Part shown: positions 1-64,000 of the stretch, in pieces
Layout of the letters: the number at the start of each line of letters is the position of its first letter
Numbering within the stretch: the stretch's first letter is position 1
Virus record (IMG/VR): IMGVR_UViG_3300038465_000091
Location: 159,507 to 223,506 of that record
DNA length: 64,000 bases
Reading direction: 5' to 3' (one strand)
The notes under the pieces: generated by a model
Databases searched by the model: none
What the model saw: only the letters and a program-made list of their open reading frames with translations
What the model was told of the DNA's origin: nothing
Position numbers and translations under genes: made by a program

Positions 1-1
1 G

Positions 2-1036
2 TTCACAACCGCAAAACAGGCGGCTGATTACGCGATCCATCTTTACACCGATCCAAAGGTTGCTTACGCGAACTATGGTCAGCCGAGCACAGTCAACCGC
101 GTCTCTCTCGCCATCCAGTTGATGGCCGCTAACGGCGTGCAGACCTTCGGCGTCATCCAAGTCCCAGTGGTCCCGGGCACCAATCAGGGAACCTCGCAAG
201 ACTTCATGAACGCAATCCAAACTCTCACCATAGCCCTGCCCGGTTACACTACAAAGGCAAACATCATTTGCCCTCTGAGCACCGATCCTACAGTGCACCA
301 GTTCTTGAGCCGTCAGTTGACGACTCAGGCGAACGTTCGTCAGAAGGGCGAGGCTATCGGCTTCGTCGGCTACGATCAGTTCCAGACACCCGCCACGATG
401 CGTGCAAACGCTCGTGGTTTGGCAAACAAGCGCATGATTGCAATCGGTGCCCCAGTCGCAGGTATCCTCATCACTGACCCGAACACGGGTGTGGCGGTGG
501 AATACGCGGTAAGCGGCGAATTCATGGCAGCCGCCATGATGGGCTTGAACGCAAACCCCTCGAACGACGTGGCTCAGTCTCTCACGTTCCAGAACTTGGT
601 GGGCTTCAGCCGCTTGCTTGTGACCTACGACGACCCGACAATGGACTCGATGGCTGCGGATGGTCTGACCGACCTGTTGAACAACAACGGCGCTCTGCTC
701 ATCCGCCACTACAAGACCACTGACCCATCGAACCCGCTCACCAGCGAGCCGACAGTTACCACGATTACGGATTACGTTTCGCAGATATTCCGTACAGACC
801 TCAACCAATTCATCGGTCGCAAGCTGCTCGACTCGCTTGTTACCGACATTCAGGTGGTCTGCAACGCCCGCCTGTCGTCCTTGGTGAACCAGCAGATCAT
901 CAGCGGTTATCAGAACTTGTCGGTTGTGCAAGACTCGACCGATCCGACACAGGCCGACGTTACCGTCACCTTCAAGCCGATGTTCTGCTTGTTGTATGTA
1001 CAGGTCACATTCATCGTCCAGACGCAATTGAGCTAA
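2..1036 (+). CDS. Contractile tail sheath protein, C-terminal part (5' truncated)
   Basis: Frame is open from the window start. Sheath C-terminal signature: IRHYKTTD...TITDYV...LNQFIGRK...LSSLVNQQIISGY...DPTQADVTVTFKPMF.L.YVQVTF. Tube gene lies 2.2 kb downstream. Confidence 0.85.
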   Translation, partial: FTTAKQAADYAIHLYTDPKVAYANYGQPSTVNRVSLAIQLMAANGVQTFGVIQVPVVPGTNQGTSQDFMNAIQTLTIALPGYTTKANIICPLSTDPTVHQFLSRQLTTQANVRQKGEAIGFVGYDQFQTPATMRANARGLANKRMIAIGAPVAGILITDPNTGVAVEYAVSGEFMAAAMMGLNANPSNDVAQSLTFQNLVGFSRLLVTYDDPTMDSMAADGLTDLLNNNGALLIRHYKTTDPSNPLTSEPTVTTITDYVSQIFRTDLNQFIGRKLLDSLVTDIQVVCNARLSSLVNQQIISGYQNLSVVQDSTDPTQADVTVTFKPMFCLLYVQVTFIVQTQLS

Positions 1037-1052
1037 ACCGAGGGGTTAAGGA

Positions 1053-1487
1053 ATGCTGATAACACCACAGGTAACGCAGGCGAACGGGATCATTAAGTTG
1101 AAGCTTGTTGCCACGTTCGTCGGTGACCTGACTGATGCGAGCGACAAGGCGAATATCGCGGCTTTTGGCGATCCGCAAGTCAACATGGCGGGGTCGTTTC
1201 AAGACCCGCTCAATCCTGCCTTCACGTTTTTGTTTCCCGCCACTGATGTAATAGTGGGAATCACGACGCAGATGAGCACGAAGACGACACGTTTCATGCT
1301 GGCTTTGCCGAATGGACAGAATCCAAACCAGCCCGCCCCGATTCAGGGTGAGTTGGATTGCATCACGACGAACCCGAGTGAGGCGTGCGAGGCGTATTAC
1401 ACGGTCATGTGCCAGCGCATCACACAATCAATGTTGATCCTCCGACAGAAAATGTTGGTGCCACAGCTTCAAAACCAGACGATTTAA
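1053..1487 (+). CDS. Hypothetical virion-module protein (144 aa)
   Basis: ORF with AAGGA RBS directly after the sheath gene; no recognised motif. Confidence 0.7.
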   Translation: MLITPQVTQANGIIKLKLVATFVGDLTDASDKANIAAFGDPQVNMAGSFQDPLNPAFTFLFPATDVIVGITTQMSTKTTRFMLALPNGQNPNQPAPIQGELDCITTNPSEACEAYYTVMCQRITQSMLILRQKMLVPQLQNQTI

Positions 1488-1495
1488 GAGGAACG

Positions 1496-2947
1496 ATGAG
1501 CAAGTTGATGGAGCAACGCAAAGCGGCACGAACAAAGAAGTCAACGGTTCTTTTGTCCATCGATACGGCTAAGGATGCAGTCAATATCGGTAAGTCGCTG
1601 TTGAACGCAACCCAAGCTGAGGGTCAAAATGATCCGCAACTGGAACAAGCTGTAAGGCACTTGGAAGGGCTGTTAGCTAGTCAGCCAGATCAAATGCAGT
1701 CAGAAGGGGCAGTGAACGTCGAAGATTATTTCGACGATACTATTTTGCCTGAAGTAGCACGTCAAGCCAAAAACGAGGTAGATATGATCGCACAAAAACG
1801 CAGGGAAGCACGTCCCGCACAAGGAACTCAGCAACAGCCAGCTTTGGCATCGGATGAGAAATCCGCAGCCACGGGCACCGATGCTTTCGTGACCGACCGC
1901 GACGAATCGGGTAACCCCAAGACCCCCGAAAAGGCCGAAGTTCCCCGTCTCGCAGCCAAGAAGAAAGAAGCACAGCCCGAAGCTGTGCCCCCAGTCCCTC
2001 CCGTCGCAGCCCCAGCCGTTGGTGGGGGTGGTGGTTCGCTCGACGCCCTCTTCGCCAAGCTGCCGTCTGACTTCCTCGCCGATCTGGTGAAGAAGCTGAC
2101 CAGCCTCGAAGGTTTTGAACAGGACAAGGACGTACAGGCAGCCGTTGAGAATTTGGCTGGAAAACTCCAGCAACGTCCTGTTGAAGCGGCTCCCGTTCCC
2201 GGTGCTCCTGCCGCTGCTCCGACCGCCTCCGTAAAGAAGGGCGGCGACTTTGGCGGTAAGCAAGCTCCTCCGTTCGGTAAGAAAGACGATGACAAAAAGG
2301 ACGACAAGAAAGCATCCGTTGCCCGTCTTGGTTTGAATTTTGTCGCAGCCGAAAAGGTTGCCGTAGCCCCTCCGGGTCGCGAAGATCAGGTGAAGGCACT
2401 CAAGAAAGAAGACGTAGATAACCCCTACGCCGTGGCATGGGCCAGCTACAACAAAGGCGACAAGCAGGGCGCTCTTCGGGCCGCTCATGCGGTGATCGCG
2501 AAGTTCGCTGCCGCTGGTTTCTTCACGTGGGATCAGGCAACTGGCGACGTAACTGAGTCTGGCGGACGCACTCCAGAAGTTCAAGAAGCACACAGCAAGA
2601 TTGATGAAGCTCCCGCCCATCTGGAACGTCCTGATACGACGCTCCCGATCAAATTAGCAGGCGAGATGACGGCTCAAAAAGCTGTAAAGGAGGCGGAAAG
2701 GCTAGGCAACGAGCTTAAAAAGACCTACCTTGACGCCAAATCAATCTGTACGGTGAACGATAGCCGTCCAGTACGTGAGTTTGTAGAGAGTATCTTCCGT
2801 GCGGGCGACATGGCTGATGAGGCGGTTAAGACCCTCAACAAGCAAGTCATGCAGGAAGAATCCGAAGAAGCGGCTGCAAAAGTCCGTGAGAAGAGCAATA
2901 AGAAGTCCGCTCTCAACGATTTAACGTTGGCAGCTTCGGCTGAGTAA
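1496..2947 (+). CDS. Putative internal head protein with K-x-A motifs
   Basis: GAGGA RBS then ATG at 1496. Charged/Ala-Pro-rich; contains EKSAA, KKKEAQ, KKAS, EKVAV, DKQG, KKSA and the motifs DAFVTDRDESGNPK and APPGREDQVKALKK..VDNPYAVAW. Confidence 0.65.
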   Translation: MSKLMEQRKAARTKKSTVLLSIDTAKDAVNIGKSLLNATQAEGQNDPQLEQAVRHLEGLLASQPDQMQSEGAVNVEDYFDDTILPEVARQAKNEVDMIAQKRREARPAQGTQQQPALASDEKSAATGTDAFVTDRDESGNPKTPEKAEVPRLAAKKKEAQPEAVPPVPPVAAPAVGGGGGSLDALFAKLPSDFLADLVKKLTSLEGFEQDKDVQAAVENLAGKLQQRPVEAAPVPGAPAAAPTASVKKGGDFGGKQAPPFGKKDDDKKDDKKASVARLGLNFVAAEKVAVAPPGREDQVKALKKEDVDNPYAVAWASYNKGDKQGALRAAHAVIAKFAAAGFFTWDQATGDVTESGGRTPEVQEAHSKIDEAPAHLERPDTTLPIKLAGEMTAQKAVKEAERLGNELKKTYLDAKSICTVNDSRPVREFVESIFRAGDMADEAVKTLNKQVMQEESEEAAAKVREKSNKKSALNDLTLAASAE

Positions 2948-2950
2948 AGA

Positions 2951-3171
2951 TTGCGAGCATCCAGAAATCCCCCAAACCGGGCAACCGCAGAGGGGTCAGT
3001 ACGGGATGAGCGGCAAATTGAATAGCCGCTTGTAAGCACCGAGGTGAATGCTCGGCTCGCAAAGATTCGGGGAACGAAAAACGCCGGGTCATCGTGTGGT
3101 GAATTTCACTGCCTTAGGTCCGTTAAGGTTACGAGCGATGAATTGGAACGAAGGTAGTAACGTTCCCCGAG
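2951..3171 (+). ncRNA. Putative structured ncRNA with two multibranch domains
   Basis: Nested complementary stems: 2951-2958/3055-3062, 2958-2962/3004-3008, CGG-GCAA-CCG (GNRA loop), 3009-3014/3025-3030, 3066-3076/3161-3171, 3089-3094/3136-3141. Confidence 0.55.
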
Positions 3172-3239
3172 TAGTAATTTCAGTTTTCTGGATTTCGCAA
3201 CTGTAGTGTAGAAACCCCTTTTATAGGTGGGAGGCAAAC

Positions 3240-3905
3240 ATGTCCGAAGGTGGATACGTATATCGACAGGGTACATCACCCAACACTGAGACTGTAATCT
3301 CGTCTCGGTTCAAAATCTTTACAGATGCCGTTGATGTCGGCAAGTTCGTAAAGCTGGGCGTAACCTCGTCCTTCACTTACTCAGAATCGAAGACTGTCGA
3401 TGCGGTTCGCGGCCTCGGCTACGGCGATCAGGTTGCGGAACTCGTTCCCGGCGTGACTCAGCCGCTCAGCATTTCGATCACCCGTACTTGTCTGTATCTG
3501 GCGAACCTCATGCAGGTTGTCGGCTACAAGGCAGGCGTGAGCGGTGCAGTCCGCTCTCTCAAGCACCACCGCTGGCCGTTCGACATCAAGCAGGAGATTG
3601 TATTCTCCCAGCTTGCTACCGAAGACCCGAACGTTGGTCAGGCAACTCTGGCTGACATCCCGAATGAAGGTGGTCTGAACAACCTTGGCAACCCCGGGCT
3701 GCTCGCAATCGCGACAGTGTACGAGGGCTGCTGGATGGAGTCTTACAACACGGCGTTCACGGTTGACACCGCCGCCGTCACCGAAGATTGCACCATCACT
3801 GTCACCGACATTTTCGATGTCGCTGGCTCTGTCTACGGCGAGTTCCTTGACGCAGGTCTCAACACTGGGGATGCCACTGGACGTTCACTCCTCTACAGCA
3901 CCTAA
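3240..3905 (+). CDS. Tail tube protein
   Basis: GGGAGG RBS; near the sheath gene; tube-like pattern LGVTSSFTYSESK..AVRGLG..ELVPG..ISITRT.LY..YEGCWMESY. Confidence 0.75.
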   Translation: MSEGGYVYRQGTSPNTETVISSRFKIFTDAVDVGKFVKLGVTSSFTYSESKTVDAVRGLGYGDQVAELVPGVTQPLSISITRTCLYLANLMQVVGYKAGVSGAVRSLKHHRWPFDIKQEIVFSQLATEDPNVGQATLADIPNEGGLNNLGNPGLLAIATVYEGCWMESYNTAFTVDTAAVTEDCTITVTDIFDVAGSVYGEFLDAGLNTGDATGRSLLYST

Positions 3906-3917
3906 CGAAACTAGGCT

Positions 3918-3950
3918 GAGGCGGGTACTGGTTATCCGCCTCTTCCTCTT
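3918..3950 (+). terminator. Probable intrinsic terminator after the tail tube gene
   Basis: GAGGCGGGTA-ctggt-TATCCGCCTC followed by TTCCTCTT. Confidence 0.5.
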
Positions 3951-3961
3951 GAGGACCGTGA

Positions 3962-5653
3962 ATGACGCCTAGAAACCCACTCCTACAAAAAAGAGCACTC
4001 GACGAAACCATGGTCATGTGGAACGACCCTGATTACGCCGAAAATCAACACCACTCCGATCCCAGCTACACCACTCAAAACGGCAAGGATTACGCGGGAC
4101 GCGGCACCACTGAGAATGAAGAGGGTGCGCTTAAAGATGGCATCCCCGCAGGTCTCCTGTCGGTTGAACTCGGCAAAGAAGCCGCAGGCAGTACGGACCC
4201 CGTTGACTTGTTAAGGCGAGCGGCGGATACCCTGCAAGGATATTGCGCCGAGGTCAATGGCGACATGAACGATAGCTTGGCGACGGAGATAGAGGAGTAT
4301 CTCGCCCAACAGTCTCAACCCAAGCAAGCCGATACGGGCAACCCTCACGTCACTACGATGCCAAGTGCGCCAGCCCCAGTCGATCCCGATAACGCAACGT
4401 TCTTTAAGGAAAGTGAACCGAGTTCGCCGTTCACTGACGCTGAAGAAAAAATTAACGCCGCAGCCGCAGGTAGTGGTTTCCACTATGTGGGTCGCGTTAC
4501 AGACGGGACTACACTGTGGTACAGGGGGAAAGACGAACGTTTGTCGTTTGACCCTAAGACTGGAAACGTCACGCACCTGAGGGACGGGAAAGTTGTATCG
4601 GAATGCCCCATTAACCAACTCGGACGTATTAAGTCTGCCGCCGATAGCTTTCATGCGGCCCTGAAGAAGGGACTTAAGCAGGGCGCAATCCGCCCATCTC
4701 CCCACACTGTGTTTGAAAACAAAGTTGACAATGCCACGGGGAAACAGCCCATCGCACCCACGGAACCTTCCGATGATGAGGTGATGAAAGCTCAAAAAAC
4801 CCTCGAAAACGCTGGGGTTGGCGATCAAATTGGTGTCAACGCTTCGAAGACCGTCGAGGTTAAGGAGCTTGGAACCAAGATGAGCGGCTTCACTGGCGGC
4901 GGGCCGTTTAGCTGCATGGATTGCGTGCATCGTACTCCGCACTCTAAGAACGCCAAGGGCGAAGAAGTTGATTCGTGCAAGCATCCCGATGTGATGGCCG
5001 ATCCCGAGCTTGCAGATCGCAAACTCCCTGACGGAACTATCGAAGTTGACGCTGATGATTGCTGCCGTTTTGTAAGGCCGACGAAGAAAGAATCCGAGAA
5101 GGAAGCGGCGGTCACCAAGACCTACGGCACTGGCACACCTCCGGGCGGAACGCCCAATGATCCGAGTATCGACGATGAAGACGCGGACGAAGGGAAGACC
5201 TCTAGCCAAAAGCGAGCGGATGTTGATATTCACGAAACGCCGAAGTTCCTCCCGCCTCGCGATGACATTCGTCGGCACCTCGACAAGGATGTGCAGGATG
5301 AAATCACCGATGAGGTGATGGAAGGCGTGAAAGACGCATCGGAAGAGGGCGAATACTACTTGGATAAAGTTCGTGACATGAAGAACGAGGCCAAGGAAGC
5401 GTTCATGCAGGATGGTTCCATGCAACAAGAGGCTCAGGATGCGGGTATGAGCATGGAAGACCTGTGGAAAGAAATCGGTGGGGAGTTCACCGAGAACTAC
5501 TATATTTCGGCCTACTCCAAGCAGGGGTCGATTGCGGTTGAAGAGGGGTTTAAGTGCCCTAACTGCAAGAGCCTGAAGGGGAAACCAGTCGAAGATGGTT
5601 TGGACGACACGGTAAGCTTGCGAGAGTGTTTAACTTGCGGGAGCTTTTACTAA
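3962..5653 (+). CDS. Mosaic putative internal head protein (K-x-A delimited modules, Zn ribbons)
   Basis: 563 aa with QKRA, GKEAA, PKQAD, FKES, IKSAA, EKEAA, QKRAD, VKDAS, SKQGS separating unrelated segments; CxxC motifs (CMDC; CPNC...CLTC). Confidence 0.6.
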   Translation: MTPRNPLLQKRALDETMVMWNDPDYAENQHHSDPSYTTQNGKDYAGRGTTENEEGALKDGIPAGLLSVELGKEAAGSTDPVDLLRRAADTLQGYCAEVNGDMNDSLATEIEEYLAQQSQPKQADTGNPHVTTMPSAPAPVDPDNATFFKESEPSSPFTDAEEKINAAAAGSGFHYVGRVTDGTTLWYRGKDERLSFDPKTGNVTHLRDGKVVSECPINQLGRIKSAADSFHAALKKGLKQGAIRPSPHTVFENKVDNATGKQPIAPTEPSDDEVMKAQKTLENAGVGDQIGVNASKTVEVKELGTKMSGFTGGGPFSCMDCVHRTPHSKNAKGEEVDSCKHPDVMADPELADRKLPDGTIEVDADDCCRFVRPTKKESEKEAAVTKTYGTGTPPGGTPNDPSIDDEDADEGKTSSQKRADVDIHETPKFLPPRDDIRRHLDKDVQDEITDEVMEGVKDASEEGEYYLDKVRDMKNEAKEAFMQDGSMQQEAQDAGMSMEDLWKEIGGEFTENYYISAYSKQGSIAVEEGFKCPNCKSLKGKPVEDGLDDTVSLRECLTCGSFY

Positions 5654-5681
5654 CTACAGCCCTCTTTAGATAGGGAACCCT

Positions 5682-6584
5682 ATGCCTTTTACGAAGATAG
5701 CTAACGCTGCGTTACAAGAACCAGTCATCGCACCCGAGGACTGGATCAAGCTGCATGGAAAGCACGTGTTCGGGCAGAAGTCCGCCTCGGGCTCCGCAGC
5801 CGCCGCTACCTTCAGGAAGTCCGCTGACACCTCGAAATACCTCTTGTCCCACTGCACCATTATGGCAAGTGTGATGGTCGAGGCCGACCCTTACGATTAC
5901 CTAATCAAGCCAGAATGCAGTCACCTCGTCAACAACAACGATGACGCATGGACGAACGAAGTTCTGAAGCTCAGCCACAGCAGCTTTGTTGGTGCTTTCA
6001 ACTTCGTGGAACATTTCCAGAATTCCAAGTATGCGAAGGGTCACATTCTCGACGCCATTCTTCGCAAGATCAAGTTGAACGGCGATGGCTCTGTGTGGGT
6101 CTATTTCTGCGATATCCTTGTCGCCACGGACCTCGGACACGAGAAGCTGATTGACGACATCCGCAGCGAAAAGGTCAAGTACCTGAGTATGGGCTGCGTG
6201 ACCGACCTCGTAATTTGCAGCTATTGCGGTGCTCGCGTCACCGATCAAAATACCTACTGCAACCATCTGTCGTATCAAAAGGGCATGTTCCTGACCGACG
6301 ACGATGGCATTGCACGTCGTGTCGCCGAGCTTTGTGGGCACAAGACAATGGAAAACGGCGGCGTGAAGTTTGTGGAAGCTTCGTGGGTTGCTACACCAGC
6401 ATTCCCCGGGGCTGCAAAACGTAACACGGTCTCCGAAGAGTGGGAAGGACCCCGCACCAAGTACACCAAATCGTCCACCGCTGGGAAGATGGCAAAAATT
6501 GCCAGTGTGAATGATGAATTCGAAACCCTTAATCTAGGTGATGCGTTAATGAACGCGAATTTGCACGGAAGGTTGACTCGGTAA
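5682..6584 (+). CDS. Prohead (capsid maturation) protease with Zn-binding insert
   Basis: VNNNDDAW...FNFVEH...KGHILDA...YLSMGC...CSYC...CNH...FVEASWVATPAFPGA fits the HK97/herpes-type Ser-His protease pattern; sits directly upstream of scaffold, decoration and capsid genes. Confidence 0.75.
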   Translation: MPFTKIANAALQEPVIAPEDWIKLHGKHVFGQKSASGSAAAATFRKSADTSKYLLSHCTIMASVMVEADPYDYLIKPECSHLVNNNDDAWTNEVLKLSHSSFVGAFNFVEHFQNSKYAKGHILDAILRKIKLNGDGSVWVYFCDILVATDLGHEKLIDDIRSEKVKYLSMGCVTDLVICSYCGARVTDQNTYCNHLSYQKGMFLTDDDGIARRVAELCGHKTMENGGVKFVEASWVATPAFPGAAKRNTVSEEWEGPRTKYTKSSTAGKMAKIASVNDEFETLNLGDALMNANLHGRLTR

Positions 6585-9043
6585 TGGCCGATCAGAAGAC
6601 AACGCACTACAATGGCTACACTCTGAGTTACGCCAGTCAGCATGAGTCAGTGATTATTAAGTTGGACGGCAAGAAAGTTAAAACAGCACCAAACCTAGAA
6701 AAGGCGAAGGCGTGGGTGAATCAAGCGCCGGGAAGCTTTAGTAAGGGCGAGAAAAAGGCTGGTACGCTAATGGCAAAAGAAATAGTTCATTGCACAAAGT
6801 GCGGCAACATGATCGAGTCGCTCAAGCCTGAAAAATGTGAGCATTGTGGTGGCAAAGCAAAAGTTAAGAAGGGCTCTATGAAATCAAAACTAGCAGCAGC
6901 AAAAGCGGCACTTGACCGCAAGCAGGCCGATTTGGACGCTATTGACGACCAGATCATGGGTCTGGACTCTGGTATCCCAATGGATGCCCCATCTACCCCC
7001 GAATTTGACCTCCTCACTGCGAAGCGCGAAGAGCTTGAAGAAGAGATTCGCACGATGCGCGAAGGCGTTCAGTTTATCTCCGAGTGGGAAAAATTGAAGG
7101 GCGGACAGTGGTCGGAAGGTATCAAATCCCAGTTGGACGGCCTCGACTCAGAAATCGCCAATATAGCTGGCAGCGAGGGTGCCGTTGAGTCGGGTATGGA
7201 TATGGGAGCCCCGATGGGCGATCCCCTAGCCGCCCCGCCAGTTCCCGAAGCCCCAGTAGCACCAATGGGAGACGTGGCCCCTGAAGCCGCCCCAGCACCA
7301 GAAGTGGCACCCGATGCCGCCGCACCAGAAACACCCGCACCTGCCTTGGAACCTCCGATGGCGAGCGCAAAATCCGCAGTAAATAAGAAAAATAACTATC
7401 AAACCTCTCAAAAGAGGGGCAATATTGCCTCTCCCCAGATGAAAAAGGAAGGCTCCAACATGGCAAATCCTACAGCTACCAAGCCCTCGAACTTGAAAGA
7501 GAAGCTTGCTGAACTGAAAACGAAGCGCGAGACGATCAAGAGGGAAGCACAGGTTCGCACCGCTGCGGCGTATACAATCGCCAACACGATGCTGCCGGGT
7601 GCCCCCGTCGAAAAGCGTCAGGCATTCGCCTCTTCGCTACTCCAAGGTAACGACACCAAAGCCCTCGTTGCTGCCCTCCGTCAAACCGCGATCAACGCCC
7701 ACTACTCCAAGGTCGCCGAACAATTCAAGGAAGTCCACAAAGTCGAACTCAATGATCTCCTCGAAGACCCGTCCGTTCTGAAGTCCGAGCGTTCGGCTGT
7801 CGAAAAGGAAATCAAGGGTGACGCGAAGTCGGCTACCTCGAAGAAGGCCGATGACCGCAAGGACGCAGGTCCGCAGACCGAGACGTACAACGACGGTCGT
7901 GGTTGCGGCGGCGGGACTCACTCTGAGCCGAAGGAAATGGAAGCCTCGAAAGCTGGCGACCGTCCCGACGCTGGCGAGAAGCCCGGTCAGACCGTGAACC
8001 TCAGCGACGGCAAATCTGCCGCCGCAAAGAAGTCAACATGCAAGGACGGCGAGAAATGCGCGGGTTGCGAGAACTGCAAGTCCGCCGCCAAGAAAGCCGC
8101 CGAGAAGAAATGCGACAAGTGCAAGGGTGAATGTAAGTGCGCTTCCAAGGTCGTTGCCAAGGCAAAGAAGGCCGACGAGCCGCCGATGGACGCCCCCGCA
8201 CCAGATGCAGGCGCACCGCCGATGGAAGACGAAATGGGCGATGCAGGTGCTCCGTTGGATGAAGTTCCTCCGATGGACGGTATGGAAGGTGAAGCTCCAG
8301 TCGATGACGCTGGCGCGATCCTTACCGACGAGAAGAAGATGGTCGTTCAGGAGGAAATCGACACCGTTAAGGATGCCGTTCAAGCTCTTGAGCAGGAACT
8401 TCTTGAAGAGAACGAAGAAGAGATTCCGCTTGCTCTTGAAGAAGGCGAACCCTCCGAAGAAGAGCTTGACCTTTCGTCCGTGTTCGATCAGGGCGAGATG
8501 GAAGACAAAGCCGCTTCGCTTGCCAACGAAGGTGAAGATCACACCGCTGGCGACGACGGCGATGGTAACTTCTTCGCCCCAACATCTGCCGCAGGCATGG
8601 AATCAGTGCTTGACGACAGCGGTATGCAGGTAGCCAGTATCGAGAGCTATTTCGATATGCAGGGCTCCGATGCCGACCCACTGTACAGCTTGATCGCATC
8701 TGAAACCAAGGAAGCAGCATCCGTCGCTGGTTTTGACGTGCTTGAGTCCTTCACTGGTGAAGTGGCGAACAAGATGAAGCAGGACACCACTGGCGAAGCC
8801 CGCGACAACGAAGGCGACCACGACGAAGACCTCTTCGTCGAAGCAATGAAGGACATCAAGCCTGAGGAACAGGGTGCAAAGCGTACCCCGCAGGATGCAC
8901 GTCCCGAGTTGCAGGCTCCGAAGTCCGCAGCCGCAAAGACCGCAGCCAAGGCTCCCACAGGCAGCATCAAGCGTGTCCGCCCTGTCGTAGCCTCACCGAA
9001 AGCCGTTGACATCGCTACCGCGTTGTTCGGCTCCGAAGAGTAA
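6584..9043 (+). CDS. Capsid scaffolding / prohead core protein
   Basis: Coupled to the protease gene (TAATG); very acidic, coiled-coil and low complexity; canonical position between protease and capsid. Confidence 0.65.
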   Translation: MADQKTTHYNGYTLSYASQHESVIIKLDGKKVKTAPNLEKAKAWVNQAPGSFSKGEKKAGTLMAKEIVHCTKCGNMIESLKPEKCEHCGGKAKVKKGSMKSKLAAAKAALDRKQADLDAIDDQIMGLDSGIPMDAPSTPEFDLLTAKREELEEEIRTMREGVQFISEWEKLKGGQWSEGIKSQLDGLDSEIANIAGSEGAVESGMDMGAPMGDPLAAPPVPEAPVAPMGDVAPEAAPAPEVAPDAAAPETPAPALEPPMASAKSAVNKKNNYQTSQKRGNIASPQMKKEGSNMANPTATKPSNLKEKLAELKTKRETIKREAQVRTAAAYTIANTMLPGAPVEKRQAFASSLLQGNDTKALVAALRQTAINAHYSKVAEQFKEVHKVELNDLLEDPSVLKSERSAVEKEIKGDAKSATSKKADDRKDAGPQTETYNDGRGCGGGTHSEPKEMEASKAGDRPDAGEKPGQTVNLSDGKSAAAKKSTCKDGEKCAGCENCKSAAKKAAEKKCDKCKGECKCASKVVAKAKKADEPPMDAPAPDAGAPPMEDEMGDAGAPLDEVPPMDGMEGEAPVDDAGAILTDEKKMVVQEEIDTVKDAVQALEQELLEENEEEIPLALEEGEPSEEELDLSSVFDQGEMEDKAASLANEGEDHTAGDDGDGNFFAPTSAAGMESVLDDSGMQVASIESYFDMQGSDADPLYSLIASETKEAASVAGFDVLESFTGEVANKMKQDTTGEARDNEGDHDEDLFVEAMKDIKPEEQGAKRTPQDARPELQAPKSAAAKTAAKAPTGSIKRVRPVVASPKAVDIATALFGSEE

Positions 9044-9069
9044 TCACGAGCTAAACCGTAACACCCAAC

Positions 9070-9101
9070 AGGGGTCGCCAAAAGCGGCCCCTTCATTTTT
9101 T
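9070..9101 (+). terminator. Intrinsic terminator after the scaffold gene
   Basis: AGGGGTCGC-caaaa-GCGGCCCCT followed by TCATTTTTT. Confidence 0.6.
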
Positions 9102-9254
9102 GGGGGCGTAGATGGTACCCAGATAGCCGAGCAAAACCCATTTCATTTTCTTCTCGTCGTATTCGTCGGATCGGAGTTCCATCTTCGGACAAATCAAACC
9201 TATCGTGTGTGCAACCTTCATCTGCCCGCAATTGGCGCACCGTGGTTCAGTCAT
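9093..9254 (-). CDS. Small Cys/His protein (53 aa), leaderless, absent from the ORF track
   Basis: MTEPRCANCGQMKVAHTIGLICPKMELRSDEYDEKKMKWVLLGYLGTIYAPKK*. ATG lies exactly 6 nt after TATAAT (9266-9261), as at other promoters here. Confidence 0.6.
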   Translation of the reverse strand: MTEPRCANCGQMKVAHTIGLICPKMELRSDEYDEKKMKWVLLGYLGTIYAPKK

Positions 9255-9289
9255 CTTCCCATTATATCACTACTACCCGAATCTTTTAT

Positions 9290-9814
9290 ATGACGCCTCC
9301 AGCCAAAATTCTAGCAGTGCAACTCTCTACTCCTGAGCTTAACGTACAGCCTACGGGCGGGGTGGAGCAAATTGGATACAGATGCATTTTGGCCGTTGGT
9401 TCCATTTTAGCTAAGGTCCAAACCACGGTCCTGTTTGGCAGTGATCTGTTTGGCATCGGACGGATGAGCAATTTCTCTGAGGAAACCATATTCCCACGTT
9501 TTGTGAATTCATTCAAGGACAAACCTTGGAAATGGGCGCAGTTGAATGCGATTCCCAACCCCCCTATTCCGTATCCCCAATATCTAGCCGCCCCGCAGCC
9601 TCCAGTAGCGACTGGAATCTGCACGGTGCTGAACGCGGGTTGGGATGCCATGTACGGATACTGGGTTGAATTCAAGGGGAATTACTTCCTGCATTTCCCG
9701 CTGTTCAAGGACTGGGCGAACATCGTCATTCGCGACGGCCCAGACTATAAGGGGTTCCAACGCTCTGCGTATTCGGGCTCGGGGTCGGGTTCATCAGGCA
9801 ATCGCAATTGCTAA
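9290..9814 (+). CDS. Hypothetical protein
   Basis: ORF starting MTPPAKILAVQ; fills the gap; no recognised motif. Confidence 0.6.
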   Translation: MTPPAKILAVQLSTPELNVQPTGGVEQIGYRCILAVGSILAKVQTTVLFGSDLFGIGRMSNFSEETIFPRFVNSFKDKPWKWAQLNAIPNPPIPYPQYLAAPQPPVATGICTVLNAGWDAMYGYWVEFKGNYFLHFPLFKDWANIVIRDGPDYKGFQRSAYSGSGSGSSGNRNC

Positions 9815-10242
9815 ATCGGCGGTTCCATGTTGACCACTGCGTTGAGTAGGTCCTGAGATATTACGGTGTCTTTCTTTCGTTTCTTTTTAGGTACGAATGG
9901 CGTGTAGGGGACCCACAGACTACCAATTTTGACCTGCCATTGCCCATCCACTTGACGACGCTCTTGTCGAGGTTCCGCCCATTTTCGCTTGATCCAATTG
10001 CAGTTGGCGCACAGAAGTTGGTACTTTTTTGTAAACTCGGGGTCTGAAAGCATTTTGTGGTATTTCCATCCCCCCATCCTTCGGGGCAGCGGGTCACCAT
10101 CGCTTTGAATTATCTGTAGACAACGAATATCGGTACAACCCCGGCTTTTGTTCTCATTGATCCATTGACAATCGGGGGACTGACACTGCCCGCCTAAGCG
10201 TCGTATCGCCTCTTCTCTATTCCCCGCACAACGGTATTCCAT
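9811..10242 (-). CDS. HNH-type endonuclease, possibly degenerate
   Basis: LGGQCQSPDC...DIRCLQI...YQLLCANCNWIK. The usual 'IDH' His appears replaced (LQIIQ). Start at 10242, 6 nt after TATCAT. Confidence 0.65.
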   Translation of the reverse strand: MEYRCAGNREEAIRRLGGQCQSPDCQWINENKSRGCTDIRCLQIIQSDGDPLPRRMGGWKYHKMLSDPEFTKKYQLLCANCNWIKRKWAEPRQERRQVDGQWQVKIGSLWVPYTPFVPKKKRKKDTVISQDLLNAVVNMEPPI

Positions 10243-10396
10243 AAAGCCATGATACCACAAAAATCGCTAATGAACGAGTTTTCTTGATACCAAACCCTTA
10301 TTACGAACGCACTTTTCTATAGTCCTTCGCCCCCAAAAGGCCGGATTGGAATTGGGCAATCTGTTTCAAATTTGCTTCACAATTCTGGAGAACTAA

Positions 10397-10966
10397 ATGA
10401 GCGTAAAGCTTCATTATCTGGGTCAGAACGATTCCGTTAACTGCACCCCAGCTTTGTTCCTCACTGGCGATCCGGGAACTGACCAACAGACGTTAGCTGC
10501 TGGCGGGTATGTGGGCGGTGTGATTGTTGCCATCACTGGCGCGAGCACAAACGCAGCGTATCCAGTCCAGTCGGCGAACCAACCTGCTTTCGGCCTCATC
10601 GGTAATATCGTTCCGTGCGACACGGACGCTACGACCTATGGCTCGACGAATGGCGGCGTTCCCTTCGCGACACTACTCAATAACGGCGGCGAATTCGCTG
10701 GCGCTATTGGTCCTTCCGGTTCCAAGAAAGCCCCCGTTGTCCGTGCCATGTGGCAGGGAATGGTGGGTAACTCGGACGGGAAGTGCTACGACACGGCGGC
10801 AACATTCGTCCTCGGTGCATACCTGTACTGCGGCGGCTCAGCCCACACGAACGTCGGACAGTACACCGATGCGGCACACAGCAATGCGTCCGCGATCAAA
10901 GTCGGCATCTGCACCCACGTTCCCACCACGACCGAAGCTTGGCTCGGCGTAGCGTCGTTACTGTAA
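10397..10966 (+). CDS. Head decoration / capsid cement protein
   Basis: GGAG RBS; 189-aa Gly/Ala-rich beta protein immediately upstream of the major capsid gene; GSKKAPV...Y..GAYLY...VGIC..P pattern. Confidence 0.65.
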   Translation: MSVKLHYLGQNDSVNCTPALFLTGDPGTDQQTLAAGGYVGGVIVAITGASTNAAYPVQSANQPAFGLIGNIVPCDTDATTYGSTNGGVPFATLLNNGGEFAGAIGPSGSKKAPVVRAMWQGMVGNSDGKCYDTAATFVLGAYLYCGGSAHTNVGQYTDAAHSNASAIKVGICTHVPTTTEAWLGVASLL

Positions 10967-10982
10967 AGGAGAATGAACTAAC

Positions 10983-11942
10983 ATGGCAAATCTTTCTCGT
11001 ACACAACAGCAGACGGCTATGCTTGGACAGTTGCTCAAGACCGCAGGTGGTCGTCAAAAATTAGCGGCGTCGTTGGGACCGTCCCTCCGTCGTCGTCGTG
11101 ACTATATGAGCATTGCTCGTAAGGCTCTTATGGTCGAAACTCTTCCCGATGGCGCACTCCCCATCTACGACAAGGAATTCGATGTTAGCGCGATGACTGT
11201 GGGCTCGACCCCCGGCTCGTCTTTCGTTGAAGCCTTTGTGGTCGGTGAAGAAGGCGGCGACATTGTGCGTGTGACCAAGCCAAAGCGTGTCACGGTTCCG
11301 ACGTTTGAAATCGTGTCCAACCCCATGATCCCGATCACCCAGATCAAGGAACGTCGTTTCGATCTCGTTGCTCGCTCACTCAACCTCGCAAAGGCTGAAG
11401 TAGGCGCGGCAGAAGATGGTTACGTGTTCAATCTGTTTGACGGTGTTGCGGCGGGCGCAGTCGGCCATGCACCAAACGATCCGGTTTACAACCCCGACAT
11501 TCCAATCAACGCCCCCATCGACATCAACTCGCTGGCGGATGGATTTGGTCAGGTTGCACGCCACGATCTGTCGGTTGCTTTCATCTTCTTCAATCCTCGC
11601 GATTACACGGATTTGTTGAAGTGGACGCAGCAAAACATCGACCGTGAAACACAGCGCAAGCTGTTGAAGACGGGCGTCATGGGCTATCTCTGGGGCGCAA
11701 CGCTCCTCCAGTCTCGTAAGGTCGGCTACGGCTGCATCTATATTCTGGCGGACGCTGAGTTCCTCGGCGTAATCCCAGAACGTATTCCGTTGACCGTGAT
11801 GAGTGCCGACCGTCCTGATTTGAGGCAAATCGGATTCTCGATATTTGAGAATTTGGGCTTCCTCGTCTTCAATCCTTCAGGCGTTCAGCGGTTGACCGTT
11901 AACGGTCGCTTCAACGCGGCTGCCAACTTCGGCGAGAACTAA
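10983..11942 (+). CDS. Major capsid protein (HK97 fold)
   Basis: AAGGAG RBS; RRDYMSIARKALMVETLPDGALPIYDKE...RVTVPTFEIVSNP.I...KERRFD...AAEDG...GYLWGA...GFSIFENLG; followed by a strong terminator. Confidence 0.88.
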   Translation: MANLSRTQQQTAMLGQLLKTAGGRQKLAASLGPSLRRRRDYMSIARKALMVETLPDGALPIYDKEFDVSAMTVGSTPGSSFVEAFVVGEEGGDIVRVTKPKRVTVPTFEIVSNPMIPITQIKERRFDLVARSLNLAKAEVGAAEDGYVFNLFDGVAAGAVGHAPNDPVYNPDIPINAPIDINSLADGFGQVARHDLSVAFIFFNPRDYTDLLKWTQQNIDRETQRKLLKTGVMGYLWGATLLQSRKVGYGCIYILADAEFLGVIPERIPLTVMSADRPDLRQIGFSIFENLGFLVFNPSGVQRLTVNGRFNAAANFGEN

Positions 11943-11967
11943 CCTTCTCGTTGTTTTGGTACAACTT

Positions 11968-12001
11968 AGGGGCACGGGAAACCGTGCCCCTTTTTCTTTT
12001 T
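11968..12001 (+). terminator. Intrinsic terminator after the capsid gene
   Basis: AGGGGCACGG-GAAA-CCGTGCCCCT plus T-tract. Confidence 0.9.
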
Positions 12002-12049
12002 CCCCAATATCCTTCTCTCTTTTGGGTATTAAACAGCTAGGGGTAAAGA

Positions 12050-12520
12050 ATGCAAAAAATTTATGTAGCCAAGTCCCCGATCAATTTTGTTCAATTTAGC
12101 TTCCGAGTTAACGCGGGGGATATTCTCGTTCACGATACCGTCAATCAAAAGCTGACCGTGTTTCGCAATGGACAGATCGTCAAGACCCTGAAGCAATCTT
12201 CGCTAGGCATGAGTGCTCTCCTCAAGGACCATGCCGAGGAGGTGGTCACTAAGCCGACGCCCCAACCGATTGATCCCGCAGAGTGCCAGCGAATGCTGAA
12301 GCTCTCGTTGCCAAAACTCAAGCCTGACCTACCAAAAACTCCATCAACACCGCAAAAACCGACACAGGAAGAGATTAAACAGAAGCGGAAGAAAGCCCAA
12401 CCGACTGAAGTCTCTACCGATGACCCCGTGTTCCGCGAGCGGATGGGTCTCAAAGACGGTGAGGACCTCGAAGACCCGAAGGTGCGTAAGCGTCTCGGCC
12501 TCAAAGATAAGACGTTCTAA
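12050..12520 (+). CDS. Hypothetical protein
   Basis: 156-aa ORF with a C-terminal tandem motif DPVFRERMGLKD / DPKVRKRLGLKD. Confidence 0.7.
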   Translation: MQKIYVAKSPINFVQFSFRVNAGDILVHDTVNQKLTVFRNGQIVKTLKQSSLGMSALLKDHAEEVVTKPTPQPIDPAECQRMLKLSLPKLKPDLPKTPSTPQKPTQEEIKQKRKKAQPTEVSTDDPVFRERMGLKDGEDLEDPKVRKRLGLKDKTF

Positions 12521-12694
12521 ATGCCAAACCGTAATAAGCCTACCAGCCTACAGACTGAGCCCGCATACCCAGACCATGAAACAGTGTGCTTCTGTATGGG
12601 TGCCCCCGATTTAACCTGTCATTCCGCATCAAGTCGTTGCCTCATTGAGGAGCCGCACCTGATCGTGGGATGTGGAGAATTTGACCATGAATGA
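12521..12694 (+). CDS. Small Cys/His-rich hypothetical protein (57 aa)
   Basis: ATG directly after the previous stop; MPNRNKPT...CFC...CH...C...H...CGEFDHE*. Confidence 0.35.
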   Translation: MPNRNKPTSLQTEPAYPDHETVCFCMGAPDLTCHSASSRCLIEEPHLIVGCGEFDHE

Positions 12695-12732
12695 AGTTAT
12701 TCATCTACCTAACCATTAGGTGGGGGCGTCTT

Positions 12733-13629
12733 GTGATTGTCTACCGCATAACCAACAAAATAAACGGCAAGGTTTATATCGGCAAGACCGTTAAGCCGCT
12801 TACCAGACGTTGGCAACACCACAAAAGAGATGCTCGTGGTGAGAGTCAAGTGTACTTTCATCGCGCTATCCGCAAACACGGTCCGGAATCTTTTATAGTT
12901 GAGCCTGTCTATGTAGCCAAAACTGAGAAAGAGTTGGCTGCGATGGAGACGTTCTTCATTGTCCTGCATCAGTCTTACAAACCAGAAAATGGCTACAACG
13001 GAACTCTTGGTGGGGATGGTATCGGACTTCTCACGGACGAAACCCGTCAACGGATGCGTGATGCTAAAACTCCAGAAATTAGGCGTCGTATGAGTGAGCG
13101 GATGATGGGTGTTCCTCTCTCCATAGAGCATTGTAGGCGCATCGGGGATTCGAAACGTGGTGAAAAAAACCCGCATTGGGGCAAACCACGTAGTGAAGAA
13201 ACCCGTCGCAGGATTGGGAAGGCTCAATTAGGAAAGAAACTATCCCCCGAGCACCGCGAAAAAATAGGTAAAGCGCACCAAGGAAAGGCACTGTCAGAAG
13301 AACATCGTCTTGCCTTGAGTGAGGCCCATAAAGGGTTGGTGTTCTCCGATGAACACCGCAAAAATCTTAGTCAAGCTCTCTCGGGGGAGCGAAACGTTGG
13401 GTACGGCACGAAGTGGGTATCCAAAGATTCCGAAACAATCAGGATTCCTTCCCATCTTCTCGATTCTTATGTAGAACAGGGCTGGACGGCGGGAAGGGCG
13501 TCTTTGTTGGGCAAGAAACCACCTAAAGAACGGATTGAGAAGGTGTTGGCGTACTGGACTCCCGAACGTCGAGCACAGCGGTCGGAGGACTATACTATGC
13601 GACGGGAGAATCAAACACAATGTTCGTAA
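12733..13629 (+). CDS. GIY-YIG homing endonuclease with NUMOD3 repeats
   Basis: IVYRITNKINGKVYIGKT...GYNGTLGG plus repeated S.EHR.KI/LS.A.KG units. Confidence 0.9.
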   Translation: MIVYRITNKINGKVYIGKTVKPLTRRWQHHKRDARGESQVYFHRAIRKHGPESFIVEPVYVAKTEKELAAMETFFIVLHQSYKPENGYNGTLGGDGIGLLTDETRQRMRDAKTPEIRRRMSERMMGVPLSIEHCRRIGDSKRGEKNPHWGKPRSEETRRRIGKAQLGKKLSPEHREKIGKAHQGKALSEEHRLALSEAHKGLVFSDEHRKNLSQALSGERNVGYGTKWVSKDSETIRIPSHLLDSYVEQGWTAGRASLLGKKPPKERIEKVLAYWTPERRAQRSEDYTMRRENQTQCS

Positions 13630-14639
13630 CGATTCCCCTGTCAAAACTGCAACAAAAGTTCGGGGTAAAAACAGCCATCAGTCTTCCCGACTTGGTGCGT
13701 CAAACCAACAGTTTTTCTAAACGCTATAGGCCCGGGTGTACCCCGACTCTCCTTGATTCAAACCCCAAAGCCTTGTTTCTTCACTACAACGTGAAGTGCA
13801 ACAAAGAAGATTCCGACCCGGCGGGACACGATGTGCGTGTTCAATTTGACACGACAAAGGTGCAGGAATCTAGCCAAGCGAAAGACCTCGACGTGCAAAT
13901 TAGCTGCTCCTGCCCTGCGTTTTTGTATTGGGGTGCCCAGTGGAACCTCCACCAGCGAGATGGGCTGCTAGGGACGCCCAGACCGCAGCTACAGGCACCT
14001 ACAGAGCGGCTTGACCTGCGGGGCAACTTCGTTATCTGCAAACACGTCCATTCGGTGTTCGAGCGCATCCTGCCGAGCGTGCAGCACAACATCGTGAAGA
14101 TATTGCGTGAGCGGACGATGCAAGAGAAGAAGGACGAACTGGACAAGACGCCCGAGCGCCTCCAAGAGAAACAGGAGGAGATGAAGAAAAAGAAGGAACT
14201 GGAGAAGATCAGGAAGGTTAAGGACAAGGAGGTTCAGGACAAGCTGTACGAAGCCCTCCGCGAGCAAGAGGAAGCCCGCCTGATGCATGAAGAGGACTTG
14301 GAGGATCAGGTAGAGCCCGTGGTCGAGCGCGACAAGCCAGCGACCGCGCCTGCCGAGGAAAAGCCGAAGCCTGCTCCAGTGCCCGCACCAGCACCAAAGC
14401 CTGCCCCGAATGGAGAAGAAGAGGCGATTCAGAACCTTTATCAGAACGAGCAGGAGAGTATTGAAGAGAAGCACCGTAAGGGCGAGCCTCATTTGCATCA
14501 AGGGCTGCCATACGAAGAAACAGAGGCAAAACCCGTGAAGGAAAAGAAGTCACCTGAGTACATGGAAAAACTTCGAAAGGTCTGGAAGTACGTTAAGGAC
14601 CGCGCAAAAGAACTGGCTCTAAGCGAAGAGGGAAAGTAA
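13620..14639 (+). CDS. SWIM-type Zn-finger protein
   Basis: VQISCSCPAFLYWG...ICKHV (CxC...CxH) followed by a charged coiled-coil tail. Confidence 0.7.
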   Translation: MFVTIPLSKLQQKFGVKTAISLPDLVRQTNSFSKRYRPGCTPTLLDSNPKALFLHYNVKCNKEDSDPAGHDVRVQFDTTKVQESSQAKDLDVQISCSCPAFLYWGAQWNLHQRDGLLGTPRPQLQAPTERLDLRGNFVICKHVHSVFERILPSVQHNIVKILRERTMQEKKDELDKTPERLQEKQEEMKKKKELEKIRKVKDKEVQDKLYEALREQEEARLMHEEDLEDQVEPVVERDKPATAPAEEKPKPAPVPAPAPKPAPNGEEEAIQNLYQNEQESIEEKHRKGEPHLHQGLPYEETEAKPVKEKKSPEYMEKLRKVWKYVKDRAKELALSEEGK

Positions 14640-14779
14640 TGTCTACGCCTTGGACTCGCGGCGATGTGCTCGATCTGCACATCTTCATCCTGCTGTTGAT
14701 CTGGTTCACACTGGACCGAAGCAACATCTATTTCACAGATGTGATCGCATTTGCAAAGAGGCTGTTCAAGAGGAAGTAA
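14639..14779 (+). CDS. Small membrane protein (46 aa)
   Basis: TAATG-coupled on both sides; MSTPWTRGDVLDLHIFILLLIWFTLDRSNIYFTDVIAFAKRLFKRK. Confidence 0.55.
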   Translation: MSTPWTRGDVLDLHIFILLLIWFTLDRSNIYFTDVIAFAKRLFKRK

Positions 14780-15579
14780 TGCAAATCGTAACGGCATTCA
14801 CGAATGGGGCGTACCCGAACAGAGTTCAGCTTGTGGTATCGCCGCCGTTTGTCGGCCCGTTTACACAGCCCGGACCTCTTGGTGCGTTCAACCCCGTTCG
14901 TGATCTGAGCATTTACGCGGATGGGGCGCTTCAGACCATCTCATCCTTCAGTTTCGATACGAATAACAGTCGGTACCTGATCTACTTGATTCAAGCTATC
15001 GATCCTCAGAGTTTTGTTCAGGTCGTCCACCACGTGCCTAATCCCCCCTTCATGGACTTGGTAGCTGGCAGTATCCCCGACTCCTTTGTGCTACTAGAAG
15101 ACGGCTCCATACTTCTTCTTGAGGATGGCGGGGTGGTTGAACTGGAATCGTCGGTCAGCGAATTGCCCAACGTGCCCGGATTTGCGCTGGTTGCTACCTT
15201 CATTCCAGCGGGAGACATCGTATCACCTGAAATGGCATTGACCCCCGTCCCGTCAACTGCCATCTTCGCTGGCGGTACAATAACGCCAAACGTCATTGAC
15301 CTGTTGTGGCTGACGGCGGGTGTGGCACAAGTCATTATAACGGGCACTAATGGGCTCGATACGGGGTTCTTGGGACCTTCGGGCGTCTATTTTTTAGACC
15401 TCACGGGCTCTGGCTCTGGGTGGGGTGTAAGTTGGGGGAATTTTTGGGGAGGGGGAACGCAAGGACCGGGTACCATCATTCTGACGATGACGGGGTACGA
15501 TGCCGTGGGAAACCCGATTTTGGTGGGCTCGCCGCCAATCCTTTTGACGGTTACCGCAACTATAACCATAACCACGTAG
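14779..15579 (+). CDS. Putative virion structural protein
   Basis: Beta-rich; LLEDGSILLLEDG and WGVSWGNFWG motifs. Confidence 0.55.
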   Translation: MQIVTAFTNGAYPNRVQLVVSPPFVGPFTQPGPLGAFNPVRDLSIYADGALQTISSFSFDTNNSRYLIYLIQAIDPQSFVQVVHHVPNPPFMDLVAGSIPDSFVLLEDGSILLLEDGGVVELESSVSELPNVPGFALVATFIPAGDIVSPEMALTPVPSTAIFAGGTITPNVIDLLWLTAGVAQVIITGTNGLDTGFLGPSGVYFLDLTGSGSGWGVSWGNFWGGGTQGPGTIILTMTGYDAVGNPILVGSPPILLTVTATITITT

Positions 15580-15673
15580 AGGGACTACAAATCCGTTATA
15601 TAGGTGCCGATTAGAGCGGTTGGGAGAAAACAGATGGCTAACGAATTTTACACCTACCTGTGGGAGCATCATA

Positions 15674-18600
15674 ATGCCTAATGGAAAAATCAGTCAGCTT
15701 GCCTCAGGCATCCCCGCCCAAGGTGGAGACCTGCTCCTCATAACACGCATTGGCTCGCCCAATCAAAGCCTTTCCGTGTCGGCGGCGAGTGTCGCGGCTC
15801 TGGGCGGTGGATCGTTCACCAATCTTGCGACTGGCACCAACACCGCAGCCACATTTACGATAGGCAACGGAGCATCACTCACGTTTTCGGGTATCACATC
15901 CCCAGTCATTACGCAATTAGCTACGGCGTCAGCTTACGCCATCCTCGGTGCATCAGCAGTCACGAACTCGGACGGTGCAAGCACCATAATCAGCGGCGGG
16001 AACATCGGCTCCTTCCCGACCAACACAATCACGCCGGGAAGCCCGCCATGGACTCTTTCGGGTGCAGCAGTGATTACGGCAGTTGCTCAAAACCAGACAG
16101 ACTTGGCTACAGCAATCGCAACTTACCAAGCGATGGGGCCGGGAACCGCCCTTGGTGTGGCTCTCGACGGCCTAACCCTCACCCCCGGCGTTTACAGCGG
16201 CGGCACTTTCACCATCAGCGGCGGAACACTAACTCTCAACGGCGCGGGCGTTTACGTTTTCCTCGCCTCAACTACGATTGGCTTGACGAGTGCTTCAACA
16301 ATCATTCTGGCAGGTGGTGCAACAGCCGCGAACGTTGTTTTCGTTTGTGGCAGTTCATTCACCGCAGCCGCCAACGCTGGCACCGTGTTCAACGGCAACA
16401 TTCTCGCACATACCTCCATTACAGTTGATGGCGGTATTTACAACGGTCGGTTACTTGCCAATATCGGAGCAGTCACCATTTCTACCGCTACCACCATCGC
16501 TACACCAGTGGGCTCTTCTCTTGGCATAATCAATGCGAATGAAATTTTCGGCGTGGTTGTTAGCGGGATAGCCCCAACCGCAGGACAAGTTCTCACAGCA
16601 ACAAGTGCCACAACAGCGAATTGGCAAACTCCCAGCGGGGGCGGCGGTTCGGGAACAGTGACCTCAGGCACCGTGGGACAAATCGCTATTTATGCAGCCA
16701 GCGGCACTACGGTTAGCGGCTTTTCCAATGGCGTGTTTTACCCCGAGACGTATGGCGCGGTTGGCAACGGTATCCACGATGACACTACAGCCATCCAAGC
16801 AGCAATCACAGCCGCTTCAGCGAGCGGTGGAACAGTTCAGTTTGGTGTCAAGACCTACCTTATCACTGCTACGCTTGTAATCACCTCCTCTAATGTCGGC
16901 ATGGCGGGATTGACCGCAGGTACTCCCGTTGGGGGAGGCGCTAGTGGAACCATAATCACTTGCAACAGCGCAACTGTCGATATGGTAAATGTCGGCAACG
17001 GCGGCACACAGGTTCACAGCAATCTTCTAAAAGACTTCTGCCTTGCACGATCCGTCACTCCCACCACTGGAAACGGACTCATACTGAACAGCGTGATCGA
17101 TGCCAAGCTGGAAAACCTCTGGGTCTTCGACAGCATCTTCTGCTTCTATCACCAGAATGCCCAGCTTTGCACGTACACTAATTGCTTAGCTGAATGGACG
17201 GCCCTCAGCAACGGCATCACGGGATACGGCTTTAAGATGGTGGGAACAAACACTACGGGGTTCTTCTCTACGCGAATGACGGACTGTATTGCCATCAACA
17301 AAGCGTCCTCAGGAACTTTCCATGGAATGCACGTAAGCACTTCGGGGGCTGGAGTATCCGATCTTTTCACCGAGGGTTTCGAGACGGCCTCATGCACGTA
17401 TGGAGTGTACATCGACGGAGCTTCATCTAACTTCAACGAAGATATTCATTTCTTAAGAACCATCCACGACGCTTCAACTGTGAGTGCTTTTTATATCACA
17501 GGTTTGAACGGGCACGACGCTTACGTAGAAATAAACGGCGGGTACACAGCTAATCTTGGGTCGGCACCCGCTATCGACATCGAGAACAGTTCTGGAGTTG
17601 TAGTTAACAATGTCAATTTCATCGGGCTCAACGCCGGTACTGGTCCGTGCGTCCTAATAAATGGTTCTAGCTCAAAAGGTAATATCGTTCAGTCGAACGT
17701 GATGTACTGTAGCTCTACGTCGCAGACCGTGATTAGCCTTACGGGGAGTGCCGCGAATAACAACGTCAGCAGCAACATCATAGTTGGAGCCGTGCACAGC
17801 TTCGCCGTTGGTATCGGTCTGGCTTCGTCGTCATACAACACGGTTGACGGAAACACGTTGTCAGGTACGGGCACAGTAGGAATTTCATTGGACACTGGCA
17901 GTGGGCACAACGGTGGAGTCAACGTAGTCGATCCCACATCTATCACAACCCCTCTATTGGATCATGGCACGGGGAATTTCGTTACGATCACTGGAGGCGG
18001 CGGTTCGGGAACGGTCACTCACACGGGTTCGTTGACTTCAAATGCCATCATTCTTGGCAATGGCTCTGCGGATATTAAACCGGGGGTAGTTCTTCCCGGC
18101 AGCGTGACGGTCTATTATGACGGTACGGGAAATTTCAGCGTGCCGGGAGGTGGAGGGGGAAGTCCGGGCTCCCTATTTGCTAAAACGTGGTTTACAACGG
18201 GGCTGGCGGGGCAGAGAGCAATAAATACTGTCTATCAGAACACCACGGGGCAACCCATCATAGTGTTTGGGTGGATGGTGGGAAATAACAACGATCTTCA
18301 AGCCGTGACCGATGCATCTCCCACCCCGTCTACAGTAGTGTTAGACCAGTATGCCCAGTCGGGATTTGGCACCAATTTCTTTTTCATGGTGTCTAACAAC
18401 GATTACTACGAACTCATCTGCGTTGGTGGTACTTCTGTAGCTTGGGTAGAGTTGGAGATTATCACAGGGAGCGTTACATTTTCAGGAGAATTGTCGGGCA
18501 GTCGTTCGCTAAGTACGGTTTACCAAAACACCAGCGGCGGAGCAATGCTGGTGCTGGTCGATCTTTCAAGCGTCGGTGGTGGTACAACCATCCAAGGTAT

Positions 18601-19102
18601 AAGTGACGCTGGCGCTTCCCCCACAAACGTTGTTTGGCAGTCCGATGGGGTCTCCACGGGAAGCCAGACGATCTGGATGATGATTCCGAACAATCATTAC
18701 TACGAAGTGACTTGCTCGGGGGCGTCTGTTGGACATTGGAATGAGTATTCTCTGCCATTCAATGCTTCCAAGTCCATTGATTATTCGATTGCTCCAGTGC
18801 TGAGAAGTCTTCAAGCCATCGCGGGTTCCGCCCCATCAACCACAGGCGTTCAGATAGCGAGTGTGGGCAAAGATATGTTTGTATCGGTGTCATCCCTGCC
18901 TTCAACGACGGGAAATTTGATTATAAACTCCAGTTATTGTTCCCCTCCGGGAACTACTCCGTATGATACCACCACTATGTCGAACACCAATTCGCAACGT
19001 AGTGCGGGGGCACTGTTTGTATCACTTGGGGAATTCTATACCGCTCGACAAAACAGTGGTTCGCCCACGTTGGCTCACTGGTGGGAATATACACTCGGGT
19101 AA
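15674..19102 (+). CDS. Fibre/spike protein: DUF3494 ice-binding-like domain, pectate-lyase-like beta-helix and C-terminal NTVYQNT repeats
   Basis: YAILGASAVTN...LTPGVY...GGATAANVVFVCGSS...GNILAHTSIT...GRLLA (about 15914-16508); YGAVGNGIHDDTTAIQAAI beta-helix start; three C-terminal repeats. Confidence 0.8.
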   Translation: MPNGKISQLASGIPAQGGDLLLITRIGSPNQSLSVSAASVAALGGGSFTNLATGTNTAATFTIGNGASLTFSGITSPVITQLATASAYAILGASAVTNSDGASTIISGGNIGSFPTNTITPGSPPWTLSGAAVITAVAQNQTDLATAIATYQAMGPGTALGVALDGLTLTPGVYSGGTFTISGGTLTLNGAGVYVFLASTTIGLTSASTIILAGGATAANVVFVCGSSFTAAANAGTVFNGNILAHTSITVDGGIYNGRLLANIGAVTISTATTIATPVGSSLGIINANEIFGVVVSGIAPTAGQVLTATSATTANWQTPSGGGGSGTVTSGTVGQIAIYAASGTTVSGFSNGVFYPETYGAVGNGIHDDTTAIQAAITAASASGGTVQFGVKTYLITATLVITSSNVGMAGLTAGTPVGGGASGTIITCNSATVDMVNVGNGGTQVHSNLLKDFCLARSVTPTTGNGLILNSVIDAKLENLWVFDSIFCFYHQNAQLCTYTNCLAEWTALSNGITGYGFKMVGTNTTGFFSTRMTDCIAINKASSGTFHGMHVSTSGAGVSDLFTEGFETASCTYGVYIDGASSNFNEDIHFLRTIHDASTVSAFYITGLNGHDAYVEINGGYTANLGSAPAIDIENSSGVVVNNVNFIGLNAGTGPCVLINGSSSKGNIVQSNVMYCSSTSQTVISLTGSAANNNVSSNIIVGAVHSFAVGIGLASSSYNTVDGNTLSGTGTVGISLDTGSGHNGGVNVVDPTSITTPLLDHGTGNFVTITGGGGSGTVTHTGSLTSNAIILGNGSADIKPGVVLPGSVTVYYDGTGNFSVPGGGGGSPGSLFAKTWFTTGLAGQRAINTVYQNTTGQPIIVFGWMVGNNNDLQAVTDASPTPSTVVLDQYAQSGFGTNFFFMVSNNDYYELICVGGTSVAWVELEIITGSVTFSGELSGSRSLSTVYQNTSGGAMLVLVDLSSVGGGTTIQGISDAGASPTNVVWQSDGVSTGSQTIWMMIPNNHYYEVTCSGASVGHWNEYSLPFNASKSIDYSIAPVLRSLQAIAGSAPSTTGVQIASVGKDMFVSVSSLPSTTGNLIINSSYCSPPGTTPYDTTTMSNTNSQRSAGALFVSLGEFYTARQNSGSPTLAHWWEYTLG

Positions 19103-19126
19103 GACCGTTAAGTAGGAGAAAAACAA

Positions 19127-19789
19127 ATGTCCGTTTCGTTTGGTCCTAAAATCCCGCAACTTTTCGTCAGCGCAGCCCTCGGTGATAACTACTACACTGC
19201 GGGTGAGGCAATGCTTCGTAGTTTTCAAGCATTGATTCAGCCGAATGTCATCGGCGTCGGGCTGAACACACCGCCCGGCTCACCTGCCAACGGGGACTCC
19301 TACGTTGTTGGGACTGCTCCCACGGGTTTGTGGACAGGCCAAGCCAACAGTATCGCCTATTGGACTACGGATGATCCCACCAACATACCGGGCTACTGGA
19401 TGTTCTTTGTCCCTAAATCGGGATGGATTGTAGGGAGCGCAGGTCAAATCTATATCTTTGGCACATCGTGGGGGCTCATCTCCTCAGGAGTAGCGATCAA
19501 TAATCAGACAGTCAACTACGTCGCCGCCTTGTCCGACAACAACAACATGACGGACATGAACATGGCTACACCCGGCACGTTCACGGTTCCACCGAACTCC
19601 AGCGTGGCTTTTCCGATTGGCGCGGTTCTGACCGTGGTTCAAGCGGGGATAGGTCAAATCACGTTTGTACAGGGCGCTGGTGTGACCATTAACACCCCCG
19701 CATCGCTGGCAACCCGTACTCAGTTTTCAACAATTGCTGTGACTCAAACCGCCGCAAATGTTTGGCTGGCTAGTGGAGACCTCGCCTAA
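19127..19789 (+). CDS. DUF2793-like tail-associated protein
   Basis: NTPPGSPANGDSYVVGTAPTGLWTGQANSIAYW...W.F..PKSGW; C-terminal VPPNSSVAFPIG...W...GDLA fibre domain. Confidence 0.75.
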   Translation: MSVSFGPKIPQLFVSAALGDNYYTAGEAMLRSFQALIQPNVIGVGLNTPPGSPANGDSYVVGTAPTGLWTGQANSIAYWTTDDPTNIPGYWMFFVPKSGWIVGSAGQIYIFGTSWGLISSGVAINNQTVNYVAALSDNNNMTDMNMATPGTFTVPPNSSVAFPIGAVLTVVQAGIGQITFVQGAGVTINTPASLATRTQFSTIAVTQTAANVWLASGDLA

Positions 19790-20713
19790 ATGAATACGAC
19801 GTTCAAACTATTTCCACACCGCCACAAATGGTTCTCCAAGTATAATTACATTCCGAGTCCGGGAGGTCGTGTTCTTAACACGGTTTATCAGAACACAAAT
19901 GTGAAATCCCTCATCGTTATAGGAGCCGTTAGCGGAATCATGACTATCTTAAGTGATAGCTCTCCGACTCCAACCACTACAATTCTTCAAGGACATGGGT
20001 TTCTGAATCAATGGTTTCCCTTCACTGTCATCGTTCCTCCGGGTGACTACTATGAGATCGTGGGAACGCCTCCTAATTTGCAACTAGAAGCCGAGCTAAC
20101 GGTCAACGGCAGCCCTGTCGTGTTTTCAGGTGATCTCGGTCCAGCAGGCGCAAACACTCGCGCAATGAACACCGTTTATCAAAACACGGCAAGCAAGGCA
20201 AAACTGATCGTGGCGAACATCGGCTCTTCCACTAGCGGTACCATTGGCTTGATCTGTGACGCTTCACCGACTCCAACGACAATAATCGGCGATTCCGTCA
20301 TGTCCAACGGCAGCACATATCAGTTTCCGATGGTCATGATGGTGCCTCAAGGATACTATTACCAAGTAACGGGGTCAGCGACAGTTTCGAACTGGAATGA
20401 GTATACGCTTCCTTTTGGAGCAACGCAGTCGATTGATCTTGTCGGGAGCCGATCCTACGACACGCCCTACTCCGCAGGCGTGAAGGATATGTGGATCACC
20501 GCTTCAGGTAATGTGACGGGTGCGGGTCAAGTCTCTTCTTCTGGCGCTGGTCAACCGGATCCAGTCGGGCAAACCGCATGGTCAACTTGGCTGGGACTGG
20601 ATGCCATGTCTTGGGCACTCGTCCAGCCAAATGACGTGTATGTTCAGACAGCAGTTCAGACAGCAGGAGTGGACGGGACGTTAACACACTGGTTCGAGTA
20701 CGTTTTGGGTTAA
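19790..20713 (+). CDS. Fibre-tip-like protein, paralog of the C-terminus of 15674..19102
   Basis: R..NTVYQNT repeats, WNEYTLPF, and C-terminal TLTHWFEYVLG versus TLAHWWEYTLG. Confidence 0.7.
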   Translation: MNTTFKLFPHRHKWFSKYNYIPSPGGRVLNTVYQNTNVKSLIVIGAVSGIMTILSDSSPTPTTTILQGHGFLNQWFPFTVIVPPGDYYEIVGTPPNLQLEAELTVNGSPVVFSGDLGPAGANTRAMNTVYQNTASKAKLIVANIGSSTSGTIGLICDASPTPTTIIGDSVMSNGSTYQFPMVMMVPQGYYYQVTGSATVSNWNEYTLPFGATQSIDLVGSRSYDTPYSAGVKDMWITASGNVTGAGQVSSSGAGQPDPVGQTAWSTWLGLDAMSWALVQPNDVYVQTAVQTAGVDGTLTHWFEYVLG

Positions 20714-20800
20714 GAGAGCTTTATTTATCAGTAGTTTACTGGATTATTTGACTTTAGTATTCAAAGATAGGGGACGATTTCCCTCCATGGAGAATCAAAA

Positions 20801-21037
20801 ATGTCGAAAAAGATAGCAGCACAAGATGCCACAGCAATGAACAGCCTGTATGCTGGCGAACTCGGTCGCCTCGGCCTCAAGGTCGCACAGAAGGACGCAA
20901 AGGACTCAGCCGCAGGGCAGTCTCACGACCCTCAGGCTTTCGCCGACCACCAAAATTATATGGATATCCTCGAATCGGTTCTGAAGGAAGACGAAAAGAC
21001 GGACGGCGAAGCCGCTAACGACCCGATCACCGACTAA
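20801..21037 (+). CDS. Small putative head protein (78 aa)
   Basis: GGAG RBS, upstream late-type motif, SKKIAA and LKVAQ sites. Confidence 0.65.
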   Translation: MSKKIAAQDATAMNSLYAGELGRLGLKVAQKDAKDSAAGQSHDPQAFADHQNYMDILESVLKEDEKTDGEAANDPITD

Positions 21038-21046
21038 GGAGGAAAG

Positions 21047-24000
21047 ATGAAGCTGGACGCCACACAAGCGGCGGCTGCCAAGCTTTCCCACCTAATCGAG
21101 CCCGGGCGAACCGTCTATTCCACAGACGGCCACGCCTATAGGGTCTTGTCAAAGATCGCCGCTGGCGGCTCCTTGAGCTTCCGACTTGCGAACCTTCAGG
21201 GACAGCCGGTTCCAATCCCCGCAGACTTCTCCCCGATTGACGGGGCTCGGATGCGTTTCGCGTCCTTCCTGAAGTTCGCATTCAACAAAGACCTCACTGC
21301 GATTGTCAACTCACTGATTGAACAGGCGGGGCTCCCCACTGACCCAGCGATGAACTGGGCTGGGTGGTTTCAAAAGGTCTATGGCGAAATCCTAGCATCT
21401 GTTACCCCCAACTTTGATCTCCAAGACGAGATCATGTACAACACCGTCATTAAGCTCCTGATGATGCGTAAGGACAAGGACGGAAAAACACTTCTGGAAA
21501 ACGCTGCCGACAAAATTTCAGGTTTGTCCAGCGGCATTAACAAGATAAAGCGTCAACTTCGTGATCCGAACTTGACTCCAGACGAAAAGAAGACGCTAGA
21601 GAATCGACTCCACTGGCAGGAAAAAGTTAAGGCTGATCCTGTGGAGAAACAAGTCAGCAGCCTCCTGAAGAAAACTTTCGAGTATTACGCACGACATCAT
21701 GCTCGTGTGGATGCGAAAAATTACGCCTATTCGGTGCATACCCCCAGCCATCGCCTCGAAACGGAAAATATCGAAGACGTTGCTATCGAACAACCCACAC
21801 CATCTGGAGAGGGAACGTATAATATCCTTGATACCGAGGAACACGGCGTGGCTCCGGGCGTCGGACTGGGCGAGTCCGAACGCGACATCATGCAGTTCAT
21901 CGATCAATTCCAAGAGTGGGTGAGGGGCAAGGAGACCCCGAAATCCGCTCCTAACTATGCCGAATTGCTCAGGATTTACTGGGATCAGGCACAGCGAATT
22001 GACGATGTTAAGATCAGCGATCTGACTCAAGAGTGGATTCGCCGCACAGGTTTGAGCTTTGACTCCCTGAAGCAGTATCGGGATAAGCTCGGCATCCTGA
22101 TTCGAGATTTCGTCTACGAGAACAAAGTCCAACTGGGCAACTCCTACAAGTTCGTGGACTTGCTAAAGCACATGTTCCCGCCGCCAAAGCAAAAAGCACG
22201 TCCCGCCAAGGCTTCGTCCGACCACCATCACGACCGAACCGAATGCAGAAAGTGCGGCAATGTCCAGACTTGCCGTTGCCCTGCGACCAAGGTCACGTCC
22301 TATGTGGCTTCCTGCGACAACTGCAAGACGGCGGATGGTTTGGAAGCACGAGTGCTTGATCCGAACTGTCCTGAATACAAAAAATACGCCGATGATTTGA
22401 TCCGTCGCTTCGGTCAGACATCGCAGGTCTCCGAGATGCTGGGACAATTCGAAGATGAGCATTTCCCCACTTGTGTACACTGCCAGCAATACAATCAGGA
22501 TTGGCGGGCAGGTAAGGTATCAGCGGCAAAACCCAAGTGCCCCCATTGTGGCTCTGACGATTACGGCTTGATGCCCACGGACTTCGAGACCGCCAAGTGC
22601 AATGGTTGCGGCAAGAACTGGAATCATGGCATCGTCAAGGGTATCAATGATCCGAAGGAAGCTGCTCGCACGGCGGATGATGAAGGAGGGGGTAAAACGT
22701 GCGAAAATTGTGGGAGTTATTACGGTGGGTATACATGTCTTAATTGTGGGCGAAAAAAGAAGCTGGAAGAAGAGGTAGATCGTACCAGCAAGGAACTCAA
22801 GAAGTTCCCCAAGGGACCAACAGGCATGACGCCCGACGATGTGAAGGCTACTCCCGAATGGCAGGCGGCTAAACGTAATTACGGTCAAGCCTTCGCCAAG
22901 CTGCGAGAGTTCAATTCCAAAAAGTGTGCTGCCGATGATCCGACTCGTGACACCCTTGACGAGACGCTGAAGTATGACAACCCAGACAAGGACACCAAGG
23001 GGTTCCACGACCCCGCCGACCTCGGTCAATGCGCCTGTGAGTGGGATGAATGTCCGCTGGGTCACCAAGCGGGTGGGTGCCAGAATCCCGCAGCCCACAT
23101 GCTTGAAATCTATGGATACAAAACCCGCTACTGCCAGCCATGCACCGACGCAACTATCGAGTACATCCGATTGGAACAAGGCACTGGCGATCCCGATGAC
23201 ACGGTTAAGATTCTGTCCTCCGCACATACTGCTGGTGCCCCGTACTGCGACGGTTGTGATCGTCTGAAGGCAAACTGCATCTGCGAAGGCTGCGAGTGCC
23301 CAGAAAATAAAAACGCAGGCAAGTGGGGCGATAAAATCAAGAAGATGGAAGCTCGACGTGGCGAGTTCATCGAGAAAACTCTTAAGAATGCCGTAGGGCC
23401 AACGGAAGAGGATGATCTTGAGATGGCTAGGCGTGGTCCGATTCAATACGAGGAACTACCCGAAATGGAAACCCGAATTCGCCCACGAGAAGAACAGTCG
23501 AAATTTCCGACTCCTCGACCTACTACACGGCGTAAGGAGGGGATGCTCGGTCATGATTTTGTGGATGCCGATCAGCAAGCGATTCGCCCCGACATTACGC
23601 CGGGTGACACTGGGCGCTTACCTCATGGACGCACGCAGGGATCAGTTAAAGAATCTGCGGAACTTGCTGGTCGCGGCGGGGATAAAGATGACGTGCGCGG
23701 TGCGGGCGATCTGTGGCGTGAAGAGTTTTACCAAAGCGGCAATGCGCCCCCAAAGATTGCGACATCAGGTAAATGGAAAGTTCTTCTGCGGGATTCCAAG
23801 GGGAATCAGCGTGAGCAGGAGGTTTCAGGCGTAAATTACGGCTCTGCCGAACGTGCTGTGAGAAAATATATGAAGAATGGTGAAAGGGTTGTGTCGATGA
23901 CTATCGCAAGCAAGACGGCTGCCCCCGCTCCTGCGGCACCCGCACAGGCACAAGCACCAGCGCCCGCCCCAGCACCAGCAGCCACTCCCGCCCCTCCAGC

Positions 24001-26950
24001 GCAAGCGCCAAGCGCGAACACGGTAGTTGCCCCACCGCCCGGAACGCCGATTGCTCTTCCCTCGGGACAAGGAGAAGATACACCGGAAAAAAGAACAGTT
24101 CCGCCAGAAATCCCGAACAGGAAGTACCACATGACAAGTAAAAATTCCGCACTTAAAACCGAACAGAATACGCCAGAGATGGAAGCTCAGGTAGCTCAAC
24201 TGGCACAAACGAACCCGCTCACGGAGATTCACGAGAACTGCAACCCGTACTTCGAGCACGGGCAATGGTGGGTTGTCTGCGGGCCGTGCGGAGCCACTTG
24301 GTCGGTCGTTGATGTGGGTCAGTTCATCGGAGATGAGGGCGACATCGACCTTGAAGAGATTGATAACGGTGACGGTTCTTGTGCGGAGAATTTCCACGAG
24401 TCTGCCGATCACAGCAGCCCACGTCAGGGCTTCATCTATCAGGCGGAAATGTGGTGCCCGACTTGTGCGAAGGAGATCGCCGCCGACATTCAGAAGAACT
24501 ACCCTAAGCAGGTCCCCGCCGATCCAACGGATGAGTATTCTTATGATTCCGACAGCTACCCGAAGGGACCGTTCTTCGAGGAAGAATCAGACGCTCCTGA
24601 GCACTGCGCGGGCTGCCACATTTTCCTTGAGAACCCTCTGACCACGCATGGTCAGGAGTACATGCAGTCGATGGTTGACGAAGCTCTGGCGAAGGGACGC
24701 GGCGAAGAGCCGCACATCAAGGAATGGATGGACTTTTACGGCTATCATCCTGACACTGAGGGAGCCGAAGACGAACATGAGGCGTCCGCCGCTTCCGACA
24801 GAATCAATGCGATGCCGCAGCGTGGCAAGCCAAAGACTCCCGAAGAGTTGGGGCTGGTTGAGAAATCCGATACGGAACTCCGTCTTGAGGGGATTCCTCC
24901 GCGTCCTAAGAAAACCGCCGATGGCGCTTCGTTGCTTGAACCAGAAGTTAGCTTCGAAGATAAACCAGACCCCTTGCTCGACAACAGTAATAATTTGCAA
25001 AACTACAGCTATGCACCGCAGAAAGACACAACAGATAGTAGGGACACGGCCACGCTGGACGACAACATCGAAATTTTGAAACGTTACGGCTATGCCCTTT
25101 TCAGTGGTGGAAAATCGGGTGGGAAACAATTCTGGAAAAGTCCCATTGGAACTGTAGTTATCATGTCCACCAGCGGTGAGTGGATGTTTGGTGCGGACGG
25201 TACCAGAGGAACGACCAGCACGGATTTAGACAGTAAGCTTTTGAAATACCACCACAAAATGGTCCCAAAAGCGGGGGCGTCCAAAACCGCCGAAATTGAT
25301 ATGGGTCAGCTTGAGAGCGTGCAGGATCGAAAAGATCGCCTGAGCAAGCCCGACAAGAGTCCGATGTACGGCGTGACACTTCTTCGCGAACTTTCAGCCC
25401 CCGGCATTCCAAAGGGTGAAGTGATCGTGTTCGGTTATTACTACCCAGATGGGCAATGGGGCAAGCAGCAGCTTCAATGGTGGACAACGATGGCGAAGAC
25501 CGAGTATGATAGCACCGTCACTCAGGTCAAACGTCGCAGTCGCGGTACGAATCAGGAAAAGTCAACGGCCCTGTACGAGTCGTTGAAAGGACGTGGTACG
25601 GCGGTTGAGCCGGGTACGTCGTCTGACGCTATCATCGAGCAATTCAAGACGCAGAAGGAATCATCCATGGAAAACAAACAGGCTGCAATCGCACAACCCA
25701 CGTCTGGCGAGGACGAAGGCTATTACGTCAAGGTCACCTACACTAAGGGCGGTATTGATCTGAGCCCGACTGAGAATCTTCTAAGGGAAGTCGCCGAGGA
25801 GCAAATGCAGGATGAAAGCGGCAACTCGACTTATGAGTTCGCCCACAACATTGAGCTTGACGACATCTGGGAAATGATGGAGGATTTCTTCACCAATGGC
25901 TGGGAGAAAGTAAATCCCGAGGATATTGGTGCGCTAACTGACGGAGAAATCTTCTCCGATCCCAACGGCAACGTCTACTGGCATGAGCGGTATCAGATCG
26001 AAAGCATGACCGATGAACTGAAGGCAGGCAACACGGTGTTCATGCAGTACGGCGGCAATCTGTTCGATGAGGAAGATGAAGAAACGCCTGCTCCCGATCC
26101 GAACCAGATGAACCTCCCACTCCAGTCTTCCAAGAAGGAAGCCACGGGCGAGATGAGTCAGTCCGAGGCTGATGACCGTGAGGCATGGCCGATGCACCAC
26201 GCTATCGCTGACGCTCTGGGCGGCACGGTCAAGGCTTTTGACCAGTATCAAGGTCCGTACGTTCTTGTGGGCTCTGAGGCTCGCGGACAGGGCACCTATG
26301 CTCCCGCAATCCCGATGAAGGGTACCGTGCGCCTCTGGGTACAGGCGGACGAGGGTAGTGACGGGGCATTCCTGACCGTCTACAACGAAGACAACGATAA
26401 AGTTAGCGAGCCGTTCCATTGGGAAGACATGGAAGGCGCGGTCAATGCCGCCATGAGCGTAATGGGCGATGAGCCCGAGACAATCGAAGCCTCCACCAAG
26501 CAGGCGGAACTTGACATCCCCAAACCGGACAGTTGGGGGTGTACTTGTTCAGATAAAGGAGCACGCGGACAACACAAGTCCAATTGTCCTAAGGCTCCGA
26601 AGCAACGTGGCGAGTACCACGGCGCGAGTAAGCAAGCAGCGCCCGGCGACGGTGGACTACAACGCGACGTGCAGAACCAGTACGAGAACCACCCCCTGAT
26701 CGAAATGCTGTGGGGTTCCCTGAAACGTGACCCAGCGAACAAAGATCGCGTCCAGACGGCATGGGGCACCAAGACGAAGCAGGGTTTGGTGCTCAGTGTA
26801 GCTCGCGCCATGAAGGAAAGCCCCGTCTCGGGTAAAGAAAGCAGTCAGAAATGCAAATGCGGCAAACCGACAGCTAAAGGCGATCACCGCTGCGAGGACT
26901 GCCGCTCAAAACAGCATTCCGAGGCAGAAAAAGCGACTGGCGTAGAATAA
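21047..26950 (+). CDS. Giant mosaic polyprotein 1 (1967 aa), putative virion cargo
   Basis: AAGGAGG RBS; about 390-aa helical N-terminal domain followed by more than 20 short unrelated modules (many CxxC) separated by KTA/KEA/KQA/KES/HES/HEA. Confidence 0.75.
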   Translation: MKLDATQAAAAKLSHLIEPGRTVYSTDGHAYRVLSKIAAGGSLSFRLANLQGQPVPIPADFSPIDGARMRFASFLKFAFNKDLTAIVNSLIEQAGLPTDPAMNWAGWFQKVYGEILASVTPNFDLQDEIMYNTVIKLLMMRKDKDGKTLLENAADKISGLSSGINKIKRQLRDPNLTPDEKKTLENRLHWQEKVKADPVEKQVSSLLKKTFEYYARHHARVDAKNYAYSVHTPSHRLETENIEDVAIEQPTPSGEGTYNILDTEEHGVAPGVGLGESERDIMQFIDQFQEWVRGKETPKSAPNYAELLRIYWDQAQRIDDVKISDLTQEWIRRTGLSFDSLKQYRDKLGILIRDFVYENKVQLGNSYKFVDLLKHMFPPPKQKARPAKASSDHHHDRTECRKCGNVQTCRCPATKVTSYVASCDNCKTADGLEARVLDPNCPEYKKYADDLIRRFGQTSQVSEMLGQFEDEHFPTCVHCQQYNQDWRAGKVSAAKPKCPHCGSDDYGLMPTDFETAKCNGCGKNWNHGIVKGINDPKEAARTADDEGGGKTCENCGSYYGGYTCLNCGRKKKLEEEVDRTSKELKKFPKGPTGMTPDDVKATPEWQAAKRNYGQAFAKLREFNSKKCAADDPTRDTLDETLKYDNPDKDTKGFHDPADLGQCACEWDECPLGHQAGGCQNPAAHMLEIYGYKTRYCQPCTDATIEYIRLEQGTGDPDDTVKILSSAHTAGAPYCDGCDRLKANCICEGCECPENKNAGKWGDKIKKMEARRGEFIEKTLKNAVGPTEEDDLEMARRGPIQYEELPEMETRIRPREEQSKFPTPRPTTRRKEGMLGHDFVDADQQAIRPDITPGDTGRLPHGRTQGSVKESAELAGRGGDKDDVRGAGDLWREEFYQSGNAPPKIATSGKWKVLLRDSKGNQREQEVSGVNYGSAERAVRKYMKNGERVVSMTIASKTAAPAPAAPAQAQAPAPAPAPAATPAPPAQAPSANTVVAPPPGTPIALPSGQGEDTPEKRTVPPEIPNRKYHMTSKNSALKTEQNTPEMEAQVAQLAQTNPLTEIHENCNPYFEHGQWWVVCGPCGATWSVVDVGQFIGDEGDIDLEEIDNGDGSCAENFHESADHSSPRQGFIYQAEMWCPTCAKEIAADIQKNYPKQVPADPTDEYSYDSDSYPKGPFFEEESDAPEHCAGCHIFLENPLTTHGQEYMQSMVDEALAKGRGEEPHIKEWMDFYGYHPDTEGAEDEHEASAASDRINAMPQRGKPKTPEELGLVEKSDTELRLEGIPPRPKKTADGASLLEPEVSFEDKPDPLLDNSNNLQNYSYAPQKDTTDSRDTATLDDNIEILKRYGYALFSGGKSGGKQFWKSPIGTVVIMSTSGEWMFGADGTRGTTSTDLDSKLLKYHHKMVPKAGASKTAEIDMGQLESVQDRKDRLSKPDKSPMYGVTLLRELSAPGIPKGEVIVFGYYYPDGQWGKQQLQWWTTMAKTEYDSTVTQVKRRSRGTNQEKSTALYESLKGRGTAVEPGTSSDAIIEQFKTQKESSMENKQAAIAQPTSGEDEGYYVKVTYTKGGIDLSPTENLLREVAEEQMQDESGNSTYEFAHNIELDDIWEMMEDFFTNGWEKVNPEDIGALTDGEIFSDPNGNVYWHERYQIESMTDELKAGNTVFMQYGGNLFDEEDEETPAPDPNQMNLPLQSSKKEATGEMSQSEADDREAWPMHHAIADALGGTVKAFDQYQGPYVLVGSEARGQGTYAPAIPMKGTVRLWVQADEGSDGAFLTVYNEDNDKVSEPFHWEDMEGAVNAAMSVMGDEPETIEASTKQAELDIPKPDSWGCTCSDKGARGQHKSNCPKAPKQRGEYHGASKQAAPGDGGLQRDVQNQYENHPLIEMLWGSLKRDPANKDRVQTAWGTKTKQGLVLSVARAMKESPVSGKESSQKCKCGKPTAKGDHRCEDCRSKQHSEAEKATGVE

Positions 26951-26992
26951 CCAGTAAAATCCAACTTTTTGACTCATTAACAGGAGTACACC

Positions 26993-28147
26993 ATGGCAAA
27001 CAAAGTGAAGAAGGCAAATCGTGAGACCGTCCGTAAGGCTATCGTAGCCCGTCGCGAAGCTCGCAAGCAGGAAAAAGCCGCGAATTATGCAAAAATGCGC
27101 GAATGCGCGAAGTCTCCAGCGAAGTTCGCCAAGGCCCTTGACGAGCTTGTAGCGAAGACCGCACGTCAAGCCTACAGCATGGACGCCCTCCGCGAAAATC
27201 TCGGATTGGTGAAATTTGCCAAGGAAGTTCCCGCCAAGGTCCGCATCGCCGCCGCTAAGAATTACGGCAAGAAGTTTGTCCGTATCGCCGAAGAGCAGCC
27301 AGACATTCTGGCTGACGCCCTCCAGCAAGCCTACAAGGGCTTGGATGAGCAGGCAGCGGCCATGGAAATCGCCGCCGAAGCTCTGGGTATCGATCTGGGT
27401 GCCTCGCCTGCTGAGAAGGCATTCACCGACGAAGGCAAGCACGAACTTGAGCTTGGCGAAGACAAGGGCGAAGAGAAAGCGACAGAAGAAGGTCCTGATT
27501 TCGGAGCCGAAGAAGAGACCGAAGCGGAAGAAGGGGCCGATAAATTTGTATCGGATTCTGAAGCGGAGGCCGAACCTTTGCCCGAGGAAGATAAAGAAGC
27601 CAGTGGTTCCGACGCTTTTAGCACCGACCGCGACGAAGGTGGGTCGCCGAAAGCACCACAAAAGACTCAGAGCCCACAGGCTCAGGGCGAAGCGGCAAAG
27701 CAGTCGGCAGCGCAAGGCGCTGGCAAATTCGTAAAGGAAATCCCGCAGGCTCAGGGAAAGACAGCGGTCACCGAAGCAAAGCATTGTCCCGAGTGTAAAT
27801 ACCCGGGGAGAACGGTTGAACCTGAGACTGGCAAATGCCGTCATTGCAAAAAGAAAGTGATGGAGCCGTTCGACAAGAAGGCCGCAATGGGCAAGAAAGA
27901 TTTCATCGCCTTGGCGGATGCAATCAAGAACATGAGCGTTGGACCTGATGAGAAGCGAAATATCGCTGAAGGTCTGTGCGAGACGTTTCGCGCATCCAAC
28001 CCACGTTTCATGAAAGATCGTTTCATGGACTACGTTATGGGCCTCGGCGGTTCGAGTGGCGGTAAGGTGAAGCCGCAAGGAACGCCACGCCCGCGCAAGG
28101 GCGTCATTGATCCGTATGCTAGTGCTGGTGGGCATCCTTTGGAGTAA
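26993..28147 (+). CDS. Putative internal head protein
   Basis: AGGAG RBS; shares DAFSTDRDEGGSPK with ORF 1496; after KKAA carries the module MGKKDFIALADAIK...NPRFMKDRF. Confidence 0.65.
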   Translation: MANKVKKANRETVRKAIVARREARKQEKAANYAKMRECAKSPAKFAKALDELVAKTARQAYSMDALRENLGLVKFAKEVPAKVRIAAAKNYGKKFVRIAEEQPDILADALQQAYKGLDEQAAAMEIAAEALGIDLGASPAEKAFTDEGKHELELGEDKGEEKATEEGPDFGAEEETEAEEGADKFVSDSEAEAEPLPEEDKEASGSDAFSTDRDEGGSPKAPQKTQSPQAQGEAAKQSAAQGAGKFVKEIPQAQGKTAVTEAKHCPECKYPGRTVEPETGKCRHCKKKVMEPFDKKAAMGKKDFIALADAIKNMSVGPDEKRNIAEGLCETFRASNPRFMKDRFMDYVMGLGGSSGGKVKPQGTPRPRKGVIDPYASAGGHPLE

Positions 28148-28156
28148 TCATGTTTT

Positions 28157-28549
28157 ATGACCTCCAAGAAAAACGCTAAGTCGTCTCCCGCGCCATCTGA
28201 ACCGCTTCCCACCCCGACTAGTCCCGCACCTGTGGCGGTCGAAGAAAAGCTCGGGCTTCCGCACAGAATCATCAAGTTCATTGCCGCCGCATTCTCCGAA
28301 AAGGGGGAGCCTAGCAGCGCCCGCATTCTTAGTGGTTGGTTGAGTGTGTCCAGTATGGCGTTGATTTGGTTTATGGTGCGGCACATTTTCTACACCGATA
28401 ACCCAGAAAAGCTCATAACGTGGGTTGGCGGGATGCCAGCGATTATCTATGCTCTGGCGGCGTTTGCCATTAGCCCGTTTGGTCTGGCGAAGATCAGCAG
28501 TATTTGGAACAAAGATAAAGATAGGGACAAAGACGAGAGCAAAGGATGA
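28157..28549 (+). CDS. Two-TM membrane protein, holin candidate
   Basis: SSAR followed by two hydrophobic helices and a highly charged C-terminus (KDKDRDKDESKG). Confidence 0.5.
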   Translation: MTSKKNAKSSPAPSEPLPTPTSPAPVAVEEKLGLPHRIIKFIAAAFSEKGEPSSARILSGWLSVSSMALIWFMVRHIFYTDNPEKLITWVGGMPAIIYALAAFAISPFGLAKISSIWNKDKDRDKDESKG

Positions 28550-28642
28550 AGAAGTATTTCAAAAGCGTGATCGTCTGGTGCTGGGCGTGGTAGTAGTGGA
28601 CAGCAACCTGTTCGTCATCATGCGTTGGGTTAACCCGTAGTC

Positions 28643-29299
28643 TTAACGGCTTACCCACACCACTTCGGTATTGGTTTGAACCATTCCCTTATGCGTCACC
28701 AGCAGGCGGAAGGGTAACCACCTTGCTCCTCTGTTCTCGCACACAATTGCCTGTCCCTGACGCTCGCGGCACCAGCCGCCCAGATGTCTAAAATCCATGT
28801 GCTGGAATCCGTTGTACCACTTTCCAACCTTTTGATACGGAGGATCGACAAACCAAGTCGCTTTGCGGTTGGGAATGTCCGCATAGCTTTGCTGAAACAC
28901 CTGCCAGTGTCGCACCTTGTAGAGATTAGCGGCGATCCAAAGCTTCTGTTGATTCCAGCACACACGCTGGGTTGCTGTAAGCTTGGGTCGGGTTGAGGCT
29001 GGGTTGAGATGGTAGCCGATAAGGTATCGTTCCTCAGTCGATAAAGACTTGAACTCGGTGAGGGTCTGTTTGGGTTGAATGTCCGGAAGGCTGAGGATGT
29101 CCTTCTTCGACGCAGAGATCAAGTATTTCCATGTCGCTACGATCTTGGGATTGCAGTCGAAGAGCATCACGTTGCGTTCCCAATGATCGCCGTGTAAAGA
29201 GTAGCCCGCCGCCCCCGCAAATGGCTCGATGAGGGTGTCGAATTCTGGCGGTGCGTACAGTGGAGCCAACCTCTTTTTACTCCCGTAGTAAGAGAACAT
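28643..29299 (-). CDS. DNA adenine methyltransferase (Dam/D12-like)
   Basis: FSYYGSKKRLA, IEPFAGAAG (motif I) and FVDPPY (motif IV). Confidence 0.88.
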   Translation of the reverse strand: MFSYYGSKKRLAPLYAPPEFDTLIEPFAGAAGYSLHGDHWERNVMLFDCNPKIVATWKYLISASKKDILSLPDIQPKQTLTEFKSLSTEERYLIGYHLNPASTRPKLTATQRVCWNQQKLWIAANLYKVRHWQVFQQSYADIPNRKATWFVDPPYQKVGKWYNGFQHMDFRHLGGWCRERQGQAIVCENRGARWLPFRLLVTHKGMVQTNTEVVWVSR

Positions 29300-29303
29300 A
29301 GGA

Positions 29304-29861
29304 CTAATCGGGCTGTACTAGCCGCATCCCTTCTTCAACCATGTACCAGAACAACAGCTTGGAGTTGATGGTAAGGCGTCCCGCACCGCCAGCGCCGTAG
29401 CTTTGATAGCTGGTGCAAATCTCGGGAAGTTGGAACGGTGGGACGGGGAATGTCACACGGTATTCGTGTCCCCAGCGGTCCTCCCAGCAGCGAACGGAGG
29501 CGCTGTTTACGGGAGGTACGGGTAAGCCTGTCTTGTCAAAATATTCAGCGGCGAAATTGACTCCCGCTTTGTCGCCTAATTCAATAATCAGCGAGCCTTC
29601 CGCCAAGATGAAATCCAAAAACTCTTTGTTTGCGCCCTTCTTAAACAGGGCGACAAGTTTTTTGCCGACTACCGCACTGGTGACTTTAGGTGGTGGGGTG
29701 TATGTTGCGGCTTGTTCAGGTGTGGCGACAGACAAGAAGTTGCCCCGTATGGCTTTCTTGCCAATCTCGAACTCCACTACAACGTTGCCGTCCCGAAGCT
29801 TTTTAACAGGTCCCACTCCAAAGGCGGGGCTGTAGACCAAGGTATCGACCTGAAATGTCAT
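29304..29861 (-). CDS. Hypothetical protein (SH3/Tudor-like N-terminus), paralog of 30880..31584
   Basis: VYSPAFGVGPVKKL..G.VVVEF; RWGHEYRVTF...LFWYMVEEGM; leaderless TATAAT-N6-ATG. Confidence 0.7.
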   Translation of the reverse strand: MTFQVDTLVYSPAFGVGPVKKLRDGNVVVEFEIGKKAIRGNFLSVATPEQAATYTPPPKVTSAVVGKKLVALFKKGANKEFLDFILAEGSLIIELGDKAGVNFAAEYFDKTGLPVPPVNSASVRCWEDRWGHEYRVTFPVPPFQLPEICTSYQSYGAGGAGRLTINSKLLFWYMVEEGMRLVQPD

Positions 29862-29900
29862 ACCCCCATTATACCAGCCCGGGGACCAAAATGGCTAGTT

Positions 29901-30860
29901 TTACAGAAATTTGTTGTATCCACCCGTCAGGGTGTGGTCGCAGCGGTATTTCGCAATGACGTTGTATTCGGGCGTCAATTCGACCCCCAAAACCTCATCC
30001 CACCCCGCCATTAAGCAACCGATTATTTCGGACCCTGAGCCAGAGAAGGGGACGATGATCCTGCGGGTGCCCACGGACGCAGGCGGCAGTAGCAGCTTGG
30101 CGATGTAGGTGGTGAGTGAGACGGGCTTGAGCGTGGGGTGGTCATTGCGTGTGCCCTCGGGCATTCCCGCGTTACGCTCTGCGGGGTTGCTCTTGGCCGC
30201 ATAGAAGAATCTCGCTTGATCCCCGACCATGACCGCCGCCTCTTCATCCAGCAGCACATTTGTTGGGTAGCGGCCCGTGCGGGCGGGTGTCACCATATCG
30301 TTACGGATGAAGGTGCCGAGGCGAGATTGCCCCGCTTTCGTTTCGGGTAGCTCTTCGTCGCCGACCCGCGAGCCCTCAATGTTCAGTGCCCCCGAGCCGT
30401 GTTCGAGGATAGTGTCTACGTACTTTCCCTCGAAGGATTTCTTGAAGCAGACGATGGGTTCCCAGCCGGGTTTGAGCATACTCGGCCTGTAGCCTGTCCA
30501 CGTGGCGGCATTGGCCGCGTCCCCCCTCTTGCCGATCATCTTCCCGAGATCAGGGGCCTTGGGGAACCCTGTGCCGTACAGCCATGTCATCGTGTCCCAG
30601 ACCTCGAAGCCAGCGTCTTCCATGCCGACTGCCAGCCTGTGCCATGTGCGCGTGCCGCCGAATACCAAGGCGAGTGCTCCGGGCTTGAGGACGGGCAACA
30701 GAGACGCCCCCCATGCCTCGAATTGAGCATTGGTGTCCCATTTCTTGCCCATAAAGCCTAGATCGTAGGGGAAGTCGGAAAAGAGAGCGTGGAACTGAGG
30801 TCCCGAGTAGGACTTAGCCCACTCGACCACATCAGAAGTTACGAGTTTGTAGGTTGCCAT
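29901..30860 (-). CDS. DNA N4-C/N6-A methyltransferase (beta class)
   Basis: SDFPY.LGFMGKKWD (motif IV variant), WLYGTGFPK, HPTLKP, VPFSGSGSE (motif I). Confidence 0.88.
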   Translation of the reverse strand: MATYKLVTSDVVEWAKSYSGPQFHALFSDFPYDLGFMGKKWDTNAQFEAWGASLLPVLKPGALALVFGGTRTWHRLAVGMEDAGFEVWDTMTWLYGTGFPKAPDLGKMIGKRGDAANAATWTGYRPSMLKPGWEPIVCFKKSFEGKYVDTILEHGSGALNIEGSRVGDEELPETKAGQSRLGTFIRNDMVTPARTGRYPTNVLLDEEAAVMVGDQARFFYAAKSNPAERNAGMPEGTRNDHPTLKPVSLTTYIAKLLLPPASVGTRRIIVPFSGSGSEIIGCLMAGWDEVLGVELTPEYNVIAKYRCDHTLTGGYNKFL

Positions 30861-30879
30861 CCCTACTTAATACGGCATT

Positions 30880-31584
30880 TCAGGCGTTTTCGACGGGGAT
30901 ATCGGCGAGAGGAATGCCAGCGGCTCCCGTGTCGAAGAACTTCTTCTGGGCGTCGTCGGGCATGAATTCGCGGATGCGAGTAGCGTCCTGCTTGCCATTA
31001 AACGAGAATCCGTGCTCCATGAGATACCAGAACAATCCCCCTGTCCCGCCTTCGCCCGCTCCACCACGAATAAATCCGGGTTTGTTTTCTTTCCCCTTGA
31101 GAGTAGAGGGTATCGTATCCGTGGGCTCAAACTTGATCTCAGCCTGTAACCCCCACTTGCCCATAGCGGGCACTAAGTGGATGTGCGGATCGCCCGTGTA
31201 GTTGACGCCTGTCAGACTGTGCAGGTCGTTAACGACGTTGTTTTCTATCCGTTCGGGCATTTGAAGATTAAAGGTTACCCCTCGGGTTAAGTGTCCGAGA
31301 AACCATGCCGTGACGCCAGCGGCGTCGTAGGTAACATTGCTTCGCTCAAGATATGATGGGATGGATGGGGCTCTGGGGGCGGGGATGGGTCTGAGATCAG
31401 TGGTTTTAACAGAGAAGGAATCCCACTCGGGATCAGCGCCTTCTCGAAGAACCTGTGAGAGGCTTCCAGTCTGGCCGACGATGGTCACGACGCTCCCTTT
31501 GTAGATTGCTTTTTCGGGATCAGCTACAGTTTCGGCAACTTTGAGTAGATCGCCATAAACATCGCCCGTACCGCTTATACTCAT
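30880..31584 (-). CDS. Hypothetical protein, paralog of 29304..29861
   Basis: KWGLQAEIKF...LFWYLMEHGFSF; GAGGTG RBS and TATAAT at 31606-31601. Confidence 0.7.
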   Translation of the reverse strand: MSISGTGDVYGDLLKVAETVADPEKAIYKGSVVTIVGQTGSLSQVLREGADPEWDSFSVKTTDLRPIPAPRAPSIPSYLERSNVTYDAAGVTAWFLGHLTRGVTFNLQMPERIENNVVNDLHSLTGVNYTGDPHIHLVPAMGKWGLQAEIKFEPTDTIPSTLKGKENKPGFIRGGAGEGGTGGLFWYLMEHGFSFNGKQDATRIREFMPDDAQKKFFDTGAAGIPLADIPVENA

Positions 31585-31647
31585 TTCTCACCTCATCCCT
31601 ATTATACCAATTCAAAAGTTCTTTTGGGTAGGAACTCGCAAATATTT

Positions 31648-31696
31648 ATAAACCATTGAAAACAAACGAAATAAACCATTGAAAACAAACGAAATA
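31648..31696 (+). repeat. 23-bp tandem duplication ATAAACCATTGAAAACAAACGAA
   Basis: Exact copies at 31648-31670 and 31671-31693. Confidence 0.95.
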
Positions 31697-31746
31697 TAGT
31701 CAAAAATTCCTATCGATTCTGACCCATTTTTGGGTATAATAGACCC
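31678..31746 (+). promoter_or_regulatory. Early promoter cassette, copy 1 (leaderless)
   Basis: ATTGAAAACAAA.AAATATAGT...ATTCCTATCG...TTTTGGG-TATAAT-N6-ATG. Confidence 0.8.
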
Positions 31747-32412
31747 ATGAGCAAGCATGGTTGGGAACGTGGGGAGATTAAGCTGCCGAGCACGGAAGCC
31801 GTTGCCTTTCGTCACGATCTGGTCAACACCCACAATCAGATTCAAGCCCGCCTGTTCGAACGCGCCCAAATCATCTACACCCAACTCAAAGCCGCTGGTA
31901 AGGGCAAGCGGAACTTCGATTTCTACGAGGAATTCACTAAGATCATGCAGGGCGGCGTTTGGCACATCAGCGCCATCGACACGGACGGTTACGACGAACT
32001 GAGCAGCGCCCTGTTCCCCTACGACGCGAAGATCGGTCGCGAACAGCGCAAGCCAAGCGTCCCGAAGAAGAAAGATTTCAAGCAGGCGAAGCTGAGCGCG
32101 AAAGGTCTGCCTGTCGGCGGCGAAGCTGGAATTGAATTCAAGGGCAGTACCGTCCTCTGGGTGGTAGCCGAGAATAACCACAGCGTTGAACGCGCACATG
32201 ACCATGCGATGGGTAAGGCGTTTTTCCGTCGTTTGGCACAGGTAAAGTGGACGAACCGTAGCGGCGGCGAGATTGTCGGCAACGACGAATACAACCGCGA
32301 CAACGAGTCGTCGGGCAGCGGCGGAAACTACGTGACCATGCGGTTCGGTGCGGCTGAGACACAATTCAAAAAATCGTTTGGGCGTAAATTTTGGTCGGAG
32401 CGAATAAACTAA
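31747..32412 (+). CDS. Hypothetical early protein
   Basis: 221-aa ORF; W.V.ENNHSVE.AH...W...SGG...GNDEYN motif. Confidence 0.8.
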   Translation: MSKHGWERGEIKLPSTEAVAFRHDLVNTHNQIQARLFERAQIIYTQLKAAGKGKRNFDFYEEFTKIMQGGVWHISAIDTDGYDELSSALFPYDAKIGREQRKPSVPKKKDFKQAKLSAKGLPVGGEAGIEFKGSTVLWVVAENNHSVERAHDHAMGKAFFRRLAQVKWTNRSGGEIVGNDEYNRDNESSGSGGNYVTMRFGAAETQFKKSFGRKFWSERIN

Positions 32413-32579
32413 TGAGATATCAAGTGCATGTCGTGTACCCTGATCGTACCATGGTGCTGCCGCAAGAATTTGTCAGCTTTGCTGCCGCCGCAACCTCCGC
32501 AGGTCCATTGGCGAAGAACCTACAGGGCAAGGCCGCGATCCGAATCGAGCCGATGCTTGACGCCAAGGCGGGACGCTAA
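32412..32579 (+). CDS. Small hypothetical protein
   Basis: TAATG-coupled; starts MRYQVHVVYPD. Confidence 0.6.
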   Translation: MRYQVHVVYPDRTMVLPQEFVSFAAAATSAGPLAKNLQGKAAIRIEPMLDAKAGR

Positions 32580-32836
32580 TGGAACAAGTCATCATCGAAC
32601 ATCGGTTAGGCAAGTGGACCATAACGGTGCACGAAAGCTACAACTCCGTGCCTGCGAAGACGATCACGTTCGCCAACTCCGACCGTGGCTTCCCGAGCAA
32701 GGGGCACGCCATCGGTTACATCAAACGTGTCGCCAACCACACGCCTGACCGCTCCAGCGAGTTCCATATCTACCCCTACACCAACCACGAGAACAAGATT
32801 CGTTGGGACGTGATGATCTGCGACTCTGGCAACTAA
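32579..32836 (+). CDS. Hypothetical protein (85 aa)
   Basis: TAATG-coupled ORF. Confidence 0.7.
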   Translation: MEQVIIEHRLGKWTITVHESYNSVPAKTITFANSDRGFPSKGHAIGYIKRVANHTPDRSSEFHIYPYTNHENKIRWDVMICDSGN

Positions 32837-32914
32837 TTGAAAACAAACCAAATATAGTCCAAAATATTTCAAAATTCCTATCGGTTCCCGTCCAGTTTTG
32901 GGTATAATAGGGAC
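32836..32914 (+). promoter_or_regulatory. Early promoter cassette, copy 2 (leaderless)
   Basis: ATTGAAAACAAACCAAATATAGT...ATTCCTATCG...TTTTGGG-TATAAT(32903-32908)-AGGGAC-ATG. Confidence 0.8.
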
Positions 32915-33172
32915 ATGAACGCTTACAAAACAACGTCCTTACGCGGAGCATCGAGCGTCTCGCAAGACGGTGCTGGTAAACGTCTCACTTCTCAGGATGG
33001 CACCCGTTGGGCGATCAGCCGCAACCAAAAACGTGCCCTTGCCAACCACAAATTCGACGTTGTTGAATGCTGGACATTGAAACAGCGCGTAAATGGCAAG
33101 GTCGAAACTGTCGCTATTCAGCGATGCGAATCGGATGCCCGAGTTTTCTGCGGGTTGTCGGAAGGCAAATAA
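32915..33172 (+). CDS. Hypothetical early protein
   Basis: ATG 6 nt after TATAAT. Confidence 0.7.
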   Translation: MNAYKTTSLRGASSVSQDGAGKRLTSQDGTRWAISRNQKRALANHKFDVVECWTLKQRVNGKVETVAIQRCESDARVFCGLSEGK

Positions 33173-33282
33173 TGGTGCAATGTCCAAGTTGCGGAGCGTG
33201 GGCTGGTCGTTACGAAGGCTTCGCGATTCTCCGTAGATGGTTCAAATGTTTATCCTGTTTCAATATTTGGAGCGTGGGATAA
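33172..33282 (+). CDS. Tiny Zn-ribbon protein (36 aa)
   Basis: MVQCPSCG...FKCLSCFNIW; TAATG-coupled on both sides. Confidence 0.6.
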   Translation: MVQCPSCGAWAGRYEGFAILRRWFKCLSCFNIWSVG

Positions 33283-33839
33283 TGGAAAAGCTTCGGACGG
33301 TCAAAAACGATGTTACGACCACGCTGTGGTGCGGCCCAGCCGCGATCAGCGCCGTGACGGGGGAGTCCGTCAGTAAGATCATGAATATCATGCGGCAGCT
33401 ATCGGGTCGCCAGACCATCAAGAGCGTACCTTACTGGCTCCTACAGCGCACTCTGGCAACTCTGGGGTGGGAAGCTGTCACCCTCCACAAATTCGACCGC
33501 AGGAAGGTCGAGCCGAAGGTTGAACGGCTCAGCGCCAGCATCACAGTCACGTCAGGGATCGGTTCGGAGTGGGTTGAGGCGAAGCAGCGCCCCACGCTGG
33601 CACGCTACTGCCGCGAGCATCGTCAGGACTTCCAAGAGCACGCTTGCATCGTTGGCATTACGGGGCACTACGTCGCCGTCTACGGGCGGCGGTTCTGCGA
33701 CAGCCACACCAGCGAGCCCGTGTTCCTCCGCAAGTCTCCGCACCGCCGCACGCGGGTGGAGCAGGTGTTTCAAATCCGAAAGATCGGCGGGCCGAATTGG
33801 GTACCATGGAGCGGGTTGGTACCGAAGAGGAGTTTATGA
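33282..33839 (+). CDS. Papain/C39-like cysteine-peptidase-fold protein
   Basis: WCGPAAISAVTG...ITGHYVAV...FCD (Cys-His-Asp). Confidence 0.55.
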   Translation: MEKLRTVKNDVTTTLWCGPAAISAVTGESVSKIMNIMRQLSGRQTIKSVPYWLLQRTLATLGWEAVTLHKFDRRKVEPKVERLSASITVTSGIGSEWVEAKQRPTLARYCREHRQDFQEHACIVGITGHYVAVYGRRFCDSHTSEPVFLRKSPHRRTRVEQVFQIRKIGGPNWVPWSGLVPKRSL

Positions 33840-34057
33840 CAACATTCGACATCATTTGGGCACCGGAGGGGCGCTGCATCGCTACCGTTCAAGCCAACAC
33901 CATCGCCCGAGCGAAGCGCATGGCTCCGAAACCATATCGCCAGTATCTCGGCGAGCTTTACGTGCTCGAAGTTCAGTACACGCATTGCAACGGGAAAGAA
34001 ACGAAGTGCTCAGTCTTGCCGGATTGTATTCGGCACGACGGTGGATGCACTAAGTAA
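33836..34057 (+). CDS. Hypothetical protein
   Basis: GAGGAG RBS; starts MTTFDIIWAPEG. Confidence 0.65.
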   Translation: MTTFDIIWAPEGRCIATVQANTIARAKRMAPKPYRQYLGELYVLEVQYTHCNGKETKCSVLPDCIRHDGGCTK

Positions 34058-34077
34058 CTTAAAACGGGGTGTGCAAC

Positions 34078-34233
34078 ATGATGACCATCGCAGAGAAGAT
34101 TCTACTGGCGGCCAAAATCGCCGAAGCCGTCCAGAGCAAGTACAGCCTCACCACGGGGTCGCAGTTCACCGAGGAGAGCGTTGACACCATGGAACTCACC
34201 TTGACCATCGTTCAAGCGATGGACGGCATCTAA
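34078..34233 (+). CDS. Small hypothetical protein (51 aa)
   Basis: MMTIAEKILLAAKIAEAVQSKY...; not in the ORF track. Confidence 0.55.
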   Translation: MMTIAEKILLAAKIAEAVQSKYSLTTGSQFTEESVDTMELTLTIVQAMDGI

Positions 34234-34238
34234 CGCCC

Positions 34239-34321
34239 GCGAGGAGGACTCGCACCAACGGGACGCGGTAAGCCGTCCTTCCACCCGTAGCGGGGGAGCG
34301 AAAGCTGAGAACCCGCTACGG
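34239..34321 (+). ncRNA. Structured RNA element with a kink-turn
   Basis: Three hairpins. The last has a 10-bp stem (34285-34294/34312-34321), three G-A pairs, a UGA bulge and a GC/GC stem capped by GAAA. Confidence 0.55.
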
Positions 34322-34327
34322 TATATT

Positions 34328-34396
34328 ATTGAAAACAAAGCAAATATAGTGCCCAAATCCTAGCGATTTGAACATCTTTTGGGGTATAATAGGGAC
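34328..34396 (+). promoter_or_regulatory. Early promoter cassette, copy 3 (leaderless)
   Basis: ATTGAAAACAAAGCAAATATAGT...ATCCTAGCG...TTTTGGGG-TATAAT(34385-34390)-AGGGAC-ATG. Confidence 0.8.
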
Positions 34397-34975
34397 ATGA
34401 GCGAACGAGAGTACATAAAGTACCCAAACGAAGTCGTGATGGACACCCCTATTGGTCAAGCGAAGCTGGCGATCACCGACGCCAACCACATCCACATTTC
34501 AGCCGACATTGTGACGATCAGGGGCAAGGAAGTTCGCTGCTCCCTGCATGTCAACGACTATGGGTGCGGCGTCGGATTCGAACCGAGCCGTGAACAGTCC
34601 TGCCCTTCGTCCTCCTACAATTCTCTGTACGCGACCAAGGTGGGTTCGATGGGCAATTCCGCGACCTCCGCGCAGCGTGCGGCGATCATCACCGCGTGGG
34701 TGCCCGCCGTCAATGCTTTCATGGCCGCTCACCCCGAACTTCGCACCGATGCCTCGGAAGCCGACAAAAATAACTCCGCGTTGTGCATCGAGCACGATAT
34801 TGAGAAGCTCGAAAAGCAGATCGCCGAGAAGCGCGAGGAACTCCGCAAAGTGCATATCTCTGGGCGGCAGGCGAGCGGGGTCGTACAGTTTCCGTGCTGC
34901 AAGGCTTACGGTGTGGTCAACAAGAATCACGTCTGCCCCGAGCGGATGACCTTCGACAACGAGGTCATCAGCTAA
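34397..34975 (+). CDS. Hypothetical early protein
   Basis: Starts MSEREYIKY; C-terminal coiled coil and Cys cluster. Confidence 0.7.
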   Translation: MSEREYIKYPNEVVMDTPIGQAKLAITDANHIHISADIVTIRGKEVRCSLHVNDYGCGVGFEPSREQSCPSSSYNSLYATKVGSMGNSATSAQRAAIITAWVPAVNAFMAAHPELRTDASEADKNNSALCIEHDIEKLEKQIAEKREELRKVHISGRQASGVVQFPCCKAYGVVNKNHVCPERMTFDNEVIS

Positions 34976-35069
34976 TGAGCCGACGCACAGACAGAATGTG
35001 GAAAGCCGCCGCCCGCGTGACGGCGCTCCCGATCAAAGAGGAGCCCAAGATGGCAAAGGAGGCAACAAA

Positions 35070-35771
35070 ATGAAGAGAGTTCTAATCGTACTTCTGATGG
35101 GTCTGGTGCTGGTAGCGGTAGCGATGGCTGCCCAGACTCCAACTGTCGAAATCACCAAGCATGACATCAAAACAGCAAAGCCGATGTCCGAGTACATGCA
35201 GCAGGTTGGATTGCTGTATCTTGAGACGGCGGAAAATCTGGAAAAACTTGACGAGTCTGGGCAACCGCCCGACTACTGGCGTAAGGAAATGGATGGTTTA
35301 GAGAATCGCATTCAGATAACTCTGAACAAACCGCCTCGTCCCGCTGGTGACGCTCTATACTATGAGTTGCTTCGTTCGGCACGTTATGCTCGTGAGGCGT
35401 TGATTCAGGCAGACAAAAGTCAAAGCAAACTCTGGGTTCAGGCTTGGGCTGCGTGCGATGCATATGGTACGACTTCTGCCACAGAAGGTACTTTTATTAA
35501 AGCACAAGCTGACGATTGTGACGCGAAAATTAAGGCAGCGACGGCTCAAAATGAAGTCACAGCCGAGACACAGCAACAACCAGCCGCTGACCCGGCCAAG
35601 ATGCAAGCCCTCGCCGACAAGTTCAACGCCAAGGTCAAGAACACTTGGCTTATGGTCAGTGACGGCACAAACATTGGTGGCTCTAAAGACGCTTTACGGC
35701 AAGCAGGATTCACTGCCGTCGTCTTTAGCGGCGGCAAAATTGTAGATTTGGTTACGGGCACCGAAAACTAA
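35070..35771 (+). CDS. Secreted/periplasmic protein
   Basis: AAGGAGG RBS; Sec signal MKRVLIVLLMGLVLVAVAMA|AQ. Confidence 0.75.
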   Translation: MKRVLIVLLMGLVLVAVAMAAQTPTVEITKHDIKTAKPMSEYMQQVGLLYLETAENLEKLDESGQPPDYWRKEMDGLENRIQITLNKPPRPAGDALYYELLRSARYAREALIQADKSQSKLWVQAWAACDAYGTTSATEGTFIKAQADDCDAKIKAATAQNEVTAETQQQPAADPAKMQALADKFNAKVKNTWLMVSDGTNIGGSKDALRQAGFTAVVFSGGKIVDLVTGTEN

Positions 35772-35935
35772 TGAACCGCGAGAACCAGTCCGACGACATC
35801 CTGTTCGACCTGAAATTAAAGGGCGTGGTTGTCGATCCTCCGTTCCTCGGGGTAGACGTGGGATTCACTGAACTGGTGGAATTCGAGGACGGGGAAACCC
35901 GCGAAGTCAGCGTTCATCTTTTGGAGGCCCTGTAA
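35771..35935 (+). CDS. Small hypothetical protein (54 aa)
   Basis: MNRENQSDDILFDLKLKGVVVD...; overlaps the previous stop. Confidence 0.5.
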   Translation: MNRENQSDDILFDLKLKGVVVDPPFLGVDVGFTELVEFEDGETREVSVHLLEAL

Positions 35936-36601
35936 ATGCCTCTCACCACCTACTCCTGCTCGAAGTGCATGACTCCGTTCAAAGAGAATCCCGAGGTCGT
36001 CATGGATGGCGGCAACGGTCTGTGGTGCCCTCGCTGCTCGTACCAAGCCTCGGTTCGCAGCCTCAGGAACGAACTGCCGAAGGAATTCTTCATTGAGCAC
36101 ATGGCGGTGAACCCGCCGCGATGGGCTAGTGTCGGTAAGGAAAAGCCGTCTCCCGCCGCCGTCCTACTGGACGTGTGGGTGGTTCGCAAGCACAGCCGCA
36201 TCACCGATGATGTGGGCTACAGACAGTGGCCCGGACCCCAGAAGGATGTTCACTGCTGGTGGGAGTTGGAGAATGGCAAAGCTGTGGGCTGGAACGAATC
36301 ACCCTCGAAGGGCTGGAGCTTCCCCGTCATCACCCTGCACAATCTCAAGATTTGGAACATCCGTGGCGACTGCTCGGATTTCGACGGTCGGTTCTACGTG
36401 TGTGCGGAGACCAAGAAGCGGGCGGTCGAGTTGCTGGCGCAAGCAGGTCGCCGCTTCACCAGCCTGAATGAGTTCACGAAGTACGCCTCGCCCGCTTGGG
36501 GCATTGCGATGCGGAACCAGAAGCGCGAAGAGGGCGTATGGTTCACGCCTGAGGGTCAGGACGACGTGATGGGCGGCTACCGCCCAAAGAGGTTGATTTA
36601 A
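35936..36601 (+). CDS. Mosaic hypothetical protein with an N-terminal Zn ribbon
   Basis: GGAGG RBS; CSKC...CPRC; WWELENGKAVGWNESP module. Confidence 0.7.
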   Translation: MPLTTYSCSKCMTPFKENPEVVMDGGNGLWCPRCSYQASVRSLRNELPKEFFIEHMAVNPPRWASVGKEKPSPAAVLLDVWVVRKHSRITDDVGYRQWPGPQKDVHCWWELENGKAVGWNESPSKGWSFPVITLHNLKIWNIRGDCSDFDGRFYVCAETKKRAVELLAQAGRRFTSLNEFTKYASPAWGIAMRNQKREEGVWFTPEGQDDVMGGYRPKRLI

Positions 36602-36810
36602 TGGCGGGCAACTCAGGCAAGATGACGAACGAGGCTCTCGCCGCACGCGGCCCACGCATGGTGCTGGCACGGGTAGGCGCGAACGGTCAAGCCTATCGCG
36701 GCTTGGTGATCTACCGCGAAGGGCAGTGCCCGATCAGGGTGCCTTACTCGATACTTGCAAAGTCGTACTCGCTGAGCTATCTTAAGAGAGTAGGAAAGGG
36801 AAATTTATGA
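36601..36810 (+). CDS. Hypothetical protein
   Basis: Coupled ORF. Confidence 0.55.
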   Translation: MAGNSGKMTNEALAARGPRMVLARVGANGQAYRGLVIYREGQCPIRVPYSILAKSYSLSYLKRVGKGNL

Positions 36811-37088
36811 TTAGTATGAAGCGACTGAACCTCAGAGATCGAGAGTGCCCGAAGTGCGGCGGCAAGATCGGCATGATCCGCCGTGGGGGTATGCCAAAAG
36901 ACGTTCTCTGTGAACTACCACTGTACGGCTGCGTGGGCAACACGCACGTGCAGGTGAGTGGCACCTACGGCTACAGCCCCAACGATTTTCCAAAGAAGGT
37001 GAAGCCGCCTACCGCCAAGGAAATCAACAAGTTCATCGGTAGCATTCGCCGCGAAGAAGTGGCCGAAGCCGAAGAAAAGAAAATTTAG
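36807..37088 (+). CDS. Hypothetical protein with CPKC motif
   Basis: ATGA-coupled ORF. Confidence 0.6.
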   Translation: MISMKRLNLRDRECPKCGGKIGMIRRGGMPKDVLCELPLYGCVGNTHVQVSGTYGYSPNDFPKKVKPPTAKEINKFIGSIRREEVAEAEEKKI

Positions 37089-37092
37089 TCCA

Positions 37093-37213
37093 TTCCTATC
37101 CTTTTCGGCTCCGAATCGGGTATAATGGGGTGTGACATCGTTTGCTGGTAGCGAGGAATAACCAGCACCGGGGCGGACGGTGTTCCAAGCCCGTCCGCCC
37201 TACTTCCTTCTTT
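37093..37213 (+). promoter_or_regulatory. Promoter plus structured leader with a terminator-like hairpin
   Basis: TTCCTATC...GGG-TATAAT(37121-37126); hairpins 37143-37149/37161-37167 and 37171-37180/37191-37200, then a pyrimidine tract. Confidence 0.6.
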
Positions 37214-37225
37214 CAGGAGCCCATC

Positions 37226-37378
37226 ATGTGCTATATCGGTGAGCACGTCCGTACCGTCGTAGTTGACCCTCTTCAAGCCCCCGCCCCACTTCCCGGCCAA
37301 GAGCCCGAGATCGAGCCGTCATACGAGCCCGTGTTTGACGACCAGCCTGTGCTGGTGCCTGTTTACGTTAAACGGTAA
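37226..37378 (+). CDS. Small Pro/Glu-rich peptide (50 aa)
   Basis: AGGAG RBS; MCYIGEHVRTVVVDPLQAPAPLPGQEPEIEP... Confidence 0.65.
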   Translation: MCYIGEHVRTVVVDPLQAPAPLPGQEPEIEPSYEPVFDDQPVLVPVYVKR

Positions 37379-38139
37379 TGTTAGCCCCCGACTACATCTC
37401 GCCGTTCACGGCTTACCGCACGTGGCATTGGGAAATCCCAACAGGCATAACATCGCTGAATAGTGTCTCGTGGACACCACGGGAAGCTCACGTCGCCGTG
37501 TGCAGAAACAACAGACCGCATATCGCCCCTGACCTCGGTTGCACGTGCGGCATCTATGCGGCGAAGCACTGGAAACACCTGATTGACATTGGCTACGGCG
37601 GCTACGGCATTCACGGGGAAGTCGCCCTGTGGGGGATAATTGAAGAGTGCCGTCTGGGATACCGTGCTCAGTACGCCTACCCAAAATTCTTCTGCGTCCC
37701 GCCAATGATGCTCACCATGGACATGAAGATTGCTGAAGCAGGTATGGAAGCTCTCATTGCCTATAACGTCGATATCTTCGTGCTGGCAAGCAGCAAGCCC
37801 CAGCCAAATGTTGAAAAAGTTCCGCTGTGGGTGAAAGATTTCGGCTACTCCGCTCAGGGGATTGACTTCGTTGGAAAATACATTCAGCGGCTTTACTTAT
37901 TCAAAGGTGACCGTGCGGACGAAAACCCAGAAGTTGGCGACCGCCTGTGCATCAAGGGCGTGGGCATCGCCGTCGTCAAATCAGTCGCCCAGAATGAAGT
38001 CACCATCACGCTGTTCAACCAGACAATCCACCGTATCCCACGTGAGAGAATCACTTGGAATTTCCAGAATAACCGTTGGGAGTCGGACACCACAGGATCG
38101 AGCGTGGCGCTCTCCCGTGCGGCTGCTCGCGGGTTCTAA
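37378..38139 (+). CDS. Conserved-looking hypothetical protein with CTCGIYA motif
   Basis: PDYISP..AYRTW...C...H.AP...CTCGIYA...GEVALWG...GYRAQYAYP. Confidence 0.75.
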   Translation: MLAPDYISPFTAYRTWHWEIPTGITSLNSVSWTPREAHVAVCRNNRPHIAPDLGCTCGIYAAKHWKHLIDIGYGGYGIHGEVALWGIIEECRLGYRAQYAYPKFFCVPPMMLTMDMKIAEAGMEALIAYNVDIFVLASSKPQPNVEKVPLWVKDFGYSAQGIDFVGKYIQRLYLFKGDRADENPEVGDRLCIKGVGIAVVKSVAQNEVTITLFNQTIHRIPRERITWNFQNNRWESDTTGSSVALSRAAARGF

Positions 38140-38145
38140 GCCCCT

Positions 38146-38886
38146 TTATCTGTTAGCGCGAGAAACGAAATATTGATCGAAATCGGGATGATCGATACGA
38201 ATTCTAAACTCACCTAGTATAGGAGAGTCGCAACGATATATGTTCCCGAGCTTCTGAACCTTCCGCTTTGAAAATCCCGTCCCGCTCGGGTTGGCCTTGT
38301 CAATCAGACTGTGGATGAACGCACCCAACGCCTTCTCCTCAGGGTCCTTGGATTCCAGCAGTTGCTTACTTGACCTACTCATTGCACGGCGGATGTCGGG
38401 GCGGTGGAGTTTGTGAATCTCGGCTACCCGCTGGAATGAACGAGTCTTGATGTACAGGTCGATGATCGTGCTCAGGGGCACGCTCTTGATACTGTGCTCA
38501 AGCTTTGCCTGCACTAACACATCCTTCATCTTCCCCTCGGTAAACTCCTCCCCATACAGGATGAACGCACACAGCACCTTGACCGCCATGCGGATACGGA
38601 ACGAGCACACCGTCTGCGTACTGCGGTGGATGATCGCCAGTGTGTTCTGGGTCTTGCTCAACAGGTAGTAGCTCAGCAGGAGTTCCTGATCCTCTTTCTT
38701 CAAGAGGCGCAAAATCTTCAAGAACATTGGGAAATTCTCCTGAATGTAGGTGAGGATTTTTTGGTCTTCTTTTTTCTTGGGATCGGACTCTGCACTGAGA
38801 AGGGTCTGCCCTTCGAGGGCTTCTTCATCGGTTAGGAGCATTGCTCGCGAGGCGCAAATCGAATCCATATAAGGAGTATTTTCCAT
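38146..38886 (-). CDS. Sigma-70 region-4-like double-HTH protein (putative transcription factor)
   Basis: LRLLKKEDQELLLSYY...KTQNTLA..H..TQTVCSFRI..AVKVL and IIDLY..TRSFQRVAE.....RPDIRRAM. Confidence 0.55.
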   Translation of the reverse strand: MENTPYMDSICASRAMLLTDEEALEGQTLLSAESDPKKKEDQKILTYIQENFPMFLKILRLLKKEDQELLLSYYLLSKTQNTLAIIHRSTQTVCSFRIRMAVKVLCAFILYGEEFTEGKMKDVLVQAKLEHSIKSVPLSTIIDLYIKTRSFQRVAEIHKLHRPDIRRAMSRSSKQLLESKDPEEKALGAFIHSLIDKANPSGTGFSKRKVQKLGNIYRCDSPILGEFRIRIDHPDFDQYFVSRANR

Positions 38887-38929
38887 GTGTTATAATACTA
38901 AACCCCGTGACATTTTTAGGGATTTTTCC

Positions 38930-38959
38930 AAAATAAAAACGGGCTCCGAAGAGCCCGTT
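38930..38959 (-). terminator. Intrinsic terminator of the minus-strand fibre operon
   Basis: Minus strand AACGGGCTC-TTCG-GAGCCCGTT-TTTATTTT. Confidence 0.85.
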
Positions 38960-39008
38960 ATGCCTGCGGTCGGACCAAAGAAGGAGCCGATTCCGTTACC
39001 GCGCAGGG

Positions 39009-40409
39009 TTAATCATGCCAAGCGGCGACGTGAACGTGACCTGTGTGAGGAATGGAATCATTGTTTGAAACCCAAACGTTCAAGCCTACGCCAGCAATCG
39101 TCTGAAAAGCGACGTAACTGACCCCGACGCTCGGGAACTGCGTGACGGTGGGTGTGCCGGGTGCCACTTCATCTCCAAGTACGGTGACTTGTACCGTGTA
39201 GTTGTTGTCCGCGAATGCCGAGGAAAACGTCATTGCGATGGGGCCTGTGACCCCACCCTGAGTAAAAGATGTGGCGGTGGAACGTACAGTCTTAAATTTA
39301 CTGCCGCCCGTCGCGGCGTCCACGTAGGCTGTAGTTGCGATCTGGGTGTTATTCGTGAGCGGGGCCGCCGTGGGAGCAGTCGGAGTACCACTGAGTGCGG
39401 GAGACGACAACAGAGCGTAACCCGACAAGGCTGCGACAGTGATGAAGCCCTGTGAAGTAGCAAATGTCTCCGCGTTAGATTGAGCCGTAGCCGCTGCGCC
39501 AAATGCGTCGTAGAACGCCGAGTAATCCCCCGTCAGAGGTATTACCGCCCCCACACGACCGTTGAAGGAGCTTACACCCCCGCCCCCGCCTGCGGGAGTC
39601 AACCAGCTTGCTTTTAGTGGCACGATGATGGTTGTTGCAGCCGTAATGGTTACCGCACCAGTCAAAGCGATGGCCTGACCATTCAAGGTGCCCCCGCCTA
39701 ACGTGACACTTGTGTGGGCTAGAATCGTGCCGACCATGTTGCTAGTTGCAACTGATGTGAAAGAGCTACCGACTAGCCAGATGACAGTCGTGTTAGAGGA
39801 TGTTGCGAAACCTGAGAAACTTACGGATTGACCAGAAGCCAAATTTACCGTGCTTACGGCTTTGAAGATGTATGTGCCGGGGGCTGTGAGTACGATACCC
39901 GTTGGCATCGTCATCGAGCTTGTGGATGAGTAATTACCGGGAGCATACGTATTGCCGCCGCCGATACCACCTATGCTCAGATTGGTGCCGAGCGGTGTGA
40001 AAGTAAGCCCGCTGTAGTACGTGTATGCTGCCTGAGCCGCCGTTTGAGCCGCCGATGCATCGGCGCTGTCCACTATTGCTGGGGGTGGATTGAAGCCCGT
40101 GATTGTGGCGGTGGGAAAGGAGCCGATGGTTCCGCTAGTGACGACGGACGATGACCCTGTGTTCGTGATTCCGCTACCGGCGAGGATGGCGTAATTTGCC
40201 GCCGACCCTAACTGGGAATTTGCGATTATCGTCGTGAGGACCTGTCCGGGAATGGGGGCAACACCATCGAATGCCACGCCGCCGTTTATCACGGCGTCAA
40301 GTGCTCCCCAGTTGAAGTTATACTCGCGGTGTTCCTGATCGTCGTACCGCGATAAGATCAAGCCGAGGACTGGCGTGATTGTGTTGCCAAGTTGGGAATT
40401 ATAGCTCAT
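39009..40409 (-). CDS. Fibre protein with a DUF3494 ice-binding-like domain
   Basis: LGSAANYAILAGSGITNTG...VIWLVGSS...GTILAHTSVT...LNGQAIA; VSSFNGRVGAV and SPALSGTPTAPTA...TQIATTAYV fibre motifs; ATGA overlap with the upstream gene. Confidence 0.8.
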   Translation of the reverse strand: MSYNSQLGNTITPVLGLILSRYDDQEHREYNFNWGALDAVINGGVAFDGVAPIPGQVLTTIIANSQLGSAANYAILAGSGITNTGSSSVVTSGTIGSFPTATITGFNPPPAIVDSADASAAQTAAQAAYTYYSGLTFTPLGTNLSIGGIGGGNTYAPGNYSSTSSMTMPTGIVLTAPGTYIFKAVSTVNLASGQSVSFSGFATSSNTTVIWLVGSSFTSVATSNMVGTILAHTSVTLGGGTLNGQAIALTGAVTITAATTIIVPLKASWLTPAGGGGGVSSFNGRVGAVIPLTGDYSAFYDAFGAAATAQSNAETFATSQGFITVAALSGYALLSSPALSGTPTAPTAAPLTNNTQIATTAYVDAATGGSKFKTVRSTATSFTQGGVTGPIAMTFSSAFADNNYTVQVTVLGDEVAPGTPTVTQFPSVGVSYVAFQTIAGVGLNVWVSNNDSIPHTGHVHVAAWHD

Positions 40410-41131
40410 AGATGCGTTTCCGTGTGCTTCCCTCTCGTGCAGCCACAACCTTTTGTGTGCCCGTTTCGCAGACTTGTACCTTCAGCGTTGAAGGTATTAC
40501 CACATCGACAACGACAGTGCCATGCCGCCTTTCCAGATTTTGTGTTGCTAACCCTGTCCATTACTGCGACACCGTTGATAATTACACCGAACATGTCTTT
40601 AGCGGGCTTAGGTTTAAGTTCTGGATGACTTCTAGATTGCTGGGCGATACACATATTGGCGATTGCTTCTGGGCCACGTTTGCGTCCAAGCCTAGCGTCT
40701 CTCAATTTTTTCCTACATTCTTCAGTATTAAGCGCAAATTTAATCTTAATAATGGTTTCAGGTGATACTTTACGCCCATGCTGTGCGACACTCATTTTAC
40801 GCCGACTCTCTTCAGTGTGAGGTCCAGTGAAACCTTCCCCACCTCGACAAATGTTGTAACCGTACTCGGGGTCTTGGGATTTGAGGAAGGCGATGAAGTC
40901 TCGTTCGTAAGCGTCAAGTTCTGGACGGGTCTGGATGTCCGACAGAAGAGCGTGGATGGTGAAGGCTTCAATGGGGCACTCTCTTAAAGCCTCGTACAGT
41001 CTAGACCGTTTCGATACTCCCTTTCTGGCGTGTCCAAATTTCTGCTGAAGATATTTCCTCAAGTTGTCACCCTTGTGCTGCCCCACGTAATATTTTCCTG
41101 TAGCATGGTTGACGATAAGGTAGATGTACAT
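40406..41131 (-). CDS. GIY-YIG homing endonuclease
   Basis: MYIYLIVN..TGKYYVGQ...GYNICRGG, NUMOD3 repeat, C-terminal W.CRCRCG...L..G.TKGCGC. Confidence 0.88.
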   Translation of the reverse strand: MYIYLIVNHATGKYYVGQHKGDNLRKYLQQKFGHARKGVSKRSRLYEALRECPIEAFTIHALLSDIQTRPELDAYERDFIAFLKSQDPEYGYNICRGGEGFTGPHTEESRRKMSVAQHGRKVSPETIIKIKFALNTEECRKKLRDARLGRKRGPEAIANMCIAQQSRSHPELKPKPAKDMFGVIINGVAVMDRVSNTKSGKAAWHCRCRCGNTFNAEGTSLRNGHTKGCGCTRGKHTETHL

Positions 41132-41181
41132 GAAACCCCTTAATGAGTTGATGTTCACTAAGGGGTTCAATAGTTGTTTTT

Positions 41182-43695
41182 TTAAGAATGGCTGATCGCT
41201 ACCGCAGCGATGAGGGTCTCATAGCCGAGTGGGTTCGCGAATGATGGTGTCCAAGAGCCGGGTGCTCCCTGAACGCCCCACTCCACAAGGTAGTGAGCTT
41301 CAGAGCCGACCAGCTTACCATTGCTGGCTCTGCTGTAGCCGCCGTTGGTGATGCTGCCGCTTCCGCCGGGAGCCGTGATGACGGTCGTAGCCGTGACGGT
41401 GACCGCTCCGTTACCACCACCCACGGCAAGTGCACGCCCATTGAGGGTGCCGCCGCCGAGAGTGATCGAGGTGTAAGCCAAGATGTCGCCGACCATGTTG
41501 CTGTTGGCAACTGAAGTGAAGGAGCTTCCAACCACCCAGACCACGTTCTGGGCCTGTGCGCCGTTAGCGAGGATGATGGACTGACCGCTCTCAAGCGTTA
41601 CAGTCGATGCCGCGACGAACACAAAGACCGCGTTCGAGTTGCCTTGAGCGTCGAGAGTGATGGAGGTCGGAATGTCCAACGCCCCACCTTTATAGACGCC
41701 AGCGTGGTACACACCTGCCCCACCACCACCGTTGTTGGTGCTGAGGTTGGCAAGACCCGACTGGGTTGCGGTCAGACCGCTGTAGTAGCCAAACGCCGCG
41801 TTACCCGCGAGTCGCGCTGCCGCCGCATCTGCGTTGTCCACGATTGCCGCTGGGGGATTGAAACCAGTGATGGTCATGGTCGGGGCCGAACCGATGTCGC
41901 CGCCCGTTATTGAAGTCGAGGACGAAGCGTTCGTGATCCCGCTGTATGCCAACAGAGCATAGTTAGCAGCCGAACCCAATTCAGCGTTGACAGAGGAACT
42001 GTAGGCTATCAGCGTAGAGTCCGTGCCGAGGCCGAGACCGTTGGCGTTCTTCTGGAGACCTACTACGATGACAAGATCGCCAGTTGGCGGCGAGCCGCTG
42101 CCGGACGTGACTATCGCGGCGGTAACAGCGGGATTAGCCGCCGTGATTGCCGTCTGCGAGAAACTGGCTGGAGAACCACCATCTTCGATTGCCACGCCCG
42201 TCATGCCCGTCCAATCAATCACTTGGAAGTTGATGCCGCCGTCGAATACTGGCTTGCCAGCCGCGAGGTCGAGCGGAGCCGTAATACCGTTCTGATATAC
42301 GGAGTTGAGGTTGACTGGGTAAGAGCCGCCGATTGCCGAGGCGCAGACCCAAACGTAGAGACTTGGGTAATAGCCGTCGATGTTCCAATCCGCTGCTGGC
42401 CATGGGAGGTTAGCAGCGGGAGGAATCGAATACCCGCTGTAGTCCGCGTCCGCGAGGTTGATGCTTGCCACGAGTACCCAGTTGTTTCCTGCGGAAACCG
42501 TTCCCCCACCCGGCGAAGTGACAGCCGTGGCGGTACTGATGCTGATTGCACCAGACGTTACCACGATGCCCGCGAGTGCGCGACCGTTGAGGACGCCGCC
42601 GCCGAGAGTGATGCTGGTGTTGGCGAGAATCGTACCGACCATTGTGCTTGTTGCAACGCTGGTAAAGGAGCTACCGACGATCCAGACTACGTTAGCCGCC
42701 TGCGCCCCGTTGATGAGGGTCACAGCCTGCCCGCTTGCTAGATTTACTGTTGACGCTGATTTGAAGATGAACAGAGCGCCCGAGTTGCCTTGAGCGTCAA
42801 GAACGATGCCCGTGCTCATTGCCATGCTGGAGGTAGCGGAGTAGTTGCCTGCTCGGTAGACGTTACCGCCTGCGATACCCGACGTACTCAGATCGACCAC
42901 GCCGCCGAGTGACGTAAAGGTCAATCCTGAGAAGTAGTTGTACGCCGCGAGAGCGTCAGTTTGAGCCTGCGCTGCGTCTGCGTTGTCAACCACTGCGGGA
43001 GGAACGAGAACCCACGCGCCCGGTGTGATGGTCGTGGTCGGGAATGAGCCGACGTTACCACCCGTGATGACGGACGAGCCCGAGTTCGTGATTCCAGCAG
43101 CCGCCAACAGTACGTAGTTCGCTGCCGACAGTAAGTGCTGGTTGACGACGGGAATCGGGGTGGTGGAGTTGTGGTCCGAGATTGTCGGAGCAGGCGGCAT
43201 GAAGTCGTTCAAGCCCTGAAGGTAACCGAAATTGGGGGACAAGCCGTGAAGCTGATCGAACGGGTCGAGACTCTTGAGGCCGAATGCGATGGCTACAAGT
43301 GTATCGCCAGCCAATGGGCTGACATAGACGTTATCGCCTTGGTCGTTTGCCCACATGTTCGAGACTTTTGAAGCGTACTGCAAAGGTGTGCCCCATCCAA
43401 CAACCAGTTGGACCTGACCAGCGGCAACTACCGCCATGCCATTGCGGTTGTTGAGGACGAGGGTCGTTGCGGAAGATTGGAGGCACAGGAACGTGCCATT
43501 GTTGCTCGCATTGGCGAAACCGCTGACGGTAAAAGCCTGACCTGCGTAGGCTCCGTTCGGCTGTGTTGCCGTGACTGCCCCACCAGTGATGGTTCCAGTG
43601 TAGGTTGTGCTGGCACTTGGCGACCCGGGAAACGGGTAAACTGCATTGCCGACCTGCGTCAATACGAAAACTGGACCGATTGTTGGTACGCCCAT
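41182..43695 (-). CDS. Virion appendage protein with two DUF3494 ice-binding-like domains
   Basis: Two copies of SAANY.LLA..GITN...LDAQGNS.A.F.F...NGAQA.NVVW.VGSS...G.ILA.TSITLGGG.LNGRALA (about 43137-42510 and 41983-41370). Confidence 0.85.
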   Translation of the reverse strand: MGVPTIGPVFVLTQVGNAVYPFPGSPSASTTYTGTITGGAVTATQPNGAYAGQAFTVSGFANASNNGTFLCLQSSATTLVLNNRNGMAVVAAGQVQLVVGWGTPLQYASKVSNMWANDQGDNVYVSPLAGDTLVAIAFGLKSLDPFDQLHGLSPNFGYLQGLNDFMPPAPTISDHNSTTPIPVVNQHLLSAANYVLLAAAGITNSGSSVITGGNVGSFPTTTITPGAWVLVPPAVVDNADAAQAQTDALAAYNYFSGLTFTSLGGVVDLSTSGIAGGNVYRAGNYSATSSMAMSTGIVLDAQGNSGALFIFKSASTVNLASGQAVTLINGAQAANVVWIVGSSFTSVATSTMVGTILANTSITLGGGVLNGRALAGIVVTSGAISISTATAVTSPGGGTVSAGNNWVLVASINLADADYSGYSIPPAANLPWPAADWNIDGYYPSLYVWVCASAIGGSYPVNLNSVYQNGITAPLDLAAGKPVFDGGINFQVIDWTGMTGVAIEDGGSPASFSQTAITAANPAVTAAIVTSGSGSPPTGDLVIVVGLQKNANGLGLGTDSTLIAYSSSVNAELGSAANYALLAYSGITNASSSTSITGGDIGSAPTMTITGFNPPAAIVDNADAAAARLAGNAAFGYYSGLTATQSGLANLSTNNGGGGAGVYHAGVYKGGALDIPTSITLDAQGNSNAVFVFVAASTVTLESGQSIILANGAQAQNVVWVVGSSFTSVANSNMVGDILAYTSITLGGGTLNGRALAVGGGNGAVTVTATTVITAPGGSGSITNGGYSRASNGKLVGSEAHYLVEWGVQGAPGSWTPSFANPLGYETLIAAVAISHS

Positions 43696-43814
43696 GGTAG
43701 TTGTCCTTGGAGGAAATATCCTCTACATAAGATGGATTCCGTAGCGAAAATATTTATTCGCGATTATTCCATCAATCATTTAATGACTTCAACAATCCCT
43801 AGTAGGGGACATCG

Positions 43815-44333
43815 ATGGCGTTGCTGAGGGGCTATTTATACGTGATCGCTGATAAAGGTCGGCAGTTTGCAAAAATAGGCATGTCACGGGATGTAATTTC
43901 CAGATTCAAGGGATTGCAGACCGCCTGTCCGCTTGATTTGGAGGTGGTGAGTGCCCATCCATGTACGTATGTCCGCTTTCGGGAATTCAAGGCTCATGAA
44001 CAGTTAAAGGATTTGCGCCTTAGAAATGAGTGGTTTAGTTGGGATGAGGTTAGGATAAATACGGCCATTGAGAAGGCTTTGGCGATTCCCGATGAGGTCA
44101 TAAAACCCAGTTTAGAAAAATTGTGGATGTCGAAACCAAACCCAGAACCAGAGGTTAAAGTTAGAGTCCATAGCTACCCTGTAAAACGGGTGGACACTGG
44201 GGAAGTATTTCCCACCGCTCAAGCGGCTGCCGAGGCGGTATTAGGTTCTAAGAGGCTCGCCAAGAAAATCAAGCAAGCGATCAGGGATGGGGCGAAATGC
44301 GGACCCACGTTCTGGGCAAGGGGAGATACATGA
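43815..44333 (+). CDS. GIY-YIG family protein (T5orf172/MUG113-like) with NUMOD1-like tail
   Basis: GYLYVI...AKIGMS...RFKGLQTACP..L...H..L..LRLRNEWF; DTGEVFPT...AAE. Confidence 0.8.
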   Translation: MALLRGYLYVIADKGRQFAKIGMSRDVISRFKGLQTACPLDLEVVSAHPCTYVRFREFKAHEQLKDLRLRNEWFSWDEVRINTAIEKALAIPDEVIKPSLEKLWMSKPNPEPEVKVRVHSYPVKRVDTGEVFPTAQAAAEAVLGSKRLAKKIKQAIRDGAKCGPTFWARGDT

Positions 44334-45040
44334 GCGTAGCACTTATCTTCATCTGCACGGGAGCCAACTATCACAAATACATCGAACCCGCAGTTGCCAG
44401 CGCGAAGAAGTATTTCCTGCCGCAGCAAACAGACATCCTGTTGTTTACGGATAGCGAGCGGCAGTACGACGTGGCGAAACAAGTCCAGTCGCCTCATCTC
44501 GGCTGGCCCAATGTCACGTGGCGCAGGTTTCATACGTTCTTGGGCGAGGAAGTTTGGCTGTCCGAGCATGACTTCCTTTGGTACATGGACGTTGACTCGG
44601 AGATCGTGGCCCCTGTGGGGGAGGAAATCTTTTCCGATGGCATCACCGCCACGGTACACACGTCGTTCATCCTGAGTAAAGGGACGTACTGCACTCCCGA
44701 GGAGAATCCGCGATCCGCCGCCTGCTTGAGCAAGAAAGACATCCGCAAGATGTACACGGGAATGTCCTACGGTGGAACATCTAAAGCTTTCCTCGCGTTG
44801 TGCCGCGAGTGCGCTACGATTGTGGACATCGACACCAAGAATAATTTTGTTCCCATTTGGCACGACGAAAGCGTGCTCAATAAATATCTGTACGACCACC
44901 AACCAGCCAAGGAGCTTGGAGAAGATTACAATGCTTGGAACAGGAAACCCAGCACCAAGGTGTTTCGCGTCCCCAAACCCGGTGCTCCGAATCGTCCTGC
45001 CGTCAACGGAGTTCAGCCGTCCGATCCGAGGAATGCATGA
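44330..45040 (+). CDS. GT6 family glycosyltransferase (ABO-like alpha-1,3-Gal/GalNAc transferase)
   Basis: ICTG.Y..Y......AKKYF...FTD...WP..T..RF...YMDVD...YGG...WHDESVLNKY. Confidence 0.85.
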   Translation: MSVALIFICTGANYHKYIEPAVASAKKYFLPQQTDILLFTDSERQYDVAKQVQSPHLGWPNVTWRRFHTFLGEEVWLSEHDFLWYMDVDSEIVAPVGEEIFSDGITATVHTSFILSKGTYCTPEENPRSAACLSKKDIRKMYTGMSYGGTSKAFLALCRECATIVDIDTKNNFVPIWHDESVLNKYLYDHQPAKELGEDYNAWNRKPSTKVFRVPKPGAPNRPAVNGVQPSDPRNA

Positions 45041-45744
45041 GGGTATTAGTAGCTATTCTCGCCTGCCACAGGTACGTCGCAATAAATGGTCGGGGTTGGG
45101 ATTGGACGAATAGGGATAAGCACCGCCTCATTCCCGTAGACGCGCAGATAGCCGCGTGTCGGGAGACTTGGGTCAAAGGTTTGGCGACGTACCCCAATGT
45201 CGATGTTAGATTCTTTTATGGACGCGGGGCGAACCGTCAGCCGCTAGCCGATGAGGTATTTTTGGATGTCGCGGACGATTACAAAAATCTACCATACAAA
45301 ACGAAAGGTATCTGTGGGTGGGCAAACGGGCATTACGATTTCACATTCAAAACGGACGACGACACCTTTGTTTGGACGAACAACCTCATGAATAGTGGGT
45401 TTGAAGGTTGCGATTACGTGGGCTCCGTCAACGACACCAGACCCCAAAGCCTCTATGCAACGGGGCTGGGGTATTGGTTGAGTGCAAGAGCAGTGAGATT
45501 GGTTGCTGGCGCAATCCCTAATACTGATTTAGAAGACCATTGGGTGGGGTCGGTGCTTCGTAAGTCGGGGATTGTTCCAAAACACGATAAGCGATACGTC
45601 AGTATAGGCAGCAAATTTGTGGGGGTAGATGCGATGCCTCGAAATTCCGAATTCATTGCCGTTCATCCGTGTAGTCCAGATATGATTCATACTTATGATT
45701 TCGAGGAATGTCCTCGGGGTCGTCCTTGGAGCCAAAATGATTAA
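45037..45744 (+). CDS. GT31-like galactosyltransferase
   Basis: RETW...LDVADDYKNLPYKT...FKTDDDTFV...DYVG...GLGYWLS...EDHWVG. Confidence 0.85.
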   Translation: MRVLVAILACHRYVAINGRGWDWTNRDKHRLIPVDAQIAACRETWVKGLATYPNVDVRFFYGRGANRQPLADEVFLDVADDYKNLPYKTKGICGWANGHYDFTFKTDDDTFVWTNNLMNSGFEGCDYVGSVNDTRPQSLYATGLGYWLSARAVRLVAGAIPNTDLEDHWVGSVLRKSGIVPKHDKRYVSIGSKFVGVDAMPRNSEFIAVHPCSPDMIHTYDFEECPRGRPWSQND

Positions 45745-46531
45745 CGTCACGCTAGATGGTGGGTTGGGTAATCAGCTTTTTCAATATGCCCTCGGTCGCA
45801 GATTCGCGGCCAATGGGCATGATGTTACGTTTGACAGAACACGTGTGGTCGATTATGATGGTGCCGCCCACCATAAAACTCGCGCTCAGTATGGTCTAGA
45901 CGGGTTTAATACTACAGTAAAGTTCGGTAGCCCCATAGGTCCGATCTTCAGCGACTACAATTTCCCGGGGGCTTTACCATTTCGACCTGAAGTCTTGAAT
46001 TTGCCCGCTCCCCACACCTTGAGGGGGCATTGGCAGAGTGAGCAATATTTTGCGAATGTGGGTGAGCTTCGTAAGGAATTGACACTCAAGGTCCAACCCA
46101 GTAGTGCCGTTCAAAGTGTCGCGGAACGAATTAAAGCTGGTAACAGCGTGTTCCTGCACGTTCGTCATGGTGATTATCTGATAAAGGAAAACGTGACGTA
46201 CCATGGTCTGATGACCCCCGAATACTACACTCGTGCATTGGGGTTCATCTCAGCCCGTGTAACTGATATCAAGCCCTTCATATTCTCGGACGACCCGGAG
46301 TGGTGCCGACAGAATTTGGCAGGGGAAGTTATAGCTGGGAATAATCAGTTTGAAGACCTGTGGTTGATGAGTTTGTGTCAACACGCCGTCATCGCCAACA
46401 GCACATTTAGCTGGTGGGGTGCGTGGCTAGGTGATACACAAGAGCGCATAGTGGTAGGACCCGCCCAATGGTTTTTGACACCCCATTTAGACGCACGTGA
46501 CATCATCCCGACACGTTGGGTAAAACTATGA
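45737..46531 (+). CDS. GT11 alpha-1,2-fucosyltransferase
   Basis: GGLGNQLFQYA, GHWQSEQYF, HVRHGDY, FSDD, DLWLMSLC.H.VIANSTFSWWGAWL. Confidence 0.92.
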   Translation: MINVTLDGGLGNQLFQYALGRRFAANGHDVTFDRTRVVDYDGAAHHKTRAQYGLDGFNTTVKFGSPIGPIFSDYNFPGALPFRPEVLNLPAPHTLRGHWQSEQYFANVGELRKELTLKVQPSSAVQSVAERIKAGNSVFLHVRHGDYLIKENVTYHGLMTPEYYTRALGFISARVTDIKPFIFSDDPEWCRQNLAGEVIAGNNQFEDLWLMSLCQHAVIANSTFSWWGAWLGDTQERIVVGPAQWFLTPHLDARDIIPTRWVKL

Positions 46532-47439
46532 TGACCGATCTTGTTATAGGGATTGCATCCGGCTATACATGGCATGAGCTTTATCCTTTCGTGGTCAGCC
46601 TACGGCGCTGCGGCTATGAAGGTCGTGCGGTACTCATTATTGGCGACGGACCACATGACGCGGGGCATCCCATTATCTATGAACGTGGTGAGGTGAAAGC
46701 CGACTTGTCCTCCAAGCTGGAGGATCACGGAATCGAGACCATCAACCTCGGAAACTTCCCCGAACATCCGATTCTTGCGAGGTTCCCCACGATTGCCGAC
46801 GCAATAGACAAGTCGAGCGGCTTGCGCTATGCGCTAAGTATGGACACGAAGGACATTGTGTTCCAATACGATCCCACGAAATGGTTGGAACGACATCTCG
46901 GCGACAAACAGATCGCGGTGCAGTCCGAGGAGACGACCTATGCTAAGAGTGAGGGAAACAAAAGAAACTGCATCCTCGCCTTCGGCGAGGAGACGTTCGA
47001 ACGAATGCGAGATGAGGATGTGCTGAATGCGGGGGTCATCTGCGGCACGCCGTCGTGGGTAAGCCGCCTGCACCGCGACATCTACAATCTCACGTTGACC
47101 GACATGCGGATGAAACGTGGCGAGAAAATAGGCTACGAACAGATGATCGCCGACCAGACGGCGCTGAACATTCTGCTTCGGCAGCCGCCCTATTCCGATG
47201 TAACCAAGATAGTTCACAACCACGAGGGTTTTGTTTACGAAGGTTGTCTCTACGGCAGTATTGCCCCCCACACATTGATGACCTCCGAACAAGTCGTCGA
47301 GCTTGCCAGTAGGACGAACTTGAGATGGGACGACGACATGACGATGACCACGAACGATGGCAGCCCGTATGCCGTTGTTCACCAGTATTTCGCCGTGTCT
47401 GAATGGATTCACGGCTTGCGGGGCAAGTTCGAGGGGTGA
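46528..47439 (+). CDS. GT-A fold glycosyltransferase-like protein
   Basis: PFVVSLR..GY.G...MDTKDIVFQYDP...LNAGVICG...DQTALN...VVHQY. Confidence 0.7.
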   Translation: MMTDLVIGIASGYTWHELYPFVVSLRRCGYEGRAVLIIGDGPHDAGHPIIYERGEVKADLSSKLEDHGIETINLGNFPEHPILARFPTIADAIDKSSGLRYALSMDTKDIVFQYDPTKWLERHLGDKQIAVQSEETTYAKSEGNKRNCILAFGEETFERMRDEDVLNAGVICGTPSWVSRLHRDIYNLTLTDMRMKRGEKIGYEQMIADQTALNILLRQPPYSDVTKIVHNHEGFVYEGCLYGSIAPHTLMTSEQVVELASRTNLRWDDDMTMTTNDGSPYAVVHQYFAVSEWIHGLRGKFEG

Positions 47440-47477
47440 GCAAACAAAGAACTTAAGGAACGGTACAGGGTAGAATA

Positions 47478-48737
47478 ATGGATTTGAATAACCCAGAAAT
47501 CAAACGCTGGACAGACAGTGGTACTGCATGTTGGGGCGTAACCGACGAATACAAGGGCGAACTGATCCTTGATTATGCGCGGCGTTTCAACCTGATGACT
47601 TTCGTCGAAACTGGAACATGGCACGGCGGCACCGTGGAGTATGTCAAGCAGCATTTCGACCAGATTCACTCCATAGAACTGTCCCCGGAGCTTGTCGAGA
47701 ATTGCAGAAAAAGATTTTCTGGTTCGCCCAACATCCACTTATATCAGGGTGACAGTGGTGAAAAGATCAAGGAGCTTTTTGGTGGTCTGAAAACTCCGAC
47801 GCTATTCTGGTTGGACGCACACCCGTCAGGCGGTGACACTGTTGGAACCTACAGTCCCTTGGAGAAGGAGCTTACGGCTATTTTTGAGAGCGGCGTCAAA
47901 GGCGTTATCCTGATTGACGACCTACAGGATTGCTGGGAACACAATTGGGCAGAAGTGGCGATGCGGACAGTCGCCAAATACAGCGGTTGGCGGCATGAAA
48001 TAACCCACGGCATCATGAGGATCGTATCCGTAGACGCCAGTGTCATCATCCCCCTGTACAACCTGCAAGACTTCGTGGGGCAAACCATCGAGTCCGCGCT
48101 CAATCAGACTCACCGATTTTTTGAAGTTATCGTCGTCAACGATGGGTCCACAGACGGGAGTCTCAATGTAGCGAAACGCTATGGAGATCGTATCATATTG
48201 ATAGATCAGCAGAACGCTGGATTGAATGCATCGCGTAACGCCGGAGCCAGAGTGTCAACGGGGACTTTCCTACTGCCGTTGGACGCCGACGACTGGATCG
48301 AGCCAACGTACCTTGAAAAGACTATCCCTTTAATGACTGAGGGCATTGGTGTAGTGTCTACCGATATGGACATATTTGGCGAGGTCAGTCGGGCGGACAT
48401 ATCTGGCGAGGTCAATCGGTTGCAGCCTATTGGTAGACCTACTCTCGAAATTCAAAAATGGGCGAACACGATGCCGTGCTGCTCCCTAATACGGCGCACA
48501 GCGTTTAACCAAGCTGGCGGCTATAGCGCCCGCCCAGACATTCAGGCTTACGGAGATTGGAATCTTTGGATTGACATTCTCAAACGCGGTTGGAAAGTCG
48601 CCTCACTAGCGGAACCCTTGTTTCACTATCGTGTGCGCCCGATATCAATGAGTTTAGAAGTATCATCAAAGCACGCTGAACTGGCGAAGGCTATTCGCCG
48701 TAATCACCCCGACCTGTTTAGGCTGGAGGAAAGATGA
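47478..48737 (+). CDS. SAM-methyltransferase-like and GT2 glycosyltransferase fusion
   Basis: FVETGTWHG...SIELS...GDS...FWLDAH...ILIDD, then SVIIPLYN...VVNDGSTD...LDADD. Confidence 0.85.
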   Translation: MDLNNPEIKRWTDSGTACWGVTDEYKGELILDYARRFNLMTFVETGTWHGGTVEYVKQHFDQIHSIELSPELVENCRKRFSGSPNIHLYQGDSGEKIKELFGGLKTPTLFWLDAHPSGGDTVGTYSPLEKELTAIFESGVKGVILIDDLQDCWEHNWAEVAMRTVAKYSGWRHEITHGIMRIVSVDASVIIPLYNLQDFVGQTIESALNQTHRFFEVIVVNDGSTDGSLNVAKRYGDRIILIDQQNAGLNASRNAGARVSTGTFLLPLDADDWIEPTYLEKTIPLMTEGIGVVSTDMDIFGEVSRADISGEVNRLQPIGRPTLEIQKWANTMPCCSLIRRTAFNQAGGYSARPDIQAYGDWNLWIDILKRGWKVASLAEPLFHYRVRPISMSLEVSSKHAELAKAIRRNHPDLFRLEER

Positions 48738-49732
48738 CCAAAATTCTCGTTACTGGCGGTGCTGGCTTTATCGCCAGCCATTTTATTGACCATGTTCTAC
48801 GTACCACGGACTGGCACATTACGGTGCTTGACAAGTTCACCTACGCCTCGAATGGTCTGACTCGGCTAAAAGAGATCGGTGCGTATGATAATCCACGGGT
48901 TAAAATCCACGTCCACGATTGTGCACGACCTTTCGGCTCCTGTTTGGAAAACGAGATCGGTCATATCGACTATCTATTGCACATGGCGGCAGGCACCCAC
49001 GTGGACAATTCCATAGCATGTCCGAGAGATTTCGTCGAAGCGAACATTTTCGGCACCTTCGAGATGCTGGAATACGCTCGCCGCATACCGGGGCTCAAGA
49101 AATTCGTCTACTTCTCCTCGGATGAAGTCTACGGCCCGGCAGCCGTTGGTCAGAAGTTTGAAGAGTGGGACAGATACAACTCTTGCAACCCGTATTCCGC
49201 TACCAAGGCTGGCGGCGAGGAGCTTTCTCTCGCATGGGCTAACACTTACGGGGTGCCCGTAGTCATCACCCACACTATGAATGTGATTGGTGAAAGACAG
49301 CACCCCGAAAAATTCGTGCCGAGGGTTGTTCGTAGCGTGCTTGCGGGCACTGAGATTCAGATACACACAGACCCCAAGACAGGTAAGCCCGGGAGCCGCC
49401 ACTACCTGCATTGCCGAGATGTTTCGGACGCCGTGATGTTCCTGTTGCCTCGCGCTGAAATTCGCCAGAAGTACAACATAGCAGGCGAAGTGGAGATTTC
49501 CAATCTTGAAGTCGCACAAGCGGTAGCCGAAGTTTTGGGTAAAGAACTCAAGTTCAAGCAAGTTAACCCAATCGACGTGAGACCGGGGTTTGATGTGCGC
49601 TATGGGCTTAGTGGCAAGAAGATGGCCGAGATGGGTTGGACGCCCGCTCACAGTTTTCGGGAGAACATCAAGTACCTCGTGGAGTGGATGGTCGCTCCCG
49701 AGAATTCTCACTGGCTGAAAGTCGGGGATTAA
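48734..49732 (+). CDS. rfbB: dTDP-glucose 4,6-dehydratase-like SDR enzyme
   Basis: VTGGAGFIASHF, LDKFTYA, HMAAGTHVDNSI, SSDEVYG, PYSATKA, QHPEKFVP. Confidence 0.8.
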   Translation: MTKILVTGGAGFIASHFIDHVLRTTDWHITVLDKFTYASNGLTRLKEIGAYDNPRVKIHVHDCARPFGSCLENEIGHIDYLLHMAAGTHVDNSIACPRDFVEANIFGTFEMLEYARRIPGLKKFVYFSSDEVYGPAAVGQKFEEWDRYNSCNPYSATKAGGEELSLAWANTYGVPVVITHTMNVIGERQHPEKFVPRVVRSVLAGTEIQIHTDPKTGKPGSRHYLHCRDVSDAVMFLLPRAEIRQKYNIAGEVEISNLEVAQAVAEVLGKELKFKQVNPIDVRPGFDVRYGLSGKKMAEMGWTPAHSFRENIKYLVEWMVAPENSHWLKVGD

Positions 49733-49733
49733 C

Positions 49734-50339
49734 ATGAACGAACTCTGCACACTCGGAGCGAAATACAGGACGGATAAACATAACGCCAAAAACTTCCCTG
49801 AAGAAGGCGATCTGACATCCGTCTACCACGGTCTTCTGAAGGACCGTAGGGATGATGTTCGGAAGGTTCTGGAGATCGGGATTGGGCACACCGTGGCGGG
49901 GCGAGAAGGTTGGATGGGAACTATAGACGATTACCACGCCGGGGCTAGCCTGTTCATGTGGGAAGAATATTTCTCCAATGCGGAGATTTTTGCGTTGGAT
50001 ATTGTCACTGAGGCGCTCATCAATCAAGGTCGCATCCGCTCTTTTTGGTGCGACCAGAGCAGTGAAGATTCCCTGCGAAGTATTATGCCCACGCTCGGAA
50101 CTGATTTCGATCTCATTATAGACGACGGTTCTCACCAAGTTGAGCATCAGATTTTGACAGCTAACACCTTCATGCCCCTACTGGGTCCGAGGGGAATCTA
50201 CGTCATCGAAGACATCCACCTGAAAGATAGGGAGATGATAAAGAACGGAATCAAGAATCCGTCCGAGTTTAGGGAAGTTATAGACACGGAAGGTCTCATC
50301 GGCGACCTAATGCTGATCTTTAAGAAGGAGAGTGTATGA
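49734..50339 (+). CDS. Sugar O-methyltransferase-like (class I SAM, MycE/TylE-like)
   Basis: TDK...VLEIGIG...ASL.MWEEYF.NAEIFALDI...CDQS...FDLIIDDGSH...YVIEDI. Confidence 0.8.
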   Translation: MNELCTLGAKYRTDKHNAKNFPEEGDLTSVYHGLLKDRRDDVRKVLEIGIGHTVAGREGWMGTIDDYHAGASLFMWEEYFSNAEIFALDIVTEALINQGRIRSFWCDQSSEDSLRSIMPTLGTDFDLIIDDGSHQVEHQILTANTFMPLLGPRGIYVIEDIHLKDREMIKNGIKNPSEFREVIDTEGLIGDLMLIFKKESV

Positions 50340-51316
50340 GCAACATAATGGTAACAGGCGCAGGCGGTTTCATCGGGCATCATCTGGTCAAGCGGCTGAA
50401 GGCAGAGGGACACTTCGTTCGCGGTATCGACATCAAGTACCCCGAGTTTGAAAAGACGGCGGCGGACGAGTTCTGGCTTAAGGATTTGCGTTGGGACTAT
50501 AACGCCATCCACGCTTTCAACGGTGAGCCATTCTGTGTTCGCGAGTTCGACGAGGTTTATCAGCTTGCGGCTGACATGGGCGGCATCGGGTACATCACGA
50601 AGTATCTCGCCGACATCGCTCGTAACAACATTCTGATTAACGTCAACATGTTGGAGGCGGCTCGGAGATTTGGCGTCAAGCACTACCTCTACACGTCCTC
50701 GGCCTGCGTGTACAATCAAGACAAGCAGCGAGATGCCAACGTAGTGCCCCTGAGGGAAGAGGATGCTTACCCCGCGCTACCCGAACGCGGCTACGGCTGG
50801 GAGAAATTGTTCGCTGAGCAAATGTGCGAATACTACCAGCACGATTACAACCTCGACATTCGCATGGTGAGATTCCATAACGTCTATGGTCCTCTCGGGA
50901 CATACGACGGCGGTAAAGAGAAGTCCCCCGCAGCCATCTGCCGCAAGGTTGCACTGGCACGGGATGGCGGGGAGATCGAAGTTTGGGGCGATGGGTTGGC
51001 GACCCGTAGCTACATGTACATTGATGACTGTGTGGAGGGACTGAGACGCCTTATGAACTCGGGTTATCAGAAGCCATTAAACCTCGGCACTGATGAGCTT
51101 GTCACGGTAGATGGTCTGGTGGACATTATCAGTGGTGTTGCTGGAAAGACCTTGACCAAGCGCCATGACCTCACCAAGCCGCAGGGTGTGCGCGGACGAA
51201 ACAGCGACAATAATCTGCTTCGCCAGATTCTCGGATGGGAACCGAAGACACTCCTCGCGGATGGATTACGGCCAACATACGAATGGATTAAGGATCAAGT
51301 ATGTCCGAAACTCTAA
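50336..51316 (+). CDS. GDP-mannose 3,5-epimerase-like SDR enzyme
   Basis: GAGGFIG, LAADMGGIGYI, SSACVY, YGWEKL, RFHNVYGP.GT..GGKEKSPAA.CRK, PQGVRGRNSDN are hallmark GME motifs. Confidence 0.85.
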   Translation: MSNIMVTGAGGFIGHHLVKRLKAEGHFVRGIDIKYPEFEKTAADEFWLKDLRWDYNAIHAFNGEPFCVREFDEVYQLAADMGGIGYITKYLADIARNNILINVNMLEAARRFGVKHYLYTSSACVYNQDKQRDANVVPLREEDAYPALPERGYGWEKLFAEQMCEYYQHDYNLDIRMVRFHNVYGPLGTYDGGKEKSPAAICRKVALARDGGEIEVWGDGLATRSYMYIDDCVEGLRRLMNSGYQKPLNLGTDELVTVDGLVDIISGVAGKTLTKRHDLTKPQGVRGRNSDNNLLRQILGWEPKTLLADGLRPTYEWIKDQVCPKL

Positions 51317-53028
51317 TAGCGATAATTACTTGCAAGAAGTACGCCTATCGAGTCCAGATGCAGTTGGACACGTGGGTTCCGCAAGCAATTGCCGCAGGAT
51401 TTGACGTTGAGGTTTTTGACGGCGAGAGGCTAGGTGTCCCCGACGACTACTTGTCCCTGCCGCTTAAGACTAAAGCCCTGTGCAAGTGGGCTGCTGACCG
51501 TGGGTACAAGCGTCTACTAAAGCTTGATGACGACGCCTACATTCGAGTTGCAAATTTTCATACTGTTTTTGATGACTATGCGGGAATTTTCATCTTGAAA
51601 AATGACTGTGGGCTGCGGAACAAGGACATTAAAGATTTCCCAAATGGTACGTGTCCCTTCCCATACGCCAGTGGCGGCGGATACTGGTTGTCCGAACGTT
51701 CCATGAAAATTTTGATAGACGCGCCTTTTTATAGTGATTGGGCCGAAGACAGATGGGTGGGTCAGACGTTGGGGCGGGCAGGAATTTTCGTGACCGTACT
51801 TCCAAACTACTACATGTTCATTCCTTGGGCAAACGCGGCTCACCCACTGGATTATAAAAATACGAAGGAATACACTCATATCCCCATACAGCAAGTGATT
51901 GCCTCGGAAGATTTGATTCTACTCACACAAATCACCAAAGCCGAGGAGTTCAAAGCCCTCCATGCGTGGCAACCTAAAGAACAAGTTGCGGCTGGCTCTC
52001 CCCCAACCCTAAATTCTACGGCATTGATCGTCATAGCCACGGGAGTTGTGTATCAGCACTATGCAAAAGAGCTTATCGCTTCAGCGAAACAGTTCTTTGT
52101 TCCCCATGATGTGTTTCTGTTTACGGATAGTCAAGAGCCTTTTGATGGTGTGAGTGTTCAACTTCACCACGCCCATCTCGGTTATCCTGGATCGACCCTG
52201 ATGAGATACCACGCTATCGTATCGCAGCGTGAAGCTCTCTCCAATTACGACTACATATTCTACGTGGACGCTGACATGAAGTTTCTTTCTACGGTCTCGG
52301 CGGGTGAGGTGTTTTCTGCTGGTATCACCGCGACCGAACACCCCGGATTTATCGGTGGTGGGGGATCGCCTGAGACTAGACCAAAATCTGCGGCTTACGT
52401 TCGAGAACTCAAAGTGTATTATTGTGGCGGATTTAACGGCGGTACTGCTAAGGCATTTTTAGCTATGGCTGAGGAGCTAAAGCGGGGAGTGGATACCGAC
52501 AAAGCCAACGGCATAACAGCGGTCTGGCATGACGAATCTCATCTCAATCGTTTTTTGTTTTATAATCCCCCATCGCGGGTTCTCTCCGTGGAATTTTGTT
52601 GGCCCTCTGTGGAATGGCGATTAACTTCGTACCTTAAAGAATGGCGAAAAGTACGAGGTGAAACGTATGGGCAGGAGCTTGTTCCTAAGTTGATGGCTAT
52701 CGACAAATCGTCAAGGACGGAATACTCAAGTATAAGTCCTCAACCCCCACCCCCGACCCCGCCACCTAATGTGATCGCGGCACGGTGTAACCGTCACAAT
52801 GTGTCGGCTTGCAGTGTATGTATAGCGCACGGTTGGCAATTTCGACAGCCTATCACCCCTGCGCCCACACCGATATCGCCACAAGCCACAACCCCGCCCG
52901 CTCCCCCTCCTCAACCGAATCCGCAAGTGCAGGCGGCAGCGGCGAAGGCTCTTACGGCAACTTTGAAACCAAGTCAAGGGGCTTTGTATCGTAACAGGAA
53001 TGCGGACAATCAGAGGAAGTTGAGATAA
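51301..53028 (+). CDS. GT31-like and GT6 bifunctional glycosyltransferase with Pro-rich tail
   Basis: N-terminus DDYLSLPLKT...KLDDD...GGGYWLS...EDRWVG; C-terminus IATG..Y...FTD...YVDAD...YYCGGFNGG...WHDESHLNRF. Confidence 0.85.
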   Translation: MSETLIAIITCKKYAYRVQMQLDTWVPQAIAAGFDVEVFDGERLGVPDDYLSLPLKTKALCKWAADRGYKRLLKLDDDAYIRVANFHTVFDDYAGIFILKNDCGLRNKDIKDFPNGTCPFPYASGGGYWLSERSMKILIDAPFYSDWAEDRWVGQTLGRAGIFVTVLPNYYMFIPWANAAHPLDYKNTKEYTHIPIQQVIASEDLILLTQITKAEEFKALHAWQPKEQVAAGSPPTLNSTALIVIATGVVYQHYAKELIASAKQFFVPHDVFLFTDSQEPFDGVSVQLHHAHLGYPGSTLMRYHAIVSQREALSNYDYIFYVDADMKFLSTVSAGEVFSAGITATEHPGFIGGGGSPETRPKSAAYVRELKVYYCGGFNGGTAKAFLAMAEELKRGVDTDKANGITAVWHDESHLNRFLFYNPPSRVLSVEFCWPSVEWRLTSYLKEWRKVRGETYGQELVPKLMAIDKSSRTEYSSISPQPPPPTPPPNVIAARCNRHNVSACSVCIAHGWQFRQPITPAPTPISPQATTPPAPPPQPNPQVQAAAAKALTATLKPSQGALYRNRNADNQRKLR

Positions 53029-53029
53029 A

Positions 53030-53150
53030 GGGCTGCGACTTAATGCCCGCCAGCCGCAGCCCATGCAAGGTTCCAAAACTGTCATGACAGTTCCAGAGAG
53101 CGGCCATGCCCGCAAACCCAGCAAGAGCCGGGTTATATGGACGGCGGGAA
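53030..53150 (-). ncRNA. Putative structured RNA between convergent genes
   Basis: Minus-strand stems close with G-U pairs (53134-53127/53122-53115; 53062-53052/53040-53030); palindrome at 53077-53092. Confidence 0.4.
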
Positions 53151-53154
53151 TTAC

Positions 53155-53457
53155 TTAAGATTTTGGTAGCTGGGAATTTTCTAGCTTGGCGATGCGATCC
53201 TCAAGCTCGTGGAACTTCATGCGTCCAAGGTTGAGAGACGACGACATGCCCCGTTGTGCGGACAGCAAGTCGGCTATGTGCTCGGTCACTGGACGGGATG
53301 CTACAATCGCTTCCCATGCACGGTCACGGTTAGCCCATGCCGCGTCAATGGAGTCGCCATCGCCGGGGTTCGCGTTGAACAGGACACGCAGGCAGCGTTC
53401 ACCAGCCTCGTCTAACAGCGCCATCGCTTGCTCGTAAGTTAACTTCGCCTCACTCAT
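53155..53457 (-). CDS. Hypothetical protein (100 aa)
   Basis: ORF downstream of and co-oriented with 53493..54398. Confidence 0.6.
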   Translation of the reverse strand: MSEAKLTYEQAMALLDEAGERCLRVLFNANPGDGDSIDAAWANRDRAWEAIVASRPVTEHIADLLSAQRGMSSSLNLGRMKFHELEDRIAKLENSQLPKS

Positions 53458-53492
53458 GGTTCTTTAATTTAATTACAATAAAGTTTCCCGAC

Positions 53493-54398
53493 TCAGCCAT
53501 TTTGACCGAATAAATAAACTTGAAGATTCGTAGTGCCGTCTCCACCTTTGACGCACACACGAACGTAGTTGAAGTATAGGCAGGATGGCGACCACATGAC
53601 CGATGTGGGAGAACCAGTGTACGACGCCCCACCCCCAAACAGTCCCGTGACCGTATCGTATGAAATCGCAGCCTCATTGTCCGTACCAGTCACAGCCGCC
53701 ACATTGAGATTGCCAGTAATGTTTGTCCCCCAACTTGGGGTGCCCGTCGTGTTGGCCGCTGGCGGCACGATCAGGTTGTTCTGCCATGCGTACAGCATGA
53801 ATGCCTGATTGACGCTGATCGGGCCTGTGGCGACGGCAAGGTTGCCGAATGTCTGACCTGAGTTAAATGGAGGATTCTGAAGGACATAGGGTCCGCTGTT
53901 GACGCTGACGTACACATTATAGGCTGTGGCGTATCCACCCGCGTCAGGACCGGGGGCCGCGACCGAAATAGTTTTACCTGCGGCGACAGCAAGCGTTGTC
54001 GCTGCGCTGGCTCCCGTTTCGCCCTGAAGATTGACGTAGGTCAGCTTCACCCCGTAAGTAGCTGCTGGATAGGTGAAAGCCTGATCGCCCCCGCCAGCGT
54101 TGGGAGACTGCCCGTGTCCCGCGCTCGTGGGGGTAAATGCGGTGAGAACTGGGGCCGAAGGAGCGGCAATCTGAGTGGCGGCGGTGAGGTTATCGGTTAA
54201 GACATTGGGGTCGTTTGAAACTTCAATCCAAATAGACGCTCCCGATGGAAGAGTTGCTGGTACGCCAGTCGAAGCGTTGCGAGCGGCAACCTGTATCGAT
54301 GAAGCCACAAAGTTCGAGACGTTCCGCCACGGGCTGTTGATTTGGGTCGTACCCGAGGGACAGATAATATTGAGGAGCGTATTGTTGATAGTCTGCAT
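53493..54398 (-). CDS. Putative virion structural protein with an Ig/FN3-like insert
   Basis: AAGGAG RBS; AAPSAPVL...YGVKLTYVN..GET..S...YNVYV inserted between IEVSND and YVRV. Confidence 0.7.
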   Translation of the reverse strand: MQTINNTLLNIICPSGTTQINSPWRNVSNFVASSIQVAARNASTGVPATLPSGASIWIEVSNDPNVLTDNLTAATQIAAPSAPVLTAFTPTSAGHGQSPNAGGGDQAFTYPAATYGVKLTYVNLQGETGASAATTLAVAAGKTISVAAPGPDAGGYATAYNVYVSVNSGPYVLQNPPFNSGQTFGNLAVATGPISVNQAFMLYAWQNNLIVPPAANTTGTPSWGTNITGNLNVAAVTGTDNEAAISYDTVTGLFGGGASYTGSPTSVMWSPSCLYFNYVRVCVKGGDGTTNLQVYLFGQNG

Positions 54399-54513
54399 GA
54401 GAACTCCTTGCTAATTAAAGCACCCGAAAGTCGATAACTCTGGTTAATACCCATCAGAAAGCCGTTTGTTTCCCGAAAATCAACTATCGGATGCTACTTC
54501 AGAGGGTAACAAC

Positions 54514-54831
54514 ATGGGCAAGCTTCGTGCGGCGACAACTTTCGGATTAGGGGCTCAAAAATCCGCTGATTCCAGCGTTTTCACGGTTAATCACTTCATT
54601 TCCAGCACCCCCGTACCCCCCGCCCTCAAGCAAAAGATCGCCAGCATGGGACTTGAACGGATAGCTGGCAATATATATGAATCACCGAGCACTCGGGATT
54701 TTTGGAAAGTAAAAGGAAACAGTATCATAAAGCTAGTTGGCGATGAGGTAGACAATGGAGAGTCAATCGCCGCCGCCCCTAAAAACGACCCTATGGGTTT
54801 TATGGGTGCTTTTGACGATATCGAGTTCTAA
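54514..54831 (+). CDS. Conserved-looking hypothetical protein
   Basis: QKSAD, QKIAS.GL.RIA.N.Y.SPST.DFWKV; upstream late-type motif. Confidence 0.7.
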   Translation: MGKLRAATTFGLGAQKSADSSVFTVNHFISSTPVPPALKQKIASMGLERIAGNIYESPSTRDFWKVKGNSIIKLVGDEVDNGESIAAAPKNDPMGFMGAFDDIEF

Positions 54832-54832
54832 C

Positions 54833-55453
54833 ATGCTGATTTACAAGCTCACAAATCGAATCAACGGTGGGGTCTACATCGGCAAATATGTCGGAGATGA
54901 GGCAGACGCTCGTTTTCAACAGCACGTTCGCGAAGCGAGACGGGGTGGGGATCGTTACCTATGCCGCACTATTCGCAAGTACGGCTCGGATGCCTTCAAG
55001 GTCGAAGTGATTTATCGTGCCAAGACCGCTGATGAACTCTCCAAGATGGAGACCTTTTTCATCGTTCTCCATCAAAGTCATAAAGTTGAGAACGGCTACA
55101 ACATGACGCTGGGCGGTGAGGGAACTGTGGGCCGGATTATTTCGGAAAGAACAAGACAGCTTTGGAGTGAGCAGCGTAAAGGAAGACCTGTCACAGCGCA
55201 ACAGTTGAAAAACCTAGCTCTTGGGCATCATCGACCGAAAAAAATAGTTGCGGTTAAACCCGCCGAAGAAGTGGAAGCCGCAATGAAAGCAGCGATGCGG
55301 GCTGCATGGACTCCCGAACGTAGGGCAGCACAAGCACAGCGGATAGCAAATCGGAATCGTCTTCGTGTTGGAAAACGTGGAGCATTATCTACGGAATGGA
55401 AGATGGCGATTTCAAATGCAAAGAAGGGGAAAGCAGCTTCGGCTGCGGCATAA
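54833..55453 (+). CDS. GIY-YIG homing endonuclease
   Basis: LIYKLTNRINGGVYIGK...METFFIVLHQS.KVENGYNMTLGG. Confidence 0.88.
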   Translation: MLIYKLTNRINGGVYIGKYVGDEADARFQQHVREARRGGDRYLCRTIRKYGSDAFKVEVIYRAKTADELSKMETFFIVLHQSHKVENGYNMTLGGEGTVGRIISERTRQLWSEQRKGRPVTAQQLKNLALGHHRPKKIVAVKPAEEVEAAMKAAMRAAWTPERRAAQAQRIANRNRLRVGKRGALSTEWKMAISNAKKGKAASAAA

Positions 55454-55457
55454 ACCT

Positions 55458-57545
55458 ATGGCAGACGAGAAGAAACCGTACAGCAGCATCGTTGACGCAT
55501 TCTTGGACGACCGCGAGCCCGAATGGAAGGACCTCGGCTTGAAGGACGCACAGGACTCAGGCGAGGAACAGTTGGATCGCTCTCACCAGTACGTCGATAA
55601 AGAGTTTGTGGACGAGATCGCGGAATCCGCCTCTCACCACACCCCTCTGTGGCCCGCTCGCACGGGCTCTGCCGAGAAGAATGCTCAGCGAGAACGTCTG
55701 GAGCGTGCCCGTGGCACCCACTTGGACCGCATGACAGCCAAGGATCAGCACTTTAGCGGCGTCGGTGGTTCGGATCAGAACTGGCGTGTACAGGCTACTC
55801 AGCACCCCGAAGATTACAGCACGAAGCTGGGCGACGACGATTCGCTGTTCGCGGAAGTTACGGAAACGTTGGAATCAGCAGCCTCATCGGGCAAGGTTGA
55901 GAAGAAGAACGTGTCGGACGCACAGGTTCAGAACTACGTCCACGCCCTGCTCAATCAGGGCATGGCACCTTCGAAGATCGCCGCGAAGCTCAAGAAGCTG
56001 GCTGAGATTGAGTTATTCAATCACCAGATGGCGACTCAGTACCTACAAGAAAATGCGGGACTCGTTGGGATGGCGTTCCTAGAGCCCAATACCTACATGG
56101 ACAAAAACTCCCCGACTTATGAACGAGAGAAGCACGGCAGCGCAGGTGAGAACAAGGAATTTGATACAAGTACAGTCGAAGGTCTCAAGGCAGCGGAGAG
56201 CTATAAGTCGAGGCTAGAAAATAAATACGATAGCGTTATCACTAAGTCTATCGGTCTCGACCGCGTTCGAATTACTGGAGGTCCATCCAAACAAGCAAGT
56301 TCGAGCAACGATTGCGTTCGTCAGCACGAGCAGTGGAAGAATGCGGGCATCACACCACGGGCGGCATCTGTAAAGCAGATCAGCGCGTGTACCGGATGTC
56401 AGTATTTCTCGAAGAACGGTAGCTCCAAGACCTGTGGTCTCTACCACTTACCAGTGGTGGGCAACACGGCTGAGCTTTCACCCATCGTGAACAAGCTGAC
56501 CGCAGGCGTGCCGAACAAGCAGAAGCGGGCGGCTTTGGTCCAGATCGCCAATGGCAATGGCACCAAGGTTGGTTCCATGCCCATCGCTCCGAAGACAAGC
56601 GCATCTGTCTCTCGTCACCCGAGTCTTGGCAGCGTAGAAGCGCAGGCGAAGCGCGTGGGCCGCACAGTAACGGCGGACTTCGATTCTTCGCACGTTGCAG
56701 CGTTGCATGAGAAGGGTCATTCGCTAAAGGCTATCTTCCGTGCGGCTGATAAACAGTTCGGTGCGTTTGCAGCAGGCAAGGCGCTACGTGAGTTCGTTGG
56801 CAGCCTGAGACCAAACGTCAATGGGCAGATCGTTCTCGCGAAAGTTGATGCGGAATTCCTCGCCAAGGCTGGGATGCATAATCAGAATTTTGTGGCGGGT
56901 GCAAAGTGTGCATCCTGTGCGACACATTCGGCGGCGGTGCAGAAGCACAAGTCAGCGGCGAATGTCGATTACATCTCTCGGGTTCCGCACACGGGATTCC
57001 AAGAGAGTAACCCCGATCAGGTACGTCACGCACACCGTGCGAGCAAACCCGAGCTTGATGCCAGCGTCATCGAGCGGTATCATAAGAAGGGGCACCCGCT
57101 GGAAAAGATTTACAAGCAGGCAGCGTCCAAGTTCGGCACCGCCCAAGCAAGCAAAGCCGTGAAGGAATTCATCGCCAGTCTGAAGCGTAAGCCAATCAAG
57201 GTTGCGCTGAGTCAGATCGACTGCTCGTTCCTTAAGAACAAACTGGCCGATCACAATCCGATTATTGGGGCACATAAGTGCGGCTCTTGTACGTATCGCA
57301 AAGGAATGCACTGCGGTCTGACGGGTGGTACGCTCTTGAGCTTCCCCGGTATGGACAAAACGTCGTCCAATCACAAGATTGGGGAAGGTGCGCCAGAGGA
57401 TGGGCGTACCATTCTTGCGGAGTTTGACTTGATGTCGAATTCAGGGCGTCCGGGCGACACGAAGATGGCCGACATCGAAATGAACACGGACAGACCCGAT
57501 GATACTCATCTGGGGAGTCATTTTGAAATGGGAGACATAGAGTAA
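55458..57545 (+). CDS. Putative head protein with a duplicated Zn-binding domain and K-x-A sites
   Basis: Internal repeat HEKGHSLKAIF..A.KQFG...A..EFV.SL...GAKCASC versus HKKGHPLEKIY..A.SKFG...A..EFI.SL...GAHKCGSC. Confidence 0.7.
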   Translation: MADEKKPYSSIVDAFLDDREPEWKDLGLKDAQDSGEEQLDRSHQYVDKEFVDEIAESASHHTPLWPARTGSAEKNAQRERLERARGTHLDRMTAKDQHFSGVGGSDQNWRVQATQHPEDYSTKLGDDDSLFAEVTETLESAASSGKVEKKNVSDAQVQNYVHALLNQGMAPSKIAAKLKKLAEIELFNHQMATQYLQENAGLVGMAFLEPNTYMDKNSPTYEREKHGSAGENKEFDTSTVEGLKAAESYKSRLENKYDSVITKSIGLDRVRITGGPSKQASSSNDCVRQHEQWKNAGITPRAASVKQISACTGCQYFSKNGSSKTCGLYHLPVVGNTAELSPIVNKLTAGVPNKQKRAALVQIANGNGTKVGSMPIAPKTSASVSRHPSLGSVEAQAKRVGRTVTADFDSSHVAALHEKGHSLKAIFRAADKQFGAFAAGKALREFVGSLRPNVNGQIVLAKVDAEFLAKAGMHNQNFVAGAKCASCATHSAAVQKHKSAANVDYISRVPHTGFQESNPDQVRHAHRASKPELDASVIERYHKKGHPLEKIYKQAASKFGTAQASKAVKEFIASLKRKPIKVALSQIDCSFLKNKLADHNPIIGAHKCGSCTYRKGMHCGLTGGTLLSFPGMDKTSSNHKIGEGAPEDGRTILAEFDLMSNSGRPGDTKMADIEMNTDRPDDTHLGSHFEMGDIE

Positions 57546-58070
57546 ATGGCAACTCGATACAATTACGAAGTCGGCACGGACGGCAGTACCAAGGAAGATC
57601 GCATTCCGGGCAAGCGTGAGACTAGCTCCAAACTGAGTGAGATTCGGGCAAAGATCGAAGACCCGAATGTCAGTCAGGCTGAACTCAGCAAGCTCATCGC
57701 TCTTGAAATGGCGGCGATTCTGGATGGCATGAACGAGCATCTGGACAGCCCGAACTCATCTATCAAGGGCATGGAATCTAACTTCGCCATCAAGAGTCTC
57801 AGCGAACAACTGAAGGGTGTTCGCGAACTCGGTCGTCAGATCATTGAGATGGACAACCAAGCGAAGCGCGATTTCATCAACTTCGACGGCGAGAAATTCC
57901 AGTTCGTCGCAGGTCAGTGGATGCAGATGGGCGTTGCAGCCCTCCGTGCTATGGGCTGGGATGAGCACACGGTCACCCAGTACGTTAAGCAGTTCCGTAG
58001 CCAGATCGAATTGAACGAACTCCGCATTCGTCGTGAAGCGGAAAACGTCGGCACAAACAAACAGAAGTAA
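57546..58070 (+). CDS. Helical hypothetical protein
   Basis: 174-aa ORF coupled to the previous gene. Confidence 0.7.
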   Translation: MATRYNYEVGTDGSTKEDRIPGKRETSSKLSEIRAKIEDPNVSQAELSKLIALEMAAILDGMNEHLDSPNSSIKGMESNFAIKSLSEQLKGVRELGRQIIEMDNQAKRDFINFDGEKFQFVAGQWMQMGVAALRAMGWDEHTVTQYVKQFRSQIELNELRIRREAENVGTNKQK

Positions 58071-58085
58071 CGAAGGGGAACGAGC

Positions 58086-61000
58086 ATGGCTAATAGCGTT
58101 AGTGGCAACTCAATTGCAAGCAAGAGCTTTCAGAGTCTAGCTATCTCAGAAGCATTGCTGAGCAAGACTGTCGAAGCGATTAAAGCGGGCGAAAAGGAAG
58201 CGCGGTCCACCGGGGTCCCTCAATCCTTCGAGGCCATGTATCGCGGGTTCAGGCAGAATATTGCCATCGGTAAAATTGTAGTTGTTCCTCCCGCCGTCGC
58301 TGACAAAAAGGGGCAGGATTTCCCCACGGCGCTTCTTTACGGCTGCCTTGTTCGCACTTTCGGTGGAGAAGAGATGGGCGATCTCATTTCTCACAAGATT
58401 GGTGATAGCGAATGGGACGAATATTCACAAGCTTCGTACAGTTCCATTAAAGAAGAACTGTTCGGCACGGAGGATGGTAAGTTTGCTTGCCTTGTGCTAT
58501 TTATTCCCAATTGGGTCAACAAGCGTGAGTACGTCGGCTTCCAGTTTCCGAAAGACGACAACCAGCTTACGAACCTGACACGCCATTTGGTCTTCAGTTC
58601 GTACTTCGACCCCCGCCTGTCTTCGGCATTCGATGCTATGATGACTGACGTGGAGACCTCGAAGTTCGATGTCACAGACATCACGCCGAAGCTGAATTTC
58701 CCAGCCTTGGCTGAGAATCCGCTGAAGGAATACCCGTTGCTCACCAAGGAAGGTTCACAGAAAAAGCCCCGCCTCGGACTGACCATCAAAACCGCCGATG
58801 AAGTCACCAAGGCTGTCTTGGAACCGCAGGAGATGGATGTGTTCGAATCTCTGGACACGGCTCTTCGCAACAGCCTCCTGCCAAGCGATTCCAAGGGCGT
58901 TGAGGATGCTTCCGAGGGTAAGGCTCCGACAAAGGGTGAAATGGTTCCGCGTCTCTCATCTAAAGAGGCCGAGTACCAGCCAAAAACAGGTCAACCCTGC
59001 ACTTGCCGCCCGGGTGTCCAACGTGACAACTGCCCGCAATGTGAAGGCACGGGACAGCGTATTGACTTCGCCGCTATCCGAAAGCAGAATGGTCCCAAGA
59101 GTGGTTCCACCAAGGTTGCTCACGGCTACATCGCTTTCTACGGCAACAAGCGCGTAGAAGTTCAGGCTGACACTCTCTGGGGCGCAAAGCAAAAAGCCAT
59201 CGAGATGTTGAAAGTTCCGAAGTCTAAGCAAGGGTTGCTCGCCATAGAACTTGCCGAAAAAGACGGAGAACAGGTCACCACAACAATCACGTCGTCCGCC
59301 ACTGCGGTATTCGAGACCCCGATTACAAACGTTGGTCCGGGCACCGAAGCTCACGACGAAGCCAACCAACGCACCGAAGGCTACAAGGATGAGAAGGACA
59401 CGCCAAAGGCTGTCATCAATAGCGCACCGATTGGTATCGCTCTCGACGAGACTGGCGTACCACGCCGTGCCGAGGAAGAGCGTAAGGAAAAGTCCGCCGC
59501 TCGGAATTTTTACAAACCGCCTACCGACCCTCAGGCCGAGAACGTCAAGGTTGTGGAGAACCACAAATACACCCAGTTTAACGAAAAACCAGACGGAACC
59601 TCGTACTGGAAGAGCCCCATCGGAACTACCGCTGTCCTGTACCCGAACGGAAGCTGGATGCACACGGGCGGCAAGGGAGATGGACCCAACGCTCTTAGCG
59701 AGCTTCTCATCAGCTATCACCACGAGAGGGTTCCGAAGGTCGGGAAGACTGCCGCTTATGGCGACCGTCGCGACTATCCGAAGATCGACCTATTCGTTAA
59801 CGGTGAGTACGTCGCAAGCACGACATGGGCGAGCAACATCAAGGAAGCGATCCAAAAGTACGAGGAAAAGAACCCCGGCCCGTGGGCTGGTGAAGTCAAG
59901 GCTCAATACGACAAGCGGGCTTCCGATAAGCAGGCGAAGCGCGTCGAGGGTCTCACTTCGACGGGGGATGTCGAACGTCTCGCGGCACAAACTCAGGAAG
60001 ATGATCTGAGCGCATCTGCAAGTGCGGCATGGGATGCAGCCCGCAAGGGCGGTAAAGAGGCTAAAGAGGGTCTCGAAAAACACGCCGACAAGATGAAGGA
60101 GTACGCTTCCAGCTTGAGCCAAGACAATCAGGCTCATCACGCGGTAGCCGATCACAAGAAGGAGATTGCCGCAGGTAAGTACGGGCCGACTCCACTGTCA
60201 ATCTCATCCTCGGAAAAGGATAAGGCGACCGATCCCCAAGCTGTCCGCGACCACATCAAGAAGAACGTCAGTCAGGCTCGTCAGGGTCAGGACGCTTTGA
60301 AGGATCACCATGCGTCCTTCGACGCCGAAAAATGGGGCGGGCTGGGCAAGAAGCAAGCCTCCGCTCTGTGGGTAGGCTCTGCTAAGAAAATCGCCGCTGA
60401 ATTCGACGAATTCACTCATGGCTATATCGAGACCGCTTTGTGGTCTTCGAATGATGAGTCCGATCCTAGCGGCGGACAGCCGTTGGATGCAAACTACGAC
60501 ATTCGCGACCTATCTCCGTCTTGCTTGCAGGCGATGACCGAAGATTGCGCTAAGTTCCAAGCGGAGAACGCCGAGCTTTTGGCTGCGGCATCCGAACAGG
60601 ATGGTCAGGACGGATTCCGTCAGGGTCATGATTTCTGGCTCACCCGCTGCGGTCATGGTGCGGGCTACTGGGATGGTGATTACCCGACAACGGGTGATGG
60701 CTTGACCGAGGCGTCCGAGGCATGGGGCAACGTGGACATCTACGTTGGCGACGACGACATGATCTATCAGTACGGTTCCGAAACAGGCGTAAGTGAGAAG
60801 TTCCCATCACACCAAGGACCCATGGCTAGTTCCAAGAAGGCTTCCAAGAAGACCGCTTCGCAAAACGATGCGTCCTACATTGCCAGCTTGATCGGTGGTG
60901 GATTTGGCGGCGAAGATTACGACGCTCGCTCGCAGCACTCCAAGACGGCTGCACAGAAGCGTGAAGACGAGATGGCTCGCAAGTATTCCTCTCAGCGCAA

Positions 61001-63773
61001 GAAGTTCGCCGACGTTCCTCAAGACATCGACGATATTTGGTCCGAGACGATGGAAGACATGGGGCCAGCCCCCGAGATTAGACTCCCGGGCGAAAGTATG
61101 GACAATGAAAAGTCCACCACGGGGGAACACGAGATCGAAGCTCCTGAGATGAGCGCAGACTCAAGAAGTGACGTTCCCGAGCAGGTCAAGGGCGATCAGG
61201 AAGAGCCGACCGTAAAGGTTGAAGAGGCTCTTGAGAACGATACCACCAAGTCCGAAGAAGACGAGCCGAGCACGGGCGACGATGGGGCATCGGCGGACTC
61301 GAAAGAACCGAAGTCCGAAGGTGGGAAGTCCGAATGGTCGAAGAATCGCAGCAAGGGTAAGTCAGAAAAGAAAGACGAACCAAAGGAAGAGAAAGAGTCC
61401 AAGGAAGCTTCGAAGATGGCAGCCGCCAACTCCAGACCCCGCCAGCGTGTCCATTGCGACCGCTGCGAGATGCTGAGTATTAACGGCACCGCAACCCACG
61501 AAAGGGGTTGCCCCAACCAGAATTCTCGTTGGGATTCCACTCGACAGGACTGGGTAAAGCAACGTAGGTGCGCTGAATGCGGAATGGACGTTGACGCGGA
61601 CGATCCGTGTTGTTCTGCGGAGCCTTCATTCGATGAAGACGAGGGACGTTTCGCTGGACTCGACACCATCCTTGCCGATGGTAACGAGACGGCACTGGAC
61701 CAAATGGAAGAAGCTCAAGCAACGGCACCCGCAGTATTCTACGAGTGCGGTGCCTGTGGCGGCGTTCACCCATCTTTAGAGACTTCTGAGAAGCTCGGAC
61801 TCGGCTGGAATGGCGACTGTCGCGATGAGAATGGTCATTTCGAAGAGAGTGACGTTCCTTTCGGAGACAACACCCAGCTCATCTCTTTGGATGAACAGAT
61901 GGCTCCAGATTTCGACGACACGATTCTGGCGTCGGGAGAATCCAAGACGGCGGACGGTGAACAGTTCTGTACCGAATGTGGACGCCCGATATCCCTCGAT
62001 ATGGACAGTGAGGGTGTCTCGCACCACTTAACCGATCTCGGTGAGATCGATTTCAATGCGGACGCTGACCATGTGGCTTTGGCAGAACAATTTGATGGTG
62101 GGCTTGAACAGTTCATGGAGCCCGGACACGAAGAGTCTGAGAATCCGTTAGCTGAACTTGACCAACTCATGGAGCCCCAGCACAAGCGTCGTCGCTCGTC
62201 TGAGGAAAAGACGGCAGATTATGCCGAAGATGATTTCGCATCTTACTTCGGAGAAGCGGGGAAAATTCAAGCAAATTACGCGGAAGGTGATGAGTTTCGG
62301 CTGTCTGAAGATGCCCTTGAAAATTACGGGGAAGAATATCGAGATGGGGTTTTTACAGTTGATGCAGTGTACGACCATTATGTTCCTTCATCATCGATGG
62401 GAAATGATCGGACAGGATCGCCCGGTTTCGATGAAAGTGCAGGCACCGCTCTTTACGGGTCAGAGTTGAATTTCGACGTGTATGAGTGGGAAATGGAGCC
62501 CGCAAACGCTGGGCACGAAGCATCCATTAAGCAGGCAGATACCGCTGACAATCCAGCAAACGAAGCGGACGGCGAAGGTGCCATCGAGGTCAAGACGGCT
62601 GGTCGCTCCTCTACACCGAAGTACGTGATTCGTATTCCGGGCTCTACCGACGCTGCGTGGAACGTGACTGGTTACGGGCAACAGCGCGGTGCAGGTCAGC
62701 CAAATCAAGCGAACCTCGCACGGTACATGGAAGCTCTTCTGAAGAGCATGGAACCCGGTGGGCATAACGAGCATCTGGTGGGGCATTTCGATCCAACCGA
62801 AGCTGCGATTTACCCCAACAACGGCACCTACAAGGACCCATTGGCTACATGGTCAAAGGAAGATGAGATTTATCCCAGCGATGCCGACAACGACAAAGCT
62901 CTCAAAGAAATTGAGAGTTCTGATGTAAGCGGCGACTTCTCGGAAGCTAATTCTGAGGTTGAAAGCCCAGACACAGTTGACACGGACATCAAGCAGCCGA
63001 CTGAATCGGTAGGCGAAGCTGGTAAGCACGCGGCTGACATCTCGGGGGATATCTCTGAGGCTAAGTCGGAAGTTGATTACAACAAGGCGGACGTTGCGGA
63101 CGAGGCACAGGCGACGGATACAGTTAACCCAGACCATTTCGCCGCTGAGCAAGAGTATTGGGATAAAGAAGCGGCGGATGGGTACGAAGTCCCTTCACAA
63201 TACCGTAAGGATTCCGCTGAGGACGATGCGGAACCCGCTGATGAGGAACCAGACGAGCAGCCCGCTGAGGTTGAGGACTCCGATGAGGGACCTGCCGATG
63301 AGGACAAGCCAGCAGCTAAGCCCGCCGAAACTGAAGACGAGCCTGCTGTGAAGAAGCAGACTGATGAGTCAAAGGGCAAGAACAAGCCCGCCGAGACTCC
63401 GGCTGCGGACGCGAAAGCGCCTGCGGCAGCACCAGCCGCACCCGCAGCGGCTCCAGCAGCACCAGCAGCAGTGGCTCCAGCGGCAGTAGCCGCTCCAGCA
63501 GGTGCGGGTGGAAATGGAACCTCGGAAACTTCGGGCAACGAAACATCGACCGAAACTGGCGGCTCAAGTCCGGGCGGTGCATCAACCGGCGGCGTAGGTA
63601 GCGGCATGGGTGGTGCAGTGGTCGCGGAACTCGGCACCGATGCACTTAACGCACATCAAGCTGATGATAAAACAGCGTGTGCAGGTTACGGCGATGAGGA
63701 AGATGAAGAACGCCGCATCGACTCGGGACTCGGAGACCTTGGCGATTTAGTTGTGGAGAAGGAAATCGACTAA
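58086..63773 (+). CDS. Giant mosaic polyprotein 2 (1895 aa), putative virion cargo
   Basis: About 230-aa globular N-terminal domain followed by many modules split by KTA/KEA/KVA/KSA/KQA/KIA/KFA/KMA/KHA; acidic tail. Confidence 0.75.
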   Translation: MANSVSGNSIASKSFQSLAISEALLSKTVEAIKAGEKEARSTGVPQSFEAMYRGFRQNIAIGKIVVVPPAVADKKGQDFPTALLYGCLVRTFGGEEMGDLISHKIGDSEWDEYSQASYSSIKEELFGTEDGKFACLVLFIPNWVNKREYVGFQFPKDDNQLTNLTRHLVFSSYFDPRLSSAFDAMMTDVETSKFDVTDITPKLNFPALAENPLKEYPLLTKEGSQKKPRLGLTIKTADEVTKAVLEPQEMDVFESLDTALRNSLLPSDSKGVEDASEGKAPTKGEMVPRLSSKEAEYQPKTGQPCTCRPGVQRDNCPQCEGTGQRIDFAAIRKQNGPKSGSTKVAHGYIAFYGNKRVEVQADTLWGAKQKAIEMLKVPKSKQGLLAIELAEKDGEQVTTTITSSATAVFETPITNVGPGTEAHDEANQRTEGYKDEKDTPKAVINSAPIGIALDETGVPRRAEEERKEKSAARNFYKPPTDPQAENVKVVENHKYTQFNEKPDGTSYWKSPIGTTAVLYPNGSWMHTGGKGDGPNALSELLISYHHERVPKVGKTAAYGDRRDYPKIDLFVNGEYVASTTWASNIKEAIQKYEEKNPGPWAGEVKAQYDKRASDKQAKRVEGLTSTGDVERLAAQTQEDDLSASASAAWDAARKGGKEAKEGLEKHADKMKEYASSLSQDNQAHHAVADHKKEIAAGKYGPTPLSISSSEKDKATDPQAVRDHIKKNVSQARQGQDALKDHHASFDAEKWGGLGKKQASALWVGSAKKIAAEFDEFTHGYIETALWSSNDESDPSGGQPLDANYDIRDLSPSCLQAMTEDCAKFQAENAELLAAASEQDGQDGFRQGHDFWLTRCGHGAGYWDGDYPTTGDGLTEASEAWGNVDIYVGDDDMIYQYGSETGVSEKFPSHQGPMASSKKASKKTASQNDASYIASLIGGGFGGEDYDARSQHSKTAAQKREDEMARKYSSQRKKFADVPQDIDDIWSETMEDMGPAPEIRLPGESMDNEKSTTGEHEIEAPEMSADSRSDVPEQVKGDQEEPTVKVEEALENDTTKSEEDEPSTGDDGASADSKEPKSEGGKSEWSKNRSKGKSEKKDEPKEEKESKEASKMAAANSRPRQRVHCDRCEMLSINGTATHERGCPNQNSRWDSTRQDWVKQRRCAECGMDVDADDPCCSAEPSFDEDEGRFAGLDTILADGNETALDQMEEAQATAPAVFYECGACGGVHPSLETSEKLGLGWNGDCRDENGHFEESDVPFGDNTQLISLDEQMAPDFDDTILASGESKTADGEQFCTECGRPISLDMDSEGVSHHLTDLGEIDFNADADHVALAEQFDGGLEQFMEPGHEESENPLAELDQLMEPQHKRRRSSEEKTADYAEDDFASYFGEAGKIQANYAEGDEFRLSEDALENYGEEYRDGVFTVDAVYDHYVPSSSMGNDRTGSPGFDESAGTALYGSELNFDVYEWEMEPANAGHEASIKQADTADNPANEADGEGAIEVKTAGRSSTPKYVIRIPGSTDAAWNVTGYGQQRGAGQPNQANLARYMEALLKSMEPGGHNEHLVGHFDPTEAAIYPNNGTYKDPLATWSKEDEIYPSDADNDKALKEIESSDVSGDFSEANSEVESPDTVDTDIKQPTESVGEAGKHAADISGDISEAKSEVDYNKADVADEAQATDTVNPDHFAAEQEYWDKEAADGYEVPSQYRKDSAEDDAEPADEEPDEQPAEVEDSDEGPADEDKPAAKPAETEDEPAVKKQTDESKGKNKPAETPAADAKAPAAAPAAPAAAPAAPAAVAPAAVAAPAGAGGNGTSETSGNETSTETGGSSPGGASTGGVGSGMGGAVVAELGTDALNAHQADDKTACAGYGDEEDEERRIDSGLGDLGDLVVEKEID

Positions 63774-64000
63774 TGGGCGAGTTTTACACCTATGTATACG
63801 TGCGACAGGATGGAACGCCGTACTATGTTGGTAAGGGCGTTCGTCGTCGAGCATTCATCGGTTATGGTCGGAGAGCACATAGACCTAAAGACGATGCTCG
63901 CATTTTTATGCAGCATTGGCCCGATGAGGCAACCGCTTTCGAGATGGAAAAATACTACATCCGTTTGTTTGGCCGTAAAGACAATGGGACTGGAATTCTC
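63773..64000 (+). CDS. GIY-YIG homing endonuclease (3' truncated)
   Basis: MGEFYTYVYVRQDGTPYYVGKG..RRAF...AFEMEKYYIRLFGRKDNGTGIL. Confidence 0.85.
   Translation, partial: MGEFYTYVYVRQDGTPYYVGKGVRRRAFIGYGRRAHRPKDDARIFMQHWPDEATAFEMEKYYIRLFGRKDNGTGIL

Follow-up and report, generated by a model that had tools for sequence, protein, structure and literature searches.

In a 64,000-nucleotide window from a giant soil phage (IMG/VR record IMGVR_UViG_3300038465_000091, positions 159,507 to 223,506; all coordinates below are those of the window), we focused on the ORF at 21047–26950 on the plus strand, which is an uninterrupted reading frame of 1967 aa without stops. The phage is a jumbo myophage related to Tunturiibacter phage Tunturi_5 and, more distantly, to Bacillus phage G. 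The gene lies after the tail-fibre genes in the structural module and is syntenic with Tunturi_5 gp343–gp345. It encodes a conserved N-terminal domain followed by about twenty small modules separated by short Lys-x-Ala-type junctions. The features of this ORF and of the associated genes are as follows:

21047..22216 (+), conserved N-terminal domain with a putative carrier role (residues 1–390), ending in the family-wide P-A-K-A-S junction
22217..26947 (+), hypervariable cargo region (residues 391–1967), with about 20 modules of roughly 28–153 aa separated by K-x-[A/S] junctions
22523..22663 (+), mobile zinc-ribbon module (residues 493–539), preceded by a K-V-S site and ending in K-E-A
23762..23920 (+), small alpha/beta module (residues 906–958) between K-I-A (903–905) and K-T-A (956–958)
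24404..24784 (+), module of residues 1120–1246, bounded by H-E-S and H-E-A
24920..25291 (+), module of residues 1292–1415, bounded by K-T-A on both sides
25292..25663 (+), module of residues 1416–1539, bounded by K-T-A and K-E-S
26843..26947 (+), C-terminal zinc-ribbon module (residues 1933–1967) appended after G-K-E-S
20801..21037 (+), 78-aa ORF just upstream, a conserved partner of the polyprotein gene, with K-I-A at residues 4–6
26993..28147 (+), 384-aa ORF just downstream, matching the C-terminal part of Tunturi_5 gp345
3962..5653 (+), K-x-A-rich ORF directly upstream of the protease
5682..6584 (+), predicted prohead (head maturation) protease, the candidate enzyme
6584..9043 (+), scaffold-like acidic, Pro/Ala-rich protein following the protease, rich in K-x-A
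10983..11942 (+), major capsid protein with K-T-A (19–21) and K-L-A (26–28) in its N-terminal arm
55458..57545 (+), K-x-A-rich head-module ORF, orthologue of Tunturi_5 gp348
58086..63773 (+), second putative polyprotein (1895 aa) with a different conserved N-terminal domain and K-x-A-bounded modules

The N-terminal domain was 25–58% identical in the homologous proteins P0001, P0002, P0110, P0042, P0030, P0005, P0009 and P0098, and 29% identical to Tunturi_5 gp345 over residues 12–139. An AF2 model built from 11 sequences (pLDDT 76) was mostly helical, but fold searches against PDB and BFVD returned no match with E ≤ 0.001, and a profile of the domain family gave nothing significant against PDB sequences, so that neither a self-protease nor a known head-targeting fold could be assigned. 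The downstream 384-aa ORF matches gp345 residues 489–630 at 29% through its residues 3–135; in Tunturi_5 this part and the N-terminal domain are one protein. The upstream 78-aa ORF is 43% identical to Tunturi_5 gp344, and a gene of the same size precedes the distant orthologue P0042 in contig L011.

Megablast of the ORF against 50,697 phage records found nothing, and Pfam and PHROG scans of the whole ORF, with NCBIfam on the N-terminal domain only, gave only sub-threshold or tiny matches. Modularity was confirmed by independent evidence. Two orthologues from IMG/VR contigs (L005, 2002 aa; L007, 2109 aa) differ from the focal protein by whole-module insertions and deletions; both lack the modules of residues 1292–1415 and 1416–1539 as units, and both end at the position of the G-K-E-S junction that precedes the C-terminal zinc ribbon. 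Together with about 150 more distant homologues, they show modules gained, lost and reordered as whole units at the junction sites, and distant orthologues share only 177–436 of the 1577 cargo residues. Several modules also exist as free-standing small genes in unrelated phages, with single modules matching genes in Erythrobacter phage XM05 and Xanthomonas phage Xoo-sp13. More than 70 free-standing small metagenomic proteins align from their own residue 2–4 to residues 1128–1233, a module also represented by an annotated 132-aa gene inside an array of small genes in phage XM05. Ten small homologues examined for annotation carried only 'hypothetical protein' or no name.

The zinc ribbon of residues 493–539 was found, at 70–89% identity, inside about 40 otherwise unrelated proteins, where it is typically preceded by K-x-A-A and followed by K-[T/E]-A-[A/S]; one of these carriers, P0134, has NUDIX, InPase and TopoIB domains. 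The 1292–1415 module occurs at a different position in the orthologue P0001 (791–904) and follows K-K-A in the unrelated protein P0040, and a paralogous module in ORF 58086 also ends in K-T-A. In the unrelated protein P0033, the 1416–1539 module starts right after K-T-A and ends at K-E-S, as it does in the focal protein. Two modules start and end at the same motifs in the unrelated proteins P0033 and P0040. An AF2 model of cargo residues 391–1590, built from only three sequences and therefore lacking alignment depth, was too poor overall (pLDDT 33) for a general comparison of domain limits with motif positions; only residues 568–623 and 908–955 were confidently folded, the latter (pLDDT 69–85) with limits matching the K-I-A and K-T-A motifs on either side.

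The first-pass annotation, made from the sequence alone, had described this ORF as a chain of small unrelated modules joined at K/H/R-x-A/S/G junctions, and had found the same motif in ORFs 58086, 3962, 1496, 26993 and 55458, in the scaffold and around the protease core. This observation held, and every junction string it listed is present, but the motif is narrower than proposed, being roughly [S/A]-K-[T/E/Q]-[A/S] followed by A/S/D/E. Compared with within-protein shuffles, loose K-x-A in the focal ORF alone was not significantly above composition (18 observed vs 12.4 expected, z 1.7), while K-[TEQ]-[AS] (13 vs 4.2, z 4.4) and K-[TEQ]-A-[AS] (4 vs 0.3) were enriched. H-x-A was marginal (7 vs 3.9), and the R-x-A and K-x-G variants were at chance level, so that R at P3 and G at P1 were rejected. 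Across the head-module ORFs named in the annotation, K-x-A was the most over-represented of all 400 gapped pairs (123 vs 67, z 7.6), as opposed to 43 vs 46 in all other ORFs of the window. As this ORF set was first chosen by eye for the motif, its pooled z-score carries some selection bias, which does not apply to the independent sets (Tunturi_5, 30 scaffold-like proteins and 38 long homologues). Per ORF, the enrichment was clear for 58086 (30 vs 14.8, z 4.4), 3962 (9 vs 3.4, z 3.2), 55365 (14 vs 6.3, z 3.4, given for the ORF listed above as 55458..57545) and 6584 (23 vs 12), with z 3.2–4.4 over these four, but weak for 1385/1496 (z 1.4) and 26993 (z 0.7). The scarcity of the motif in tail and fibre proteins, also pointed out in the annotation, is real but is explained by their very low lysine content, with observed counts being about as expected. 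A logo from 504 sites in 41 proteins showed Thr at P2 (4.1x), Ser/Ala at P6–P4 (about 2x) and Ala/Ser at P1' (about 2x).

We considered whether the pattern could reflect Lys/Ala-rich composition, or DNA microhomology used for module shuffling, without any function at the protein level. The candidate ORFs are indeed rich in K (7–10%) and A, and in ORFs 1385 and 26993 composition explains most of the count. However, shuffles preserving the composition of each protein were strongly exceeded, the reverse pair A-x-K was only weakly enriched, and codons at the sites vary freely (AAG or AAA, all Ala codons, and Ser TCN or AGC), indicating that the signal is at the protein level. This explanation is therefore very unlikely and largely refuted.

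The motifs were also positioned at module borders. Indel boundaries lay within 4 residues of a motif more often than expected from random placement (p = 0.02, 0.007, and 0.0004 in the three orthologues), homology limits in independent proteins coincided with motifs in excess of expectation (37 vs 17.8 and 40 vs 22.5), motif sites sat in hydrophobic-poor stretches (p ≤ 0.0003), and motif-delimited segments behaved as presence/absence units across 153 homologues (p = 0.004 vs random cuts; p < 0.001 vs cuts at other lysines). At the same time, some junctions lack the lysine in an orthologue (for example, L-T-A-A in P0001), only 15 of 24 aligned sites keep the motif class in all three orthologues, and the K and A/S columns are not more conserved than the modules themselves, so conservation alone does not argue for function.

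We then examined the link between the motif and the predicted protease. ORF 5682–6584 matched PHROG 18299 ('head maturation protease', E = 4e-15), the single match on which the family assignment rests, with no Pfam, NCBIfam or PDB sequence match, and was 62% identical to Tunturi_5 gp331. His111, Ser169-Met-Gly and a CxxC...CxH cluster are invariant from this phage to phage G and mycobacteriophage LinStu, the catalytic role of His111 and Ser169 being inferred from position only. The gene order is protease, scaffold-like ORF and then major capsid protein (PHROG 2522, 71% identical to that of Tunturi_5). K-x-A brackets the protease core in the window, Tunturi_5 and phage G, and was present in the last 45 residues of 44 of 45 distinct relatives and in the first 14 residues of at least 35 of 45. 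In 30 non-redundant counterparts of the scaffold-like protein, itself a partial match to Tunturi_5 gp332, K-x-A was the top gapped pair (423 vs 232, z 14.6). It also dominated Tunturi_5 gp328, gp332, gp348 (z 4.7) and gp350, as well as the phage G protease-region proteins (z 4.1). The pairing of motif and protease was conserved in Tunturi_5, phage G and 80 metagenomic relatives (80 related protease loci kept out of 208 found), the pattern expected for a prohead-protease recognition site. In contrast, the protease–scaffold fusion of LinStu showed only a weak K-x-A excess (z 2.7, third-ranked), and the motif may not extend to that distant branch. The two sites in the major capsid protein arm are conserved in relatives, but so is the whole arm.

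The same motif marks the other large ORFs of the head module. The N-terminus of the second putative polyprotein (ORF 58086) matches Tunturi_5 gp350, its module 762–894 matches free-standing genes in many phages, and its orthologues are 1478–1971 aa long, with indels ending at K-T-A. ORF 3962 had no family match in the scans. As regards a virion context, Tunturi_5 gp345 is labelled a virion structural protein by annotation software, and one focal module is 49% identical to part of Tunturi_5 gp328, annotated as a 'DNA ejection protein'.

Taken together, the best explanation, which we hold with moderate confidence, is that the ORF encodes a 'carrier plus cargo' polyprotein of a clade of jumbo and mega myophages (the Tunturi_5/phage G lineage), in which a mainly helical N-terminal domain of about 375–390 residues is followed by modules that look independently folding (zinc ribbons, small alpha/beta units and acidic or Pro/Ala stretches) and are gained, lost, duplicated and reordered as whole units. 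The junction signal would most likely be the recognition site of the phage's own prohead serine protease. In this view, the polyprotein is built into the prohead with the scaffold; the protease then trims itself, degrades the scaffold and cuts the polyprotein into many small proteins that stay in the head in fixed proportions and leave with the DNA at infection. Our analysis demonstrates the modular anatomy, the specific motif, its placement at module borders, its restriction to head-module proteins and its conservation together with the protease family, whereas presence in the virion, cleavage, the enzyme responsible, the exact bond (Ala/Ser at P1 is assumed by analogy with herpesvirus assemblin, which cuts Ala|Ser), targeting by the N-terminal domain, packaging, ejection and any role in host takeover or anti-defence are inferred. 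Literature searches for a K-x-A prohead-protease motif, for phage G processing data and for phage capsid polyproteins found no precedent, no usable cleavage data, and no proteomic or biochemical evidence of cleavage or virion location in this clade. The interpretation offered in the first-pass annotation, of an expandable cassette packaged into the prohead and cut after K-x-A into injected effectors, is only partly supported: the cassette of small units and the motif shared with scaffold, protease and other head-module ORFs stand, while the 'effector' label rests only on homology to free-standing small genes of unknown function.

An alternative, which we consider unlikely, is that this is an uncut multi-domain virion or 'polyvalent' protein acting as one long chain, with S-K-T-A-A strings serving merely as a preferred flexible linker. 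Many polyvalent proteins are delivered uncut (PMC5512222), and the linker-like context of the sites, the loss of lysine at some junctions and the unexceptional conservation of motif columns are all in line with this. Nevertheless, a generic linker would not need a fixed K-[T/E/Q]-A register with a fourfold preference for Thr at one position, would not recur at both ends of the protease core from this phage to phage G, and would not be the single dominant gapped pair in scaffold proteins, which are normally degraded. It is also possible, though doubtful, that the sites are cut by a host protease or another phage protease, in the cytoplasm or after ejection, as a way to express many small proteins in equal amounts; nothing links enzyme and substrate directly, and the model of Iyer et al. 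allows processing after delivery (PMC5512222). However, the motif is concentrated in the proteins expected to be inside a prohead and is at expectation in all other ORFs of the window, and no other peptidase domain was found in the polyprotein or its N-terminal domain by family scans and fold searches. Finally, the products could be structural, namely processed internal-core or DNA-organising proteins like the phiKZ inner body, with zinc ribbons binding DNA and without a role in the host. There are many zinc ribbons and acidic or Pro/Ala stretches, no enzymatic or known anti-defence domain was found in our scans, and very large capsids often hold internal protein bodies (PMC7411985). We regard this as unlikely, since the cargo is hypervariable, reordered and exchanged between different polyproteins, which is unusual for a structural core, and module homologues occur as free-standing small genes in arrays of small genes in unrelated phages, one of them inside the terminal repeats of phiCbK-like phages.

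Among known systems, the closest are polyvalent proteins and the protease-processed internal head proteins of T4 and phiKZ. The SPN3US E proteins, processed by gp245, exemplify cutting of many internal head proteins at a short P3-x-P1 motif (PMC10052503). T4 IPI–III and Alt are processed by gp21, and phiKZ inner-body proteins by gp175. These are late-expressed head-module proteins whose motif is shared by scaffold, protease and internal proteins, and whose small to mid-size products are kept in the head and ejected. However, their motifs end in Glu (L/I-x-E, S/A/G-x-E, A-x-E) as opposed to K-x-A/S, and the substrates are mostly single proteins losing a propeptide, while here one chain is predicted to yield about 20 unrelated small products with rapid turnover of module content.

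Polyvalent proteins of phages and conjugative elements (Iyer, Burroughs, Anand, de Souza and Aravind 2017; PMC5512222) are likewise very long chains of unrelated domains, encoded next to virion genes and predicted to be packaged, delivered with the DNA and processed into units. The focal ORF shares the multi-domain architecture and the location among virion genes, and one zinc-ribbon module with the NUDIX–InPase–TopoIB polyvalent protein. Classical polyvalent proteins, however, carry 2–15 mostly enzyme-sized domains and are thought to be processed by an embedded zincin-like peptidase (MPTase), whereas our scans detected no domain of the effector repertoire (methyltransferase, ART, NUDIX, nucleases, lysozyme, LPD families) and no peptidase domain here, the units are 28–153 aa, and processing is predicted to act in trans at a defined junction motif. 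No MuF family match was found in Pfam or PHROGs that would suggest a MuF-fused polymorphic toxin, and the fold of the N-terminal domain is unmatched. The phage P1 Dar system (DarA, DarB, DdrB, Hdf) also comprises head-packaged proteins, some cut before or during assembly, and Tunturi_5 gp350 is annotated as a 'DarB-like antirestriction protein', although this is a prediction of structure-based software and no methyltransferase or helicase domain was detected in the ORFs of the window.

For herpesvirus assemblin and the HK97 gp4/T4 gp21-type prohead serine proteases, the protease–scaffold–capsid gene order, invariant His and Ser, and self-trimming at both ends are the expected features. Assemblin cuts (V/L/I)-x-Ala|Ser, a P3-x-P1 pattern with Ala at P1 as proposed here, but a Lys at P3 is not known for any member. 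Polyproteins of RNA viruses and retroviruses are similarly cut by the virus's own protease at short junction motifs into many functional proteins in fixed proportions, but they encode core replication and structural proteins in a fixed order, while here the units are accessory, hypervariable and reorderable, in a DNA phage that has no need for polyprotein expression.

A more far-reaching possibility, which remains tentative, is that a large clade of soil jumbo and mega phages loads its capsids with polyproteins that the prohead protease cuts after K-x-A/S into dozens of small, ready-made early proteins, of the same kinds that other phages encode as separate early genes, delivered with the DNA before any transcription starts. 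The junction motif would then work as a universal adaptor allowing any small gene to be plugged into the cassette, and a new substrate specificity would be defined for the prohead-protease family.

If the sites are cut, this is the first phage virion polyprotein that yields many unrelated small proteins, and the first prohead protease predicted to read Lys at P3 with Ala/Ser at P1; Tunturi_5 is an isolated relative with a culturable, non-pathogenic soil host, Tunturiibacter psychrotolerans X4BP1. The junction motif would then work as a parsing rule, splitting thousands of metagenomic giant ORFs into discrete candidate host-takeover or anti-defence proteins (our profile search found 1364 proteins with E ≤ 0.001), and the same design could be adapted to load chosen small proteins into phage heads. 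It would also show how very large capsids use spare volume to carry a fast-evolving protein payload.

The window is part of a jumbo myophage and encodes the end of a tail sheath, a head maturation protease, a scaffold-like protein, a major capsid protein, tail and fibre proteins, a glycosylation cluster, DNA methyltransferases, and three GIY-YIG homing endonucleases. The closest isolate is Tunturiibacter phage Tunturi_5, a 309-kb phage of an Acidobacteriota host, with 71% identity in the capsid protein and 62% in the protease, while more distant relatives include an uncultured 485-kb phage, Bacillus phage G, and Bxz1-like mycobacteriophages. Gene order matches Tunturi_5 gp326–gp350. The features considered here, in window coordinates, are as follows:

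5682-6584, predicted head maturation (prohead) protease
12050-12520, gp335-like ORF, matching only the first ~82 residues of Tunturi_5 gp335
12691-13629 (+), GIY-YIG homing endonuclease gene (PHROG 314)
14650-19789, 39009-43695 and 53493-54398, tail and fibre-like ORFs
21047-26950, focal ORF (1967 codons)
22523-22663, zinc-ribbon module (focal residues 493-539)
24920-25291, module with a family member in the second giant ORF (focal residues 1292-1415)
26993-28147, 384-aa ORF downstream of the focal ORF
40406-41170 (-), GIY-YIG homing endonuclease gene (PHROG 314)
46516-53028 and 28643-30860, a glycosylation cluster (two nucleotide-sugar epimerases, a methyltransferase and glycosyltransferases) and two DNA methyltransferase genes on the minus strand
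54755-55453 (+), GIY-YIG homing endonuclease gene (PHROG 314)
58086-63773, second giant ORF

The first of the three homing endonuclease genes sits between the gp335-like ORF and the tail gene at 13620, and may therefore mark an insertion that truncated or split a structural gene.

The focal ORF is an open reading frame throughout, and all of the junction strings that the first-pass annotation had listed in it are present. However, the loose motif proposed there, K/H/R-x-A/S/G, is too wide: within-protein shuffles showed no excess of R-x-A or K-x-G, and only a marginal excess of H-x-A. In the focal ORF, plain K-x-A was observed 18 times against 12.4 expected (z = 1.7), whereas the narrower K-[TEQ]-[AS] was observed 13 times against 4.2 (z = 4.4), and K-[TEQ]-A-[AS] 4 times against 0.3. 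The observation is thus confirmed, but for a narrower motif than had been claimed.

To avoid presupposing a motif, we scored all 400 gapped pairs in the head-module ORFs that the first-pass annotation had named. K-x-A ranked first (123 observed vs 67 expected, z = 7.4–7.6), with KTA and KQA among the top tripeptides, while in the remaining 12,985 residues of the window K-x-A was at expectation (43 vs 46), so that composition alone does not explain the signal. By contrast, the scarcity of the motif in tail and fibre proteins does follow from their very low lysine content (0.6–2%, against 7–10% in the head-module ORFs), a contrast that is also seen in Tunturi_5. A logo built from 504 K-x-A sites in 41 long family members gave the fuller consensus of Ser/Ala at P6–P4, Lys, Thr (4.1-fold), Ala, and then Ala/Ser.

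We then asked whether the motifs lie at module borders. IMG/VR holds identical copies of this phage and two related phages, whose orthologues of the focal protein are 2002 aa (L005) and 2109 aa (L007) in length and 62% identical at the N-terminus. In a three-way alignment, most large differences were whole-module insertions or deletions next to a motif. Two window-specific modules (residues 1292-1415 and 1416-1539) lie between K-T-A, K-T-A, and K-E-S; a module present in L005 and L007 is inserted between K-E-S and K-T-A; another lies between K-T-A-S and K-G-A; and a window-specific zinc ribbon is appended after G-K-E-S, at the position where the other two proteins end. Gap boundaries fell within four residues of a motif more often than random placement gives (p = 0.02, 0.007, and 0.0004), and the sites lie in hydrophobic-poor stretches compared with both random positions and other lysines.

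A full HMMER search of 1.84 billion representative proteins with residues 391-1590 found 1364 relatives. Across 153 homologues, segments cut at the motifs were either wholly present or wholly absent far more often than segments cut at random (p = 0.004) or at other lysines (p < 0.001), and in independent proteins homology limits coincided with a motif about twice as often as expected. The ~47-residue zinc-ribbon module at focal residues 493-539 is 70–89% identical inside about 40 otherwise unrelated metagenomic proteins of 136–2365 aa, where it is typically preceded by K-x-A-A and followed by K-[T/E]-A-[A/S]; it is far more conserved than its surroundings, which suggests a fixed partner (capsid, protease, or a conserved host target). 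In two unrelated proteins, P0033 and P0040, modules 1416-1539 and 1292-1415 begin right after K-T-A or K-K-A, and the former ends at K-E-S. Module order also differs between orthologues, with focal residues 1297-1411 located at 791-904 in the orthologue P0001, ahead of modules that precede them in the window. Codons at the sites vary freely, indicating a protein-level signal and not DNA microhomology. Nevertheless, some junctions lose the lysine in an orthologue, and motif columns are not more conserved than the modules themselves. An AF2 model of the cargo was too poor to relate domain limits to motifs in general, although its two confident segments (residues 568-623 and 908-955) do fit motif-bounded units.

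The first ~375–390 residues of the focal protein are conserved at 25–58% identity in at least eight metagenomic proteins of 787–1915 aa, and residues 12-139 are conserved with Tunturi_5 gp345 (667 aa). At the same time, the same proteins share only 177–436 of the 1577 residues of the region that follows, which we refer to as cargo. The conserved domain ends in a family-wide P-A-K-A-S junction. An AF2 model based on 11 sequences was fairly confident (pLDDT 76) and mostly helical, but had no significant match in PDB or BFVD; a role as a prohead-targeting carrier is therefore inferred from the constancy of the domain. A conserved 78-aa gene precedes the polyprotein gene here, in Tunturi_5, and in a distant relative. 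The 384-aa ORF downstream matches the C-terminal part of Tunturi_5 gp345, whose N-terminus matches the carrier domain; either the gene was split here or cargo plus a stop codon was inserted.

No module matched a curated family in Pfam and PHROG scans, or, for the N-terminal domain, in NCBIfam. Several modules do have free-standing homologues, including a 132-aa gene in Erythrobacter phage XM05, a 75-aa gene in Xanthomonas jumbo phage Xoo-sp13, and more than 70 small metagenomic proteins aligned from their own residue 2–4. The XM05 and Xoo-sp13 genes lie in arrays of small unnamed genes. One focal module is 49% identical to part of Tunturi_5 gp328, annotated as a 'DNA ejection protein', and the zinc ribbon is shared with a NUDIX-InPase-TopoIB polyvalent protein. 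The second giant ORF of the window has the same design: its N-terminus is conserved with Tunturi_5 gp350, its orthologues are 1478–1971 aa with indels ending at K-T-A, and one of its modules matches free-standing genes in many phages, including genes inside the terminal repeats of phiCbK-like phages. It also carries, at ORF residues ~470-565, a paralogue of focal module 1292-1415 (W-K-S-P-I-G-T ... Y-H-H-x-V-P-K ... K-T-A). Modules therefore move between polyproteins that have different carrier domains.

To examine the link to the prohead protease, we considered ORF 5682-6584, which matches a head-maturation-protease PHROG. This putative protease keeps an invariant His111, Ser169-Met-Gly, and, next to the latter, a CxxC...CxH cluster (Cys179, Cys182, Cys193, His195; a possible zinc site) from this phage to phage G and mycobacteriophage LinStu. 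K-x-A sits just inside both ends of the protein in the window (T-K-I-A-N and A-K-I-A-S), in Tunturi_5, and in phage G. Among 45 distinct relatives from 80 metagenomic loci, 44 have K-x-A-[S/M/T] in the last 45 residues, and at least 35 have K-x-A in the first 14. The ORF following the protease is scaffold-like (acidic and Pro/Ala-rich), and in 30 non-redundant counterparts K-x-A is by far the top gapped pair (423 vs 232, z = 14.6). Tunturi_5 shows the same excess in gp328, gp332, gp348, and gp350, and not in its tail proteins, and phage G shows it in the protease region. The capsid protein has K-T-A and K-L-A in its N-terminal arm, but the whole arm is conserved, so this adds little. In Bxz1-like mycobacteriophages, the homologous protease domain is the N-terminus of a 1286-aa protein (LinStu gp97), a protease-scaffold fusion preceded by a 1266-aa LysM protein; the motif is only weakly enriched in this distant LinStu fusion. 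A motif shared by protease ends, scaffold, and internal proteins is the signature seen for T4 gp21, phiKZ gp175, and SPN3US gp245.

As inferred here, the system works like the protease-processed internal head proteins of T4, phiKZ, and SPN3US, and like the polyvalent proteins of Iyer et al. It differs from the former in the motif (K-x-A/S rather than x-x-E) and in yielding, on this prediction, many unrelated small units from one chain, and from the latter in lacking enzyme-sized domains and an embedded peptidase and in having a defined junction signal. We found no description of such a polyprotein, or of a K-x-A prohead-protease specificity, in the searchable literature, and studies of phage G report no cleavage sites.

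The interpretation offered in the first-pass annotation, that polyproteins are packaged into the prohead and cut after K-x-A into small proteins for injection, is partly supported: cleavage, packaging, ejection, and function remain inferences from sequence, whereas the cassette architecture and its link to the protease-associated motif are well supported by comparative data. Orthologues of the second polyprotein (on both of two IMG/VR contigs of 455 kb and 463 kb) and of the protease (on the 463-kb contig) indicate that the system extends to megaphage-sized genomes.

What the first reader, a model, noticed from the sequence alone, without database searches (positions are those of the whole stretch)
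21047..22210. N-terminal domain of polyprotein 1 may be a virion-packaged sigma-factor-like protein
Seen: a helical domain of about 390 aa. It has a region-2-like stretch (LQDEIMYNTVIKLL...LLKKTFEYYARHHAR), an acidic linker (YNILDTEEH...ESERDIMQFIDQFQEWV) and a region-4-like HTH (YAELLRIYW...KISDLTQEW...GLSFDSLKQYRDKLGILIRDF), ending at AKAS. Inference: an ECF-like sigma or transcription factor released by cleavage and injected to start early transcription.
Basis: inference. Interest (0 to 1): 0.6.

Follow-up and report, generated by a model that had tools for sequence, protein, structure and literature searches.

The report
Conserved head of giant phage protein
The first 391 residues of a 1,967-residue jumbo-phage protein are a real, widespread, undescribed phage-only domain; it looks only faintly like a sigma factor, and no test here reached significance for that reading.

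Summary
The ORF (21047-26950, +, 1,967 aa) and its N-terminal domain are real. The window is the end of a 223-kb jumbo-phage record related to Tunturiibacter phage Tunturi_5.

Residues 1-391 define a family of at least 140 clusters, seen only on phage or metagenome contigs. The domain almost always sits at the N-terminus of proteins of about 400-2,100 aa with hypervariable, Zn-ribbon-rich tails.

A confident AlphaFold2 model (pLDDT 88) shows four parts: a Tudor-like barrel, a helical bundle, a conserved acidic segment (NILDTEEH), and a second helical bundle with an HTH-like pair.

Sigma identity is not established:
- Pfam, PHROGs and PDB profile searches find nothing.
- hhalign against an ECF alignment scores no better than control segments, while Tunturi_5's genuine sigma scores 99%.

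Context supports a late, probably virion-associated protein. The gene always follows a conserved 66-80-aa partner gene, downstream of the capsid gene. Module boundaries carry a K-x-A-[AED] motif that is 4-9 times enriched in five proteins from the window's capsid/structural-gene regions, suggesting prohead-protease processing.

Best reading: the constant anchoring module of a processed, packaged polyprotein. The sigma-like reading remains possible (about 0.17).

The parts
20801..21037 (+). Conserved small partner gene (78 aa, acidic) directly upstream
   Evidence: Orthologues at 47-51% identity lie directly upstream of the family gene in Tunturi_5 (gp344), L016 and L017 (alignment A4). A 66-72-aa gene occupies the same position in L149, L150 and an ENA contig. 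No PHROG or PDB match.
21036..21042 (+). Shine-Dalgarno-like AAGGAGG, 4 nt before the ATG
   Evidence: Read directly from the sequence.
21047..26950 (+). Whole ORF, 1,967 aa (P0001): a mosaic of conserved small modules and lineage-specific insertions
   Evidence: Full-length homologues P0005-P0012. Module-wise conservation and indels.
21047..22219 (+). Conserved N-terminal domain, aa 1-391 (the finding)
   Evidence: Alignments A1-A3. 140 representatives found by profile search. AlphaFold2 model at pLDDT 88.
21083..21244 (+). Tudor/SH3-like beta-barrel, aa 13-66
21245..21739 (+). Helical bundle I, aa 67-231. Holds the family's most conserved motif (AGLPxDxxMNW; W104 invariant) and a P0001-specific insertion at about aa 160-189
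21740..21859 (+). Conserved acidic segment, aa 232-271 (family median net charge -9; NILDTEEHA motif)
   Evidence: Low-to-medium pLDDT with two short strands.
21860..22174 (+). Helical bundle II, aa 272-376, with an HTH-like helix pair at aa 323-358 (nt 22013-22120; TGLS turn)
22175..22219 (+). Basic tail and boundary motif, aa 377-391 (PPPKQKARPAKASS)
   Evidence: Invariant in close homologues and followed at once by indels. Family-wide the domain ends in a basic run plus P-A-x-A-S-(S), often followed by L-K-[ITL]-A-[EAD].
22244..23299 (+). Cys-rich region, aa 400-751: 30 of the protein's 45 cysteines, mostly CxxC pairs, so likely Zn-ribbons
   Evidence: The CPHCG...CNGCG module at aa 498-521 shows 96% column conservation. 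Weak Zn-ribbon Pfam hits in relatives.
5682..6584 (+). Head maturation (prohead) protease gene, the candidate processing enzyme
   Evidence: phrog_18299, E 4e-15.
10983..11942 (+). Major capsid protein gene, which places the locus in the late structural operon
   Evidence: phrog_2522, E 1e-42. 71% identity to the Tunturi_5 major head protein.

Best explanation
Residues 1-391 are an autonomous, phage-only module. It consists of a Tudor-like barrel, a helical bundle, a conserved acidic NILDTEEH segment, and a second helical bundle with an HTH-like pair. It forms the constant N-terminal head of a family of giant, hypervariable, Zn-ribbon-rich proteins.

I think the protein is made late and built into the virion, most likely inside the capsid. 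The constant module would provide incorporation or anchoring, in the way the MuF/SPP1-gp7 domain does for MuF polyvalent proteins, possibly together with the conserved 78-aa partner. The variable C-terminal modules would be cargo. The prohead protease would cut the polyprotein at K-x-A-[AED]-type boundary motifs, the first of which lies just after this domain, so the domain would be freed as a protein of about 43 kDa and could leave with the DNA.

Shown: the domain, its family, its fold, the synteny, the partner gene and the motif enrichment.
Inferred: packaging, cleavage and ejection.
Not settled: what the freed domain does in the cell. RNA-polymerase or nucleic-acid contact is the leading guess.
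For: - Architecture: 140 family representatives, with the domain at the N-terminus in nearly all, and protein lengths of about 400-2,100 aa. Some members are barely longer than the domain (for example P0056, 425 aa), so the domain works on its own.
- C-terminal parts are a mosaic with indels even between 60%-identical homologues.
- The gene lies on the same strand downstream of the major capsid gene in every locus with enough context (window; Tunturi_5; L017; L149; L150). It is always preceded by a conserved 66-80-aa gene.
- Tunturi_5 gp345 carries the full domain (E 2.8e-68) and is annotated 'virion structural protein'.
- Boundary motif: the domain ends family-wide in P-A-x-A-S-(S), often followed by L-K-x-A-[EAD]. 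Similar motifs sit at indel hot spots along P0001.
- K[TIQELV]A[AED] occurs 9 times in P0001 against 1.0 expected (0 of 200 within-protein shuffles reach 9). 31 of the genome's 53 hits fall in five proteins, among them the 819-aa protein just after the prohead protease and the 563-aa protein just before it.
- Precedent: jumbo-phage prohead proteases cut many head and ejection proteins (SPN3US; PMC10052503, PMC7411985). Phage proteins with a constant N-terminus and variable C-terminus are known to be head-associated (MuF toxins, PMC5576092) or injected with the DNA (polyvalent proteins, PMC7824862).
Against: - There is no proteomic evidence. The Tunturi paper reports no mass spectrometry, and I take the gp345 label to be computational.
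- There is no sequence or fold similarity to MuF/gp7.
- The gene is not next to a recognisable portal gene.
- A 390-aa, three-subdomain module is more elaborate than any known capsid-targeting signal.
- The specificity of this protease is unknown, so the motif could mark flexible linkers rather than cut sites.
- The family is absent from phage G and LR745208, which share the capsid type, so it is not a core structural gene.
- C-terminal modules have almost no recognisable effector domains. The only one found is a DMP19-like DNA mimic in a single relative.
Confidence: 0.4

Rival explanations
1. The domain is a very divergent sigma-70/ECF-type factor, or a sigma-like RNA-polymerase-binding factor. 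Bundle I would act as sigma-2, the acidic segment as the linker and bundle II as sigma-4, perhaps helped by a CarD/RapA-like Tudor barrel. It would redirect host RNA polymerase after being freed from the polyprotein.
For: - In exhaustive structure searches of two independent models, 9-12 of the top 50 rows are sigma factors or sigma chains of RNAP complexes.
- The mapping is colinear. Sigma-2 (SigW, SigJ, sigma-E region 2, AlgU, RpoE) maps to aa 85-236. Sigma-4 (CnrH, SigD4, Thermus sigma-A, sigma-S) maps to aa 271-376. SigL aligns over 158-162 of 174 residues spanning both halves.
- The best local hhalign alignments fall on the expected places: region 2.1-2.2 for bundle I and the region 4.2 HTH for bundle II.
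Against: - Foldseek finds nothing at E<0.001.
- There is no Pfam Sigma70 hit for P0001 or among the families listed for the 82 members, and no PDB profile hit.
- hhalign P values (0.03-0.15) match those of unrelated control segments (5 of 19 windows at P<=0.06). The bundle I alignment vanishes with the 9-sequence alignment (P 0.61). A genuine phage sigma scores 99% with the same profile.
- The lineage already has a canonical sigma: Tunturi_5, PF04542 at 2.6e-11.
- The gene sits in the late structural operon, not among regulatory genes.
Confidence: 0.17
2. The domain is an external structural anchor. It would attach a long, variable appendage (neck whisker, head fibre or baseplate-associated fibre) to the virion, as the conserved N-termini of tail fibres and fibritin do.
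For: - In the window, Tunturi_5, L016, L017 and an ENA contig, the gene is flanked by fibre-like or Ig-like (Big_3_5) genes.
- A constant N-terminus with a hypervariable C-terminus is the usual layout of receptor-binding fibres.
Against: - The C-terminal parts are Cys-rich Zn-ribbons, short alpha/beta modules and Pro/Ala-rich or acidic linkers. They show no beta-helix, collagen-like or coiled-coil fibre signature, and no fibre family hit.
- In L149 and L150 no fibre genes are nearby; there the gene sits a few small genes after the capsid gene.
- The N-terminal domain shows no sign of the trimeric coiled coil typical of fibre anchors.
Confidence: 0.12
3. The protein is a non-virion late protein. 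It would be an assembly factor, scaffold-like protein or DNA-organising protein that acts in the infected cell, with the Zn-ribbon modules binding DNA, and is never packaged.
For: - It is co-oriented with morphogenesis genes.
- Phage G, a distant capsid relative, has a roughly 35-copy Zn-ribbon expansion, proposed to be transcription factors or structural DNA-binding proteins (PMC7824862).
- The domain has HTH-like and Tudor-like subdomains.
Against: - Hypervariability and module shuffling between close relatives fit conflict or cargo proteins better than assembly factors.
- Enrichment of the boundary motif, shared with proteins encoded beside the prohead protease, points to processing in the prohead.
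Confidence: 0.1

Closest known systems
ECF (group 4) sigma-70-family factors, e.g. E. coli RpoE, B. subtilis SigW, M. tuberculosis SigL
   Different: No significant sequence or profile similarity. The domain has an extra N-terminal Tudor-like barrel and extra helices (aa 66-93 and about 141-198), and its 'linker' is conserved. It is fused to about 1,600 further residues and encoded in a structural operon. RNAP binding is untested.
MuF polymorphic toxins and phage 'polyvalent proteins' (PMC5576092; Iyer et al. 2017 as cited in PMC7824862)
   Same: A constant N-terminal domain followed by long, variable, shuffled C-terminal modules. The genes are phage-encoded, in or near the head morphogenesis genes, and the proteins are proposed to travel with the DNA.
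   Different: The N-terminal domain is unrelated to Phage_Mu_F/SPP1 gp7 (no Pfam hit). The C-terminal modules are nearly all unknown rather than recognisable toxins or enzymes. The gene is not adjacent to a recognisable portal gene. The carrier is a lytic-type jumbo phage rather than a temperate phage.
Prohead-protease-processed head and ejection proteins of jumbo phages (SPN3US, phiKZ; PMC10052503, PMC7411985) and T4 internal proteins/Alt
   Same: Large proteins encoded near head genes, with a short recurrent motif that would let the prohead protease cut them into pieces carried in the capsid.
   Different: Cleavage has not been shown. There is no sequence similarity to those proteins.
CarD / Mfd-RID / RapA / UvrD Tudor-type RNA-polymerase-interacting domains
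   Different: The scores are in the noise range for a fold this common. There is no CarD_TRCF Pfam hit for P0001, and the helical part is far larger than CarD's.

Membership tests
Sigma-70 family (ECF group) | Sequence or profile match to region 2 (PF04542) | tested here: not met
   No hit for P0001, and none among the families listed for the 82 family members at E<=1. hhalign of bundle I against my ECF alignment gives P 0.034 with 82 sequences and 0.61 with 9. Control segments reach 0.02-0.06. The positive control, Tunturi_5 sigma, scores 99%.
Sigma-70 family (ECF group) | Sequence or profile match to region 4 (PF04545/PF08281) | tested here: not met
   No Pfam hit. The best local hhalign alignment does fall on the RpoE region 4.2 HTH, but P is 0.026-0.15, within the control range.
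Sigma-70 family (ECF group) | Three-dimensional sigma-2 and sigma-4 folds in that order | tested here: inconclusive
Sigma-70 family (ECF group) | Binding to core RNA polymerase (beta-prime clamp helices, beta flap) and promoter-specific initiation | not testable with these tools
   Needs a pull-down and in vitro transcription with host (Acidobacteriota) core enzyme.
CarD_TRCF / Tudor-type RNAP-interacting domain | Profile match to PF02559 and a Tudor-like barrel that contacts RNAP beta | tested here: inconclusive
MuF polymorphic toxins / polyvalent proteins | N-terminal Phage_Mu_F (SPP1 gp7-like) domain | tested here: not met
   No such hit for P0001 or among the families listed for the 82 members.
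MuF polymorphic toxins / polyvalent proteins | Constant N-terminal domain with variable, shuffled multi-domain C-terminus | tested here: met
   Domain is N-terminal in nearly all of 140 representatives, whose lengths span about 400-2,100 aa. Module gain and loss occurs between close homologues.
MuF polymorphic toxins / polyvalent proteins | Recognisable effector, toxin or anti-defence domains in the C-terminal part | tested here: not met
   12 long relatives and P0001 were scanned. Only weak Zn-ribbon hits and one DMP19-like domain (P0045, E 1e-5) were found.
Prohead-protease-processed head/ejection proteins | Recurrent short motif at cut sites, shared with other head proteins of the same phage | tested here: inconclusive
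   A candidate motif is enriched 4-9 fold in five proteins and located at module boundaries. Actual cleavage was not tested.
Prohead-protease-processed head/ejection proteins | Physical presence in purified virions | not testable with these tools
   Only a 'virion structural protein' label on Tunturi_5 gp345, which I take to be computational.

The most novel reading that the evidence does not exclude
The domain is a previously unrecognised, extremely divergent sigma-like module (Tudor barrel + sigma-2-like + sigma-4-like). It would be carried inside the capsid as part of a polyprotein, cut free by the prohead protease, and injected with the DNA to capture host RNA polymerase for the first phage transcripts. 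That would be a third route to early transcription, beside injected single-subunit (N4) and multisubunit (phiKZ) virion RNA polymerases.
Probability: 0.12. Interest if true: 0.85.

Novelty: new variant of a known kind. Interest (0 to 1): 0.45.

Why it matters
The domain defines a large protein family (at least 140 clusters at 50% identity) of soil jumbo phages, and no Pfam, PHROG or PDB entry describes it. It is confidently foldable and has a cultured representative (Tunturi_5 gp345 with its Tunturiibacter host), so it can be studied at the bench.

If it is the anchor of a processed, packaged polyprotein, it gives a handle on what these phages deliver into Acidobacteriota along with their DNA. 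It would also reveal a new prohead-protease motif. If the sigma-like reading proved right, it would be a new way for a phage to start early transcription.

As it stands, this is a well-delimited new domain family with an unproven function, not a demonstrated sigma factor.

Tried and rejected
- Pfam and PHROGs on P0001, on aa 1-400 and on 82 family members: nothing relevant.
- PDB sequence-profile searches with A2 and A3: nothing, or chance hits.
- Foldseek against PDB and BFVD with both models: no E<0.001.
- ESM Atlas by shape (TM<=0.26) and by language-model features: no usable hit.
- Complex prediction with E. coli beta-prime 215-345 and aa 60-391: no verdict (score 0.21, mark 0.32). This is not evidence either way. 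The Acidobacteriota references RPOC_ACIC5 and RPOC_KORVE were not accepted together with A3.
- The search for related loci with A3 failed for lack of a conserved stretch. With A2 it found only close relatives in viral contigs and nothing in prokaryote genomes.
- The word search with E. coli RpoE returned only close orthologues, so the ECF alignment was built from gammaproteobacterial loci instead.
- The large gene next to the family gene in L017 is not a split-off C-terminal part of P0001; it is unrelated and fibre-like.
- Net charge of the HTH-like bundle does not discriminate: family median -3, against 0 (range -5 to +7) for ECF region 4.
- Promoter and terminator scans around the gene are at shuffle level.

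Full report
**What the window is.** The window is the last 64 kb of a 223.5-kb IMG/VR virus record estimated at 71% complete. Its major capsid protein (10983-11942) is 71% identical to that of Tunturiibacter phage Tunturi_5, a 309-kb myovirus of Acidobacteriota, and 35% identical to that of Bacillus phage G (PMC11924767). On the + strand upstream of the finding lie a head maturation protease (5682-6584), the capsid gene, a GIY-YIG homing endonuclease, and fibre-like genes. Only genetic code 11 was used.

**Checking the observation.** ORF 21047-26950 is open for 1,967 aa and starts behind a strong AAGGAGG box. Eight other full-length proteins (1,858-2,136 aa) share 44-62% identity over aa 1-391. 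Right after an invariant KARPAKASS they diverge by large indels, so the domain boundary is real.

**The family.** A profile of the domain finds 140 representatives of 50%-identity clusters, 116 of them at E<=1e-10. The domain is N-terminal in nearly all, on proteins of about 400 to 2,100 aa. It is not found in 185,579 prokaryote genomes, nor in phage G or the 485-kb phage LR745208. The cultured phage Tunturi_5 has a full copy, gp345 (E 2.8e-68).

**Fold.**
- With 10 sequences the model was mediocre (pLDDT 72). With 82 family members it is confident (pLDDT 88.2, pTM 0.69).
- It has a small beta-barrel (aa 13-66), a helical bundle (67-231), a mostly non-helical acidic segment (232-271) and a second helical bundle (272-376). 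Helices 323-334 and 338-358 in the second bundle form an HTH-like pair.
- The most conserved positions are W104 (invariant) within AGLPxDxxMNW, D127/E128, L138, L150, L207, F211, F288, the acidic NILDTEEH motif, and TGLS at the HTH-like turn.

**Is it a sigma factor? Sequence and profile evidence says no.**
- There is no Sigma70 family among the Pfam hits of P0001 or among the families listed for the 82 members, and nothing in PDB profile searches.
- I built a 42-sequence ECF alignment from E. coli and gammaproteobacterial loci.
- hhalign of the family against it gives P=0.15 (probability 0.4%), against P=0.26 for the reversed control.
- Domain by domain, bundle I aligns to region 2.1-2.2 (P 0.034) and bundle II to the region 4.2 HTH (P 0.026).
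- But 5 of 19 unrelated C-terminal windows of the same protein reach P 0.02-0.06. With the 9-sequence alignment the bundle I match disappears (P 0.61) and bundle II gives 0.078.
- The same ECF profile recognises the genuine sigma of Tunturi_5 at 99% probability, E 3e-18.
- So there is no profile signal beyond background.

**Is it a sigma factor? Structural evidence is suggestive but weak.**
- Foldseek finds nothing at E<0.001 in PDB or BFVD. CarD and Mfd recur at E 0.4-1.2.
- Sigma-2 domains (SigW, SigJ, sigma-E region 2, AlgU, RpoE) always fall on aa 85-236. Sigma-4 domains (CnrH, SigD4) fall on aa 272-376. ECF SigL aligns over 158-162 of its 174 residues across both halves, at rmsd 26-28 A.
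- I therefore treat the sigma resemblance as a lead that is neither confirmed nor refuted.

**Context.**
- In every locus with enough flanking DNA the family gene lies on the same strand downstream of the major capsid gene. In L149 and L150 it is a few small genes after it. In the window, Tunturi_5, L016, L017 and an ENA contig it lies among fibre-like or Ig-like genes.
- It is always immediately preceded by a 66-80-aa gene. Its products are 47-51% identical between loci whose large proteins share only 24-35% (window 20801-21037). This is a conserved two-gene cassette.
- Tunturi_5 gp345 is labelled 'virion structural protein'. The Tunturi paper annotated ORFs partly with Phold and reports no mass spectrometry, so I take the label as computational.
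- The lineage has a canonical sigma in Tunturi_5. None is seen in the incomplete record that holds the window.

**Processing.**
- Family-wide the domain ends in a basic run plus P-A-x-A-S-(S), often followed by L-K-[ITL]-A-[EAD].
- Along P0001 and its homologues, similar motifs (ASKTAA, GASKTAE, SSKKEAT, SKQAAP, DPKEAA) coincide with indel hot spots between modules.
- In the whole 223-kb record, K[TIQELV]A[AED] occurs 53 times in 192 ORFs, and 31 of these fall in five proteins:
  - P0001: 9 against 1.0 expected.
  - The second giant protein, 58086-63773: 9 against 1.5.
  - 55365-57545: 4 against 0.46.
  - The 563-aa protein just before the protease: 3 against 0.33.
  - The 819-aa protein just after the protease: 6 against 1.4.
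- At most 1 of 200 within-protein shuffles reaches the observed count.
- This pattern is what one expects of a prohead-protease recognition motif, as in SPN3US, where the prohead protease cuts head proteins, many of which are packaged and ejected (PMC10052503, PMC7411985). Cleavage itself is only inferred.

**The rest of the protein.** It is a mosaic.
- A Cys-rich stretch (aa 400-751) holds 30 of the 45 cysteines, mostly as CxxC pairs.
- There are Pro/Ala-rich and acidic linkers, and small conserved modules.
- A 235-aa insertion (about aa 1290-1525) is absent from most of the eight full-length homologues.
- Pfam recognises almost nothing in P0001 or in 12 long relatives, apart from weak Zn-ribbon hits and one DMP19-like DNA-mimic domain.
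- Iyer et al. noted a roughly 35-copy Zn-ribbon expansion in phage G and suggested transcription factors or structural DNA-binding proteins (PMC7824862).

**Verdict.** I rank the explanations as follows.
- Most likely (about 0.4): the domain is the constant, autonomous N-terminal module of a late-expressed, probably capsid-packaged and protease-processed polyprotein. This works like MuF-type polyvalent proteins, but the domain is not a member of that family.
- Second (about 0.17): the sigma-like RNA-polymerase-binding reading. It is compatible with packaging.
- Less likely: an external fibre anchor (0.12) and a non-virion late protein (0.10).

The decisive experiments are virion proteomics of Tunturi_5 and RNA-polymerase binding assays with the isolated domain.

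Noticed in passing
window 20801-21037 (+): An unannotated 78-aa acidic ORF lies directly upstream of the giant gene. Orthologues (47-51% identity) or same-sized genes precede every family member examined, so the two genes form a conserved cassette. No known family or structure matches it.
   Followed up: partly
window 3962-5653, 6584-9043, 21047-26950, 55365-57545, 58086-63773: The motif K[TIQELV]A[AED] is 4-9 times over-represented in these five proteins, which hold 31 of the genome's 53 occurrences. It sits at module boundaries of the giant protein. It is a candidate prohead-protease site, different from the Glu-ending motifs I recall for T4 and phiKZ.
   Followed up: partly
window 58086-63773 (+): A second giant ORF (1,895 aa) carries only phrog_1915-type unknown domains and shows the same boundary-motif enrichment.
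   Followed up: no
window 12691-13629 (+): A GIY-YIG homing endonuclease gene (phrog_314, E 7e-43) is inserted shortly after the major capsid gene, overlapping the start of the next ORF by 10 nt.
   Followed up: no
L147:1078-1986 (-), Tunturi_5 record 151918-152826: Tunturi_5 encodes a canonical sigma-70-family protein (PF04542 at 2.6e-11, PF08281 at 2e-5). No counterpart is detectable in the 71%-complete record that holds the window.
   Followed up: partly
window 22244-23299 (aa 400-751 of the ORF): A dense run of CxxC pairs (likely Zn-ribbons) includes a near-invariant CPHCG...CNGCG module at aa 498-521. It recalls the Zn-ribbon expansion reported for phage G (PMC7824862).
   Followed up: no
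P0045 aa 1166-1263 (a family member from elsewhere): One relative carries a DMP19-like DNA-mimic domain (PF14300, E 1e-5, above the cut-off) in its variable part. This hints that some C-terminal modules act against host DNA-binding proteins.
   Followed up: no
window 21524-21640 and 21719-21760 (aa 160-198 and 225-238): The window's copy of the domain has two insertions (about 30 and 13 aa) that homologues lack. The first extends a helical hairpin in bundle I and is modelled with high confidence.
   Followed up: no
window 28643-30860 (-) and 45695-53028 (+): There are two DNA methyltransferase-like genes on the minus strand just downstream of the giant gene. Further on is a cluster of glycosyltransferase and nucleotide-sugar epimerase genes.
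   Followed up: no
P0088, P0106, P0113 (family members from elsewhere): In three representatives the domain starts about 300 residues into the protein rather than at the N-terminus. This could be an N-terminal extension or a partial duplication.
   Followed up: no

Follow-up and report, generated by a model that had tools for sequence, protein, structure and literature searches.

Two giant open reading frames (ORFs) of an uncultured soil jumbo phage, separated by more than 30 kb, appear to carry the same small protein module. Is this similarity real, does it show that modules move between carriers, and what marks their boundaries? To address these questions, we analyzed a 64,000-nt stretch (hereafter, the window) that forms the end of a 223.5-kb viral contig (IMG/VR record IMGVR_UViG_3300038465_000091, positions 159,507 to 223,506). 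The contig derives from a jumbo myophage whose closest cultured relative is Tunturiibacter phage Tunturi 5, followed by Bacillus phage G.

A module shared by two giant ORFs

The features of the two ORFs, termed gA and gB, are as follows.

21047..26950 (+), giant ORF gA (1967 aa): a conserved N-terminal domain (about aa 12-426) followed by an array of small cassettes
24911..24919 (+), K1289-T-A, upstream delimiter of the gA unit
24920..25051 (+), predicted disordered N-terminal extension of the gA unit (aa 1292-1335)
25052..25264 (+), predicted folded core of the module in gA (aa 1336-1406): helix, five strands, helix
25283..25291 (+), K1413-T-A, downstream delimiter of the gA unit, in a low-confidence tail
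25292..25684 (+), second gA-specific unit (aa 1416-1546), ending in K-Q-A and absent from relatives at this slot
58086..63773 (+), giant ORF gB (1895 aa): an N-terminal domain (aa 1-237, ending in K-T-A) followed by a cassette array
59490..59498 (+), K469-S-A, upstream delimiter of the gB unit
59529..59732 (+), module core in gB (about aa 482-549)
59745..59753 (+), K554-T-A, downstream delimiter of the gB unit

The sequence-only reading had proposed that one module occurs in both giants, ends at KTA in each, and has unrelated flanks. Our analysis confirms this observation, although the start given for gA, 25066, is one base out of frame; the in-frame stretch is 25067-25291 in gA and about 59538-59753 in gB. 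BLASTP of the two whole giants gives a single significant match, between gA 1339-1410 and gB 485-553, with 26/72 identical residues (36%), 57% positives and E=3e-11; the next best match has E=0.66. A search of the whole 223.5-kb record with the gA copy finds only itself and the gB copy (E=3.1e-13), and all-against-all BLASTP of the contig's ORFs finds no other gA-gB match and no third copy. Chance or low-complexity similarity, which an identity of only 36% over 72 aa might suggest, is refuted: the E value of the pairwise match includes composition correction, a two-sequence profile retrieves specific homologs at E of 6e-24 to 8e-16 from 1.84 billion representative proteins, sixteen columns are invariant across eight copies, and the domain is predicted to fold confidently.

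Both copies end VPK[AV]G followed by (AS)KTA, the K-T-A triplets being gA 1413-1415 and gB 554-556, and homology stops before the KTA on the C-terminal side. On the N-terminal side, the nearest K-x-A lies 14 aa upstream of the alignment in gB (K469-S-A) and 48 aa upstream in gA (K1289-T-A). The extra gA stretch, shared with the other gA-type copies but absent from gB and from a stand-alone copy (P0004), is predicted to be disordered (pLDDT 47-53 in the AlphaFold2 model, mdbd0005ee9c1). In the same model the core has pLDDT 72-90 (about 88 for the folded core), whereas residues 121-124, at the downstream K-T-A, have pLDDT below 50.

The module is an autonomous domain of about 70 aa with a predicted alpha-beta5-alpha fold. 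It is very rare, with 4 solid hits among the 1.84 billion proteins, and also exists as stand-alone genes of 77 aa (P0004, internal to its contig) and 118 aa (P0003, found in 59 blocks of the collection). Megablast and tblastn searches of phage records with the module found nothing, and Pfam and PHROGs do not recognize it, with one of eight copies touching Pfam HicA_toxin at E=0.045. Structure searches of PDB, AlphaFold DB clusters, BFVD, the ESM Atlas and VIA-wide with the module model gave only weak matches to generic small alpha+beta sandwich domains (YgaC, Z 6.0; T4 MotA C-terminal domain, Z 5.0-5.6; HicA, Z 4.3-4.5, with Foldseek E above 0.03; frataxin). The order of secondary structure, helix, strands, helix, is the same, but all matches are below any reliable threshold, so no function can be transferred.

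Cassette movement and the K-x-A motif

The sequence-only reading took the shared module as direct evidence that modules move between carriers as K-x-A-bounded units. The single 36%-identical pair is thin evidence on its own, but comparison with relatives supports this reading. The full-length gA ORF is conserved in independent assemblies (identical in L006 and L007; 1935 aa in L008), and with eight further members it forms a family of nine giants. With conserved blocks B, C, D and E and the module M, the order is B-C-D-M-E in gA and B-M-C-D-E in L008/P0001. The module is C-terminal in a 1371-aa relative and absent from 7 of 9 gA-family giants. At the D-to-E slot, relatives read DKVA followed directly by ATPQPTSGE (empty), or carry a 7-aa filler, or carry a different cassette of about 75 aa, whereas gA carries this module plus a second unit. 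Every piece at this slot is delimited by K-x-A, and K1289-T-A of gA aligns with the K-E-A, K-V-A or K-Q-A that ends block D in relatives; over the slots that carry the module in one giant or the other, nearly all cassettes are so delimited. The P0001 copy has lost the C-terminal K-x-A. Moreover, only 11 of 44 (25%) automatically called indel edges lie within 4 residues of a K-x-A, against about 10% expected (P=0.005).

gB is 69% identical to the 1944-aa ORFs of L012-L015; in L012, K469-S-A is conserved, the downstream delimiter is K-S-A, and a KTA-to-KTA segment of gB (1290-1377) is absent. The cassettes of one giant are not copies of each other, as there are no self-hits within gA or gB. They include zinc ribbons, small alpha/beta domains, and families that stand alone as genes in other phages: separate parts of the giants match phrog_1915 and phrog_19202 (both in gB), phrog_7560, and hypothetical proteins of Erythrobacter phage XM05 and Xanthomonas phage Xoo-sp13. 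The N-termini of gA and gB match Tunturi 5 gp345 and gp350, respectively; an ESM Atlas feature search with the gB N-terminal domain gave only low-score, unnamed clusters.

To test objectively whether K-x-A stands out, we scanned all 400 gapped residue pairs. K.A ranks second in gA+gB (after C.C, from the zinc ribbons), first in five relatives, first in the scaffold-like proteins of three related phages (55 observed, 26 expected, z=5.7), and second in seven further giants (z=7.3). KTA occurs 32 times against 4.8 expected, and the following residue is enriched for S, A and D; the commonest form is S-K-T-A followed by S, A or D. K[TQ]A occurs 11 times against 1.43 expected in gB and 7 against 1.37 in gA, although gA alone is only weakly enriched for K.A (18 observed, 12.5 expected). 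Sites lie in only slightly less hydrophobic surroundings than other lysines (0.237 against 0.261, P=0.017), a marginal signal, and some K-x-A triplets probably lie inside folded domains and would be inaccessible.

Cassette gains and losses that begin and end at the motif could reflect a DNA-level signal, such as a short microhomology or recombination site. This is very unlikely: the nine bases differ from site to site, using AAG or AAA, all four Thr codons and all four Ala codons, there is no conserved flanking DNA, and the motif also occurs in non-modular proteins such as the tails of the head maturation protease (see below). Thus, K-x-A is kept at the protein level.

A candidate protease for K-x-A

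The sequence-only reading gave no reason for the motif. We propose that it is a protease cleavage site. The window encodes a candidate enzyme and its neighbors.

5682..6584 (+), head maturation protease (300 aa), the proposed enzyme that cuts at K-x-A, with conserved K-x-A(S/A) motifs in its predicted disordered tails
6584..9043 (+), scaffold-like protein (819 aa) just downstream of the protease, with 23 K-x-A sites
10983..11942 (+), major head protein (phrog_2522, E=1e-42), 71% identical to Tunturi 5 and 35% to phage G, which places the phage in the Tunturi 5 / phage G lineage

The protease matches phrog_18299, 'head maturation protease' (E=4e-15), and belongs to a large, uncharacterized family with 586 homologs at E<=1e-5 on contigs up to 894 kb. 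In an unbiased structure search of 48,161 chains, T4 gp21 (Z 6.5) and VZV protease (assemblin; Z 5.9) rank first and second, suggesting a herpesvirus-assemblin / T4 gp21 fold. However, the model is poor (mean pLDDT 57), the Z scores are below the caution line of 8, Foldseek gives T4 gp21 only E=0.38, Pfam gives no hit, and a sequence search against solved structures found nothing. K5, A9, A274 and S275 are invariant, and A7 and K33 nearly so, within the otherwise variable tails (pLDDT below 50) of 36-38 family proteases. The same motifs occur in phage G gp19 (VKTAA, VKIAP, EKVAS, LKIAS), and K-T-A-A follows the protease domain of Mycobacterium phage Tonenili. Genome-wide, the proteins most enriched in K.A cluster around the protease and the giants. 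An MCP N-terminal K-[TS]-A is conserved in three phages but not in phage G; it may be part of a structural helix and was not counted as evidence.

These observations lead us to infer, with moderate confidence and in the absence of cleavage data for this lineage, that K-x-A is the recognition site of the phage's own head maturation protease, with the cut most likely after the Ala. The giants would then be polyproteins that are cut inside the procapsid into many small proteins, each free to act on its own, probably after ejection into the host with the DNA. Packaging of gA and gB in the head rests only on synteny with structural genes and on computational labels in Tunturi 5, 'virion structural protein' for gp345 and a structure-based (Phold) 'DarB-like' label for gp350 that covers only the shared N-terminal domain. 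Cleavage would explain why a cassette can be inserted anywhere, provided it brings or keeps a K-x-A on each side.

Alternatively, the giants may act as intact multidomain proteins in which K-x-A is only a favored flexible-linker sequence that is never cleaved. Linkers here are rich in K, A, S and T, classical polyvalent proteins are often delivered unprocessed (PMC5512222), and the P0001 copy tolerates loss of the motif. We consider this unlikely, since a pure linker preference explains neither the exact K-x-A(S/A) positions that are invariant in the protease tails, out to phage G, nor the top rank of the motif in scaffold-like proteins beside the protease. In addition, the strong bias at the middle residue (T 6.7-fold, Q 3.5-fold, G 0.1-fold) is more specific than a composition effect. 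Another protease, host or phage, could cut at K-x-A in the cytoplasm before assembly or in the newly infected cell after ejection; post-delivery processing has been proposed for some polyvalent proteins, and our data do not fix the time or place of cleavage. This appears improbable, as no peptidase domain was found in the giants and the motif co-varies with one protease family across very different hosts (Acidobacteriota, Bacillus-type, Mycobacterium), which argues against a host enzyme.

If K-x-A is the cut site, it gives a simple rule for splitting giant, unannotatable ORFs of environmental jumbo phages into their real functional units, each a candidate host-takeover or anti-defense protein. 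It also predicts the specificity of the protease family and explains how such phages try out new small proteins without new promoters or packaging signals. More tentatively, jumbo and mega phages that carry this protease family, which spans the Tunturi 5 relatives, phage G and Bixzunavirus, may encode true polyproteins, arrays of dozens of small proteins released at K-x-A inside the capsid and injected with the DNA. The motif would act as a universal 'socket' that lets any small gene be plugged in, moved or swapped between carriers, a modular system for evolving the injected protein repertoire with a protease specificity not yet described for phages.

Comparison with known systems

Polyvalent proteins of phages and conjugative elements (Iyer, Burroughs, Anand, de Souza, Aravind 2017; PMC5512222) are likewise very large proteins that string together many unrelated domains, with mosaic architectures between close relatives, domains that also occur as solo genes, genes next to late or virion genes, and proposed delivery with the DNA. 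In gA and gB, however, Pfam detected no hallmark polyvalent-protein domain (LPD families, MPTase, ART, methylase or helicase), giving no hit at E<=0.1 for gB and only two sub-threshold hits for gA, and there is no embedded peptidase. The cassettes are tiny (about 30-130 aa) and are separated by one recurrent three-residue motif that also marks the phage's own head protease.

Assemblin-family proteases generally read a P3-x-P1 pattern: V/L/I-x-A followed by S in herpesviruses, L/I-x-E in T4 (gp21), and S/A/G-x-E in phiKZ and SPN3US (gp175/gp245). In herpesvirus assemblin maturation and release sites, Ala is at P1, Ser is at P1', and sites lie in the protease's own polypeptide. The protease family here has an invariant A-S pair preceded by K (or M) two residues earlier, but P3 is Lys (sometimes Arg, Met or Leu) rather than a branched hydrophobic residue, and the hosts are bacteria. 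In T4, phiKZ and SPN3US, an assemblin-fold protease is encoded beside the scaffold and capsid genes, and its short motif recurs many times in head-internal proteins and in the protease itself, with several cuts per substrate documented (PMC10052503). The motif here would be K-x-A; in the literature searched, we found no description of such a prohead-protease motif or of phage polyproteins of this kind. In SPN3US, apart from the protease's own self-cleavage, all identified cuts release N-terminal propeptides (PMC10052503), whereas here the pieces between the inferred cuts are independent folded domains that shuffle as cassettes.

A shared module in two giant proteins

The window holds two very long ORFs, and BLASTP of the two whole proteins against each other gives exactly one significant alignment.

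21047-26950 (+): gA, 1967 aa
58086-63773 (+): gB, 1895 aa

The alignment joins gA 1339-1410 to gB 485-553 with 36% identity (E=3e-11), and everything else has E of 0.66 or worse. A search of the complete 223.5-kb record finds only these two copies, and all-against-all BLASTP of the record's ORFs finds no other gA-gB similarity. Both copies end VPK[AV]G and are followed within 0-2 residues by K-T-A. The similarity is therefore real, far beyond chance, and confined to one unit. These results confirm the observation made in the sequence-only reading, that the same module occurs in both giant proteins; the start coordinate of that reading was one base out of frame, but both peptides that it aligned are present.

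The window is the last 64 kb of a 223.5-kb IMG/VR viral contig, estimated 71% complete. In addition to the giants it encodes tail-fibre-like proteins with ice-binding-like and DUF2793 domains, GIY-YIG homing endonucleases and a sugar-modification gene cluster; these and other features are listed below.

119-1036: C-terminal part of a tail sheath gene
5682-6584: head maturation protease, assigned by PHROG
10983-11942: major head protein
12691-13629, 54755-55453 and 40406-41170 (- strand): GIY-YIG (NUMOD3) homing-endonuclease paralogs; with further copies elsewhere in the record there are at least six scattered through the genome, one just upstream of the gB gene cluster and one between head and tail genes
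15620-19102, 39009-40448 (-) and 41182-43695 (-), also genome 53038-56238 and 97142-103354: five large proteins that share an ice-binding-like beta-solenoid domain (PF11999), at up to 80% identity between copies, and look like a diversified set of tail fibres or receptor-binding proteins
26906-28135 (-) and 26993-28147 (+): two long ORFs on opposite strands, almost completely overlapping, just downstream of gA; neither has a family hit, so the true gene is unclear
28643-29299 (-): a 217-aa ORF that matches only the first 73 positions of the 253-position D12-class N6-adenine methyltransferase profile and may be truncated or divergent
43815-53028: a run of glycosyltransferase and nucleotide-sugar epimerase genes (phrog_3317, phrog_540 twice, GtrB-like), suggesting modification of host surface sugars or of phage DNA

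The closest cultured relative is Tunturiibacter phage Tunturi 5, a 309-kb soil myophage of Acidobacteriota with 71% major-head-protein identity, followed by an uncultured 485-kb phage and Bacillus phage G and, more distantly, the Bixzunavirus mycobacteriophages. Synteny with Tunturi 5 is clear. Its gp345 ("virion structural protein") matches the gA N-terminus and its gp350 ("DarB-like antirestriction protein") matches gB 5-264, although these labels are computational, made with Phold.

To find further copies of the module, we searched 1.84 billion representative proteins with a two-sequence profile, which returned only four solid hits: P0001, a 1915-aa gA ortholog; P0002, a fragment of a 1371-aa relative; P0003, 118 aa; and P0004, 77 aa. 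P0004 is a complete gene inside its contig and consists of little more than the module. P0003 is a complete stand-alone gene seen in many soil assemblies; in the soil metagenome contigs L016-L019 (gene at 6001-6357) it lies among small unannotated ORFs and chromosomal-looking genes (acyltransferase, HAD hydrolase, alanine dehydrogenase, a large FG-GAP protein) and carries its own K-S-A-A near the N-terminus, and it may be a remnant of a mobile element. IMG/VR adds gB-type copies in 1944-aa ORFs (L012-L015) and gA-type copies (L008-L011).

An AlphaFold2 model of the whole K-x-A-bounded gA unit (aa 1292-1415) has a confident core at aa 1336-1406, with pLDDT of about 72-90, composed of a helix, five strands and a helix. 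The 44-aa N-terminal extension and the last residues, including KTA, are predicted to be disordered. Fold searches in five libraries give only generic alpha+beta sandwich matches (YgaC, the MotA C-terminal domain, frataxin and HicA), all with Z of 7.2 or less and Foldseek E above 0.005, and one of eight copies touches Pfam HicA_toxin at E=0.045.

Cassette positions and the K-x-A motif

The sequence-only reading had further proposed that modules move between carriers as K-x-A-bounded units, and comparison with relatives supports this view, with exceptions. gA and its ortholog L008/P0001 share collinear blocks B, C, D and E, but the module lies between D and E in gA and between B and C in P0001. 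In L010, which has a gA-type copy, it is the C-terminal unit. Of nine giants that share the gA N-terminal domain, only gA and P0001 have the module. The D-to-E junction takes four states across this family. In P0131 and P0134 it reads SSEDKVA/ATPQPTSGE, which is the empty state; in P0132 and P0001 the same junction contains a 7-aa filler ending K-K-A; in P0130 and P0136 it holds a different cassette of about 75 aa, flanked by K-E-A; and in gA the order is K-T-A, the module, K-T-A, a second unit, K-Q-A and block E. The B-to-C slot behaves the same way, being empty in P0134 (GSKEA/AELAGR), while other cassettes there end KKTA/AELAGR. gB and L012 differ by a segment that runs exactly from one KTA to the next. 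In contrast, the P0001 copy ends VPRMG/SELSGR with no K-x-A, and among automatically called indel edges only 11 of 44 lie within 4 residues of a K-x-A, against about 10% expected (P=0.005). We nevertheless hold the cassette architecture with high confidence.

The motif is enriched. K[TQ]A occurs 11 times in gB (1.43 expected) and 7 times in gA (1.37 expected), and the two giants hold 18 of the 62 K[TQ]A in the genome. In a scan of all 400 X.Y patterns, K.A ranks second in gA+gB, after C.C, which comes from zinc ribbons; first in five relatives (z=4.1); first in the scaffold-like proteins of three phages (z=5.7); and second in seven further giants (z=7.3). The middle residue is biased, with T 6.7-fold and Q 3.5-fold enriched and G 0.1-fold, the following residue is enriched for S, A and D, and the residue before the K is enriched for S. 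Codons at the sites vary freely, so the constraint is on the protein and not on the DNA. Two further features of the gB region involve the same motif.

55365-57545: a 726-aa protein two genes upstream of gB, also enriched in K-x-A (14 observed, 6.6 expected); no family library recognises it, and it may be another protease substrate
63200-63770: the gB C-terminal region, a long acidic, Pro/Ala-rich, low-complexity tail, followed by a conserved K-T-A and a conserved final 50 residues that are 86% identical to L012; this last unit may matter for targeting or assembly

A proposed link to the head maturation protease

The ORF at 5682-6584 matches a PHROG head maturation protease family (E=4e-15). 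An unbiased structural search of 48,161 chains ranks T4 gp21 (Z 6.5) and varicella-zoster protease (Z 5.9) first and second, with cytomegalovirus protease also listed, but the model is mediocre and the support for the fold assignment is at most moderate. In an alignment of 36-38 family members the catalytic core is highly conserved, whereas the N- and C-terminal tails are variable and predicted to be disordered. Within those tails the conserved positions are K5, A7 and A9, K33-x-A-S, a K-x-A-A, and an invariant A274-S275 preceded by K or M. The protease also carries a conserved zinc-ribbon-like insert, in which C179, C182 and C193 are invariant and H195 nearly so.

Similar motifs are found in relatives. 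Phage G gp19 has VKTAA and VKIAP in its N-terminal tail and EKVAS and LKIAS in its C-terminal tail. In the Bixzunavirus Tonenili, a Mycobacterium phage, the protease domain is the N-terminus of a 1236-aa protein and is followed by NNKTAAD. The scaffold-like protein next to the protease has 23 K-x-A sites, and the proteins most enriched for K.A relative to their own composition cluster around the protease and the giants. A K-[TS]-A triplet at residues 19-21 of the major head protein (10983-11942) is conserved in this phage, Tunturi 5 and LR745208, but not in phage G, and could be a maturation site or just part of a conserved helix.

Assemblin-family proteases typically recognise P3-x-P1 and process their own tails, with V/L/I-x-A↓S in herpesviruses, L/I-x-E in T4 and S/A/G-x-E in phiKZ, and K-x-A↓(S/A/D) fits that pattern. 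We therefore propose that the giants are polyproteins cut at K-x-A by this protease. No termini have been measured in this lineage, and cleavage is inferred; we consider it more likely than not that K-x-A is the head-protease site, whereas packaging and ejection of the products is only a tentative suggestion.

Comparison with known systems

In the literature searched, we found no description of a K-x-A specificity or of such cassette polyproteins. The giants resemble polyvalent proteins (PMC5512222), in that they contain many unrelated domains, are mosaic between relatives and lie next to late genes; however, no hallmark domains of polyvalent proteins and no peptidase domain were detected in them by Pfam. 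The proposed logic is the same as that of the internal or ejection proteins of T4, phiKZ and SPN3US that are processed by prohead proteases, but the motif differs. In SPN3US, apart from the protease's self-cleavage, the identified cuts release N-terminal propeptides, whereas here the pieces between the sites are independent, shuffling domains.
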